DNA from: Zootoca vivipara
Lineage: Eukaryota
Reading direction: 5' to 3'
Assembly (NCBI RefSeq): GCF_963506605.1
Contig: NC_083280.1
Coordinates: 84,878,001 to 84,942,000 of the forward strand
DNA length: 64,000 nucleotides
Made by a program: the position numbers and the translations under genes. The notes under the pieces were generated by a model. It had not been told where the DNA came from. It did not search any database and worked only from the letters and a program-made list of their open reading frames with translations. Position 1 is the first letter of the stretch. Each line of letters begins with the position of its first letter. Below, in pieces: positions 1-64,000 of the stretch.

Positions 1-301
1 TTGCTACACAAGCCTGGGACCATTTTCTCATACCACCACACCACTTGCTCAACAGTTTTATGGGAGTGATGGAACCACAGTTCCCATTGTTGCACATCAA
101 CCTCTCAACATGTGTAGTAGCTGCCATGGATTCAACCTGCTATTTGTTTGCATGGTGTGGACTTTAGTATTCCCTCTTAATAAGGAATCAAGTCTCCTTC
201 TATTTCTATTTTTCTCCAGAACTGCAGCACACGACAGATACACACAAGATCTTCAAACAAGGTTGTCTGCAATTTCCAAAATAAAGGCAACTGAACTATA
301 C

Positions 302-397
302 CTGTGTCTGTGAAGTAGAAGAACGAGCAGCCAGATGTAGCAGAGAACCACACCACATACTTCAGTCATGGCAAAAGCCCACGGTATCCTAGGAACA
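302..397 (-). CDS. SAMD8: SAMD8 (sphingomyelin synthase-related protein SMSr) second coding exon, 96 bp
   Basis: Minus strand reads ttttag|TGTTCCTAGG...AGACACAG|gtatag and encodes (S)VPRIPWAFAMTEVCGVVLCYIWLLVLLLHRHR. It is in frame with the 578-nt preceding exon (AG+T=Ser). The gene continues left of the window. Confidence 0.95.
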
Positions 398-3300
398 CTA
401 AAAATGGAGGAAAGGAAAATCAAGATGCTATGTGCTACTTTGACATCTGCAATTCCTGGGCAAAAGAAATGCAGACAATGGGTAAGAAGCACCTTACAAA
501 AAAAACAACAACACCCCATTTGATTTAAAACTGAAACTATCGTTTAGGTACCTAATCGCTCAGCATAATTTCTAGCATAGCTGATTGGTTTCAAACAAAC
601 TTGGCATTTGCCAGAAAGATCACATTTTTCTGCAGTTTAGTATCTTACCCTTCTTAAGCTTTGCTTTACTGCCCTAAAACTGGGGAAAGTGAAGCAGCAA
701 GAAGCAAAACAGCCGAACCATTTGCTGAAACTTCTGTAGCCTTAAAATCAATGGGTTCAATAGGCTCTGTTGAAACAAACAGATTTTTGGAATTTGATCA
801 CTAGACAAAGCAGGAGCTTGTTCTAGTAATCTTAAAAGTGCAAAGGCACCCTTGTTCTATCCTACCCAAGAGGGGGCCCCGCCTTGGGAGACAGTTGGCC
901 TCCGCAGCGCTGGGGAAAGGGAAGGGAGGGAGGGGAAAACTTGGCCTTGCACCATAAATTCACACCATGTATCTACAAAAAAAGAGCAAGAGTCTGCAAG
1001 TAATATCTGACAGTTCCAATTTCCATGTCTGCATCCTAAGCATAATCACTCTCTTCAACAGGAGAGAAGCAGTAAATACCAGGTAATTCGATTCAATACT
1101 CTTTTGCCAAATTACAAAATCAAAATCTTCATACATTTTAATGGAGCATCTACTGACTGGGGCTAAAGATGCTTTATCACACAATCAAATCAGCTGTCTT
1201 TTCTGAACTTCAGTGCTTTCTTGCAATATCTTTTCTTCTCTAAGCCGAGTATACATTTCCTTTTACTATTATAGCCCATTTCTTTTGGACATTTACTTGT
1301 CTACACACTCCCTTCTTGTCCTTCACATTTTGTCCACCATTTAACAAATGTATTTCATGCCTGTTTCTTCATTTAACAGCAGTTGAATGCTGCACCATCA
1401 CCAGTTCATTCTACCACTCAATCATCCTCTTATTTTACAAAATGATAACCTTCTCTTCAATGCACATACTTGCAGGGAGGCTAAGAATGCATACAACAAA
1501 TAAGAAAATCAAGAGGACAAGTACCTAAAAAGAGCTGAACAGTAATGTGGATTTTCCAGGGGGGGATGAATATTATGATTTGAACAATGTAATTTACATT
1601 GGAAAATGTTCCATTTACTCTAGAAATCTTTTGATGCCCTAGTGATCCAATCCAACATATTTTACTTCCATTTAGAAAAAAAAGCTAAGCTTTGAAACAG
1701 CTAAGCTTGTTCAACATTGTATTTGTCATTGACATTCATTCATTTTTATGGATATATTTATGAGACGGAACATCACTGGGTCCAACTAACAGGACCACTA
1801 AGAACAGAAACTCACCGGCAGCACAAAACCAGAATCAAGTTCTGAACTCTGAGAAGACAAGCAAGTCTTTGCCTGGTATCAAAAGGGGATAAAGAGCACC
1901 AGGCAAAGCTCCCTGGGAGAACACTCCACAAGCGGGAGGCCAAAACCGAGGAGGCTCTGCCCTCAGATACCACCTCCTTACCTCCCACGGCTTGTGCATC
2001 CAGACAAGAGCAGCCAAACTTGACATTTGCACGGGCAGACACAGACAGAAACAAGTAACCCTTCAAATATCCAGATCCCAAGCCATTTCAAAGATAAGCA
2101 CGAGCACTCTGAATTGTCTGCAGAAACAGAACGGGAGCCAGTGAAGCACCATTGTTCCACTTTAAGCAGCCAATTCCAATTAGCAGTTTTCAATCAGCCT
2201 TCAAAGGTTGCCCCACATGTAATGCATTATGGCAGCTTACTCTGGAGGTCACCAGAGCATGGATAACTTTGGCCAGGCTCTGGAGAAGTGTGTGTGACAC
2301 AAAGTTGGGAGGGAGCTCACTCAAACCTTTCGGCAGTGGGGTGCTCCCACCGGTTTTCCCAGTTCCTTCCTCTCAAGATTTCTGCCTTCTGCTAGCAGGA
2401 ATGAAACCTAATAGTGTAGCTTATTGTCCTTCAGCCAGTGTAAAAGAACACTTAATTTTTCAAACACTGCCAGTAAACAGCCGTAAACATTTCAAAATGC
2501 TCTTAAATGTCCTTTCCGTGAATATTGTTTTAAAAAAGCACAGAATGGAACAGATACCAACATATCACTCAAAACATCATCTAATCACAAAAAGGAACAT
2601 TGCAAAGGAATGAGAGCCAAGAGATCAATTTAACAGCTAAAATCTGAGCTACTGATGACCTAATCTGCAATAATAGTTCCTCTTCTATTCAGCCACTTGC
2701 CTCTTGTTATTCCATCTACTATTCAGCAAATTGTAATCATGGGAAAGTTTTGGCTTTTTTGCTGGCCTACGAAGTCTATGTATTAACATTTTAGCCTTGT
2801 TTTCAAGTGCTTTTGCAAACACTGCCCACAACCCATACTTCTTGGGAACAGAATATGTGCACTGTAACACCACAACAATATGCAATCGCTTCAGTCGAAG
2901 CTATTCTGCAGTCACATGCCTTTGCTGCTAAAAGGGTAATAACAAAGGCCAGTCACTGAGACGACTATTGTAATCTTCTGACCTTGTTTTCCTGATTATG
3001 GTTTCTATTCTAAATCCTTCCTTGGTGCCCTGATGACAGTAATTCTATTCTAAAGCAATATCTAGCATCCAATAGTTTCTCTTCTTGCTCCCTGCTGGGA
3101 TTTTTTTACAAAAGCAGTTCTTTAAACAAATAGTGCCCACATTTAGTATCAAATTTTGTAAATGTTACATTTCCTGACTGAAAGTCAATAATAATGCGCC
3201 ATGGCTAAAGAAAGGACAATTTCACCCCAGCCACCAGTTAAGAGGACCAAGGGCAGTTGCTGACAGATTGCATTCTTCGCTCCCAGCAGGAAAATGCATA

Positions 3301-3822
3301 AGACTTCCCAGCAGCTCTTGAGATCACTGCTGTAGGGGCAGCTCAGCGTTTTGGAGGCGTTTATAAAATTGTTTTGGAAAATTCCACTTTCTTCTTCTTG
3401 CAGCGTAATCTTAAAATGGACTGTGGTTTATTTGTTTCAAACAAGCCACGCATGATAAGGCAGAAATAAACAAGGGCAAACTTTGGTTTATTTGTTGCTT
3501 ACCTTTCATGGCTTCTCTGAAACAAACAAACCATGCTATCAATAAGCCATAGTACAGCTTCAGTGACCAGAGTCTGGAGGGTGTTGTGGGTGCAAGGACA
3601 AAGCATGTTCTCAATTAATTAAACTATTCTTTTAAGACGAACTGTGACTTATCATGATGCGCAAATCAGGCCACAGACAGTTAAGTCATGCATCATGGCT
3701 AGCCACTGCACGCTCAAAGAACTGGGGACAAGTCCACCATGAGCCTCTGAATTCAGGGAGAGGAAAAGCAGTGCAGATGTTGTGATCTAGCCATTTCCCA
3801 TATTTCATGGATTTGCATAGAC

Positions 3823-3958
3823 CAGGCATCCCCAAACTTCGGCCCTCCAGATGTTTTGGACTACAATTCCCATCTTCCCCGACCACTGGTCTTGTTAGCT
3901 AGGGATCATGGGAGTTGTAGGCCAAAACATCTGGAGGGCCGCAGTTTGGGGAAGCCTG
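3823..3958. mobile_element. hAT-type MITE (palindromic)
   Basis: TIRs CAGGCATCCCCAAACT...AGTTTGGGGAAGCCTG; perfect 8-bp TSD GCATAGAC. Relatives at ~51590, 57481, 57883, 60929 and 61940. Confidence 0.9.
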
Positions 3959-4254
3959 GCATAGACCTTGAGGTATTTTCACAAAAAAGTGGGAAATAGC
4001 TGGTCAATGAATTCCCCAAAGGTGGTGGGAGTTGTTAGTATCCAGGGTGCTTACAACACATGCTTTCATGGAAAAGAAAAGAAAAAAAACTGGGGGAATA
4101 ATTTTATAAATTCTTATTTTGTGAAAAAATAATATATATATTTTTAAAAAATTAAGAATGGGAGAAGCAACACGAAATTCTGCAAAACACCTAGCTTGGC
4201 AGTTTAGCAATTCTGATTTTTAGCACTTTTTCCTAAGCAGGTTAAAGCACTTAC

Positions 4255-4832
4255 CTGTCTAGGAATATGTCTGGTAGTGGTGGGTATGTCTGCATGTCAG
4301 GAACTCTCTCGTGCACGATAACCATGACAAATGATGTGAAGCCAAACACAATAAAAACATATATACAACTCAAAGCTGTCTTCCAATACTCTGGGTTCAG
4401 TCTTCGCATAGGATGTTTGTTTTTTCCATTTGCATACTGATACTGGTCAGTGTTCAAATCGGCAACAGGCTCACAGTCATCACAATCCCGTTGAACCTCG
4501 CCATTGCAAAACCAGTCTGTTCCTTGAAGGGAGCCAGGCGACAGGGAACCAATGGGACTATCACTGTTATAACCAAGCTCTTCCAAAACTTCAATGTGGT
4601 GCTTCTGTAACTTGCGAATTGACAACATGAGCCGTTTGATATCACCTAGAACCTTGATTTCCAGAGGAGGAGACCTCAAGTCGTATTCAGTCAGCGTCAG
4701 TAATGTAATTCCATCTAATCTGTGCTTGTCACACAAAATTTCCACATACTCACAGAAGCCTTCTTCCTTCAGCCATTTGGCTACATGCCTGGTAGACCAA
4801 CGCTGAATGCAAAGCTGGCTGTTGCCTTCCAT
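4255..4832 (-). CDS. SAMD8: SAMD8 first coding exon (SAM domain plus first TM helix), 578 coding nt
   Basis: ORF MEGNSQLCIQRWSTRHVAKWLKEEGFCEYV...HRLDGITLLTLTEYDLRSPPLEIKVLGDIKRL...VHERVPDMQTYPPLPDIFLD. Donor AG|gtaagt at 4254; acceptor ttttagcag| just upstream of the ATG (exon starts 4841 or 4844). Confidence 0.97.
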
Positions 4833-5786
4833 CTTCTCTACCTGCTAAAAATCAGATGTTTTAAAGACCGAGAAGATAGTGCCCACATCAATATAGCATC
4901 AAGTTCTCAATGTTCTGGGATATAGCTTTAAAATGTACTTCAGACAGACTTTCCTATGAAGTAACAAAATTACATTGTATTGAGTAGATCAGCTACTCCT
5001 GCTTACCCTTTTCAGATTTAATTTTTACAGCCCAGAGACCTAGTGCTTCCCAACTGGTGACTAGACTGTCTGCTTAGGATGGACTAACTGTATTCTAAAT
5101 CAATTTACTCACCTACAAAAGCATTTTTTCCTGGCCTGTCCACCCACCCACACCTTTCTTAAACAATGGTGGCATACTGATTACATGGAAGAACTGCATT
5201 TCCCTGACCCCCATTTTAAAGGAACATTCACAGCCAATTAGTCATGGGACAATTCTTACTCATCTTGAGCAAGTGGTTATTTCTGAACCTGATATATTAT
5301 GTAAAAGTGTCAAACCCAACTCATTCTGAACCCTGACTTCACTGAGGAAGTTGACCATGTGACGCAATGCAGGCCATTCTCACTGTGGAGGAACGGCACA
5401 TCTCCAACTAGGAGGTCCTCTGCTGTGCCGTGTTTTGCCTTTCCAGACAGCATCTTCTTCTTTCTTTTCTACCCACCCCATCTCTAATAGCTCTGTAGTA
5501 TTACTGTTGCTATTATTATTAATTATAAAATTTGTATACCACGCTTCATCTGAAGATCACAGGATGGGTCACAACAGAAAAGTAGAAAACGAGAACACAA
5601 AATACATAAGAAAAAGGCAAAAACAAGAAAAAGCTTCAAAAGAATTGGAAAACCATGGTGGTAGGGTAGAAAAGTAAGCGCAGCCATTTCTGAGATAGCG
5701 TAAGCCTGTGTATACTCTGATTATGGCTTCAGTGTCCGTTAACTATTAGGAAAATACGTGCCATTTTTACAGTAACGTCTACAAGT

Positions 5787-6187
5787 CAGTGTTAGAAATT
5801 TAGATATGAAAGCTAGGAGCTAAATGGCACCTTGAACCTAGGTTATGGGAGCAACAACAGAATGTCCAGGCACATATTTTTTTAATAAAAAGAACAAAAT
5901 GAAAAAGCTGAAAATGAATGAACTGCAGTCAAAATATTATGTTCATTTTTCACAAGGTCTAGTCCTTCCCATGCCTTCCCCCCTAATATTCTTAAGTGGG
6001 TCTCTTCTCCAGTCTTCAGAGAGTAGCTGGAAGTGGGGAGGCAGAAAAAGCTCCCCCTTTCCTTCCACTCTGCAGCTTTAATCTGAAATCTTAGGCGCAG
6101 TACTGCACGCAGAGCTCAGAAACTGCTTGCGCTAATGAAATTCCCTGTTGCAAAATGCACCTAGAACAATGGGAGTTTTGAACACTG
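5787..6187 (+). mobile_element. Non-autonomous hAT element (~390 bp family)
   Basis: CAGTGTT...AACACTG termini; TSD CTACAAGT/CTCCAAGT; same family at 8082, 13215 and 53291. Confidence 0.85.
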
Positions 6188-6827
6188 CTCCAAGTTCAAG
6201 AGATGCTGCTATCTTACCCTCCCAAGGGCAGGTACCCTCACATCACACTTCACCTGTCCAATCAGGCCCAGTATACTCTCAATGTCATGTAATCTTTGGA
6301 ACACTAAGCCAGAATATGATCAGAGGAGGGAAGTGGTGATGCTCATCATGGTAGTCAAAGTAAATATACAGGTACAAGTGACTAACATGTCTACATTCAG
6401 AAACATGCAAGGAATCTAACTGCCACCAAGCCACCCAAATGCTGACCTCCTTGACCCAAACACTGGCATTTGTGCTGATGAGTGTGTTCTTCTAAGGAAT
6501 GTTAGTTGGTTTTGGTCTGAGAAATAGGGCACAGAGTCTTGTGATATCTTAAAGACCAACACATTTATTATGGCATGAACTTTCATGGGCAGCACCAGAG
6601 TAAGGTCTGTTTCTTTTTTAGTTTGGATGATCTGCATGTGGAAACCTCTCTCTGCAGTGACAATAAACTGCCATGAAAACTTAGATGGTGCTAAGGGCAG
6701 GACAGAAATCTGTAGATTCTTACTTAAGAAACTTACTTTACTTACTTACAGTACTTAAAAGAACAATTGCAACAAAACAAAAACTCCACAATCTCAAGCC
6801 TTCAGAAGATCACTTGCACATTCATGT

Positions 6828-7130
6828 AAAGGTAAAAAAAGGTGAAGGACCCCTGGACAGTTAAGTCCAGTCAAAGGCGACTATGGGGTGCAGCGCTCAT
6901 CTCGATTCAGGCCAAGGTAGCTGGCGTTTGTCCGCAGACAGCTTTCCAGGTCATGTGGCTAGCATGACTAAACTGCTTCTGGCGCAACAGGACACCGTGA
7001 CGAGTGCCACAGCCCACGGAAACGCGGTTTACCTTCCCACCGCAGCAGTACCTATTTATCTACTTGCGCTGGTATGCTTTCAAACTGCTAGGTTGGCAGG
7101 AGCTGGGACTCAGCAACCGGAGCTCACTTT
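6828..7130 (-). mobile_element. Sauria SINE (5'-truncated)
   Basis: AAAGGT tail plus ggacccctggacagttaagtccagtcaaaggcgactatgggg...ctgctaggttggcaggagct body. Confidence 0.88.
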
Positions 7131-7227
7131 CTCATGCGCATTCAATACATTCATATATCACTTAACCAAGAATCCACTTTTCATTTTCTACTGACATTGC
7201 AAATTGAGTTTCAACATTTTCTTGCCT

Positions 7228-7434
7228 GAAGGGTTACAAACGCTTCAGGTTACAAACTCCGCTAACCCAGAAGTAGTACCTCGGGTTGCGAACTTTGCCC
7301 AGGATGAGAACGGAAATCATGCAGTGGCAGCAGCAGGAGGCCCCATTAATGAAAGCGCGCCTCAGGTTAAGAACGGTTTCGGGTTAAGAACAGACCTCTG
7401 GAACAAATTAAGTTTGTAACCCGAGGTACCACTA
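7228..7434. mobile_element. Tc1/mariner (Tigger-like) MITE fragment
   Basis: Ends AACCCGAGGTACCACT-ATA, like the elements at 29531 and 63653. Confidence 0.65.
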
Positions 7435-8081
7435 TATCCTAATCCTTACTTCAACCAATGCAGACAAAAGGTTCAGAGAAAAATAAAATACAGACTCACC
7501 AGATTATTCTCAAGATTTTTCAGAAAAAAAATCAGAAGACAGATACCTAAAGGGTTGACCAAACAAATGCTCTTGATGCACAAATGCTTCAATTAGGACT
7601 CCTTTAGAAGAGATGTCAGACAACAGGTTCTTTGCTTGGCAAAGCAGGAAAAGGAGCACCATCCTTCAATTTTCACACAGTATGAGTCACTCACAATGCT
7701 GATCAAGCATACATACACTCATACATCAAAGGTCACATGTGATAAGTCTTGTACTTGGGAGTAAGTCCACAGTGAATTCCAAACACTGGAAAGGTGGGAG
7801 GGTCAAATGACTGAAGAAATCATGCTCTCTCAATGGACTTCCCAGATAATTTTTTGTCAGTAGCTGTTTAATTTTTTTCGCTACATTTGTACAAGAACAT
7901 GCACTCAAAGCATATTACAAATCTTGTGTAAGGAACAGTTAACTTAACAATTATTTCATACAGCTCCAGAGGAAACAAACACAACAGTAAAAAAATAGTA
8001 GATGTCAATCTGTACTGTAAACCAGAGACATTACAATAAACAAGGGAAACTCCTGCTCTTAGGCCCATAATCAGTTGCAAA

Positions 8082-8464
8082 CAGTGTTACAAACTGAGAT
8101 ATGAAAGCTAGGAGCTAAATGGCACCTTAAATCTAGGTTATGGGCGCAGAAACAGAATGTCTAGGCACCCTTTTTTTAATAAGAATACAAAGCTGAAAAT
8201 GGCAGCTAAAATATTATGTTCATTTTTCACATGGTCTGATTCTTCCCCTGCCCACCCCCTCATATTCTTAAGAGGGTCTCTTCTCCAGTCTTCAGAGTGT
8301 AGCTGGAAGTGGGGAGGCAGAAAAAAGGTCCTCCTTTCCTTCCACTCTGCAGTTTTAATCTGAAATCATAGGCGCAGTACTGTACCCAGAGCTCAGAAAC
8401 TGCTCACGCTAATGAAATTCCCCATCGCAAAATGTGCCTAGAACAAAGGGAGCTTTGAACACTG
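8082..8464 (+). mobile_element. Non-autonomous hAT element
   Basis: CAGTGTT...AACACTG with perfect 8-bp TSD GTTGCAAA. Confidence 0.88.
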
Positions 8465-11400
8465 GTTGCAAACCAGAGAAACTGTCATGGGAAATACATG
8501 TAACCAAGCCTACACCATAACCTGGTCTACTGACTGCAACAAAATGCTTCTTCCAAGCCTAATTTCAGTGAGGAAAAAGGACTCTGTGGATGCCAGAGGG
8601 AAGCACTCTGCAGGTAGGTGTGGACCTTCTGAAACCATGTTGATGACATCTGCAAACAAGTTTCACCTGCTGGGTTCTACACAGGGTTAGGCCAGCACCT
8701 CAAAATAGAACCAACTACATCTAGACACTCATCAGAAGAAACACTGTGCTATACATGTTGGCTACTTAGGTAAATACCACGGCTTGCTCTTTCAAATAAA
8801 TTTACTGGGGAGTAGGCCCTGCTATTTGAAGCAATACATTTGTCCCCATTTCAAGCAACACGTGGCCCACCTTTCCCAAGATGATCTTCATAACTGCACT
8901 TGAAACAAAGCAGTGGCACAGGAACAAAGAGACCAATCAAAATAAAAAAGCCAAAGGAATGTGTTCCCCCAGCTCTCAGACAGAAGAAACTGCAAACAGT
9001 TCCAAAGAATTTCTATCTAGTTTTGGTTTCTAATAATTAAAGTTGGATTACAATATCAGAGACAGTATCTATCAAGCTTAGTCATCATTTGGGACTGGTC
9101 ACGTTTAGCAGTAAGGCTACCAATTATAGTAGTAAGGCTACCAATTATAATCATTTCAAATATGCAGTAGATGTGTAACAGCTACAACCTGGGAAAGATT
9201 CCAAATTTTATTTGGCCAAATATGGCCAAAACATCCAGATTTTGAATTTATTTGAATTCCTATGAGATCTGTGCAGGGTAGGCTAAACATCCTCTATTTG
9301 GGGTTTTTCTATGCAGAGCAATAGTAAGAATTCAAGATAAGATAAGCTATCTTTATTGTCATTGTCCCCTTGCGGAAACAACAAAATTACTCGGTTGCTA
9401 CATCCACTCAGAAGTAGCATTCCGCATAATCCAAAATTACTACAAAACCTAATTAAAAACAGTAAATATGATACAAAATAAAAAAGTAAAATATCAGCAA
9501 TACAGTATTAAAAATTTAAGCCATCAAATCCACCTACCCCCCCAAATAAAAAATTAGAGACCTACACGGATGTTTCCTTCCAAAATGCTTGTTTCCAATT
9601 CATCCAATACTCTTCCTGAAATTCCTGCCCCCTGCCTGATTAAAAATAATTGTGTAAATTGGTTTTACAACTATAAAGTTTAGCCAACTATAGCAAAGTA
9701 CAAAGACTCATTAAAATACACACTGCCAGTACATATAAAGAGCTGGAACAGAGTTATGGAAGGAATAAATACCCCTACTTTTACAAAATACAGAAGGGAT
9801 GTGACTACTGAGAGACCATCCAAGTTATTACACTTGGTCTGGTTCTTAAATAACTGTCATAGCCACTTGCTATTCACATTCTAAGCAAGACAGATTAATT
9901 CATGCAACACCTACTGTATTAAGTAAACTGCACCTAATTTGGACAACAGCCTGGATTGAAAGTGGAATGAGGTCAGGAGGGGCTGTGCTGGTAAATAGAC
10001 AGTTGGAAAACACATTCTTATAACAAATAAAGCTGTACTCGATGGATGTAAGGATATATGACATTTGACGAGAACTTTAAAGTTCAAATCAGAATGTGGA
10101 GAACAAGAAGAAGAAGAAGGAACGAGACATGAGAATGCTCTTCAGGAGGTCCAGACTATGGGAAGCTCGGGGGGAATAATTTGAACTACAATTTGGCTCT
10201 CTCTCTTTTTAGTTAATTGTTTTTAATTGGAATATGATTATATGTTAATTGGCTGTTTGTATTGGAAAACTAATAAAAATGATTTTTTAAAAAAGTTAAC
10301 TGCACCTAATTAAGTATTACAACCAACTCTGTAACAACTCCACTGATATACTGTATGTCGGTGGCAACCTATTGCTTTTAACCTTATTGAGCATGGTCCA
10401 GGCCGTTTGCAATGGGTACATGACTGATGCTTTGGATGTTCTGCTTGTCTACTTATTTAAATTGCTTTTATTAACAGTGATGTTACAAGGCAAGCTAAGG
10501 TTTGTTTTAATAAAACAGATATAAATAACACAAGTTATACCTGAATTTTCAGAAGCTAGTTAAAAAGTACATACAGTACTGTGCTATAAAAACTGGATTG
10601 TGTGTCTTCACTGGCTGGTTACACTGATCTTTCTTTTATATTTAGTTACCAGGATATCCAATCCGATATGGCTTTCAAGAGAAAGAAGATATTGAGCCTC
10701 CTGCAGAGGGAGAGCTTGCCAATATACTGTAGAAAAGGAACATGTTCACACCTGAAGCTATCTAAGTTTCAAAACTATTCACATTCAGCTGATACAAAAG
10801 AGGCAATGCTGCACAATACACAGAAATCCTTGGCAGGGGAACAAACCTCGATTCCTCCAATTTCTCAAAGTTAATGACACTATTTGATTTCTCACACCTG
10901 TTTGAAGCAGTGATATGCCAACTCTAGATAGCAGAATTACTCCCATGATCTTATATTAACAGAGGACCACCATTTAACAAGCAAAATAATTGCAAGCAAG
11001 TTGAAGGATTAAGAAACATTAAGGGACAGGTCAAACAAAAGACACGACAAGTTAATGTCCATAATAAATGTCTACTTGGGTATATATGAAAAGCCACTTG
11101 TCCAAATGTACATAAATGTTTGTGCGTTTCACAGAGTATGCCATTTTTATGCAGTTCACTAACCAATCTACTCCAAGGGCTAAGTATGTGGAAGCTTCCA
11201 CACTTCTTTGCCTTCCTGGTCCTCATTACAAGTGCCAATGTGTTTACTTACTCCAGGAAGAAACACTAGCATAGACACACATATTTCAATGAAAATTGAT
11301 CTTAGGACTGCTGACTGATGTAATGACAATCTAAGTTTATATTCCAAATGTTAAATGTTTTATGAGTATGAATGAGTGGCATAATGCAATCTATACATTA

Positions 11401-13214
11401 CCAAAAAATGTGATATTGATAAGCAGCAACATCCTCAATACATTCCCCTGCTCTACAAAGGGGAAAAAACGAAAACCTACTTTTAAGTAATAGCTGTGCT
11501 TTAATCATCATTGTCCTACAGATCTACTGAATAATATATGGCAATGATTCGCAGGCTGAATCAGCTCAATAGCAAAGCAGATATACACTAGACTAGAGCA
11601 AGCAGAACTGCATGATCTTTCTTCATTTCACGCAACAGGAAAAAGCTGGGAATGCCCCTTTGATTCTCTGCTAAGCAAGCTGCCACAAGTTTTCCTTACA
11701 TTGGCAGCACCCTTGCAGGAAATCTGAAAAAAGGAATAAAGTTTAACTCAGCAAACCTGAAGAACAAACAACTACAACAGTTCCAAGTAATGCAAAAGGC
11801 ATCGAAGGGAAATTTATAGTAACCCAAAGCTTCTGTCACCTATCTGGTAGACACACAGCAATGTTACTTGGAAAAATACAGGCTTACTTTTCAAGTAATT
11901 CTAGAGTGTTCCCCAGCATATAAAAGTATGCAAACTCAGAAAGCTAACCAAGTTATTTGAAAGGCATTTACTAGTATTGCTACTAAAAATTACTGGGCAT
12001 CAATAAAAAAGAAGAAGATGTGACACCAACTAAAGCAGTATGGATATGATCTTACAATTTGATCTCTCCTGCAGGAATGAGATATGAAGAATGAAGGAAA
12101 AATGGTTTCCCCCTATTTTTTCAATGGGGAAAAATACATTGAGGAAAAGTGGAAACACTTTTACACAATACTTTATCTCTCTTAATGAAAAGTGGAATAT
12201 TTGCAAGATCAACTTGTGTAGTGAAGTACAATGCACATATTATTCCATGAACCCTCACATTAACCGGTAGGAGCTGTCCCAGGATACAGCAAGACTTCCT
12301 TACAGAGAAGATGGCAGGACTCACCTGCAGGCTGCAGCCCTGTTATTCTAATTATTTTAAAGCCCTTTCACCATCTCCCTTTAAAGCAGCCTGGGAACAC
12401 AGAACAAAAGCTTTTACAGCTTATGAAAATACTTGGATAAGATACAATATTGATTGCTGGCACTACTAGCAGCTCTCCTCCCATGCCAAATAGTAGCTGG
12501 GAGGCAATTTTCCTCTGGAGCCTGATTTCAAGCTCATAGCTGCCAAATTTTCCTTTTTCTCGCGAGGAAGCCTATTCTGCATAAGGGAAAATCCCTTAAA
12601 AAAGGGATAACTTGGCAGCTATGCAAGCTGAAGGGTAAAACCCCTTCATATTCTCTGCCACCCCAATTCTGATTGCCTCTGCAACTGCAAACTGCAGTTT
12701 AAAAGATTTCTGCAACACTGAATTGTTTAAATGCTTCATGCAACATGAAGTTTGTCCCAAACCCACTGAACTTCAAATGCCAATACAATACAGGCTGTTG
12801 TTGATTACAAAATGCAACAGCCAGAGCACATGTTGTTAAACAGCATGTTGAACATTTAAGTTCAGGTAAAAGATAGCATCTCAAAGGCAGTGATCATTGG
12901 TGCCAATTAGGCCTGCAGACACAGTCAATATTTTATCTCTAATAGGTTGGGAGGATATGCTTTCCTCCAAGCAATTTCACATACCCATGGACTTATCCAT
13001 GACATCAAACCCCAAAAGAGTTTCATACAAAAGACTGTTTCCAACAAGAGTTAGCCAGGTACCCTTGAAATGCAGAAGAAGGGAGTGATTATTTCCCATC
13101 TCCTGCCCTTTTGCTCCTGGAACCTGGTATTCTAGAAAGCTGCAATTGTACTCCAAAGGTCCAGGGGCATAAAATAAAAACAAAGTTGTACCCCCCCCCC
13201 CCCTACAGCATATG

Positions 13215-13510
13215 CAGCGTTCAAAACTCCCATTGTTCTAGGCACATTTTGCGACAGGGAATTTCATTAATGCAAGCAGTTTCTGAGCTCTGGGCACAGT
13301 ACTGCGCCTAGTATTTCAGATTAAATCTGCAGAGTGGAAGAAAAGGAGGACCTTTTTTCTGCCTCCCCACTTACAGCTACTCTCTGAAGACTGGAGAAGA
13401 GACCCTCTTAAGGATATTAGGGGGGTGGGCAGGAGAAGGATTAGACTAAGTGAAAAATGAACATAATATTTTAGCTGCAGTTTGTTCATTTTCAGCTTTG
13501 TATTCTTGTT
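13215..13510 (-). mobile_element. Partial copy of the same hAT family
   Basis: Reverse complement of the distal part of the 8082 element. Confidence 0.8.
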
Positions 13511-14439
13511 GTAAAAGCGAATGGATCCAGGCTTTCCTCAAAGTAGAAAAAGAACAAGGTGATCACACAGAAGAGTGTACCAGCAGCCACTCCCCCTGTT
13601 GGTGCACATCATTCTGGCCGCCCTGGAGAGGCTGCTTCCCAGACACGAAGGTGCTCTTCAGTGAGCAATTTAAAGCTGCGCCTTCTGCCAAAAAAATAAT
13701 TCTGAAAAACAACCCTGCCGGATTAAACTTGTAAAGTTTGGGATGTTTTTTTGGGTGTGTGTGCATGTTATTGGGTGGTTGTTGTTGTTTTTCTTCTGAT
13801 TATGCATTTTGTGGTTTTATATTCTGATTGTATTGTGTGAACCACCCCGAGACCTCCGGGTATAGTGCAGTATATAAATTCAACAAATGAAAATAAATAA
13901 ATAAAATAATAAATAAAGTGTCATCCAGCCTACCTATCTTGTGTCCGGAATACCCCAGTAAGCTCACAAGCAAGGCAGAGATAACCACCCAGCCAGTGCT
14001 GGAGCAGGGCTGTTTTGCACCCCTAAACCAGCCTATTTTGCAGCCTTAGACCACATTATTTTGATTGATTCTATTTCCATGCCACTTTTTATTCAAATCA
14101 ATCCCAAAGTGGCCTACAAACAAAAGATAAAAATAACATAATGAAACTTATGAAAACTGTGTACAGCATAAATGGTATAGAACACTTAACAAATCATCGG
14201 TAAAACAATCCCAAATAAACAATTACCATCTATGTTAACACTATTAACAAAACAACTAAAAAAATAAGCTAAACATCCCAGTTACGCCCTTAGACCAGGC
14301 TATTTTGCACCCTTAGGCAAGGCTACCAATTTGTAACCCCCCCGCCCCCAATCAATCAATTTCTAACTTCATTTTTCAAAATCAAGTATCTTGCAGAAAC
14401 GATAGCATCCTTCAAAATATAAAATCCTTCGAAATAGGA

Positions 14440-15065
14440 AAGCCCGCGCCCCGACAGATAGAACCCGCCACCCCTTTTCTTCGGCTCCCTCGGGAGACGC
14501 AGTAGCTAAGCCTGCGAAGGATAGACTGCTCCCGGCTGTGGAAGCTCCCTTCGGCTCCACACAGCAGCGGTTGCGAAAGGCAGAGCCGGTCGGCCGGCCA
14601 GCGAACGAAACCCGCCTCCGTCGCCTCCCCTTCACACGCCCCTCAGAAGCCGAAACTCCCCTCGCAAGCGCCGAGGCCGAGCCAGCCGGAACCTACCCGC
14701 TCCCTCCTCGCCGGGCGACGCGGCCCCGCTACGTGTCGGTAGGGAGAGGCCGAGGGCTTCGCTTCTTCGGTCGCCGCCGGTGCGTCTTCGCCATCGCACG
14801 GAGGGGTCGCCACTGAGGCTGAGGTGGCTGTGAGCCGGCGGCAGCAGGGACTGCGGAGCAGCTCGACCCTGCCAGGCAACCGACCCACCCACTCACCAAC
14901 CGGTCGCGGCCACGTAGCGGAAAAGGCAGGACCAGGCACTGACGCAGCTTCCGCAAGAAAACAAACAAACGAGGGGAGGAGACGGGGAGCGGAAGTGGGC
15001 GGGGCTGACGGGAGCCACGCCCATGTCCCCACCTCGCCTGCGCGTGCAGGATTCGCGTGCAGCCT
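14440..15065 (-). promoter_or_regulatory. SAMD8: CpG island: SAMD8 promoter and non-coding first exon(s)
   Basis: The most CpG-dense unique stretch in the window. GC box GGGCGGGG and ETS-like GCGGAAGT at ~14988-15004, NRF1-like TGCGCGTGCA at ~15039. Minus-strand donors CGG|GTAGGT (exon end 14697) and TTG|GTGAGT (exon end 14897). Confidence 0.8.
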
Positions 15066-15169
15066 GCAATTATAGTACTGTACATATGTTTGGCTTAAAG
15101 CAATTAATCAGCAGTCTGGTCTGGTGCAATGCATTTTTTTGTATTTGTTTTCTTTATCATCATTATTTT

Positions 15170-15770
15170 ATTTTGACAAAGTAATAATCATAAATAAATA
15201 AGAATAAAAATGTGACCATTCCATTGTAACTATCCAACCTCCCAAAATGTCAACACCTCTTGCGATGGTTTGACCCCTTTCCGTTTTAACTGTACAAGTT
15301 TGACGAACACCCTCTATATCTCTTCCAGATCATTTCTCCTTTGTATTCCCCGTCTTACCTTAATGGCACATGTTACCGTAATTTATCATTAATAACTATA
15401 TCCCACACCTCTTTATAGCATTCTTCCATTTTATATTCTGCTTGCCCCTTTTTTGAATTTGTTTTCTTCTTTTATTTAATAATTAAGAATAAAAATTTGC
15501 ACCCTGCACCTGAGACCATTCCATTGTAACTATCCAGCCTCCCAAAATTTCAACACCTCTTGCAATGGTTTTGCCCCTTTCCGTTTTAACACTACAAATT
15601 CGACAAACACCTTCCAGATCTCCTTGAAATCATTCCTCCTGCATATTCCCTGTCTTACCTTAATCACAGGTGTTAATTTATCATTAATAGCAATATCCGA
15701 CACCTCTTTATACTGTTCTTCCATTTTATATTCTGCTTGCTCCTTCCACTTCCTAGCTATCATAGTTTGT
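15170..15770 (-). mobile_element. Two tandem L1-like LINE 3' fragments
   Basis: Minus-strand ARKWKEQAEYKMEEQYKEVSDIAINDKLT; repeated gaccattccattgtaactatcc blocks; same family as 39140-39605. Confidence 0.75.
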
Positions 15771-15819
15771 GGGGTGCAATGCATCTTTCTGAAGAGCTCA
15801 GCATTAAATCTCAGCACGG

Positions 15820-16230
15820 GATGCCCAAGGCATGATGGAGAACAGCACCAACCAGGAGAAGGTAGAGATGACATTTTACAAGGGCAGGAAGAAACACCAC
15901 AGGCAGAATTAATTGCCCCACACAGGAAGGAGGATATAGTTTGAGTGCCTCACTTGTAGTTCTATAATGCGTCAACACAAATGGAAGTTATTACTATTGC
16001 AGTTGTTGTATAAGGGATTATGATGATGACCGGAATGTAATGGAAATTAATAAGATTTTGGAATGCAGAAAATCAACCATCAATTCTCACATGCGGGTGG
16101 CCACCTAAATAATATAATTAAGTATTTGAATGATTGGTTTTTAGTAATTTTATTATAGGTTGGTGTTGTTATAATGAGGCTTTTATTGGAACGTAATTGA
16201 AAACTAATAAAAATTATTATTAAAAAAATA
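15820..16230 (+). mobile_element. LINE 3' end fragment (same family as 37301-37716)
   Basis: Shares aaggcatgatggagaacagca...gatatagtttgagtg...aataaaaa with 37360-37716. Confidence 0.65.
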
Positions 16231-16709
16231 ACGATCTCAGGACAGGGTGTTGGACTAGATGGGCCCCTGGCTTATTCCAGCAAGCTCTTCTTAGGTTCTG
16301 AATATTCATTCATTCTTCTTCTTCTTTTACTACTACTACTATTTCTACTTCTTCTTCTAATGGATATCGTCCTTTGCAAAAAGAAAGAAAAAAGCTTCAT
16401 CTTATGCTCTGTAAAGCCCACCTAAGACTTGCAAAATCTTCTTTTCTTGCACTGCTGCTCAGCTTGCCCGTCCAATCCATGGCAATAATGTCTGAATGAA
16501 GAGTGCTTGATTGAGAGGGAATTAAAAGCTCCTGTGCAAGAGAACGCATGAGACTGGAGAGATAATCTCTGGCAGAAATCATGCTTCAGTGTATTTCCTT
16601 TTCTGTTCAGCAGATTTTGCCTTCAGCTACAATGACCATTGCTGAAGGACTGTTTGCTTTCAGGGGGCGCAAAAATGCCCGCCCTTGATTTAACAGGTTG
16701 CATGCTTTA

Positions 16710-16834
16710 CTGCTGCCCAGCACCTGTCCAATAAATTCAAAATGACAAGCGCACAGGCTGAGAGAGCACATTAAACAAGCAAGCCTGGACCACTTTCTCA
16801 GGTTTCAGAGGGAACAGTTGCTACTTTAATAAGG
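16710..16834 (+). promoter_or_regulatory. Proximal promoter/5'UTR of DUSP13A copy 1 (identical in copy 2 at 23898-24022)
   Basis: E-box CACCTG and AT-rich AATAAATT upstream of the ATG; perfectly conserved between the duplicates. Confidence 0.5.
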
Positions 16835-16995
16835 ATGGCTGAAGAGTGTGCCTCACTCCCCAAAGACCCTGAATGTTCTGGAACATCCACAGCTGAGACC
16901 CCCACTGTTAAAGATCTAGAACAGCTCCTGAATACTGGGAGGTCTTCCTGTAACCATGTTGATGAAGTATGGCCTAACCTTTTCTTAGGAGACCA
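16835..16995 (+). CDS. DUSP13A: DUSP13A/MDSP-like copy 1, exon 1
   Basis: aggATGg start; [53 protein letters not shown]; donor CA|gtaagt (phase 2). Matches the recalled MDSP N-terminus ([27 protein letters not shown]). Not in the ORF track because it is short. Confidence 0.92.
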
Positions 16996-18489
16996 GTAAG
17001 TATATCTCTGTGGAACAGCTCAGCATTTTTTTGGCAGTCCTTAAGAGCTACCCCGACATAACTATTGCAGCCAAGTCAATGCACCTTCCAAGGAATGTGT
17101 CATTCTGTGATCTGATTGGGTCCAGCACCTTGTTATGCATGACTACCCCTCATTTAAACCAATTGGTCATTCTGACACGTAACTGGTGGTAGGATTGCAC
17201 ATAATCGTGGCTTCTTTGAGAAGACAGTCTTGCAATTAATTGTTACGCAGCCCTAAATTTACAGTATGTACTTTACAGTATGTACCCGGTACTTTATTTT
17301 ATGTGCATTCAGAATGCCACACAGAATCTGGAACAAAATGTTGGATTCCTCAGTGCATCACCTTTCTTCCCACCACCTATTCCTTTAAAAAAAAAAAAGC
17401 AATTTCTAGCCCTCACAGTTGCGGCAACACATGGCTGAAGACCATGCAGTTGGTATATGAAAAAGGCAAAAGAGTTCAGTCAGTGTGGCTTCCATCCCCT
17501 TCAGAGAGACCTAGTCCTCCCTTGTAGCTTCCCATTACCTTTCCCTGACTGCTTCGGTTGCTTTAATTGTCTAGCTCTGTTTCCAGTGTAAACACACTTC
17601 TAGAGTTGTTTATTCATTCTCAGTAACCAATTATCCGTCCCATTGCCGGTGAGGCTGAGTCCAAGATCACCCATTGAGTTTGATGGTTGAGTGGAGATTT
17701 GAACCATGGTCTCCCAGGTCTTAGCTGGGTACCCTAGCCATGACACCACAGTTGCTCCCAAGTCCATGGATGTGCTGAACTGATTCAGTGCCTAACGTAG
17801 GGTTGGAATATCACTTGTAGTTTAATGGTGAACTTTGGACACAATGGAGAGGTAAAAGATTTGGACTATCATAAAAGATGCAGGAGGAAATGATTAATAA
17901 CAGGACCCACAAAGCAGAGGACGGAAGTCCAGGAGATTCCTTGGAATCTTGTTTTTATGTTGTATGTTGGACTGTAAAAATTTAATCTGAAAAACAAAAT
18001 AAATAAAAAAGATTCAGCGCCTAACACTGCAACATGGGGGTTTCCAACAAAGCTGAATGTTCAAATATCGAGGACAGGCAAAATGAAGCCCTTCGCTGCA
18101 CAGCACAAAGTTAGATTTTGGAATCTGCTCTCACAGTGACGGCATCAACTTAGATGGCTTCAGAAGACAATCAGACAAATTCATGGAGGAGAAGGCTATC
18201 AATGGCTACTGTGTTGTGCCATCAGTCTGAGACAGTATGATTCCGAATACCAATTGCTAGAACAGCATGTTGTACTAGATGGGCGACTAGCTTATTCCAG
18301 CAGGCTCTTTTTATGTTCTGAATATTCATTCATTAAATCTTACTGAAATATTTATTCCTTAACGTGGGCTATTTTCTTCATAGAATGTGCGTGGACCCGG
18401 ACCACAAGTTAGAGGGGAAAGCCTGAAAGGAAAATGGGACTCTTCTCGTATCTGCCTGCCTCTCACTTTCTGTTTTGTCTTTTCTTCAG

Positions 18490-18707
18490 TGTTACGGCAC
18501 ACAGCCGATTTGGTTTATGGAAAATGGGCATTAGCCATGTTCTAAATGCTGCACACGGCAAAATATTTTGCCACGAATCCCATGATTTTTACGGCACAAC
18601 GATCGAATACTATGGTGTACCGGCCGATGACCTTCCTGATTTTGATATGACTCCATATTTTTACCCCGCGGCAGAATTTATACACAAAGCCTTGACCACA
18701 CCAGGAG
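18490..18707 (+). CDS. DUSP13A: DUSP13A-like copy 1, exon 2 (general-acid loop)
   Basis: ttcttcag|T...G|gtaggg, 218 nt; VTAHSRFGLWKMGISHVLNAAHGKIFCHESHDFYG...GVPADDLPDFDMTPYFYPAAEFIHKALTTPG. Confidence 0.93.
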
Positions 18708-20092
18708 GTAGGGAATCAACATGCATCACAAATGTTCATATTATGTCGTGTTGTGTTGGGATTTTGGCACTTCACTGCCATTTCTTTCTGGAGAGCTGGA
18801 GATTTTCAGCTCTGGTGTTGCTGTTGAGTTTGCACTTTATAGTCTCATGGACTTAAATAGCAGATATTTAAGGTCATGTTTAACTCTCCCAGAGCAATAA
18901 GTAAACAGTTACCCCATTCAGGACCAGGGAGTCCTCCACACCCACCCGCCCCCTGTCCCCCCAAAACAGTACTTCTGTCTTGTCACGATTCAACCTCAAT
19001 GTATTTGTGCCGGACTTTGGCGGTTCTTACTCAGCATTTCCATATCAGCTGCAACAGATAGCATCCCTCTCCTGTTTCTTCATTTACCATCAACTGCAAC
19101 AGTACTATCCAATTGATTCTCCCAGCTCATAGGACTCCCAAACGAGATTATGGCTGCAGTGCTTGGGAGGCTTGGGCTCCAATCCTAACCCATTTTACCC
19201 AGTAGTAAGTAAGTGAATTCAATGCTGGTTATGCCCAGATAAGTGGGGTAATGATTGCAACCTTTACCCCAGGCCAGTTTTGTTTTGTTTTTAATAAAAA
19301 AAAAGTATTGACCAAGAAAAACAGACAATACACACAAAGAAAACAAACAAACAGCAACAGGCTAATAAAAGTTCGACACAAGGAGATTTTGATAATCAAA
19401 AGAAACATAACAAATATATTAAAGCTACAAATATAAATGAAAGTAACGCAAGCTAAAAAAGAACTTTGTAAGATAAGTGATGTGTAGTGACTGGGAAGTT
19501 AACTTTTTTAATAGAATCAGTTGTATATTGGAATCAGTTGTATACTAAGATCTATACAAACATTGTATCTTTTTTTTCTTTTATGGTGTTGTATTTTAAT
19601 GAATTCAAATAAAGATCTTTTTAAAAAAATTTAAAAAAAGATACATAACAAATCAAGGAGCGAATGAAATGGGTACAATTATAAAATTATAAATGGGGTA
19701 TAAAACACATATTAGGTTGTGCAATAAAAGAGAAAGAAAAAAAGAGGTTTTGCCTGTTTATAGACACTGCCAAACGAAACCATCTTTTGTAGAAATTCAC
19801 CTGTGTTTTACCTTGTGTGTTTGTTTTGCGAGTGTGGATTAAGACCAAGCAGATCTCAAGTAACCAAAACTTCACACAAACTGTGTAGAGCCCCACAATT
19901 TAGGTATAAATGAGAATAAGCTGCCTAATTGGAGACTAAACTTATTCAGTATTACTGTACCTGCTGGGATTAGATGCAACAATTGCTAAAAGTACTTGTT
20001 TAGGAAACATTTGAATTCTCTTTCTTTGGTAGTTTAAAATGCCACCTTTAAAGAGGCTTTAAAAAACAACAACACGTTTCCTTCATTTGCAG

Positions 20093-20316
20093 CTAAAATC
20101 TTCGTGCACTGCGCAGTGGGGATAAGCCGGTCGTCTTCGTTGGTGCTGGCGTATCTCATGATTTACCATCACTTCTCTTTGGTTAAAGCCATTCAGGCAG
20201 TGAAAGAACATCGGTGGATTTTCCCCAATCAAGGGTTTCTGAAGCAACTGAGAAATTTGGACATTCAGCTAAACAAATGCAGCACTAAGCAAGAGAGCAA
20301 GGAAACAAATGCCTGA
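20093..20316 (+). CDS. DUSP13A: DUSP13A-like copy 1, exon 3 (HCxxGxSR active site); full protein 200 aa
   Basis: tttgcag|CT; [24 protein letters not shown]...[35 protein letters not shown]; ATTAAA at 20367. Confidence 0.93.
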
Positions 20317-20406
20317 TGATCAGGAAAGCAGGTTATTTTCAAGCTTCAGTGTCATGGAATGTTTTCATTAAAGTGTGTTCTTCGTTATCTTTTTCTATCA
20401 TCATCA

Positions 20407-20407
<1 letters not shown>

Positions 20408-20451
<44 letters not shown>

Positions 20452-20757
20452 TTTTATGTATACCCTGCCCATCTGGCTGGGTTTCCCCAGCCACTCTGGG
20501 CGGCATTCCACAGAAAAATAAAATAATCGATTAAACATTAAAAGCCTCCCTAAACAGGGCTGCCTTCAGATGTCTGGTAGCTGTTTTTCTCTTTGACATC
20601 TGATGGGAGAGCATTCCACAGGGCGGGCGCCACTACCGAGAAGGCCCTCTGCCTGGTTCCCTGCAACTTGGCTTCTCGCAGCGAGGGAACCGCCAGAAGG
20701 CCCTCGGTACTGGACCTCAGTGTCCAGGCAGAACGATGGGGGTGGAGACGCTCCTTC
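20408..20757 (-). mobile_element. L2-like LINE 3' end with (AAT)n tail
   Basis: (AAT)n followed by ccctgcccatctggctgggtttcccc...acagggctgccttcagatgtc...ggggtggagacgctccttc. Confidence 0.8.
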
Positions 20758-21228
20758 TGTCTGTGCTCTCTCCTCTTATATATATAAGATTTTCTATGGT
20801 ATGATGAAATAAAAATATGCCGGTGGGGGGGGGGAGAACCCCTGGACGGTTAAGTCCAGTCAAAGGCAACTATAGGGTTGCTGGGAGCCAATGTAGTTCT
20901 TTCTGGACGGTATTAGATGGTCTCGGCAGCCGCTCCCAGTCACCAGTCTACCTGCTGCATTCTGGATTACGGTAATTGTAGTTTCTGGGTCACCTTCAAA
21001 GGTAGCCCCACGTAGAGCACATTACAGTAGTCCAATCAGCTGACTGGCGCTGGGAGCTTACCTTCAAATGCACCTGGTTCTAAGTCAGCATCCTGCTTTG
21101 AACAGTGGTCAGCCTAATGCTTCTGGGAAGTACAGAACTGGGCCCTGAAGGGAACAGCCTTCTCCCACTTGCGGTACCCAACAACTAGTCTTCAGAAGTA
21201 AACTTTATCTGTGGGGATTCCACTAAGC

Positions 21229-21481
21229 AAGAAGTCAGCAACCTTTTTCAGCCGTGGGCCAGTCCACCGTCCCTCAGAGCATGTGGTGGGTCGGACTATA
21301 TTTTTTTGGGGGGGGGGATGAACGAAGTCCTATGCCCTACAAATAACCCAGAGATGCATTTTAAATAAAAGGACACATTCTACTCATGTAAAAACACACT
21401 GATTCCCAGACTGTCCATGGGCTGGATTGAGAAGGCGACTGGGCCGCATCCGGCCCACGGGCTTTAGGTTGCCTACCCCTG
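21229..21481. mobile_element. hAT MITE
   Basis: 8-bp TSD CACTAAGC; same family as 61353-61603. Confidence 0.85.
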
Positions 21482-22370
21482 CACTAAGCTATCGTGGCTT
21501 AGAGTTATAGATAGACCTATCCTCCAAGATGTACGAGTTGTCTCATATTTAGGCAGCATGGTAATGGGTTATTACCCCTTTTATTTCAGAGTATGTGACA
21601 TTAAATCCTTCGTTCTACAACTTGATCAGCCATTGTTGTGCTGAAGTCACAAATTCATCAGTTTAAAAATAAAGAAATGTATGGTATCTGAGGGAGATAT
21701 TTGTATTGAAAGTGTTGCTGTATTGAGCTATTTTTTAAAAAAAACAACAACACCACCAGCAAATGCTCTTAAAACATATTGCTTTTCTGCAATTTAACCT
21801 TGAATGTGTCAACCACACCTTTGGACCTTGTTGAAATCTTACTCTCTTCTGAAATCAAATTCCCCCAACCTGCTCTAAAATATGAAATAGTGCACCTGCA
21901 TTTTAACTTGTCGGCTCAGGTGGATTCACTGATGAGCAATATAATATCAGCAAGCACAGCAGGAGTGTAGAACCCTTAATAAATAACGGTTTTGCTGCTT
22001 GTGTTGCTCAAAATCCGTAATCCAGCTAGGAGAAGAAGTGATCTTCGGAAGCATCATAATCCACTTACTGTTCTGCCTCGCCATTACCATGTCTTTCAGA
22101 ATCTCCTGGTCCATATGTCAATACTCAGTTCTACAATCTGGAATCAGATTTTACTTTTTGTGCATAAGGCATATAAAACTCATTGCACCTTGCACGTTCT
22201 TTCTAATCCACGATCCTTGTGTTGCTCAGCTTGGCAGCCAAGGGTCCAAAGGGAAAAAACTAAAAAAAAAAGCCCGTTCAATCCATGGCAATAATGTCTG
22301 AATGAAGAGTGCTTGATTGAGAGGCGGAGTTCCTGTGCAAGAGAATGCATGAGACTGGAGATATCATCTC

Positions 22371-23758
22371 ATATATTGTTAAATTTTCTGTTTTACAATT
22401 TAAAAAACTCTTTTTACATACTTAAGATATCAATGACTTCCCTTCTTTTTCCATGGTTCATTTTACATATCATAAATCCCTGCATGTTTTACAAAAAATA
22501 TACCAATCAGTATTCCATTATTGCATCCATCAAAACTTAATTACACTGTTGAATTTATCTTAATGCTGCCAGCATTTTCAGCTTAATGCAATTATTCCCC
22601 ATATTCAATAAACGTTTTCCAATCTTCTTTAAATGTATGTTCTTCTTATTCTCTTATTCTATATGTTAAGTCTACAAGCTGTGCATATTATGTCAACTTA
22701 AGTTGCCATTCTTCTTTGGTTGGTACCTCACTCGTTTTTCCATTTTTGGGCTAACAAAACACGGGCCGTAGTGAAGAGAAGGCTTTGCTAATTGTATTAT
22801 TGAGCCAAATCTAATCATATAGTTTCCTATTCCACTGATGCCTTATTTCTTAAAATGCTTTTCAGTGCCTCTGCATCTCTGCAGCAAAGTGTGTCAAAGT
22901 GCAAAGCAAAAGGAACAGGATGCCCAGCTCAAGGCCGGATGATGGCTGGCTTTGTCTGACGCTATCAGTCTGACGTGCAGAACAGGCAAGATAAGTCAAG
23001 GCTGCCTGAGGATGCTACTAGGGCAGCATGAGTCAGCATGTGTACGCACATGGCGTAATGTGTTTATGACTGGACACAGGAAGATCCATATATGGACTTG
23101 TGACCCCCTTGCGTGCGCACATTTACAGAGCCCAAGAAGTGTATAAGAAGCTTTGCAATTTGTGCTTCTTTACTCCTGTCGTGAGCTTGACCACCAGGAG
23201 TCTCTTAAATTTAAGAATTAAATTCTTTCTCTGGAACTCAACCCCGGTATCGTTTTGACTATCTTTGTCCTTGCCTGGGCGCAACTTAAAGGACCCTTAG
23301 TAGGTGATAAGGCTACAGTAGTAGCAGCATACATAAATAACCTTTTTTGACACCTGGGAATTTCAGGCTGAATTATCCCCAACAAAAAGGACTCTGGTTT
23401 TTTTGGGAAAGTACTTCTGAACATTTCCCCCCCCCCAATTCATTATGGATCATTTCCCAATATTCTTTTACCCTTTTACAAGCCCACCACATATGAAAGA
23501 ACGTTCCCACCATCTCTTTGCATCCCCAGCACTTATCTGATTCAGTCTTATACATCTAAGCAAACCTACTCAGAGGCAAGTGCCAACTGTAAATCATTTT
23601 CAAGTAGTTCTCCTCTGAAGAACAATATGCTGTTGCGCACTGTAAACTTAAAAGTTGCTTTTCCAGAGTTTTTCCCGGAGGTTAAAATCTAGATTGTGTC
23701 CTATATCTATTGCCCATTGTGTCATTAAGGCTTTAACAAGCTCGTCTTTTGTTTCCCA
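22371..23758 (-). mobile_element. 5'-truncated L1-like LINE upstream of DUSP13A copy 2 (interrupted by a solo LTR)
   Basis: Cys-rich ORF2 C-terminus CWGCKEMVGTFFHMWWAC; 19-bp TSD AGACTGGAGATA(T/G)CATCTC at 22352-22370 and 23759-23777; empty site in copy 1 (~16551). Confidence 0.9.
22772..23317 (+). mobile_element. Solo LTR nested in the L1
   Basis: TG...CA termini, 4-bp TSD GTAG, TATAAG at 23142 and ATTAAA at 23217. Removing it restores the L1 frame FMYAATTARVLLAQKWK. Confidence 0.85.
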
Positions 23759-24022
23759 AGACTGGAGATAGCATCTCTGGCAGAAACCATGTTCCTGTGT
23801 GTGCGACGGTGGCCATTGCTGAATGACTGTTTGCCTTCAGGGTGTGCAAAAATGGCACCTCCTTTCCAAGCTTTGATTTAACAGGTTGCATGGTTTGCTG
23901 CTGCCCAGCACCTGTCCAATAAATTCAAAATGACAAGCGCACAGGCTGAGAGAGCACATTAAACAAGCAAGCCTGGACCACTTTCTCAGGTTTCAGAGGG
24001 AACAGTTGCTACTTTAATAAGG

Positions 24023-24183
24023 ATGGCTGAAGAGTGTGTCTCACTCCCCAAAGACGCTGAGTGTTCTGGAACATCCACAGCTCAGACCCCCACTGTTAAA
24101 GATCTAGAACAGCTCCTGAATACTGGAAGGCCTTCCTGTAACCATGCTGATGAAGTATGGCCTAACCTTTTCTTAGGAGATCT
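24023..24183 (+). CDS. DUSP13A-like copy 2 (tandem duplicate), exon 1
   Basis: [53 protein letters not shown]; donor CT|gtaagt; 161 nt, same as copy 1. Confidence 0.9.
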
Positions 24184-26116
24184 GTAAGTATACGTCCGTG
24201 GAACGGCTCAGCATTTTTTTGGCAGTCCTGATGAGCTCCCCCAACGTAACTACTGTGGCCAAGTCAATGCTCCTTCCAAGGAATGTGTCATTCTGTGATC
24301 TGGTTGGGTCTAGTACCTTGTTATGCATGACTGTACCGCATTTAAACCAACGGGGCTTTCTGACACGTGACTGGAGGAAATTGCACCTTAACATATTATC
24401 TGATTTTTGCAAGGCAGTGTTGCAATTAATTGTTAAGGAGCCCGAAGCAGTTTATCTTTTTTATTTTGTGCATTCAGAATGCCACACAGAATCTGGAACA
24501 AAATGTTGGATTCTTGAATATATCATCTTATTTTTTCTTTTAAAAAGCCATTTCTAGCCCTCACAGTTGCAGAGACACATGGCTGAAGGCTACAGAGTTC
24601 AGTCGGTGTGGCTTCCGTACCCTTTAGAGCAGTGCTTTTTTCTGGGGGTATGCATACCCCTAAACATTTTGTGAATCTAAGTTTGGCCTCATTGAGGAGC
24701 AGTATTTCAATATGAGGAGGAAAATGAGAGTACTCCTAAACATTTTTTTAAAATAGAAAAAAAGCTTTAGAGAGACCCAGTCCTCCCTTGTAGCTTCTCA
24801 TTGCCTTTCCCTGGCTGTTTGGGTCGTTTCAATTGCCTCGCTCTAACTCCAGCGTAAACCCATGTCTAGACTTGTTTATTCATTTCCAGGCTTTATAGAT
24901 CTGTCCAGTTCTGGTGAGGCTGAGCCCACAGACGTTTAGGGAATAAGCAAGCCCAGCGAGCATTCTCAGGCTGATGGTATCCAGGCAGGGATGACAGGGT
25001 TTCTGTCCAAGGTCAGGAACCATGAACTGGCAAACAAGGGCAAAAGACATGGAAAGATCACTGGGAGCAAACCAGCTATTTCAACAGATTCCTTGGTCTT
25101 TTTTTTAGTCCATGGACCTGCCCACCTCCTCCTGGCTCCACCTGCTTCCCAGGGACCATAGCAATTTAAAGGGACTGTCCTGCAGCCTGGAATCTAGCAT
25201 GCCACCATCTCGCTTCTATTCTCTGTTGGCTGCGTTGTCCGTTGTTATGATCTTGGGGAGTAGGAGGCCCTACCGTCTCAAGGGAAATTGGCTCAGGGGA
25301 TTCTGTACTAGGGTCTCATTTAAATATTACATTTATACCCTGCTTCTCTTCCAAGGGACTCAAGATGGCCTACACAATACTTCCCACTCCCCATTTTATC
25401 CTCCCAATAAACCAGTGGGGCAGGTTAAGGCTGAGAATTGGTGAATGGCCAAACTCACCCAGTAGGCTACATGACTGAGTGGGGATTTGAACCCTGGTCT
25501 CCCAGGTCCTAGCCTGACCCTCTAACCACTAGACCACACTGGCTCCCAAGTCCATTGATGCACTTAATGGATTTAGTGCCTAACCCTAAAACTCAGGGAC
25601 ATCTAAGGAAGCCAGATGATGGAAGATTCAGGACAAACAAAGTACTTCTTCATATAAGACATTAAATTATGGGATCTGCTCCCACAAATAGCAGTGATAG
25701 CCACACCCTTGGATGGCTTTCAAAGAGAATTGGGCAAATTCATGGAGGACAAGGCTATCAATGGCTGCTGACCCTGATGGCTATGTTCTCCCATCCCTGT
25801 CTGAGGCAGTATGATTCTGAATACCAATTACTGGAAACCACAGGAGGGGAGAATGAAGTTGAGCTCAGATCCTGCTTCGTGCTTCCCAGAGACATCTAAG
25901 TGGCCAGCATGTTGGACTAGATGGACCATTGACTTATTCCAGAATGTTCATTCATTACATCATAATTGAATTTTCTGTTCCCTAACACGGGATATTTTCT
26001 CCATACCATGAGTGGATCTGAGCCACAAATCAGAGGGAGAAGCCTGAAAGGAAAATGGGATTCTTCTCCTACCTGTTAGTCTGTCTCTCACTTTCTGTTT
26101 CATTCTTTTTCTTCAG

Positions 26117-26334
26117 TGTTATGGCTCACAACAGATTTGGTTTGTGGAAAATGGGCATCAGCCATGTTTTAAACGCTACACACGGCAAAATATTTTCCCA
26201 AGGATCCCACGAGTTTTATGGCACAACGATCGAATACTATGGTGTACCAGCCTTTGACCTTCCCGATTTTGATATGACTCCATATTTTTACCCTGCTGCA
26301 GAATTCATACACAAAGCCTTGACCACACCAGGAG
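26117..26334 (+). CDS. DUSP13A-like copy 2, exon 2
   Basis: cttcag|T...G|gtaggg, 218 nt; VMAHNRFGLWKMGISHVLNATHGKIFSQGSHEFYG...GVPAFDLPDFDMTPYFYPAAEFIHKALTTPG. Confidence 0.92.
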
Positions 26335-26817
26335 GTAGGGATTCAACATGCGTCACAAATGTTCATATTATGTTGTGCTGTGTTGGCAGTTTGGCACTTC
26401 ACTGCCATTTCTTTCTGGAGAGCTGGAGATTAGGGGAAGATTTTCAGCTCTCTCATTGCTTTTGGATTTACTTGATGGCCGCCTTGTGGTGATCACTGAG
26501 CACCTTTGGCCCTTTGCCTCTTCCCCGACCTTCTCTTTGTTTTCGGGCAGATATCCTTTGCTTCTTAAATTCTCTGCCTACCTCCTGCTTCCATTTCTCT
26601 ACTCATATGTATGCTCATCTGGTTCACATTTCCTTATTATTTGTACATAGCCATAATGTATTGAAGGTTTCAAGTGTCTCCAATGCCTGTGTGTCATTAC
26701 CTGCCCCTCCTCCCACACTTGAGATCCTGATCACCTTGACGTCACTTTGCCATGACACATTGGAAACCACCCATGTTTAAATCTTCTGTCCTATGTCACT
26801 GGTGTGTGTTTTTTTCT

Positions 26818-27195
26818 GGACATGGGTGGCACTGTGGTCTAAACCACTGAGCCTCCTGGGCTTGCCGATCAGAAGGTCGGCAGTTCGAATCCCCGCGATG
26901 GGGTGAGCTCTCATTGCTCTGCCCCAGCTCCTGCCAACCTAGCAGGTGGAAAGCATGCCAGTGCAAGTAGATTAATAGGTATCGCTGTGGCAGGAAGGCA
27001 AATGGCATTTCTGTGTGCTCTGGTTTTCATCATGGTGTCCTGTTGCGCCAGAAGTGGTTTAATCCTGCTGGCCACATGACCTGGAAAGCTGTCTGTGGAC
27101 AAACGCTGGCTCCCTCGGCCTATAGAACGAGATGAGCGCGCAGCCCCAGAGTCATCCATGACTGGACTTAACCGTCCAGGGGTCCTTTACTGTTT
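26818..27195 (+). mobile_element. Sauria SINE, full length
   Basis: tRNA-like head gggtggcactgtggtctaaacc...gttcgaatcc through ggggtcctttac tail; absent from copy 1 intron 2. Confidence 0.9.
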
Positions 27196-27402
27196 ACTGC
27201 AAAAGAGCTGTGAGGTTTTATCACTGCTTGAGAAAAAACAATATAAGAACCCTTGTTGCCAAAAACAACTAGATTCACTGTTCTTTCGATCTTGTCCTAA
27301 GTACATTTTAAAACTGCAGTTTATCCCAGCACTGAAAATTCATCAGAACCCAACAAAGAAAACTGTTAAACATACGCACACACAAATACCTGTACATACA
27401 CA

Positions 27403-28620
27403 CAGTGCTTTTTTCTGGGGAGACGCACACATACCCCTAAACATTTTGTGAATCTCACAGGAGAAGAAACTAAAAAAATTTAAAATTTTGGTTGCTTCTC
27501 TAGCATGGTGAATCGTCAGTTCTGCTGCTACCCCCGATGGCGGCTTAATTTCCTTTCCCTGTGTTTCCTGAGTCTCAGGCAGGAGCGAGCATTTACATAA
27601 TGTGTGAAGCAGTGTGGAATGTGGATGTGTGGTGTTTTACTGATGAAAGTTTGGCCTCATTGAGGGGCAGTACTTCAACATGAGTAATGCATGTTCTTTG
27701 TACTTTTGTCCATTTACTGTATTTATTTTTCCCAATCTATATATATAGAGAGAGAAATGTAAAAAGGGCATGTGGGTATGTCTCCACTTTTCACCAAAAC
27801 CGCTTGACCTATTGAGGTGAAATTTTGACACAACATCCCATGTGAATCTGAAGGATCTTATAAAGTTTGCTAAGACAGATGTTACACCTCCGTCAGATAA
27901 AACCCTCAAAAACCCCTGTTTACTGAACTCACAAATCACCCTCAAGTGCATGCTGGGAGCACAGGAGATGTTGCAAAACAGCACCCTCTAGTGACGGCTA
28001 CACTGGTACTGCAGCTAGGAAAACTCCCCTCAGAAGCTGCATCTCCGAGGGCAGGGCCAAATCATGATGACCCCTAGACATGCTATAACCGCCAAAACGC
28101 GAATACCCCTCAAAGGCAGACCGCAGGAGACAGCCCGAACCCCACCGCCGCTGCACCCACCCGAGCCAAACCACCCCCATTTCAACTCACCCCTTGTTTC
28201 CGCTGGCACTACAACAACCCCGCAAGGCAGTCGAGGCCCAACGGCGGCGGCCGCCGCCCCAAGCCAGACCTCACACACCCAATACCTGACATACAGGCTG
28301 GGGAGTGGGGAGTCACAGGGATGAGCTGAGGGTGGGGGAGGGGGTACAGGGAGGGGACTGGGACCAGTCACAGGGATGTGATGGGGAGGGGGGGACGATG
28401 CCTCATGGGTCGGGACAGGGTGGGGACAGTCACAGCGATGAACTGGGGGTGAGAGGAGGAGGGGCAGAATAGGTCATGGGTCAGGACAGAGTGGGGGGAG
28501 TCACAGGAATGAGCCACAGCAATGTGTGGTCGGGCCAGCTAGTTTGAACTATAAAATGGTGATTTTTCTTGAGTCAAAATGAGAGTACCCCCAAACATTT
28601 TTAAAGAAAAAGATCACCAC
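27403..28620. mobile_element. hAT-like element with a nested GC-rich insert
   Basis: CAGTGCTTTTTTCTGGGG...catacccctaaacatttt start and gagagtacccccaaacatttt...aaaaaga end; short relative at 24630-24766. Confidence 0.55.
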
Positions 28621-28922
28621 ACACACGCATATATACTGAAAATCTGAACAATTATTAATTTCTGCCAAACATTGATTTTAGCTAAACTGTGAAGTAAGCC
28701 CAAGAAGATTTCCATTAACTTGACACAAACGATGTACTGTAGGGCCCCACATTTAGGCACGAATGAAGATAATATCAGAATTGACTAAATTTATCCAGTA
28801 TTACTGTAACTGCAGAAAGTTAAATGTACCTGTTTCAGAAATAGTTGAATTCTGTCTTCTCTCTAGTTTAAAAATGCCATCTTTTAAGATGATAAAAAAA
28901 ATGTGGTCTACTTCATTTTCAG

Positions 28923-29110
28923 GCAAAATCTTAGTGCACTGCGCAGTGGGGATAAGCCGGTCGTCTTCGCTGGTGCTGGCGTATCTCATAATTTACCATT
29001 GCTTCTCTTTGGTTAAAGCCATTCAGGCAGTGAAAGAACGTCGGTGGATTTTCCCCAACCAAGGGTTTCTGAAGCAACTGAGAAATTTGGACCTTCAGCT
29101 CAGCAAATAA
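28923..29110 (+). CDS. DUSP13A-like copy 2, exon 3; full protein 188 aa
   Basis: ttttcag|GC; [24 protein letters not shown]...[23 protein letters not shown]; ATTAAA at 29196. Confidence 0.92.
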
Positions 29111-29530
29111 AGCATAAGCAAGCATACAAAGAAACAAACCCCCGATGATTAGGAACGCAAGTTATTTCCAAGCCTCCCTGTCCTGGAATGTTTTTATTAA
29201 AACATGTTCATTGTAGTATTTTTTCTAATAGTAGCCATGCTCTCAGAAAAATGGCTATTTCGAGGGGTGTTAGCAGGGTCTGCCCATGAGGCAAGGCGAG
29301 CCCCCACCACCCACCAAAAGCAACCTCTACAGCGACCTCTTGGCAAACCAATAAACCCCTCTTCTCCATCAGGAAGGACTTTCTTACAAATAAGCAGTTC
29401 AATAGTGGGGAAGATTGTCTGGGAAAGAAGTGGACTTCCCTTCTTTAGAGGTTTTTAAGCAGAGGCTGGATTGCCACTTATCAGGAATGCTGCAGCGATG
29501 GGTTTCCTACATTAGCATGGGATTGAACTA

Positions 29531-30184
29531 CAGTGGTACCTTGGTTCCCAAACGCCTTGGTACTCAAACGCCTTGGTTCTCAAATGGCGAAAATCTGGAA
29601 GCAAGAGTTTTGGTTTTCGAACGTTTTTCGGAAGCCAAACGTCCGATGCAGCTGTCAGCTATTGTTTCTGTTGCACCTGCACCAATCAGAAGCTGCACCA
29701 TGGTTTTTGAAGATTTCGGAAGTCAAGCAGGCTTTTGTTTTTGCTATTTATTTTGTGCTTTTGTTTTTGAGGCTTTTTCTGTTAATTTGTTTTTGTGACT
29801 GTGTGGAACCCAGTTCAGCTACTGATTGTTTGATTGCGTGACTGCGGAAATGGATAAAAGCCCCCCCCCCCCCGCAATCCAAACAATGATTATCATCAGT
29901 GCAGGTAAGGGAAAAAATGTAATTTTAATTTTTATCATCTACAATACTGTCTTATCTATTTTATAGTACAGTACATTGATGATTGCTTTCATTTTATGTA
30001 TGGATCAATGGTCTCGCTAGGTAGTGAAATTAATGTTAAACTGCTGTTCTAGGAGTTGATTTTAAAAGTCTAGAACGGATTAATCCCTTTTGCATTACTT
30101 TCTATGGGAAAGTGCGCCTTGGTTTTGGAACGCTTTGAACGGACTTCTGGAACGGAGTAAGTTTGAGAACCAAGGTACCCAGTG
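29531..30184. mobile_element. Tigger/Tc1-mariner-like non-autonomous element inserted in a CR1 3' end
   Basis: TA|CAGTGGTACCTTGGTT...AACCAAGGTACCCAGTG|TA; splits gaacTA/gatgac of a CR1-like tail (29430-30220); related copy at ~62070-62574. Confidence 0.8.
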
Positions 30185-30503
30185 TAGATGACTTTCCAGG
30201 ACCCTTCAAACTCTATGATTCAACTATCTTCCATAACGATCTTCAGAGGAGTACATAATAATAAAATTCAACTCAAAACAAGTATTTTTCCCTTTTGGAG
30301 GAAAAATAGGATGCTGATCTCCACTCGTGCTTATTGCATTTTGTGCTGTCGTGTCAGCAAAGGCTGTTCCCACGTTAGGCATGGGAATGGGCAGGGGACG
30401 AAAAGGGGACAATGTCTCTCAAGAGGCGCACCTGCTTCTCCCTGTCAAATGTCGAAAGGTAACTGGAGCTCATTGGGGCTCTGCAACGACTGTGTATCAT
30501 CGC

Positions 30504-30670
30504 ATGGCAGCGGACGACCCATTTCCAAAGACGACCGCCTCCTTTTGCAAAATGATCAGCCGCAGATCCGCCGCACCCTCCGTCAAAGAGTTGGAGCATG
30601 TGATGGACAGCTGCAGGGTGGAATTAAATGAGATAGATGAAGTGTGGCCCAATCTTTATATAGGCAACAT
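30504..30670 (+). CDS. Third DUSP13-family paralog (gene C), exon 1; possible in-frame upstream start at 30381
   Basis: MAADDPFPKTTASFCKMISRRSAAPSVKELEHVMDSCRVELNEIDEVWPNLYIGN; donor AT|gtaagt (phase 2). The start codon choice is uncertain. Confidence 0.85.
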
Positions 30671-33000
30671 GTAAGTGTGACCCAGAATGAAGCTGTGGCT
30701 TGAGCGTGGGGTAAAAGGAAGGTACGGCAGTGTAATGTTATAACCAATGAATTCACATTGCTAATGGAGGACAGATCTGTGCACGCTGAAGTTAAAGTCT
30801 GAAAAGAGTTTCCATTGTTTTTCTCTGTTGCTCAACATGCATGGGAATTCCTTGACAACCTTCATAACAGAAAGCACATTACAAAAACCTGTGTATTACT
30901 GCGGCAGGAATGAATGATCAGCACAGATGGTCCTATCCCAGCGATTTTATTATGTGCTAAAATTAAAAATCTAAATTCTAGTGAAGGAACCCACCCTCTG
31001 CATTTGGGCTGCCCAGTATGTCCTGTGTTAGATACAGATTTTTTAAAATTAAAAATAAGAATTTACAGTTGGATGAGAACAAGTTGTGATATGCAGACAG
31101 GTGGAGAAAGATGCAAGGAATGTAGACAAGGTAGCCTAGCAGAGTACAGCAATTCCAGTGGCTACTGAAACCTTATATTGGTGAATTTAAAATGCACGTC
31201 TTCAAGAAACATGAGCGGTGATGGACTTTCTAAATTGAAGGTTGAGTTTCTCAGGAACCCTAGCTGTGGGCCTGGTTACAGATTGTTTGTCTGAATATTC
31301 TATTGATTAGTTATGTGTTTATGCATCAAGAATTCGCTGCTCTCTTCATATGCAATTTACAAATACAACTCATGTTGTTTTATCCTGCTCTGTATTTTGA
31401 AAGTATAATCCTCTTGAGTGATTATCTGCATTTTATATTGGCAAAGATACGGTGGATTAATTATACAGTTAGCATGCACTTCTCAACCTTTGATGCATAA
31501 AAAAAAATCAGATCTGAACCTGAGGTAGGAAATAGCATAATGTGCTCAACTGATCCCAACCTTTGCTCTTGAAAGGGATACGCAACCACTAGACTGAGCC
31601 TCTGTTTTCAAGGAAAGATGCTAGAGAGTTAAATGGTTTAGATATCTGCAAGAAGTCACATGGCTGAAGGCAGAGGTTCTGATAAGCAAACACTATCCAG
31701 TCCCATCATGGCAACTGGCACATTCTAAATTCTAAATTCTGGTGCAGATAGATTTCTCACTAATATTTCAGTGCAGCAGTCTGTCCAAGAGAGTCGATCT
31801 GAAGTGGGGTAACTAAAGCCATCCGCAAAATAAAAAAATAAAATAAAAATAAAATAAAATTCCGTGTTCTTGCAAATTTGATACACTCCATCATGTGACT
31901 GTAAGTTCTCCAAGTTACATTATCCCCTACCAAATTGTCTGGGTTGAGCAATCCTATACTCGCCGTTATCACAGAAATGCCACTGCTGCATGCCCGTCTC
32001 TTCTGACGCCCACTCAACCCAGGATGGGAAGCCAGGATGAGTCACCAATCAGGGCCAGAGGCATCCACATGGTGAGCCAAAATACAAGGAGCAAATGACT
32101 TTGGGATGATCAGAGCACTCCCCCAACAGCCCCATCCAGCATTGCAAAATGCTAAACGATACTACCCAGCGCCCACTCCATCAGCTAGCATAGTACTCGA
32201 CAGGACACAGAGCTGGGAAGCTGGTGACAATATTTCAAGCTCTAACAGCGGAAGGGAGAACTGTTATGGCCCCAAAAGGTGGAGCGCCTGGGACTCAAAC
32301 CTCTGCTGCAGACGCCACAGAGGAGCTCCCTTGTCACTCAACCACAGCAATAACCACATGTGGTCATGGCGCATTAGTTCCCTATGCCCCAGTCCCATAG
32401 AATCGCAGAACGTTGGAAGTTGGAAGCCACCCCGAGGGTCATCTAGTCCAACCCCCGGCAATGCAGGAATCCTGCCACATCATTTGGCTCCATTGTCGGT
32501 CACTTCCTGTTACTAGCTGTTAACAGCATATTTTGTATGAAGCTGTGCTATTTAAGATGTCAATGCAGCGCTTTCTATTGGTCAAAACGTCTAATAAGTG
32601 AGCAGCAATAATTCATTAGGACCACATGTTCCAAGCTTGCTAAATAAATCATCCAGGTTCCTCCGATATTTGCCGCCTCAGCCTCTTATCGGAAAGAAGA
32701 GTTATACCTTGTCACCGAACCTTTCCCTTTGCATGCTCCTAGACAATTTAATTCATCTGACCATTTAAAAGCTAGTGTTGAACTAATCCAGTGTTAATAG
32801 AATTAAGTAGATCTGACCACACTGAAGTCTACCCTAGGGAATAGAAAATATTACTTAAAAAAAAACTTTTTTTAAAAAAAATAGTTTCCAGCAAAAAGGT
32901 ACCGAGCTAGACTCCATTAGTTTAGCAACTAAAGGAACTCAGACTTGGTAGAGATCTGGAGGAATTGTTCCACCTTAGGAAGTTTATACTATTTTTGCTA

Positions 33001-33872
33001 TTGTTGTTGTTGTTTAGTCGTTTAGTCGTGTCCGACTCTTCGTGACCCCATGGACCATAGCACGCCAGGCACTCCTGTCTTGCACTGCCTCCCGCAGTTT
33101 GGTCAAACTCATGTTGGTAGCTTCGAGAACACTGTCCAACCATCTCATCCTCTGTCGTCCCCTTCTCCTTGTGCCCTCCATCTTTCCCAACATCAGGGTC
33201 TTTTCCAGGAAGTCTTTTCTTCTCATGAGGTGGCCAAAGTAATGGAGCCTCAGCTTCAGGATCTGTCCTTCCAATGAGCACTCAATGATTTCCTTCAGAA
33301 TGGATAGGTTTGATCTTTTTGCAGTCCATGGGAATCTCAAGAGTCTCCTCCAGCACCATAATTCAAAAGCATCAATTCTTCGGCGATCAGCCTTCTTTAT
33401 GGTCCAGCTCTCACTTCCATACATCACTACTGGGAAAACCATAGCTTTAACTATACGGACCTTTGTCGGCAAGGTGATGTCTCTGCTTTTTAAGATGCTG
33501 TCTAGGTTTGTCATTGCTTTTCTCCCAAGAAGCAGGCGTCTTTTAATTTCGTGACTGCTGTCACCATCTGCAGTGATCATGGAACCCAAGAAAGTAAAAT
33601 CTCTCACTGCCTCCATTTATTCCCCTTCTATTTGCCAGGAGGTTATGGGACCAGTGGCCATGATCTTGGGTTTTTTGATGTTGAGCTTCAGACCATATTT
33701 TGCGCTCTCCTCTTTCACCCTCATTAAAAGGTTTTTTAATTCCTCCTCGCTTTCTGCCATCAAGGTTGTGTCATCTGCATATCTGAGGTTGTTGATATTT
33801 CTTCCGGCAATCTTAATTCCAGTTTGGGATTCATCTAGTCCAGCCTTTCGCATGATGAATTCTGCATATAAA
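33001..33872 (-). mobile_element. Bov-B (RTE) LINE 3' fragment, inactivated
   Basis: RT motif NNLRYADDTTLMAESEEELK and SRDITLPTKVRIVKAMVFPVVMYGSESWTIKKA; (CAA)n tail; in-frame TAA at 33617-33619. Confidence 0.95.
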
Positions 33873-35273
33873 TTAATGCTATACTCATTTATAATCAGGT
33901 GCTGCTAGTTGCAGAAGAATCACACCTATTCTCTTTGGATCTCGTATTCATATGTATTTTTCATCTGCTACTACCTGTATCTTTCCTTGGCCTTTTGTCA
34001 TTGTTAAGGATTTTTCTTGCTGCATTTTTTTTGCTGTTTATCTTAATCTAATTTGTGTATGGGCTCACCCACACTTCTGTTTGCCCCAGTGCTTCCCTGT
34101 GGTTTACAACTGAATTGGACCAAACACTGAATTGGACCTATTTTCCAGGGACAGCCCCGGATTTACAGAATCTGTCCCAGTTTCTGATTTGATCCTGGAA
34201 TGTCCTGCATTTCCTTAGGATGTCCCTATTTTCATCAGAGAAATGTTGGAGGGTATGTAAACAGCTATTGTGTTTTCCGTGAATTGCCGTTCGTTCCAAT
34301 TCAGCGGTAAAAAGTGTGCTTTCCGGGGGAAATCAGCAGAACAATTTCAAAACTGCTCGACCCACGTCTAGAAAGGATCGGACAAGGGGGAAACTGCTAT
34401 CTACTTAGAGACCAACCGTTTCATGCATCTGAAAAAATAACCTCAAACTACAAATGCTCCTGTCACAATAAATCTTATTAGGCTTTAAGATGCCGCAGGA
34501 CTCTCATAAATTGCAACAAAACTGCCCCACTGGAATACGTCAGTATTAATTTATGAAATGTAGATTTCTGATTCGGTGATTCATACTACTCTAGGCAGAT
34601 CTGCCTTACTGGAATTTGATCTTAGCCTACACTCTATTTAAACTTTCCCTGACATTATCAATAGGACGGAAAGAGATGCTGAAAGCAGCAACCCTTTCGG
34701 ATCAGCGGAAATCATTTTGAAATAAGTATCAGATGAGATCCTGCCAGGGGAAGCTTACGCAATCCACAGGATTGTCGTAACATCAGGACCATACCCTATC
34801 CATATGTTCAAGGAGCCACGAATGAAAGGAAGCTTCCCCGTTATGGAAATAAAACTACAAATCCAAGGAGCGATTCTGTTAGTGCAGCCTGTCTTCATTC
34901 TGGAGACGTAGACCTAGTATAAAATTGGCACATTTCACATGCAACATCTGTTTCAAAAGGAAGGATGGTGACTTTCTGTGTGTGTGTGTGTGTGCCCTTC
35001 CCGTCCAGATGAAATTATGACTACATCTATATGAAAACATTATCCACAGCCCTCGGCTCAGAAAGCCCTTCATCTGTGCCAAGTGCAGCTCGGCAGCAGT
35101 TCACGGCAGGACACAGAGAATGCCTTGCGTTAATGATGACACATGGCGATATTTGTGCCCTTCGAATGTGATTCTCCCTACTGGAGGAGGTTTATCCAGA
35201 TAATCGGTTCAAAGTGTGCCCTCTATTGCATCAGCCTTTACAGGAAAATCCTGCAAATCTTGATTGTGTGGCA

Positions 35274-35570
35274 ATGTCCCTCCCCCCCCCAGGAAATAAG
35301 ACGCAAGACACAGAGAATTGAATTTAAGTGGGTGAAAAGGCCACAACTTTATTGGTTTCGGATGTTGAGCGGTATTGGCTTAGGCATTGGAACCTAACCG
35401 GCTATATCCGGCTGTAACCCGTGTGTTACAGTCTGGGAGAAATTAACCACCAGAAAGGAGACACCCGGGGACGGAAAGGCTGAGTTCCCACCTCCGGCTT
35501 GTTTAAAAGAATGGAAGCCCCGCCTCTCGACTGACCCTATTGGTCAGCCCGGGTATGACGGAGGCAGGAA
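35274..35570. mobile_element. LTR-like repeat fragment
   Basis: Shares aggccacaactttat...ggtattggcttaggcattggaa with 50130-50190; family assignment uncertain. Confidence 0.45.
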
Positions 35571-35909
35571 ATCTTTTTTAAAGAAGCACTTTAAAAAAAA
35601 TGTTGGTTTGGGGCAAGGAATTCATGTTTCAGAGGCGTATCTAAATAGCAATTTTCTAAACAGATACCTGAAAGTAGGCAGGGATGATTCCTACCAAGCC
35701 TCTACTGGCAGGCAGTTCCACAGGACAGGTCCTGCCACAGGAAAGTCTTGGCCCACCAAACCTCAGGAAAAATGAAGTTGCAGCTTTGGGTCTGGGATCT
35801 GTGGCAATAATGATAATGATATTTCTCTAGGAATTTGAAGTGGGATTAGCAGTTGTGTTGCCTGCTGAAAGGAATGCATATGCACTCACTATGCTCTTCT
35901 TACATATTT

Positions 35910-35949
<40 letters not shown>

Positions 35950-36032
35950 TAAATAAATAAATCTCCAACGCTTTTTCATAAAACGGAAACTAAGCCCTGT
36001 GTCACTGTTTGCACCATGATAAGATAAGCATA

Positions 36033-36096
36033 CCTGGCGTGCTATGGTCCATGGGGTCACGAAGAGTCGGACACGACTAAACGACTAAACAACAAC
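36033..36096 (+). mobile_element. 64-bp Bov-B 3' terminus
   Basis: ggtccatggggtcacgaagagtcggacacgactaaacgactaaacaacaac with perfect 12-bp TSD AAGATAAGCATA. Confidence 0.9.
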
Positions 36097-36122
36097 AAGA
36101 TAAGCATAACGGATAGAGTGTG

Positions 36123-36125
<3 letters not shown>

Positions 36126-36174
<49 letters not shown>

Positions 36175-36520
36175 AATTTCTGTTTTACATTTTAGAATAT
36201 TCACTTAAACAACCTTAAAATATCAATGACTTCCCTTCCTCTCTTTCCGAGCTTCATTTTGCACAACACAAATCCTTGCATATTTTACATAAACTACCGT
36301 AAACCATTCAGTATTCCATTATGACATCCATCAAAACTTATTTACACTGTTGAATTTATCATAATGCTGGCAGAGTTTTCAAATAGACACAATTCCCCCC
36401 ATATATTCAATAAACATTTCCCAATCTTCTCTAAACATATGTTCTTCTTGTTCTCTTATTCCATATGTTAGATCCGCAAGCTGCGCATATTCCATCAGTG
36501 TAAGTTGTCATTCTTCTTGT
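36126..36520 (-). mobile_element. L1-like 3' end with (TA)n tail
   Basis: Same family as 22371-22770 (atatcaatgacttcccttc...acactgttgaatttatc). Confidence 0.75.
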
Positions 36521-36710
36521 GATGGTTAGAGTGTTGGACCTGGGAGATCAGGGTTCAAATCCCCACTCAGCCATGTAGACCACTGGGTGACCTTGGGGCA
36601 GTCACCATCTCTTAGCTTAACCTACCTCACAGGGTTGTTGTGAGGGTGAATCGGGGAGGAGGAGAACCCTGTAAGTCACCTTGAGATGCTTGGAAGATAA
36701 AGGTTGGTAT

Positions 36711-36991
36711 AAAGGTAAAGGGACCCCTGACCGTTAGGTCCAGTCGCAGATGACTCTGGGGTTGTGGCGCTCATCTCGCTTTACTGGCCGAGGGAGCCGG
36801 CGTACAGCTTCCGGGTCATGTGGCCAGCATGACTAAGCTGCTTCTGGCGAACCAGAGCAGCGCACGGAAACGCCGTTTACCTTCAGGGACCGAGCAACGG
36901 GAGCTCACCCCGTTGCGGGGATTCGAACTGCCAACTTTCTGATCGGCAAGCCCTAGGCTCTGTGGTTTAGACCACAGCGCCACCCGCGTCC
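36711..36991 (-). mobile_element. Sauria SINE with internal deletion, nested in an older tRNA-SINE (36521-37020)
   Basis: aaaggtaaagggacccctgaccgttaggtccagtc...accacagcgccacccgcgtcc. Confidence 0.88.
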
Positions 36992-37076
36992 AAAGGTGGT
37001 ATATGAATGTAATAAATAAATAAGGACATAGGATTCATTTGTTAACCTCCCCACTTTCATATCTGTTTCCTGGCAG

Positions 37077-37294
37077 CACAGCGGCACACAACAAGGAAGA
37101 GCTAAGGAAACGGGGTATTACTCACATATTGAATGCAGCACATGCTGCCTGGGGAAGCAAAGGTAGCCAAGCGTTCTATGGAACAGAGTTCCATTACTAC
37201 GGAATAGCAGCAGAAGACTCCCCAGACTTTGACCTCGGCGTACATTTCCGCCCTGCCTCCGAATTCATCACCAAAGCCCTAAGTGTACCAAACG
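37077..37294 (+). CDS. Gene C exon 2
   Basis: tggcag|C...G|gtgagt, 218 nt; [72 protein letters not shown]. Confidence 0.9.
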
Positions 37295-37300
37295 GTGAGT

Positions 37301-37716
37301 GCCTCGGGATGGAGCAATGGAGAAGTTTCTGAAACAACAAGGGGCTATTAGCTCCGCCTAAGGCATGATGGAGAACAGCAACAACAGGGAAAAGATAGAC
37401 AGAACATTTTACAAGGACAGGAAGAAACACCACGGACAGAATAATTGCCACACACAGGAAGAACAAGGATATAGTTTGAGTGTCTCACTTGTAGTTTTAT
37501 GAATCATCAAATGTGTCAACACGAATAGAAGTTATTAATATTGCAGTTGTTGTAGAAGGGATTATTATTTTGACCGGAATGGAATTGAAATTTAATACAC
37601 CTAAATTATATAATTTGGTATTTGAATGATTGGTATTTGTAATTGTATTATAATTTGGCATTGTTATAATGAGGCTATTATTGGACTGTAATAGAAAACA
37701 AATAAAAAATTATAAT
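37301..37716 (+). mobile_element. LINE 3' fragment inserted at the gene C exon 2 donor
   Basis: 12-bp TSD CAAA(C/T)GGTGAGT at 37289-37300 and 37717-37728; A-rich 3' end. Confidence 0.75.
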
Positions 37717-38023
37717 CAAATGGTGAGTAGCTGCCCTGATGGAACCGCTACACTGACGTTTTAGGTATTAGCAGCATCGTAGCATGGGTTGCTAGTGTCC
37801 AGGGCAGACAAGCAACCATTTTGAGGTAGGTCACACTGAAAGACAAAGTGAATGACTGGCCCTAGGTCACCCAGTGAGCTTAAGAGCCACTTAACTCTTT
37901 GGATTGCTTTAATACAAATCAGGAACCCCCAAAATCCCCTACTGCAACTCCCTCTGGTAGCCTGAAAGAGCTCAAAGGAATTCCCATTTGCTCTATTCTT
38001 AAATCATTTCATCTCCGTTCCAG

Positions 38024-38235
38024 GAAAGATCTTGGTCCACTGCATTCTAGGCAGAAGCAGATCAGCAGCCCTGGTTCTGGCTTACCTCATGATCTGTCAG
38101 AACTTCTCTCTGGCTGACGCCGTCGGAAAGGTCCTGCAGAATCGAGCCATCTCCCCGAACCGAGGGTTCCTGAAACAGCTGCAAGACTTAGATCTGGAGC
38201 TACGGTACAAGATCAGGCTGTGTCAGCTTCTGTAA
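38024..38235 (+). CDS. Gene C exon 3 (HCILGRSR active site, C-terminal CQLL CaaX box); full protein 198 aa
   Basis: ttccag|GA; [70 protein letters not shown]; ATTAAA at 38309. Confidence 0.92.
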
Positions 38236-38701
38236 CGTGAAGAAGAAAGCAAAACGGCAAAGTGACGACACCTGACAGAGAGCTTGGTTTCCGCTGCCAA
38301 TCTCAGCAATTAAACTTGAGGCTGTGTTATTTATCTTCCCAGGAATTTCAAATGCTTAGTTTGGGAGCGGACCTTGACATCTAGAACATCTAGATGCTGG
38401 TTAGGCGCTTGAATTTTCTGGATCTCTTTAAGGATGATTGAATTTGAAGCTTGTAAGATTGAGAAGGGGCCACAGTGCCCCCATAGAGCATGTCACAGGC
38501 AGCTTTCAAAGTGCTTTCAGATTTTTGAGAACGCTCACATATACGTAGCATCTCACTAATCCTGGCTTACAACAACTCTGCAAAGATAAATCATTATATT
38601 TAGATAGATATATATAAGATTGTACAAGTAAGGAGCTTTTTGAATCCTAGCCATTATTGCTGGAAAGCCCTTTGCGCTGAAATAATAGTTATCTAAAGAA
38701 C

Positions 38702-39077
38702 GGATGTGGGTGGTGCTGTGAGGATGTGGGTGGCGCTGTGGGTTAAACCACAGAGCCTAGGGCTTGTCGATCAGAAGGTCGGCAGTTCGAATCCCTGCGG
38801 CGGAGTGAGCTCCCGTAGCTCAGTCCCTGCTCCTGCCAACCTAGCAGTTCGAAAGCACGTCAAAGTGCAAGTAGATAAATAGGTACCACTCTGGTGGGAA
38901 GGTAAACAGAGTTTCCGTGTGCTGCTCTGGTTCACCAGAAGCGGCTTAGTCATGCTAACCACATGATTTGGAAACTGTATGCCGGCTCCCTTGGCCAGTA
39001 AAGCGAGATGAGCGCCGCAACCCCAGAGTCGTCCACGACTGGACCTAACAGTTAGGGGTCCTTTTACCTTTACCTTT
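38702..39077 (+). mobile_element. Sauria SINE with duplicated 5' end
   Basis: ggatgtgggtgg(t/c)gctgtg twice, full body, (ACCTTT)n tail, TAAAGAA flanks. Confidence 0.9.
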
Positions 39078-39139
39078 AAAGAATGGGAATGCATTTAAAT
39101 CTCAAAATTGTAATGTGTTACTGGGGGTGGGTTTATCTT

Positions 39140-39605
39140 TTAAAGGGATAAAATAATCATAATAATCATAAATAAATAAGAGTAAAAATGTGCACCCCAC
39201 CACCAAGACCATTCCATTGTAACTATCCAACCTCCCAAAATTTCAACACCTCTTGCGATGGTTTTACCCCCTTTCCATTTTAACAGTACAAATTCTACAA
39301 ACACCTTCCATATCTCCTCAAAATCATTTCTCCTGCATATTCCCCGTCTTACCTTAATGGCACATGTTAATTTATCATTAATAGCAATATCCCACACCTC
39401 TTTAAACCATTCTTCCATTTTATATTCTCCTTGCCCCTTCCACTTCCTAACTATAGCAATTTGTGCAGCTGTCAGTAAATTTGTGAGCAAGGTATTCACA
39501 GCCTGCGTACCTTCCACCCCATCATAAATTGATAACAAGGCTACCTCTGGACTTTCGGTCAGCCTTAACCCAGTGATTTCTGTTATCTCCTTAAACACTT
39601 TTTGC
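39140..39605 (-). mobile_element. L1-like LINE 3' fragment
   Basis: LLTAAQIAIVRKWKGQGEYKMEEWFKEVWDIAINDKLT. Confidence 0.8.
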
Positions 39606-42246
39606 AAAAAATAAATAAAAAGAAATTGTGCATACTGTATTTACACCCCCACCACGTGAACATAATTCCCAGTTTCCTGGCATCCCCTCCAACATAACAC
39701 CGAATAGTCCTTGTTTATTTGATCTGACTGGTGTTAAATACCAAGGGTGGATGGATTTCTGGGGAAATACAGGCCTGGTCTTTCCATGAGGTAGTGAGGT
39801 GGCCACCTCAGGTAGCATCACTAAGATGACAGAGCTGTGGGTGTTGTGCAGCCTGCGCTGTGCCACAAAAGGATAGGCACACATTCCTGGCTTAAAAGGC
39901 CGCAGGTTCCTTTCCCCCTACTGCATTTCAAGTTGCATTTGCACTTGCTGCAAACACACACAAGAGTGGACAGGAAAGTCTTCATCCAAGGCACATTACC
40001 TGCCTGGTTTCACTGTGCCTGGCACTGTCCCCTGTCCCAGTTGCTCCAGGAACATATCTCCTGGGAAGAAATGGCTGCTTTGGATCCCTTCCTTTTCTGG
40101 CGCATCGAAAGGGAAATCCTTCTGGATCAAGACAAGGGAATGTCAGGGACCGTGCTGAGGAGGGCTGCACTGAGGAGGAATGGTGGGAACCTCCCCCTGC
40201 CCCTGGATCTTCCCAGGAGCAAGAGGACAGTATAGATTTGGAACAGTGGTTTGCAGAGGGGCATAGTTCAAAAGGCAGAAGCTGGGAAATACTGGATGGG
40301 GAACAGGTAGGGAGAAGAAACACGGGGGGGGGGGAGAGTTTACAGATTCCCTGTTTCTGGAAGTCATTCCACTCTCCCCAAGGTCAAGAAGAGCTCAGAG
40401 AGTGGCAGAACAGAAAGCACACAAAGCACAGATTACAAGATGTAGAAGTGACATAGATTAATAGGGATATAAGAGGGTGGTATCCTTAATTGGGAGCACC
40501 ACCATTCTAGGAGATGCGTTCTTTGTTCTCTCGCTGTGATTATTAAAGTTTCTAACTGGTAAGAAGACTCCTTTTCCTTTGTTCTGCTTATCTACTGCCA
40601 CGGGTGGAGGAAGCCGATTCCCTGAAGCCTGACAGAGAATGTGTGATGGCGAATTTTGGATAGGGACTTCTGGTCTGCAGGAGAAAGGAGCCTAAAGCGC
40701 GGTGGCAGAAAGTTCTTCGCAGTAAACCCTATTGATCAAACACAGCTCCAATTCATTCCTGTAGGCTTTGCTCCAAAGAACTTCCCACTGGATTTGGCTG
40801 TAAGTCTTTGGATTTTTTAAAATATCCGCAGGCTGTTGCACAGTGCAGTCAGATGCACGCCACAACTGATGGTTGGCATTATAAATATCTCTGCTCTGTA
40901 TCACTGTGGCCCATAGCAGCTGGAACAATTCAAAACCACTACAGAATTAGTAGTACCCCGGCATCCTCCTTTTACTAACGGCGTGAATAGCCATTGCCTA
41001 GGGAGAAGTTAACCTCTTTTCTTTCAAGGCTAAAGGATCGTTTAACATTCATCAAAGCTCCAGACGCTATGGTGAGATGCTTCGTCTTGTCTGCCAGAGA
41101 CTTTTCCCTGCCTGGATTTTTTCAAAATAAAAAAATTCCTTCCAGTAGCACCTTAGAGACCAACTAAGTTTGTCATTGGTATGAACTTTCATGTGCATGC
41201 ACACTTCTTCAGATACACATTGGATTTTTTCAGGCTGGGAAACTATATTAACAGCTTTAATATTTATTAAGCAGCGTTTATAGGACACCCAGAAACAGTG
41301 TTCTCCGGCTGGTTAACATCGATGAAACATTAAAATACCGTATAATAATAATCACAGAACAATAAAAGCAACAGACAAGTCCCATTATGAGCAAAATAGC
41401 AAATCGACATATGTCTTTGAGGCTATTGTTGTTGCCATGAACTGGACTTTTCTAGTTCTGGGAGACTTTATCATCTAAAAAGGGTTTTGACAATGTCTGC
41501 CAGATCACCCCTGCCCTACAACCCTAGCGGGCACTGCTCAAAGAACTCTTTTTTTAAAAAAACACCACCAACCTGTTTATTTTTCTTTTACAAGCACTAG
41601 AGAACTCTTAAAAGATTTGCAAGAAGATAAGGGCAAATGACTTTGCTGCAGTGACATCTCTTGCCTGCTCTTTTGAAAATACTTGTCTTTTTTATATATA
41701 TATATAAAAACACAACGTCAAAGTCCTGCTTTCTTAATAAGGCCTTTTCATTGATTAAAAAGTTTAAAAACCAATCCATTTGATCAAAATAGCATTGCAC
41801 TAAAAAAAGAGAGAAAAGCGAATGAACAAACAGTAATGATGAGAACCCATGGGCTTTTAAAGCTGCCTGCCAATTCTGTGTCTGAGTCATGCTTTCTCTG
41901 CCCATGAACTGCTCACAATTTCCCTGCCACACCACCCAAGCCATGCTCTCTCTCCCTCCACCACACCCATGTATTTGCCAGCTCTGTGGTGGCCTCCAAG
42001 CAAACGCGATACACCAGTTTCCAGTATGTTCGGCCGTCTGAGTCATTTGCAGTGCCTGCCATTAGTCACCTTTAGGGGGACATGGGTGGGGATGTAGTCA
42101 TTCAGCACACATAGGGTGCAGCAAAGGAGCAAAGGAAAGAGTAAAGTCTAGGAAATAGCAGGGGGTTAGAGTGGATCTGGCACCCATCTTAACACCCTAA
42201 ATTCATGACATTATATAGTGTTAAGGATCAGGGGCGTACCCAGGAT

Positions 42247-42484
42247 NNNNNNNNNNNNNNNNNNNNNNNNNNNNNNNNNNNNNNNNNNNNNNNNNNNNNN
42301 NNNNNNNNNNNNNNNNNNNNNNNNNNNNNNNNNNNNNNNNNNNNNNNNNNNNNNNNNNNNNNNNNNNNNNNNNNNNNNNNNNNNNNNNNNNNNNNNNNNN
42401 NNNNNNNNNNNNNNNNNNNNNNNNNNNNNNNNNNNNNNNNNNNNNNNNNNNNNNNNNNNNNNNNNNNNNNNNNNNNNNNNNNNN
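42247..42484. other. Assembly gap (238 N)
   Basis: Run of N inside a GC-rich MITE-like repeat. Confidence 1.
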
Positions 42485-42748
42485 GAGCTCCCGCCCGCCC
42501 CGCCCCCAGCTCAGGCTGCTCCTCCCCCCTCCCACGTTCCTGTCACTGGCTGCGACTTTCCCCCTTCAGGTTTTGGAGGGAAAAAGTGCGGGTTATGGTC
42601 CGTAAAATTTGGTAATTTTTTTTTTCATTTGCTTCTGGGGGGGGGCAGCTGCCCCCCACCCCTCGCTGGGTATGCCCATGTTAAGGATAGGAAACACACA
42701 CAGAGAGAGATACAGAAAAAATAAACTGAAGTCATATTTCATTTAGTC

Positions 42749-43537
42749 TATGGTTACCAGACGTCCCCGTTTCCTGGGAACAGTCCCCAGATTTACAAAT
42801 CTGTCCCCGGACAAAACTGTCCCCGGAATGTCCCCGGTTTTCATTTAATGTCCCCGGATTTATATTTTAAGTGTTGTAGATTTATTAGTAGGGAATGAAC
42901 GTTTCGTGATTGGTTCAACGGCACAAGGCAAAATGGCTGGCGCCACGGCACGAGCAGCTGCTGAAGCCAGCCAGAGCCAACTGAGCTACCAGGCTGGCTC
43001 CAGGCTGCTGAGACTGCTGCTGCCACCGCCACTGCCGAGGGGGAACCGGGAACGCCCGGCGTCTCAACTGGGGGAACCGCTGACCCCTCCCACAACTCAA
43101 ATCAAGCTGGGAGTGAGAGTGCCTGGCCACCTGGCTGACTGCCCAGCAGTGCTCCAGGGCCAGGAAAACCCTGGAGCTGATGCAGGGAGGAGGAGAGGAG
43201 AAGGAGAAGGAAGAGAGAGAAAGAGGAAGGAGGAAAGAGAGGGGAGCCCCGACCTTGCCGCGTTGCAACCGCCACTGAGGAAGAGAGGTAGGAGAGCACC
43301 GGGAGGGCAAGGACATGTGGCCGAGCCCAGGTCCGACCCGTGCCTACTCCACGGCGGCTAGCACTCCAAGAGAGCAGGCTGGGGCCCAGAGGAAGGTCGC
43401 GCAATAGAGGAGACCACAGAAGAGAAGATATTACTTCTTCAAAAAAAAAAACAACCAAAAACTTTTTTTAATAACTTTTTTTCTCTCTTTTTTAAAAAAG
43501 TGTTCCCGGATTCTTTGAAAAAAATCTGGTAAAATTA
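42749..43537. mobile_element. hAT-like non-autonomous element
   Basis: TATGGTTACCAGA...TCTGGTAAAATTA termini, subterminal TGTCCCCGG repeats, TSD ATTTAGTC. Confidence 0.7.
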
Positions 43538-43957
43538 ATTTAGTCCATACGGTTAAAACAGTAAATCTAGAAGCTTTATAGTGGTCCAATTAAATCTACG
43601 AATCCAGTGGGCTTCACAGCAAATGAAAGTTCAAGAATCTACTATTATAACCAGGACCCACAGAATTCTGTCTTTAGTCGGGTAAAGTAATTCTAATTTT
43701 CAGAGCTCTGTTGATCTTACCCACATATTAACCATGAACAGGGACACCGAACAAGGAAGGCCATGCTATCAGTGTTGAAATTGGGGAATTATCGTCATAA
43801 GCGAGAGCAGCCATTTCGGTTATTGCTTCCTCTCATTTCTTATGTGGTCGCAGAGCAACATCTAGTGGCCAAAATGCAATCTCTAGCATTCTCCACGGCT
43901 GCCTTGTAAAATGAAATATTTTTAGACAATGACAGGGCACTGGCAAAGCCTTATGGG

Positions 43958-44029
43958 ATGGAGAGGAGGGGGCAGAGAGAAGAGGCCGTCAAATTTGAGA
44001 TGGTCTCGAACAGCACAGCGTGTGACGCA
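43958..44029 (+). CDS. Candidate upstream coding exon of the DUSP13B-like gene
   Basis: gggATGg start; MERRGQREEAVKFEMVSNSTACDA then GCA|gtaagt (phase 0), matching the phase-0 acceptor at 47000/47001. No homology support. Confidence 0.3.
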
Positions 44030-44452
44030 GTAAGTCTGTCTCCTTTAAGAGTGTGGACTGGGGGACCTGGTTTAAATCTCTAGTCAATTAGGTGATATTT
44101 AGGCAAGCCCCCCTCTCTCTGCCTCAGCCCCTCTTTGGTGGCATGAGGATATTTTTATTGGCCTAATTTACCTTCTGATAAGTACCCTTACCATATGCTT
44201 TCAATGAGTCCAGGCTAAGTAGTTCGACTTCACTTTGCTCAATCATAAGTAACTTGCCATGAGAACATGGGTGGGCATGGCCGCATGCAGGCGGAAAAAT
44301 CTATCACTGCAGACCAGGCGTTAGCTTGTTAAAGATTCACACTCTTCAGACAGTGGGTGACACTTAGGAAGACCAGACTGGCAAACTGCTTCCTTGAAGC
44401 TCGCTCGAGTGACACCTTTCCCCATGGGTACCAGTTAAGTTAAAAAAAAGAG

Positions 44453-44825
44453 AGTAAAGGAGCCCTGGACGGTTAAGTCCAGTCAAAGGCGACTATGGGG
44501 TTGCGGCGCTTGTCTCACTTTCAGGCCAAGGGAGCCGGCATTTGTCCACAGACAGCTTTCCGGGTCATGTGGCCAGCATGACTAAACTGCTTCTGACATA
44601 GCGGGACACCGTGACGGACACCAGGGTGCACAGAAATGCTGTTTACCTTCCTGCCGCAGTGGTACCTATTTATCTACTTGCGCTGGCGTGCTTTTGAACT
44701 GCTAGGTTGGCAGGAGCTGGGACTGAGCAACGGGAGCTCACCCCGTTGCAGGGATTCGAATTGCCAACCTTTTAATCGGCAAGCCCAAAAGGTCAGTTGC
44801 TTAGACCACAGCGCCACCGGCATCC
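44453..44825 (-). mobile_element. Sauria SINE
   Basis: Full-length match to the other copies. Confidence 0.9.
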
Positions 44826-45569
44826 TATCTGTTATGGGTGGATCACAACATTTGGTAGGCACGCATGCTTGAAACAAAACACACAAACACACACACACAC
44901 AAATCATACTGCAAAAGGTAATCTGGTGTCAGCGATCCACTTTTTCTGCCCACCACGGCAGTGCTGTTAATAATAGCCTTTGTGTTTTAGTAGCAGTGCA
45001 GAAGGCCATTTTGCAAGGAGCCATCTTTTAACCTTCTGCAATGCAATGAAATACTTGCCGAAATTCTTTTGCTAACTCAACGATAGGATGCTGAGAGGCT
45101 GGCCCAATCCTGCTCTGTCAATGGATAGGAAGCCCTGGGGAGCACCTCTGCCACAAGCCTCATCCCAGGTTGAATTTTCATAATCTTTAGTCGCCTGCAG
45201 CTGGTGTAATCTCACCCTGAAAACTCCTGCAGTTACCCAGAAGGTATTCTTTCCCTCGTTCTCCTCCAATTACAGGATGCAAAGCGGCCCGCACTGCTTG
45301 AAGTGAGGCTTAAAACCGCAAGCACTTAAAATAACAGAGTATCAGCAACTTAATCCACAAGCTCGCAGAGGAGACACGCTGTTTATCCCCGTGTTGGATA
45401 TCAGCGACTAAGAAAAGAAACGGAGCAAGGAGGAGGAGGAAGGCCGGGAATACATTACTCACAGCAAACACAAGGGAGCCCAGAAGAGAGTCCAAGGAAC
45501 TTGCAACAAGACGACAGAATATTCAGTCACAAAGAGGTACAATGGTAAAAACTCTCCACAACTGCAGGA

Positions 45570-46680
45570 GGGCATTATGCCCAACACCTTGGAGGAGGCA
45601 GTGGTATACTCCCTCTCAAAGAGGTCCTCTCTGGATCTAGAGATTCTGGGAAACTACCATCCAGTCTCTAATATTGTTTTCATGGACAAGGTTGTAGAAA
45701 GTCAGTTGCAGGTATGCTTGGAGAGGGATCTAGGTCTCTTCCAGCCTGGTTTCAGGCCCAGTAGTGGCCTTGGTCTCCCTGATTGATGATCTCTATCGGG
45801 AGAGAGACAGGGGTGTGTGTGATCTTCTTTATTCTTCTTGACCTCTCCTGAAGACACACCATTGACCATGGTGTTCCTCTGGAGCAAATGGGGGAACTGG
45901 TAGCTGGTGGTGCTTATTAAAACGGTTCTGCTCCTACCTGCATCGTCACTCCCAGGGGGTCGTTGCTTGGCTCGCGGCTTTTGGGCTGTGGGGTCCCAAA
46001 AAGGTCCGCTCTGTTTCCTATTAAACTGTTGGGAGCTGCCATCTGGGGATTTGAAGCATGGTGTCATCAGTATGCTGTCGATACGCAATGCCAACTCTCC
46101 ATTCCACTGGAAACAGAAGAGGCTGTGAAGGTGTTGAACAAGTGCCTTGGGGCAGTGATGGAATGAATTGAGGGCTCAATAAACGGACACTGAACCCAGA
46201 TAGGGCAGAAGTGTTGCGACTGGGTGGTTCATGTGTCTGAGAATTTAGGTGCACATCCTACTCTGAGAGAGGTTATGCTCCGCTCGAAGAATCCAGCTCA
46301 TAATTTAGGAGCACACCTGGATTCAAAATTTTCACTTTTCTGTAGCTAGGAGTGCTTCATGGCCAACTTACGCCAGTTGGGTTCCTATTGAGGATATTCA
46401 GCGAGCCAACATGGCAGTGAAATGGGATTGAGGATTGGGGTGATCATTCTGTGATAATTATGGCAGTGGACAAAGCTATATTGGAGCTTTTGAATATATT
46501 ATGATTATGATTATAAAATAGGCTAGTTCACCAACCACAGCCATTTCTGGACCAGGTTGCCCGACCTCAGTTGTTCATGCTGTCTTCCTGCTTGGACTAC
46601 TGGAATACACTCTACATGGGACTGTCCTTGAAGACAGGTTCCTATTCATGTGGAGGAAGCCTAAAATGCCATTAACTTGG
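45570..46680 (+). mobile_element. Degenerate L2 LINE RT region
   Basis: LEEAVVYSLSKRSSLDLEILGNYHPVSNIVFMDKVVE (cf. EAVVRPLLKKPSLD...NYRPVSN), QPGFRP, HQYAVDTQ; frameshifted. Confidence 0.75.
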
Positions 46681-47045
46681 TATAAACAAACTTCCAAATT
46701 GCCCCCCTTAAAAATCAATTTTTTAAAAAAGTATATTTTATTGGTTTTATAACAAATACAAATAGATATAAAAAGCATGTAATATAAGAAAAAGAAAAAA
46801 AGGCAAAAAAGAAAAAATAAGAAACCGCTCCATGTGCGTCCCTCCCGAAGCTGCGCGCTCGGTGGAAGAGGACGACCATCCCAGATAGAAGGAGTGTACC
46901 GTTCTTCGGTCAAGGGTATATGATACCTGAGCTCCCCTGCTAGAACCTCCAAACAAAAATCAATTTTTTTAACCCCCCACCTCTCTCTCATTTCCCAAAG
47001 GCCATTTTGGTTACACCTGAAGCTCATGAAAGCACAAAAGCAGGT

Positions 47046-47185
47046 ATGAGCCATGCTGGAAACTCTGAAAGTCGAAGCCGTTATGAAACACCAGCACTTT
47101 CTGAATTGCAGCGGCTAGTTTGGAGCAGAGGAAGTTCCGACAACCATGTGGATCAAGTGTGGCCAAACCTCTACCTTGGAGACGG
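47046..47185 (+). CDS. DUSP13B: DUSP13B/TMDP-like exon (first catalytic-domain exon; acceptor at 47001)
   Basis: MSHAGNSESRSRYETPALSELQRLVWSRGSSDNHVDQVWPNLYLGD; donor GG|gtaagg. Resembles recalled TMDP YQPPTLASLQRLLW...NHIDEVWP. Confidence 0.85.
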
Positions 47186-47334
47186 GTAAGGAAACTGAAG
47201 GATTGCATCTTGTTACCAGTCAGAAGGAGAGCAGAAGCTTAAAAATCCTACAAAATAGCAGCAAACAAATTGGGATCTTAACATCCAAATTCCACAAAAT
47301 AGACTAGTATAAACTGGTTCTGTAAACGAACTCT

Positions 47335-47590
47335 GAGAGCCAGTGTGGTGTAGTGGTTAAGAGCAGTAGACTGGTAATCTGGTGAACCGGGTTCGCCTCC
47401 CTGCTCCTCCACATGCAGCTGCTGGGTAACATTGGGCTAGTCACACTTCTCTGAAGCCTCTCAGCCTCACTCACCTCACAGAGTGTTTGTTGTGGGGGAG
47501 GAAGGGAATGGAGAATGTTAGTTGCTTTGAGACTCCTTCGGGTAGTGATAAAGTGGGATATCAAATCCAAACTCTTCTCTTCTTCTTCTA
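47335..47590 (+). mobile_element. tRNA-derived squamate SINE (Squam3-like)
   Basis: A-box GTGGTGTAGTGG, B-box GGTTCG, (CTT)n tail. Confidence 0.75.
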
Positions 47591-47884
47591 TCAGAAATAT
47601 GGTCAAATTAAAACCGACATAACATTTAAATGCTCATTTGAAAAGGGAAAAACACAGATCAACCTAAGTACAACTAAAAGGCCTATGCCTTACTTCCTGT
47701 GTGGGGCAGCCTTGGGTGAAAAGGGAAAGTACCCCTTCCAAGTGTCCCTATTTTCCAGGGACAGTCCCGGATTTATAGAAGCCACCCCAGTTTCTGATAT
47801 GATCCCGGAACGTCTTGCTTTTCCTTAGGACTCTCCTATTTTCATTGGAGACATGTTGGAGGGTGTGAGGCGAGTAAGGGCAAT

Positions 47885-47886
<2 letters not shown>

Positions 47887-47929
<43 letters not shown>

Positions 47930-48335
47930 TATTTATACCCCACCCGTCTGGCTAGGTTTCCCCAGTCACTTTGGGCAGCTCTCAACAGAATATTAATTAT
48001 TATTATCATTATTATTATTATTTAAAGTGATAAAACATCAAACATTTAAAACTTCCCTAAACAGGGCTGCCTTCAGATGTCTTCTAAAAGTCAGATGGTT
48101 GTTTATTTCCTTGACATCTGATGGGAGGGCGTTCCGCAAGACAGGCGCCACTACCGAGAAGGCCCTCTGCCTGGTTCCCTGTAACCTCACATCTCACAGT
48201 GAGAGAACCGCCAGAAGACCCTCGGCACTGGACCTCAGTGTCCGGGCTGAACGATGGGGGTGGAGACGCTCCTTCAGGTATACTGGGTCGAGGCCATTTA
48301 GGGCTTTAAAGGTCAGCACCAACACTTTGAATTGT
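47887..48335 (-). mobile_element. L2-like LINE 3' end with (AAT)n tail
   Basis: FKVLVLTFKALNGLDPVYLKERLHPHRSARTLRSSAEGLLAV on the minus strand. Confidence 0.85.
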
Positions 48336-48656
48336 GAATGTAACACAGAGAGACCTGTAGTCCAAAAGAAAGAGGGAGAACAGAAATTATTCCTCCAACT
48401 GCATGGCAAGGGAGGGAAGCCGTATAACTGATACTGCCTGACAGAGCAGGTTGTAAGGAGCCATGGTCTGGCAAACAGGGAATGTGTTAGGAATTAGAGC
48501 AGGGACCAAAAAGGAGGGGTATTAGTTATGGAGATGAGACGCAGGTGCTCATTGCTTCTTGCTTCCTTGAGGCTCAAGAGGCCTCTTAAATAAGCCCATG
48601 TCAACATGGAGCAGGAGCAGCCGCAGCCGCAGCGACCCTTTATCATCTTTTAACAG

Positions 48657-48877
48657 ATGGGCAGCTCGAAGCAAAGCCATTCTGCAGAGCCTCGGCATCA
48701 CCCACATCCTCAACGCAGCAGACGGGCCGTACAACATCAACACGGGCGCTCGATATTACAGAGACCTGCCAATCGAGTACTACGGGGTGCAGGCGTTTGA
48801 TGACACCTCGTTTGATATCAGCATCTTCTTCCAGGATGCTGCGAATTTCATCCACAATGCCTTGAAGGCTACAGGAG
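48657..48877 (+). CDS. DUSP13B: DUSP13B-like exon 2
   Basis: ttaacag|A...G|gtaaga, 221 nt; [73 protein letters not shown]. Confidence 0.9.
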
Positions 48878-49398
48878 GTAAGAGGGAGATAGCGGGAGGA
48901 GGAGCGGCCTTCGAGATGCGAGAGGCACTCGGTTGCCAGCTGCGTGGGCCCAAAGCTGCCGCTGTTCCCTTTAATCTTGCCGCATTTAGCAAGGGGCTTA
49001 AGGCTACTTAAGGATGCTTTGCTTAATTGGCCTTTCTTGCTCAGGGATGGGCTTCCCCATACTAGATCTCCAGGAAAGGAGGAGGAGTGGCATGTGGGGT
49101 TGTGACGGCAGCTTTGCATGCAGAACTGGAGCAGGTGAAACTTTTCCTAGGGTAGTGATAGTAGGTGGCGTGGATAGCGTTGCTTGATTAATTTCTCCCT
49201 GTCTGGCTGAAGTTGAAGCTGCAGAAGCAAGGCTAGTTTTGAAAAAAGCAGGAAGTTATTCCCGTCTCTCAAATCCTACATAAAAAGTTATTGGGCTATC
49301 AACCAAGCTGAGAATTTTTAAAGTTGATTAACCACCTCTCTTCTCGTTGGCCAATGCTGACTTTACATAAACATGCATAACTCAACCATCTCGTTGTA

Positions 49399-49785
49399 GG
49401 GATGTGGGTGGCGCTGTGATCTAAACCATGGAGCCTCTTGGGCTTGCCGATCAGAAGGTCGGTGGTTCAAATCCACAGGATGGGGTGAGCTTCCATGGCT
49501 CTGTCCCAGCTCCTGCCAACCTAGCAGTTTGAAAGCATACCAGTGCAAGTAGATAAATACGTACCGCTGTGGCAAGAAGGTAAACAGCGTTTCCGTGCGC
49601 TCAGTTTCCGTCACGGTCTTCCGTTGCGCTAGAAGCGGTTTAGTCATGCTGGTCACATGACCCAGAAAGCTGCCTGTGGACAAACGCCAGCTCCCTCGGC
49701 CTGAAAGCGAGATGAGCGCCGCAACCCCATAGCCGCCTTTGACTGGACTTAACTGTCCAGGGGTCCCTTTACCTTGATCTTTACC
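49399..49785 (+). mobile_element. Sauria SINE with ~60-bp flanking direct repeat
   Basis: Full SINE; flanks 49341-49400 and 49786-49845 match at 54/60 positions. Confidence 0.9.
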
Positions 49786-50853
49786 TTCTCATTGGCCAAT
49801 GCTGACTTTACATAAACATGCGTAACTCAAGTTTCTCATTGTAGGTTTCTTTTTACGATAACCCAGTGCAGGGCTTCTAAAGCTCACCACCAGTACATAG
49901 AATTAGCAGGAGGAACTGCATCTCATCATTGACCCTGGGTGTTGTATGGAGTCCCGTTCTGCCTCCGTCCTGGAATCTTCAATCTTTTCCAGGGTATCTT
50001 CAGATGGGTGTACCTTCAGGGAGAGAAATCCTCCCCACAATGACTATTACATGTCAAGGCCCCGAGGCCTCCCCCTTTATGTTGAATAATAACACATGGG
50101 CATTGTATATTAGGTTAATGGGCAAAATTTAGGCCACAACTTTATGGGTTACAGAATGTGAGTGGTATTGGCTTAGGCATTGGAATTGAACCGACTATAT
50201 CTGACTCCTGCCCGTCATGCAGGAAGTCTCACAAGGGTTAAACCACCAGTAGGGGGAGCCCTGTTGATGTACACACCAACTCAGAGCTCCCCCAGGGTCA
50301 CTGGAAGGTCGTGCCATGGCCCTAGCCTCCACCTGGGCTTCGGACAGGAACCACGACCCCCAGATTCCTTTAATGGAATACCCTTTAAAATGGAGGGCCA
50401 CACCTCCCCTCCCCCAAACCAGGCTTTACCAATGCCTAACCGCCAAACCTCACAAAAGTTGTGACGATTGCTACGAGGTAGGTGAAAACCAAATGGCCGG
50501 TGCCAATTTGCCAAGTGGAAAAATTGCTACCAGGCTCCTCAATGGCGACCAACTGAAGTCCATAGCAAGGCCAATATGACGAACGCATGAAAAGAGGGCA
50601 AACCAGAAGGGAGACCCCCGGGCCACATGGCTGCTTATAAAGGGGTAAGCCATGCTATTTTTCTAGAGAAAGAGGTGCTGGAACTCACAATGAACATTTC
50701 CCTTGTTCTCTTATAATGGCAATGTCACCCACCTGAGAGGAGCCGGAACTGAGTTGCAATGAGTTCTGGCCGGGGGCAGGGGGGGCAAGCACTGGTCTTA
50801 ACCTTCTATGTTCCACATCAATTAAATGCTGTTCTTTTGTTATTTCTCTGCAG

Positions 50854-51065
50854 GCAAGGTATTTGTCCATTGTGCCATGGGGTTAAGCCGCTCAGCCACT
50901 TTAGTGCTGGCCTATTTGATGATCCATGAAAACCTGACACTCGTGGAGGCCTTGAAATCGGTGGATTCAAACCGAGGGATTTGCCCAAACACAGGGTTCC
51001 TCATCCAGCTACGAGCCCTGGACATCAGATTAAATAATGAGAAGAGAGGTGCCTCGGCACTCTGA
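50854..51065 (+). CDS. DUSP13B: DUSP13B-like exon 3; protein 190 aa from ATG 47046
   Basis: ctctgcag|GC; [57 protein letters not shown]...*. TMDP-type HCAMG, EN.TLVEA and ICPN motifs. Confidence 0.9.
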
Positions 51066-51171
51066 GGAAAACATAGTGATGCAATCCCTATGAAGACAAG
51101 CAACGCTGCAGCACCAATGCTTAATTTGGAATAATTACTTGGTGGAGAGGGTGGGGCAGTTCTTTAACTTC

Positions 51172-51177
51172 AATAAA
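51172..51177 (+). terminator. Polyadenylation signal of the DUSP13B-like gene
   Basis: AATAAA 107 nt after the stop, followed by a T/GT-rich tract. Confidence 0.6.
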
Positions 51178-52699
51178 AATAGAAACCTGGACTGAAAGGA
51201 AATTTTCTGTTTGTTTTTGATTGCTGATATACAATTTGTAAAGGGATCACAAACTATTCTATTCTCTAAAGAAGTTTCCCATAATGGAGAAGTGGCCATT
51301 AAAAAACCCAACCATTTAGACATTAAAACAAAATCAAATGAGCCAAAGCTTTTAAAGGGTTTTTGTGAGCCAAAGCTTTTAAAGGGTTTTTGTGCATGCT
51401 TTTGTAGAAAACAATGTTTGTGTAGTGCTTCATGAACATTGTATAGTAATTTCTACAACCACTTAGAGGTCTTTAAGTTTGAGCAAGCAGTATTTAAAAT
51501 GCAAAACAATATATAAACAAATAAATGTAAAAATAAACAAGTCCTTTCCTGCAAACTCATCTTCTAATGCTGCAGTTGCAAATGTTGCTAGACTACAGAT
51601 TCCATCATCCCTGATCATTGGCCATGCCGGCCGAGACTGATGGGTATTGGAGTCAAACAACATTTGGATGGCTGCACATACCCCATCCTTGATCTAATAA
51701 CATAATCTGTTTTACAGTGTCATGTTTTTAGATAGCTATTCCCACCCTGAACCTATGACAGAGTGGATTGGCAATATGAAATATATATAATACAGTGAAA
51801 GTTAAGTTTAGTGCAATTTGAAATTAATCCACAATCCTAAATGAGATTTTGGCATGCGCTTAAGATTCCCACACACAAAATAAGGTGGCTTTAAAAGCAT
51901 AGGTACGTTCTCTTGATCCTGAAGTGCTTTCACCCCAGAAATTAGGGTCTGATTCTGAACAGAGTGCCACTTTGTTAGGCTGGAAATAATCCAGCTAAAA
52001 TCCATTAGGGGAAAAACAATCATTTGGTGGATAGGGTGGGAAAACAGAGGTGTTACGATTCTCTGCACCAGCAGATGTCAGTATAAATCCAGCGATTTAT
52101 AGGAATGAAAGCCCATAGATGACCTATAAAGGATCTCATTAATTATATTAACAGCTGTAGGCATTATTTACTTATTTCAAGGTGATCCCTCACTGGTTGG
52201 GCTGGCAACAGTTACGATTTTCATTGTGACATGAGCGAGCTCCTCCAAATTACTCCCTTACCCCCCCCCCCCCCGCAATTATTTAATGGCCATTTCAGCT
52301 TTGATGGTCACTGCACCTGTCCCCTTCTCTGACATAGCATGACACACATTTGCCACCTGCATCTGACTTCATAAAGGATTTGTGAGGTCATATCCTTGGC
52401 ATAAAATGTGGCATAGCAAGGAGCCCATAGTAACCTCACAGTTACAGAGCTGTCTCCTCTTTCGAAGCATTTGTAGCTTTGTTCTTAATCAAATATATGA
52501 CAGCAGACGGAGCATTTCTCTTTACCACCCCAGTTTCTGCTGGCATAAAAAAAATATGCAAGCCTTGCTATCTGTTCAGTTGCTTTCCCCACATCCTCTC
52601 ACCTGGGTAGCAGGAGTGGACTCTCAAATAGCCTAGGATGCCCTGATGACGCTAATAATTGATAGCTGAGAATCTGTTCAGATCTGGGCTCCTCTCCAT

Positions 52700-53035
52700 C
52701 GCTGGCCCAGCTGCCTGACACTCTGAAATGTTTGGGAGTCCGCTGGAAGAACACAGATCATGGTTTATAATTAACACAATTAAAAATAGCAATGGAATAA
52801 ACCGAATGCAGCAGGACAAGGGGAGCTGTTGTGTAACCAGCAGCCTGGGAGGAAACGCCAGAAGAGTTGTCATCATCTAAAACAGTCGAGTGCAGTCAGC
52901 GGACCTGAATCCCCCCCCCCCAAAGGCAAGTACTTTTAAGCTTGTTGACAAACTGCTACTCGCAAATTCAGTGCATGCATTGCGGGGTAACACAATGCTT
53001 TCAGGGCGGGAGCAGTCGGACAACTGCAGCTGTGT
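52700..53035. promoter_or_regulatory. Candidate skeletal-muscle enhancer
   Basis: CAGCTG 52708, TTATAATTAA 52765, MEF2 consensus TTAAAAATAG 52780, tandem E-boxes CAACTGCAGCTG 53021. Motif evidence only. Confidence 0.4.
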
Positions 53036-53290
53036 GCCATGCCGTGTTGTTTGTTGTGAAGGACGTTCAGATAGAGAGTTGGTTGTGGAGTTGCCACTTC
53101 GTCGCAATTTGGACCGCACAACATGCATCGGTGCAAGTATGTGGCAACCTGTCTGTGCAGAAGGGGAAATCCAGTGCAGGCTGTTTCAAGGGTGTCTTTT
53201 AAATACATATATGAAGAGAGAAACGCTTTAGCCAGGCTGATTTCCCCGTCCCCCCCCCAAGGTATGACCTTCTACATATGTATCTGGGAT

Positions 53291-53687
53291 CAGTGTTAGA
53301 AACCGAGATATGAGAGCTAGCAGCTAGACGGCACCTTAAAACCTAGGCTATGGGTGCAACAACAGAATATCTAGATGCACTTTTTTATATATAACAAGAA
53401 TACAAAGCTGAAAGTGAATGAACTGCAGCTAAAATATTATGTTCATTTTTCACATGGTCTAGTCCTTCCCCTGCCCACCCCCCAAATATTCTTAAAAGGG
53501 TCTCTTCTCCAGTCTTCAGAGTGTAGCTGGAAGTGGGGAGTCAGAAAAAGGTCCTCCTTTCCTTCCACTCTGCAGTTTTAATCTGAAATCTTAGGTGCAG
53601 TACTGCGCCCAGAGCTCAGAAAATGCTCACGCTAATGAAATTCCCCATCGCAAAATGCCTTTGGAATAATGGGAGTTTCTGAACACC
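53291..53687 (+). mobile_element. Non-autonomous hAT element (family of 5787/8082)
   Basis: CAGTGTTAGAAA...GAACAC; internal identity with the other copies. Confidence 0.85.
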
Positions 53688-55939
53688 CATTATTCCGACT
53701 GAAAAATCAGAGTGAAAAATGTGCATCCTTACAAACTTCAAATCCCTGATTTCAGCAGTGAGAGCACCTGGCAAATTGGTGCATACCTCGTTTATAGTTT
53801 CGTAACGGGAAGAGGGTTTCAAAACATTTTGTGAGAGCAGAGCAGGAACAGATTTTGTGGGACTTCTTGGGCAGTGACTGGCTGAGCTGCTCTAATGTCA
53901 AAGAGGGGCAGGGCGGGCAGTCATTGGCTGAACAGCTCAGATCCTAAAGATGGGTGGAGAAGGAATAAAAGTCTATGGAAAGAGGGGCATAGGAGGCGAG
54001 GAAAAGTGGGGGCAGGGGGATATATAACCAGCACGACCTGATAAGTTGGGAGGTTACTGAGAAAAGAAAGTTGCAGTAGGTGATGGTCTGGAAGAATAAG
54101 GACAGAGGTGAAAGGCTTGAGCGAAGAGTTGAGTTTGAGAGAGGAAGAACATCTCGGGTGGTGGTGGTAAAGAAATAAGAGAAATCCATAATGCTGCAGA
54201 GATGTAGGGAGCTGAAGTTCACGTGTTGATTTGAAACAAGTCCCATATTGGGCTTGTATTGCTTTAGTAGCATGCAAATTTCAGATGCAACCATTATGTC
54301 TTTTAAATGCACTGTTTGTGTTTGAGCATATTCCTAAATCTGGCAATTCACTTGGAATTTAAAAATCACATGTTGACACCCTGTTCTTCCATCTCAACTC
54401 TGAGATGTTTAGCAACAGATTGCTTGCCTGAAAAGCTGACATTTAAGAGCCGGAAAGATCCTTCACCCAAAATTTGCTTTAGCTCTTGGGGATTTTGTGT
54501 ATGTGTGTGTTTGAGAGGGCGAGAATATCTGATGTCGTATAGTGAATGTTCTCAAGCAAAATGGGATTTGCAGCGTTCAGTGAATTGCAACTTAGAAGGA
54601 AGCCCCACTTATGAATTCAATTAGACTCACTCGCAGGTGTTATATGATTGCATTTGTTTGCATCTTTACAAATGTTCTCCTACGGAGGAAATGGGCTATC
54701 TGTAAGTCTATTTAAACAGGAAAGATGTTAAGATATGATAAGCAAGATCATGAAACTCACACTAATTTCTAGTAAGTGTCAGCATGATGTTCACACTTAT
54801 GCAAGCATTTCACATCCTCCTCTGCTCAAGTTATCAAAGGGTTTATTTTTAGCAAGACATATTGGGGTTTGCAGGCTCACTCTGTACTTGACGTTCCTTG
54901 TCTCCAAAAAAGACGGCTTTGCGCTTCCCACTTCTTCAAATTGCTGAAAGTTTAAAGGGCCAGCTTTTACAGGATTCTGAGGATGACTCATGTTGCCATT
55001 TCTAATACCCTATTTCTTTACGAATATACATTGGCCAGGAGTTAGCAGGCAGACTCCTAGAGTGATCGTACTCATCTTTAAAACAGCTGCTGTTGTCCCC
55101 CAATAATAAAACACAGAGCTCCTGCAGCTACCTTCCCCCCAGGTAGCTGCATGGAACTTAATATTGTTTGTTTGCCTATTTAAGGTATAGCAAAAGCAGG
55201 AGATCAGGGCCCTGCGGGATTTGACATCTTTCCGCAGGGCCTGCAAGACGGAGCTGTTCCACCTGGCCTTTGGGCTGGACTCAGTCTAATCCCCCCCCCT
55301 CATTTATTTTTTGTTGGAACCCCTCATATGAGATTTTGTATATAAATTTTCCCTCTGCTCTTTCTGCTGGCCCATGGACCAGCATGGATAGTTGGCCCCG
55401 GTGAATACCGTATTTGACGTTTTCTCCCCTTATAGCTTTGATCTAGGCTACCACTAAAACGAGGCTGCATTTTAAGCTGTATTTTAAACTGTATTCTAAC
55501 TTATATTTTAACCAACTGTTTGTTTTTACTGTATTTATATTCAGTGTGAGCCACCCTGAGCCCGGTCTTGGCCGGGGAGGGCGGGGTATAAATAAATAAA
55601 ATATTATTTTTATAAAATTGGTTTCTTTGGCTCCCGCCCAAGCAGACAGGAGTCCTGTTCATGGATTGAGCTCAGTGGTAAGAGCATATGCTGCAATCGC
55701 TGGTCTCCAAATAAGGACTGAGAAAAAGGCCTTGCTGAAACCCTGGAGGCCAGACAAACAGCGTGTGAATGGAGCACACTGGTGTGTTTACTTGGATTGT
55801 GCTTTTGTCCTGCCTCTGATGTCAAACCTCCTTCCTCAAGCAGCCACAGGTTGTCTGCAGTTGCCTGAAGAAAAACTGCAGTTCATGAGCTCCTGACCAT
55901 GTGTACAGCCTCCACACAATTAGGATGCCTGCAGATAAA

Positions 55940-56310
55940 AAAGTAAAGAACCTCTGGACGGTTAAGACCAGTCAAAGGTGACTATGGGGTTGTGGCACTC
56001 ATCTCGCTTTCAGGCTGAGGGAGCCGGTGTTTGTCCACAGACAGCTTTCTGGGTCATGTGGCCAGCATGACTAAACCATTTCTGGCGCTACGGAACACCA
56101 TGACAGAAACCAGAGCGCACAGAAATGCCGTTTACCTTCTTGCCGCAGTTATTTATCTACTTGCACTGGTATGCTTTCAAAATGCTAGGTTGGCAAGAGC
56201 TGGGACAGAGCCATGGGAGCTCACCCCATCCTGTGGATTTGAACCACCGACCTTCTGATTGGCAAGCCCAAGAGGCTCAGTGGTTTAGACCACAGTGCCA
56301 TCCGCATTCC
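55940..56310 (-). mobile_element. Sauria SINE
   Basis: Full-length match to the other copies. Confidence 0.9.
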
Positions 56311-56649
56311 ATACCTGCACAACTGTGTGTCCCTATCACACAGAGCTCACACATTGGAGTTTTTCTTCACATAACTGCAGACAACTTGTTCTTTGAAACA
56401 GGAGATCTAACATCAAATGTGGGGCTAAAAGTGCACTCCACTCCAAGCAAACACAGTAATGCCCAACGTGTGAGAACTGGGCTTGTGTGTCTCAAACAGC
56501 AGCAGTTAGACATTACCCAGCATACAAAGACTACTATATTAGCATGGTTATATAGGAAACTTGTTTTAAAAACAGCAGCAGCAGCAACTCTTAGACAAAG
56601 GTAATTTTGCAAATTGCCTCTGAAAAAAAAACATGAATAGCAAATAAGC

Positions 56650-56957
56650 AGACCCTCCAAGTGTCCCTATTACCCAGGGACAGTCTTGAATCTACTGAAG
56701 CTGCCCCGGTTTCTGATTTGATCTTAGAATGTCCTGCTTTTCCTTAGGAGGTCCCTATTTTCATCAGGCAAATGTTGGAGGGTATGGAGTTATGTCACTC
56801 CCCGATCCAAGGAGATAAGTAACTATGCAACCTTTAGAAGACATCTGAAGGCAGCCCTGTATAGGGGAAGGTTTTAAATGTTTAATGCTTTCTTATGTTT
56901 TATATATGTTGGAAGCTGCCCAGAGTTGTTGGAGCAACCCAAGCAGATGGGTGGGGT

Positions 56958-57009
<52 letters not shown>

Positions 57010-57063
57010 GTTATTATGGAATAGGCCATCCCTATTTTCAGCCAAGAAATGTTGGAGGGTATG
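56650..57063 (+). mobile_element. Composite MITE carrying an L2 3' tail with an (AAC)n microsatellite
   Basis: accctccaagtgtccctat...aaatgttggagggtatg ends flank agaagacatctgaaggcagccctgt plus (AAC)n; reverse copy at 59071-59340; simple MITE copies at ~34140 and ~47730. Confidence 0.7.
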
Positions 57064-57697
57064 ACATAAGGCTGAGCCAAAAAGGCACGGTTCTTTTTGT
57101 GACCCATATTTGGTAGCTTCAAAAAGCACTGCCCCATTCAGTATCATTTGGGAACTTGGTGTGAAAGGGTGGGCAGAAGCATTTGCCCATGTGGTGATTT
57201 CAGAGTGAGGGTGATTAACTGCTGTAGCCTGAACCTCAAGCTTGGAGGTGGAGGAGGAGCTGGCCAAGTCTGGGGCTGCTGTACCACTGGCTGAGGAACC
57301 TGCAGCCCCCAAGGGATCCTGAGCCCTGAGCCCAAACTGTCTGAGGAGCAAAGTACTTTCCACTCCACCTTGCTTGCCCACAGGAAAGAGAAGTGCTTTC
57401 CTTCTGGATAGATAGGGGCTAGCCCTTTAAGGATGTACACTCTTCAGGCAGAGGGGTGGAGCTTAGGAGAGGGACTAGTGCAGACATACCCAAACTTCGG
57501 CTCTCCAAATGTTCTGGACTACAACCCCCATCTTCCCTGACCACTGGTCCTGTTAACTAGGGATCATGGGAGTTGTAGGCCAAAACATCTGGACTTTCTT
57601 GGAATTAGTTGCTCCCTTGGAGCTCTCCGTGGTGCTGCGACCATCAGCTTGCCTTTCAGAGAGAGACCTGCTGTAGGCAGAGAGAACATCTGTGCCT

Positions 57698-58020
57698 TGT
57701 TTGGCTAGGATCACCCATGTTGCCACATAAGCCAGATGTAATTGACAACATGGTATCATGATGTCATCACATTCGCTACAGGATCCCTGAGTGGTCGGGA
57801 TCACATAGCAAAGGAGAAAGAAGGCTGGCTAAGAGGAGGAAAGCTTGCCAAAGTAGCAGGAGCCTGAAAGCAGTTACTAAATCAGTGTTTCCCAAACTCC
57901 GGCTGTTTCTGGACTACAATTCCCATCATCCCCGACCACTGGTCCGGCTAGCTGGGGATGATGGGAGTTGTAGTCCAAAAGCAGCTGGAGACCTAAGTTT
58001 GGGAAACCCTGTCCTAAACA
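57698..58020 (+). repeat. Local direct duplication, copy 1 (copy 2 at ~60690-61065)
   Basis: catgttgccacataagcca...gtatcatgatgtcatca...ccctgagtgg...agcaaaggagaaagaa, followed by a MITE at the same junction in both copies. Confidence 0.8.
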
Positions 58021-59115
58021 AAGGCAAACTTTTACATTATTTGAGACATGTTGGGTTGCAAAATGTAGGCACTGTACACTCTGTAGAAATTAACCTTAAA
58101 TAATAACAATGCCCAGTGTTCATGTAGCATATTTAAAATGCCGACAGCACTTCACATTTTCTCAGTACTCCTTACAAGAACCCCAAAAGGTAGGGTAGTA
58201 TTATTATCCCACCCCCATTGCAGATGGGAAGTTGAGCCATCACCTAGAGATTTGAACCAGGGACTTCTGGGCTCCCACCCATAGCCACTACACCTGCCAG
58301 AGTCCTGAACTGCACATTGGCAAATCACCCTAAGCATTTATCACAGCTCTAGCCAAGACAAAAAAAGCTCCTCTTTATGATGGATTTGCAGGGTAGCTGC
58401 AGACGCCTCCTCCCTCTACCCTTAGCAATCCTCAGTTGCCTTGTGATATCTCCCGTCAGCTCTGCCCCTTGCCTTTCAGTACTCACCACCAACGCTGCCT
58501 TGCTTCTGCTTTTTGTTACATCTTTACCCTGCTGTTTCACTGTCTGTGTGATGCAGGAGGCAGAAGTCGCAAGTCCCAGAGCTGCCTTTTGAGATGCAGG
58601 TAATTATTATGTGCATCTGTTATTATGATCTTGGCTTCGCTAGGTGGAAGGCATGTTGCTGCCGCTGTTATAAATTTGCAGCCCTGCTTTTCTGAATTCC
58701 CTTTCCCTTGATACTGAGTGCTGACTGCTTCTAATTCCATCTTATTTTTTAAAAAAGATCACACACAGTCTTAATCGCTGCCACACAAGGCCTCCTAGTA
58801 AATATATTTCACAGGATTGAAATATAAAGGATTGGAGCAATTATTCAGAGAAAGCAAAATGCAAGTGGGGAGGAAGAAATCAAATGGCACTTCTGTTTCC
58901 TCCCACATTCCCTGTGAGTCTAAAGAGACAGACTGCTCAGGTTTTTTAGATTTACAGCAGAGAATTGCTTAACCACAACGATGGAAACCAAACCAAGAAT
59001 ATTTATAATCTAGCACAGTCTCTCTGTACTACTCCCACAATTCAAGTATTCACAAGTCCAGGAGGTATTACACACCCTCCATCATTTCACCAATGAAAAT
59101 AGGGATGTCCTATTC

Positions 59116-59162
<47 letters not shown>

Positions 59163-59347
59163 TAACAACAATCATCATCATCATCATCATCCACCCATTT
59201 TACCGGATTACCCTAGCCACTCTGGGCAGCATCCAACATATATAAAAACATAATAAAACCATACAGGGCTGCCTTCAGATGTCTTCTAAAGGTTGTATAC
59301 TCACTCATGTGACACCCCCCGAGCCTAGGAGATAAAGAGGTAACACA

Positions 59348-59581
59348 TTTGTTTCCAAAAAATTCTCATTTTCTAATTTTCTTGCCAAGTATCGAATATT
59401 CAGAGAATATTCCAGTACCAGTAATTTGGAGAAATGTTGGAGTTATATGACGCCCTTCCCCCCAAGCCAAGGAGATAACTCCATACCCTCCAGCATTTCT
59501 CCAAATTACTGGTACTGGAATATTCTCTGAATATTTGATAGTTGACAATATAATTAGAAAATGAGAATTTTTGGAAACAAA
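59348..59581. repeat. Long inverted repeat (~95-bp arms, 45-bp spacer)
   Basis: 59348-59442 is the reverse complement of 59488-59581 at roughly 90% identity by eye. Confidence 0.85.
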
Positions 59582-61352
59582 CACATTTTGGTTCTAGAAT
59601 CTATTTGACACCTCCCTGGTTTCCATCTCTAAGATGCCCCTGTCCACATCCATATAGTTCAGACAGTTTTGCAGCATTTCGGGGTAGCCAGGAACTTTCG
59701 ATTTCTGCCATACAAACTAGCCCCTTCAGCTTTTCTACCTTCCCTTGCAGGAGCCTCAGATATTCCTTTTCCCTGCCACATTGCTCGGACTAAACTCTCT
59801 TGCGGCCACATTTTCTTCCTTGCATCTCAGGGCTTGATAATGAATTATGTCTCTGGGAAGAGGCAGGTGGAGATTCCATCTATTTCACCGCATCGTTTAG
59901 CTTGCACTGCAAGGATGAACTAGCTGATCCCCAGTCCCTCTGGGCTGGCTTGACCTTTGTGCTAATTTGATTTATTATTTTTAGTGCATTATGCTACACT
60001 CAGCCTTCTCGGCTGTAGCAGGGGCTGTATGCTAATGATTTATGGGAGACATCTGGGATTCCATGGGCTAGCATACAGATTGTGTCACTGCTATCCGAGA
60101 AGCCTCCATTGATCCATCCCAAAAACCCAGCAAAGCAACAGAGTGTCAAATTCCAATCAGCTTCAGTTCACAAACTCTAATTGAACAGGTGGCTACAACT
60201 GTTCTGGAGTTGACCGTATCCCATCTTTTAAGAATAAAATCAGAAACAGACGAAATGCATTCGTCCTCATTTCCCACCAAAAGATGATCTCCATATTCTA
60301 TGCCTAACTAACAACAGCAGGGAGGAAAGTAATCTTTGCCACCTGCTCCAAAAGGGGTGGGGAAGCCGGAGTGCCTTGATTTTGAGATAAGATGTTTGGC
60401 CCTCCTTTGCCATAAAATAGTTGTCCAGGGGTGCATCTAAACACAGGGGAAAACTGTTAGAAATAAGTAAGAAATTAGATCATTTTAACCAAAAGAAAAA
60501 AAATCTCTATGGAAAATCATGCTTGGAAATTTCCTGCTCTCTGGTGCCATCTGGTGTTTCATGTATATAGCACATTAAAATCACTGTTTCTTTACTAATG
60601 TTAGCTGAGTCCCAGGCCCCATGTGGCTGACATAAGTTAGTGCTGCCACAGTCAATCAAAATTTTCATATTTGATTTCCCCTCCCCCCCTGGTTTGGCTA
60701 GGATGGCCCATGTGAAGAGTCCAGGAAGCCCCACCCTCCCTCTCAGCTGGAGTTTCATGTTGCCACATAAGCCATATGTGATTGGCTACATAGTATCATG
60801 ATGTCATCATATTCGCTACAGAATCCCTGAGTGGTTGGGATCACACAGCAAAGGAGAAAGAAAGCTGGCTAAGGGGAGGAAAGCTTGCTAAAATATCAGA
60901 AGCACAGCCTGAAAACAGATACTAAACCAGTGTTTCCCAAACTTGGGTCTCCGACAGTTTTTGGACTACAGTTCCTATCATCCCTGACCACTGGTCCTGG
61001 TAGCTAGGGATGATGGGAGTTGTAGTCCAACAACAGCTGGGGACCCAGGTTTGAGAAACACTTCTGAATCTAGTCCTTACTGCTTCCTCCATCAACACGT
61101 TGGAAAGACTGTTGCTCGCTATCCAGACATGGGAATAGGTTAAGGCTGAGAGAGATACTGGGTGGTCTTGCATCAACCAGTGAGCTTCATAACTGACTGG
61201 GGATTTGAACCCAGGTTCCACTGGCCCGAGTCTAACACACTTCCACATTGTCCTCCCCAGACCTTTTTGATACGCCCGATTGTGACCTTTGCAAATAGGC
61301 CATTGTTCTAGTGTTGAGGCTTAGCCAGACACTTTTACAATTGCATCCAAAG

Positions 61353-61603
61353 CAGGGGTCAGCAAACTTTTTCAGTAGGGAGCCGGTCCACTGTCCCTCA
61401 GACCTTGTGGGGGGCCAGACTATATTTTGAAAAAAATATATGAATGAATTCCTATGCCCCACAAATAACCTAGAGATGCATTTTAAATAAAAGGACACAT
61501 TCTACTCATGTAAAAACATGCTGATTCCCGGACCATCCGCGGGCCGGATTTAGAAGGTGATTGGGCCACATCTGGCCCCCGGGCCTTAGTTTGGGGACCC
61601 CTG
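61353..61603. mobile_element. hAT MITE
   Basis: CAGGGGTC...GACCCCTG with 8-bp TSD ATCCAAAG. Confidence 0.9.
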
Positions 61604-63652
61604 ATCCAAAGCAACGGGAGCAGCTCAACTCAATCTGCCCTGGGCTGCCCTGCAAAGGCACATGAACCGAGAAAGGCATTTATACGTTGTTCTCAGTGTG
61701 AGCCTCTGTAATTTCGTTTGACCTGAACTTGCTGCCAGATCAGCTGGCAGGCATTGTGGTAAGTTGGGCAATAAAATAAATAAATAGCATGCTGGGGGAT
61801 AGGGCAGTAAAAAGATTATGCAGTGTAGGGACAAATGAGGTCAACAGAAATAGCAACAGGAGTTGGCTTTAACCTTGATAGAATAGTCAGAAAGTCTCTT
61901 AAAAGACCGTGGTTCCTAGGGCAGCAGTAGAGAATCATTGGGACTCCAAATCCCATCAGTCCCAGCCAGCATAGCCAATAGTCAGGGATGATGGGAATGG
62001 TAGCTCAACAACACTGAGAAGGCTGCAAGTTCCCCACTGCTGCCCTGGGGACTCATAAACAACTACTTAATCAAACTACTTCTCAAACTTAATCCAGTCC
62101 AAAAGTCCATTCCAAAACCAAAGCGTTCCAAAACCAAGGCATGCTTTCCCATAGAAAGTAATGCAAAATGGATTAGTCCCTTCCAGACTTTTAAAAACAA
62201 CTCCTAAAACAGCAATTTAACATGAACTTTACTATCTATTGATCTATAAAATGAAAGCAATAAACAATGTACTGCAATCACACAATCAATCAATCAATCA
62301 GTAGCTGAACTGGGTTCCACACAGTCACAAAAACAAAACAAAAAAAGCCACAAAAACAAAAAAAACCCGCAAAATAAATAGCAAAAACAAACAGATTTCA
62401 GTTTCACACTTAAAACAGAAGTGTGGCACTCAAAACGAAAGCCTGGCACTCAAAAAGGAGCATATTTGGCTTCCGAAAAAAGTTCCCAAACTGGAACACT
62501 TACTTCCGGGTTTGCAGTGTTTGGGTTCCAAGTTGTTTGAGAACCAAGGCATTTGAGAACCAAGGTACCACTGTAGACTTCAAGACCGATGCCTTCTTTA
62601 AGAGGGTGGCTTTGCTGGAAGATCTATTTCATTGTCCCAAGTACAGACAGAAATAACCCTCCAGTGTCTTGCAAGGAACACAAATTGTTGACATGGTATT
62701 TTACAAGCATATTCAGAATCCTTGTGGGGAACACAGTAGCCATAAGACCTTGCTCCCCACTGGAGGGGATGGGACAGGATGGAGAGAGAAAAATTACTCA
62801 TTGCTAATAATATGCAATGGATAATTTAAAGCTGCGGTGCAGATAGATATGCCCTCAGAACGGCCAACTCTAGTTGGAAATGTGACCTTAAAGCAAACAG
62901 ATGTAATTTCTTGAGCGTTCCTGCTTACTTTGGCCCTGGGGTTCACTATAAAACTTGGATCCAAATTATGTCTGAGCATACTGCAGCAGGCATCTAGCCA
63001 AAAATATCTTGTTTGAATAGTTAGAACTGACTTCACAAGTTGGATTGAATCTAGTCCAAATACTTTTGCAAGCCTTTGCCCAACTTTCCTGGAACCCTGC
63101 TTCAACCAGTTTTGAACCACAATGGTTGAAGGAGCATATGTCTGAGAGATCAAGAGACAAAGAATAAGTTAAAAGTTGGCCTAAAATATCAGGCATATTA
63201 GAAGAAGTGTGAGTACAGTATACATTTTTGGGCAGACTTCATTAACAAACTGGTACAGCAGACCGATTTAAAAGATGAGAATAAGAAACTAAGAGAACCC
63301 AAAACTGGCAGATTCATCCAGAGGATTTATGATCAGCTCATATTTGGAAGAATTGCCTCAATCCAGGGACCATTTCCTTAAGAGAAAACCTACAGCTCCC
63401 TCTTCAGTGCTTCGCTAAGGAAAAGGAAAAGTCCTAGTGAGATATTTACCACTTTCTGCACCCAGCCAATCACAACCCACTCAGCTAGTTATAACAGCGG
63501 TCAAAAGTCAAGTTCATAAGTGGCTGGATGTACTCTTCCAAGCATACTGCCAGCATCCTCTGACTGCAATAAACTAATCTAGGCTGAAGCAACCAGAAGG
63601 GTCTAAGATATTATATAATTGTCCTCCATCCAATATAGCAACAATAAAAATA

Positions 63653-63988
63653 CAGTCATACCTCAGTTTAAGTACGCTTCGGTTTGAGTACTTTCAGTTT
63701 AAGTACTCCACGGACCCATCTGGAACAGATTAATCCACTTTCCATTACTTTCAATGGGAAAGTTCGCTTCAGGTTAAGTACGCTTCAGGTTAAGTACGGA
63801 CTTCCGGAACCAATTACACTCATACTTCGGGTTAAGTACGCTTCAGGTTGAGTACTCCGCGGACCGTCTGGAACGGATTAATCTACTTTCCATTACTTTT
63901 AATGGGAACGTTCGCTTCAGGTTAAGTACGCTTCAGGTTAAGTACAGACTTCTGGAACCAATTGTGTACTTTAACTGAGGTACCACTG
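63653..63988. mobile_element. Tc1/mariner (Tigger-like) MITE with internal tandem duplication
   Basis: TA|CAGTCATACCTCAGTT...AACTGAGGTACCACTG|TA; repeated cgcttcaggttaagta units. Confidence 0.85.
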
Positions 63989-64000
63989 TAATCATCATCA

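Follow-up and report, generated by a model that had tools for sequence, protein, structure and literature searches.

The DUSP13 locus of Zootoca vivipara raises the question of whether the reading frame between its DUSP13A and DUSP13B orthologues, which ends in a CaaX box, belongs to a gene in its own right, and whether its product would be held at a membrane. We refer to this CaaX-tailed DUSP, the gene under study, as gene C; all positions are those of the whole 64,000-nt window that was analyzed, on the forward strand unless indicated. We consider it probable that gene C is an intact third gene of the DUSP13 cluster whose product is a CaaX-prenylated, membrane-held phosphatase.

Structure of gene C and its neighbors

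Reading and translating the exons recovered the intact 198-aa DUSP of the original prediction and its three exons, spliced at canonical GT-AG sites. Exon 1 (30504 to 30670) runs from the ATG at 30504, the start proposed earlier, to a GTAAGT donor at 30671 (phase 2), and its translation consists of a poorly conserved N-terminus followed by a ..LDSC..ELN..DEVWPNLYIGN segment, matching P0294 and P0168 at residues 42-97. Exon 2 (37077 to 37294), flanked by a pyrimidine tract with a cag acceptor and by a GTGAGT donor (phase 1), encodes the first half of the catalytic domain, including the general-acid Asp codon. Exon 3 (38024 to 38235), entered through a ccag acceptor, encodes the P-loop followed by the C-terminal helix and the CaaX box, and closes with the stop codon TAA (38233-38235). 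Together they form a coding sequence of 597 nt (167+218+212), that is, 198 codons plus the stop, with intron phases 2 and 1. The RefSeq protein P0294 (Zootoca vivipara XP_034994569.2) fits all three exons without real mismatch and ends at the same stop. An ATTAAA at 38309 to 38314, approximately 75 nt past the stop, is a candidate polyadenylation signal.

The exons and C-terminus of the 198-aa protein stood, and a second start codon is possible. The RefSeq model, which has the same exons, including the last, and is named "DUSP13A," begins at an upstream ATG at 30381 and is 239 aa long. This ATG is in frame and has a better Kozak context than that at 30504 (G at -3, G at +4), so that the N-terminus has two candidate starts. 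The possible 41-codon extension (30381 to 30503) has no ordered structure in the model and lacks conservation outside lacertids; the C-terminus is identical in the 198-aa and 239-aa models.

Gene C had been placed between DUSP13A and DUSP13B, and this position was borne out by tblastn and the tree. Upstream lie two tandem copies of the DUSP13A orthologue, gene A (16835 to 20316) and gene B (24023 to 29110), the latter ending 1.4 kb before gene C, and downstream lies gene D (47046 to 51065), the DUSP13B (TMDP) orthologue. The same order, with the CaaX gene after DUSP13A and before DUSP13B, is found in fused gene models of mackerel, lungfish, paddlefish and gecko. Head-to-head with the cluster is an exon with a SAM domain on the reverse strand (4251 to 4832), which we take to be putatively SAMD8-like.

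Phosphatase domain and predicted fold

The general-acid Asp (AED-SPDFD) and the Cx5R loop (HCILGRSR), both said earlier to be kept, were read in exons 2 and 3, respectively. The Asp codon, GAC, occupies 37216-37218, in the loop that lies approximately 30 residues ahead of the P-loop, and the P-loop, with the catalytic Cys and Arg, occupies 38038 to 38061 (HCILGRSRS to 38064) and fits the family pattern HCxxGxxR(S/T). In an alignment of 35 orthologues (alignment A1), the P-loop Cys and Arg and the general-acid column (D144) are invariant, and every invariant column, including catalytic Asp, Cys and Arg, is present in the gene C protein. When the exons were scanned one by one with the Pfam DSPc profile (PF00782; cut-off, 33.5 bits), exon 3 alone scored 58.3 bits and exon 2 alone scored 17.4 bits; exon 1, scanned alone, had no match. 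Because exon 3 alone reaches 58.3 bits, a chance open reading frame is ruled out, and the matching RefSeq protein P0294 likewise led us to reject it.

Solved structures in the PDB were matched 65 times by exon 3 and 12 times by exon 2, with DUPD1 (DUSP29) and DUSP26, respectively, as top matches by sequence; the nearest solved proteins are DUSP29, DUSP26, DUSP13B, DUSP13A and VHR. The AF2 model of RefSeq protein P0168 has 145 residues with a pLDDT of at least 90, the domain lying above 90, and in a Foldseek search it was closest to TMDP (2gwo; TM score, 0.91; rmsd, 1.7 Å), followed by DUSP13A, DUSP26 and VHR. P-loop, general acid, profile score and VHR-type fold place gene C in the DSPc family, within the VHR/DUSP3-13-26-29 subgroup. 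By its sequence, the product of gene C is an atypical dual-specificity phosphatase of the VHR type, approximately 180 to 200 residues long, with a complete active site and predicted activity.

Gene C belongs to a clade separate from DUSP13A, DUSP13B and DUSP29

In a tree for which the tail columns were removed and just the catalytic-domain columns kept, gene C falls within a 42-row clade with a bipartition support of 100/99. This CaaX clade excludes DUSP13A (including proteins of Mustela, birds and lizards), DUSP13B and DUSP29, in agreement with the earlier view of gene C as a distinct paralogue. Its sister clade is DUSP13A, represented by Mustela, Rhea and Anolis proteins and relatives of genes A and B. 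Likewise, per-gene tblastn identified genes A and B as DUSP13A and gene D as DUSP13B, and gene C matched the CaaX clade; identity to Anolis DUSP13A is 72% for gene A, 65% for gene B and 51% for gene C. We therefore rejected the RefSeq name "DUSP13A" for gene C, since the true DUSP13A orthologues are genes A and B and gene C sits in a clade of its own.

DUSP13A (MDSP), a muscle-restricted atypical DUSP with approximately 50 to 55% identity to gene C, shares with it the tandem locus, three exons, identical intron phases, VHR-type fold and active-site motifs. It differs in the signature RWIFPN, which is RAISPN in gene C, and in its hydrophilic tail without a Cys at -4, where gene C has a CaaX box. 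DUSP13B (TMDP), DUSP29 (DUPD1) and DUSP26 belong to the same subfamily as gene C, but form separate clades without a CaaX box. The stated absence of a CaaX from DUSP13A, DUSP13B and DUSP29 held for the mammalian (Mustela) proteins.

Clade members, all of them computer-predicted proteins, come from sharks, ray-finned fish, coelacanth, lungfish, amphibians, tuatara, turtles, crocodilians and squamates, and we recovered none from birds or mammals. Retention in non-mammalian vertebrates, as originally predicted, thus holds for sharks, fish, amphibians and non-avian reptiles and fails for birds, in which an exon-1 relic of the CaaX gene is spliced into icterid DUSP13 models. In more than 60 species, most RefSeq models have a simple structure of three exons, the first of them their own, and encode 182 to 198 aa; this first exon is marked by the conserved signature LDSC..EL. 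These comparisons indicate that gene C is a separate member of the DUSP13 cluster, at least as old as the jawed-vertebrate ancestor. Our literature search found no paper describing a CaaX-tailed DUSP13-type gene, so the claim that it is uncharacterized stood in this respect, but the proteins are already in RefSeq under wrong and inconsistent names (DUSP13, 13A, 26, 29, PHS1 and Slingshot).

The C-terminal CaaX box is conserved across bony vertebrates

The ending CQLL-stop was read directly at 38221-38235, as first reported: the box (TGT CAG CTT CTG) spans 38221 to 38232, its Cys codon (38221-38223) lies four residues from the end, and a2 and X are both Leu. The basic residues noted just upstream are those of RYKIRL, in which three of six are basic. 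CaaX boxes ending in Leu, Ile or Met are targets of GGTase-I, and those ending in Ser or Gln are not (PMC11152559). The CQLL box itself is that of Rap1B, as originally stated, and is bound by GGTase-I as a proven substrate (PMC7958859). In the position of its Cys and in its a2 and X residues, the predicted gene C protein fits the GGTase-I-class rule, which asks for an aliphatic a2 and for Leu, or else Ile, Met or Phe, at X (PMC11152559).

We took a census of the 99 clade members in which the domain ends the protein. The Cys is exactly at -4 in 87 of them, and 25 different boxes occur. Among these 87 boxes, a1 is variable (15 different residues, with acidic or bulky ones in some tetrapod boxes such as CELL and CYMF), a2 is Leu (54), Ile (27), Met (3), Phe (2) or Val (1) and nothing else, and X is Leu in 78, Phe in 3, and Ile, Val and Gln in 2 each, the Gln occurring in lineages such as Anolis and Sceloporus. 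A terminal C-x-x-L was thus found to be kept in orthologues across bony vertebrates, and the box is kept in both teleost duplicates. The spacing between the start of the PNxxF motif and the Cys is 22 residues in 71 of the 87 proteins. The eight residues before the Cys contain a median of three Lys/Arg; turtles and frogs, with one or two, have a weak basic cluster. Outside the clade, a Cys at -4 is absent from 79 of 82 proteins, and the remaining three include two chimeric models bearing a gene C-type last exon.

Clade members from cartilaginous fish have no CaaX box and end in a single Cys or CC instead. Differing ends also occur in a few database isoforms (P0015, P0239, P0155 and P0156), and in P0004 and P0007 the last exon is spliced onward to DUSP13B exons; given such splicing, isoforms without the CaaX tail may exist. 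The deep conservation of a Cys at -4, an aliphatic a2 and a Leu at X makes it a well-supported prediction that the gene C product is prenylated, probably geranylgeranylated. A membrane location is predicted as well, suggesting that the family includes a membrane-bound enzyme as yet unstudied.

Proposed route to the membrane and comparison with known systems

In the proposed arrangement, the C-terminal helix would lead through a short, partly basic stretch into the CaaX box (CQLL in Zootoca). Cytosolic GGTase-I would attach a C20 geranylgeranyl group to the box Cys, or farnesyltransferase would act instead where X is Gln, as in Anolis and Sceloporus; RCE1 would cut off the last three residues, and ICMT would methylate the new C-terminus. 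The lipid and the neighboring Lys/Arg would then keep the phosphatase at the cytosolic face of the membrane, where its presumed substrates would be membrane-proximal phosphoproteins.

Two atypical DUSPs, DUSP15 (VHY) and DUSP22 (JSP-1), are lipid-tethered to membranes, through an N-terminal myristate on Gly2 and not through a C-terminal isoprenoid; to our knowledge, atypical DUSPs other than these two are described as soluble. Both are distant from gene C in sequence, DUSP22 scoring approximately 38 bits against exon 3. The identical CQLL box follows basic residues in Rap1B (..KKSSCQLL), as it does in gene C, but Rap1B is an unrelated small GTPase, and the tail alone is comparable.

The best analogy for the action of the tail is offered by the PRLs (PTP4A1-3), which, like gene C, belong to the PTP superfamily as small Cys-based phosphatases and whose membrane location is set by a polybasic stretch together with a C-terminal CaaX box (PMC6192704). 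PRLs are marked by a WPFDD loop and by an Ala after the P-loop Arg, where gene C has a Ser, and their boxes end in Gln or Met and are preferentially farnesylated, whereas that of gene C ends in Leu. PRL chains are missing from the PDB matches to both exon 3 (65) and exon 2 (12). We therefore rejected membership of gene C in the PRL/PTP4A family, with which it has the tail logic alone in common. A review describes the CaaX box as unique to PRLs among the PTPs (PMC6192704), which the CaaX clade would contradict for non-mammalian vertebrates.

Alternative explanations

The exons of gene C might not form a stand-alone gene and might instead be a cassette in a single complex transcription unit for DUSP13, like that of mammals, in which alternative first exons and read-through splicing mix DUSP13A, CaaX-gene and DUSP13B exons and the CaaX tail is one of several alternative C-termini. 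All four DUSP13-type genes in the window have common intron positions and phases, the gap of 1.4 kb after gene B is short, and shared transcripts are known at the mammalian DUSP13 locus (PMC11274236). Hybrid models are also consistent with such mixing: Sceloporus RefSeq isoform X3 (P0302) joins DUSP13A exon 1 to CaaX-gene exons 2-3, Podarcis lilfordi P0296 links DUSP13A exons 1-2 to an acceptor immediately before CaaX-gene exon 1, Huso P0017, P0129, P0161 and P0164 are similar hybrids, and P0004 and P0007 continue from the last exon of the CaaX gene. However, several hybrids stem from ab initio annotations, the Sceloporus isoforms X1-X5 each have the CaaX end, and the predominance of three-exon models with their own LDSC..EL exon argues for a separate gene. 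We regard the cassette as unlikely, and prenylation of tailed isoforms would be compatible with it.

An improbable explanation is that the C-terminal Cys is kept for palmitoylation, for redox or disulfide chemistry with the catalytic Cys or for metal binding, in an otherwise soluble protein. Shark members keep a terminal Cys outside a CaaX context, and the AF2 model places the CQLL box where the long last helix (216-238; pLDDT, approximately 90) ends and does not draw it as a free peptide. A structural Cys, however, needs no exact -4 position, as found in 87 proteins, and a strictly aliphatic a2 with a Leu-dominated X while a1 drifts is the recognition rule of the prenyltransferases (PMC11152559); the exact CQLL box is, moreover, an established substrate in Rap1B (PMC7958859). 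That gene C is silent or decaying in Zootoca, its frame being merely a recent survivor, is hardly credible. The gene is lost in birds except for the exon-1 relic, and the Emydura turtle model P0172 has a damaged P-loop, yet in Zootoca 198 of 198 codons are open, the splice sites are canonical and no invariant column is lost. Lacerta and Podarcis keep frame and box at approximately 87 to 92% identity to gene C, and other squamates show 66 to 80% identity with an undamaged frame. Returning to an intact, prenylated third gene, we infer that it is expressed in Zootoca.

A tentative history of the locus

If the lipid-anchored reading is true, this protein would add a second class of prenylated enzyme, kept in fish, amphibians and non-avian reptiles since the bony-vertebrate lineages split. 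It would also account for the inconsistent database names and put orthology at the DUSP13 locus on a clean footing. The CaaX prediction is directly open to standard prenylation assays, and teleosts, Xenopus-type frogs and Anolis are ready model organisms; birds and mammals against the rest provide a natural gene-loss comparison for membrane-tethered DUSP function.

More speculatively, and with considerable doubt, we suggest that the ancestral jawed vertebrate had a third, lipid-anchored gene at the DUSP13 locus, with the CaaX anchor in bony vertebrates, and that birds and mammals lost it independently, leaving non-coding remnants. Its product would then be the only CaaX-bearing enzyme of the PTP superfamily besides the PRLs. 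The loss in birds and mammals would be a real rewiring of membrane-proximal phosphatase signaling in two warm-blooded lineages. The remnants would include the icterid exon-1 relic and perhaps the unexplained mammalian DUSP13 exons 4-6, situated between the coding exons of MDSP and those of TMDP.

Gene structure and phosphatase domain

The original prediction for gene C, the CaaX-tailed DUSP gene at 30504-38235 on the plus strand, was of an intact, geranylgeranylated 198-residue DUSP13-family paralogue ending in CQLL. Reading the sequence from 30400 to 38400 and translating it exon by exon recovered all three claimed exons. Exon 1 runs from the ATG at 30504 to 30670 and is followed directly by GTAAGT; exon 2 (37077-37294) is preceded by a pyrimidine tract and cag and followed by GTGAGT; and exon 3 extends from 38024 to the TAA stop codon at 38233-38235, with an ATTAAA at 38309, approximately 75 nt past the stop codon. 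Together they contribute 55, 72, and 69 whole codons and two split codons, giving 198 residues that end in ELRYKIRL-CQLL. The general-acid Asp (in AED) is encoded at 37216-37218, and the P loop, HCILGRSR, at 38038-38061. Translation from an in-frame ATG at 30381, which has G at both -3 and +4, would lengthen the protein by 41 residues, and its N terminus is therefore uncertain.

Searches with gene C were carried out with single exons. Exon 3 alone matched the Pfam DSPc domain at 58.3 bits (cut-off, 33.5), exon 2 alone gave a weaker DSPc match, and exon 1 alone had no Pfam match. The solved structures nearest to exon 3 were those of DUPD1 (DUSP29), followed by DUSP26 and DUSP13B and then VHR (DUSP3); those nearest to exon 2 were DUSP26 and DUSP13A, again with VHR afterwards. 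A HMMER search of the whole library with exon 3 and a word search with a crocodilian orthologue recovered a Zootoca vivipara RefSeq protein, P0168, and its newer, 239-residue version, P0294 (XP_034994569.2); whole-protein work was done on both. P0294 begins with the ATG at 30381 and spans all three exons without any real mismatch, which ties the window to Z. vivipara or to a source that sequence does not distinguish from it, and the same splice sites and last exon were picked by the independent RefSeq annotation pipeline. In an AlphaFold2 model (35 orthologues), the domain was confident and superposed onto TMDP (DUSP13B) at 1.7 Å with a TM score of 0.91; residues 1 to 61 were disordered, and the last helix (216 to 238) reached into the CaaX box. 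Judged on this sequence and model evidence, gene C is a real phosphatase gene; it is already in RefSeq and hence is not a new gene.

Gene C is a separate, old paralogue

DSPc domains were excised by HMM, and catalytic-domain columns were kept, with the tail removed, for an IQ-TREE analysis of 92 rows under LG+C20 PMSF. The relatives of gene C formed one bipartition with 100% ultrafast bootstrap and 99% SH-aLRT support (the CaaX clade). Its fish members come from sharks, bichir, sturgeon, paddlefish, two teleost subclades, coelacanth, and lungfish, and its tetrapod members from a caecilian, salamanders, frogs, tuatara, turtles, crocodilians, and squamates; all of these orthologues are predicted proteins. 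The sister of the CaaX clade is a DUSP13A clade holding Mustela, bird, caecilian, lizard, and fish proteins, with DUSP13B and DUSP29 further out. The tree and the reference matches obtained for each gene of the window rule out gene C as an orthologue of DUSP13A, DUSP13B, or DUSP29, and its own clade and its own tblastn matches confirm it as a distinct paralogue. Its fold, motifs, and locus place it in the DUSP13 group of atypical DUSPs, and it is not a DUSP26 orthologue either. Clade members are named inconsistently in databases, as DUSP13, 13A, 13-like, 26, 26-like, 29-like, PHS1-like, and Slingshot-2-like.

Retention across nonmammalian vertebrates had been proposed. This holds for fishes, amphibians, and nonavian reptiles and fails for birds: the CaaX clade contains no protein from a bird or a mammal, though bird and mammal DUSP13A, DUSP13B, and DUSP29 came from the same searches. 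One protein, P0215, is labeled as lamprey ("Lampetra planeri," from a 36-kb contig) and was rejected as a lamprey orthologue, as it nests within teleosts beside Scomber in both trees. Contamination of the Lampetra planeri assembly is its probable source, and the protein lends no support to the presence of the gene in jawless fish.

The C-terminal CaaX box is conserved

A census of the box, the last four residues (C-a1-a2-X), was taken from a FastTree of 229 domains, 102 of which lay in the CaaX clade, 99 of them with the domain at the protein end. Conservation of a terminal C-x-x-L among orthologues was borne out: the Cys lies exactly four residues from the end in 87 of the 99 proteins, and the last residue is L in 78, with F (3), I (2), V (2), and Q (2) making up the others. 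Position a2 is only ever L (54), I (27), M (3), F (2), or V (1), and a1 takes 15 different residues, giving 25 distinct boxes. Measured from the first residue of the PNxxF motif, the box Cys is 22 residues away in 71 of the 87. The median number of Lys/Arg among the eight positions ahead of this Cys is three, and teleosts have as many as six. Among 82 proteins not in the clade, Cys is missing from position -4 in 79; of the three exceptions, two are chimeras bearing the last exon of gene C, and the third ends in CQKK, which is not a CaaX box.

The 12 clade exceptions comprise six alternative or partial models and six cartilaginous-fish proteins. Shark tails (P0188, P0193, P0194, P0196, and P0199 among such members) are longer and end in FC, YC, DC, or CSTCC, not C-a-a-X; this terminal Cys or CC may direct a different lipid modification, or it may be an artefact of where the gene models end. 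Since the tree does not settle whether the sharks fall inside or outside the bony-vertebrate members, gain and loss of the box are not distinguishable. Full CaaX-ending proteins were also found on Logan contigs of 923 to 1,480 nt (P0243, P0225, P0241, and P0264). These are probably spliced transcripts; short teleost introns are an alternative, and we therefore do not count them as proof.

Predicted prenylation and localization

A drifting a1, but a constrained Cys, a2, X, and stop position, is the signature expected of a CaaX prenyltransferase substrate. GGTase-I targets CaaL/I/M boxes and not CaaS/Q (PMC11152559). CQLL is the box of Rap1B, and its removal lowers GGTase-I binding about 20-fold (PMC7958859). 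The box of Anolis and Sceloporus is CQLQ, which predicts a switch to farnesylation, with the lipid not lost.

We propose that the box Cys of the gene C product would be geranylgeranylated, that RCE1 would then remove the last three residues and ICMT methylate the new end, and that the lipid and the adjacent basic residues would keep an active VHR-type phosphatase at the cytosolic face of a membrane. The gene C tail is predicted to act as that of the PRL/PTP4A phosphatases does, by pairing a polybasic stretch with a CaaX box, although the sequences are unrelated. Ras and Rho proteins follow a two-signal rule of lipid plus basic residues. By this analogy, the strong polybasic run of teleosts suggests the plasma membrane, and the weaker charge in lizards (RYKIRL) and turtles suggests endomembranes or mixed localization. 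Relatives act on JNK, p38, and ASK1, which makes membrane-proximal MAPK-pathway proteins the first substrate candidates. The prenylation prediction is directly testable.

Full-text literature searches on DUSP13 together with CaaX, prenylation, or geranylgeranyl turned up nothing relevant. The separate orthology group, the deeply conserved prenylation box, and the absence from birds and mammals appear to be undescribed.

Locus organization, hybrid gene models, and possible traces in birds and mammals

Searched by tblastn with the three exons, the window yielded four tandem plus-strand genes that share intron positions and phases: gene A (16835-20316), gene B (24023-29110), gene C (30504-38235), and gene D (47046-51065). 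Anolis and Rhea DUSP13A matched genes A and B best, avian DUSP13B matched gene D best, and crocodile, coelacanth, and killifish CaaX proteins matched gene C best; among the four genes, the reference proteins identified no DUSP29 orthologue in the window. By these sequence matches, gene A and gene B are each a DUSP13A orthologue; they stand in tandem, and all their exons are open. Gene C accordingly lies between DUSP13A and DUSP13B, as originally placed, with genes A and B upstream and gene D downstream. Outside Zootoca, gene order is known from fused gene models alone, and those of mackerel (P0003), lungfish (P0001), paddlefish (P0159), and gecko (P0004) run from DUSP13A through the CaaX gene to DUSP13B.

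An alternative to independent genes is that the cluster may act as one complex transcription unit, which is how mammalian DUSP13 behaves (PMC11274236). In Sceloporus, RefSeq isoform X3 (P0302) joins DUSP13A exon 1 directly to gene C exons 2 and 3, and in Podarcis lilfordi P0296, DUSP13A exons are spliced to an acceptor (tgtcag) that lies shortly before the ATG at 30381 (window, 30352-30503). Some database isoforms have a different end or splice from the last exon of gene C into DUSP13B exons. Exchanges between DUSP13A and gene C keep frame because the paralogues share intron phases, and the cluster may yield hybrid phosphatases.

Two bird RefSeq "DUSP13" models, P0202 (Agelaius phoeniceus; residues 214 to 251) and P0316 (Molothrus aeneus), carry an extra segment after a full DUSP13A. 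It matches CaaX-clade exon 1 at 21 of 28 positions (gharial), against 11 to 12 of 28 for DUSP13A, and it also matches DUSP13B exon 1 less well; unrelated sequence comes after it. The segment seems to be a remnant of exon 1 of the gene lost by birds. In mammals, DUSP13 exons 4 to 6 sit between the MDSP (DUSP13A) coding exons (1 to 3) and the TMDP coding exons (7 to 9) (PMC11274236). This is the position of the lizard CaaX gene, and exons 4 to 6 could be its remnants.

On the minus strand at 4251-4832 lies what we take to be a SAMD8-like SAM-domain exon, presumably in the same head-to-head arrangement with DUSP13 as at the human locus. A GC-rich stretch (14400-15100) lies between this exon and the DUSP13 cluster, and a run of N occupies 42247-42484. 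The introns and 3' flank of gene C contain what we take to be BovB-like LINE ends (..GTCGTGTCCGACTCTTCGTGACCCCATGGACC..) and, presumably, Sauria-type SINE copies in both orientations (33000-33880, 36040-36100, 36700-37000, and 38700-39080), a content that fits a squamate genome.
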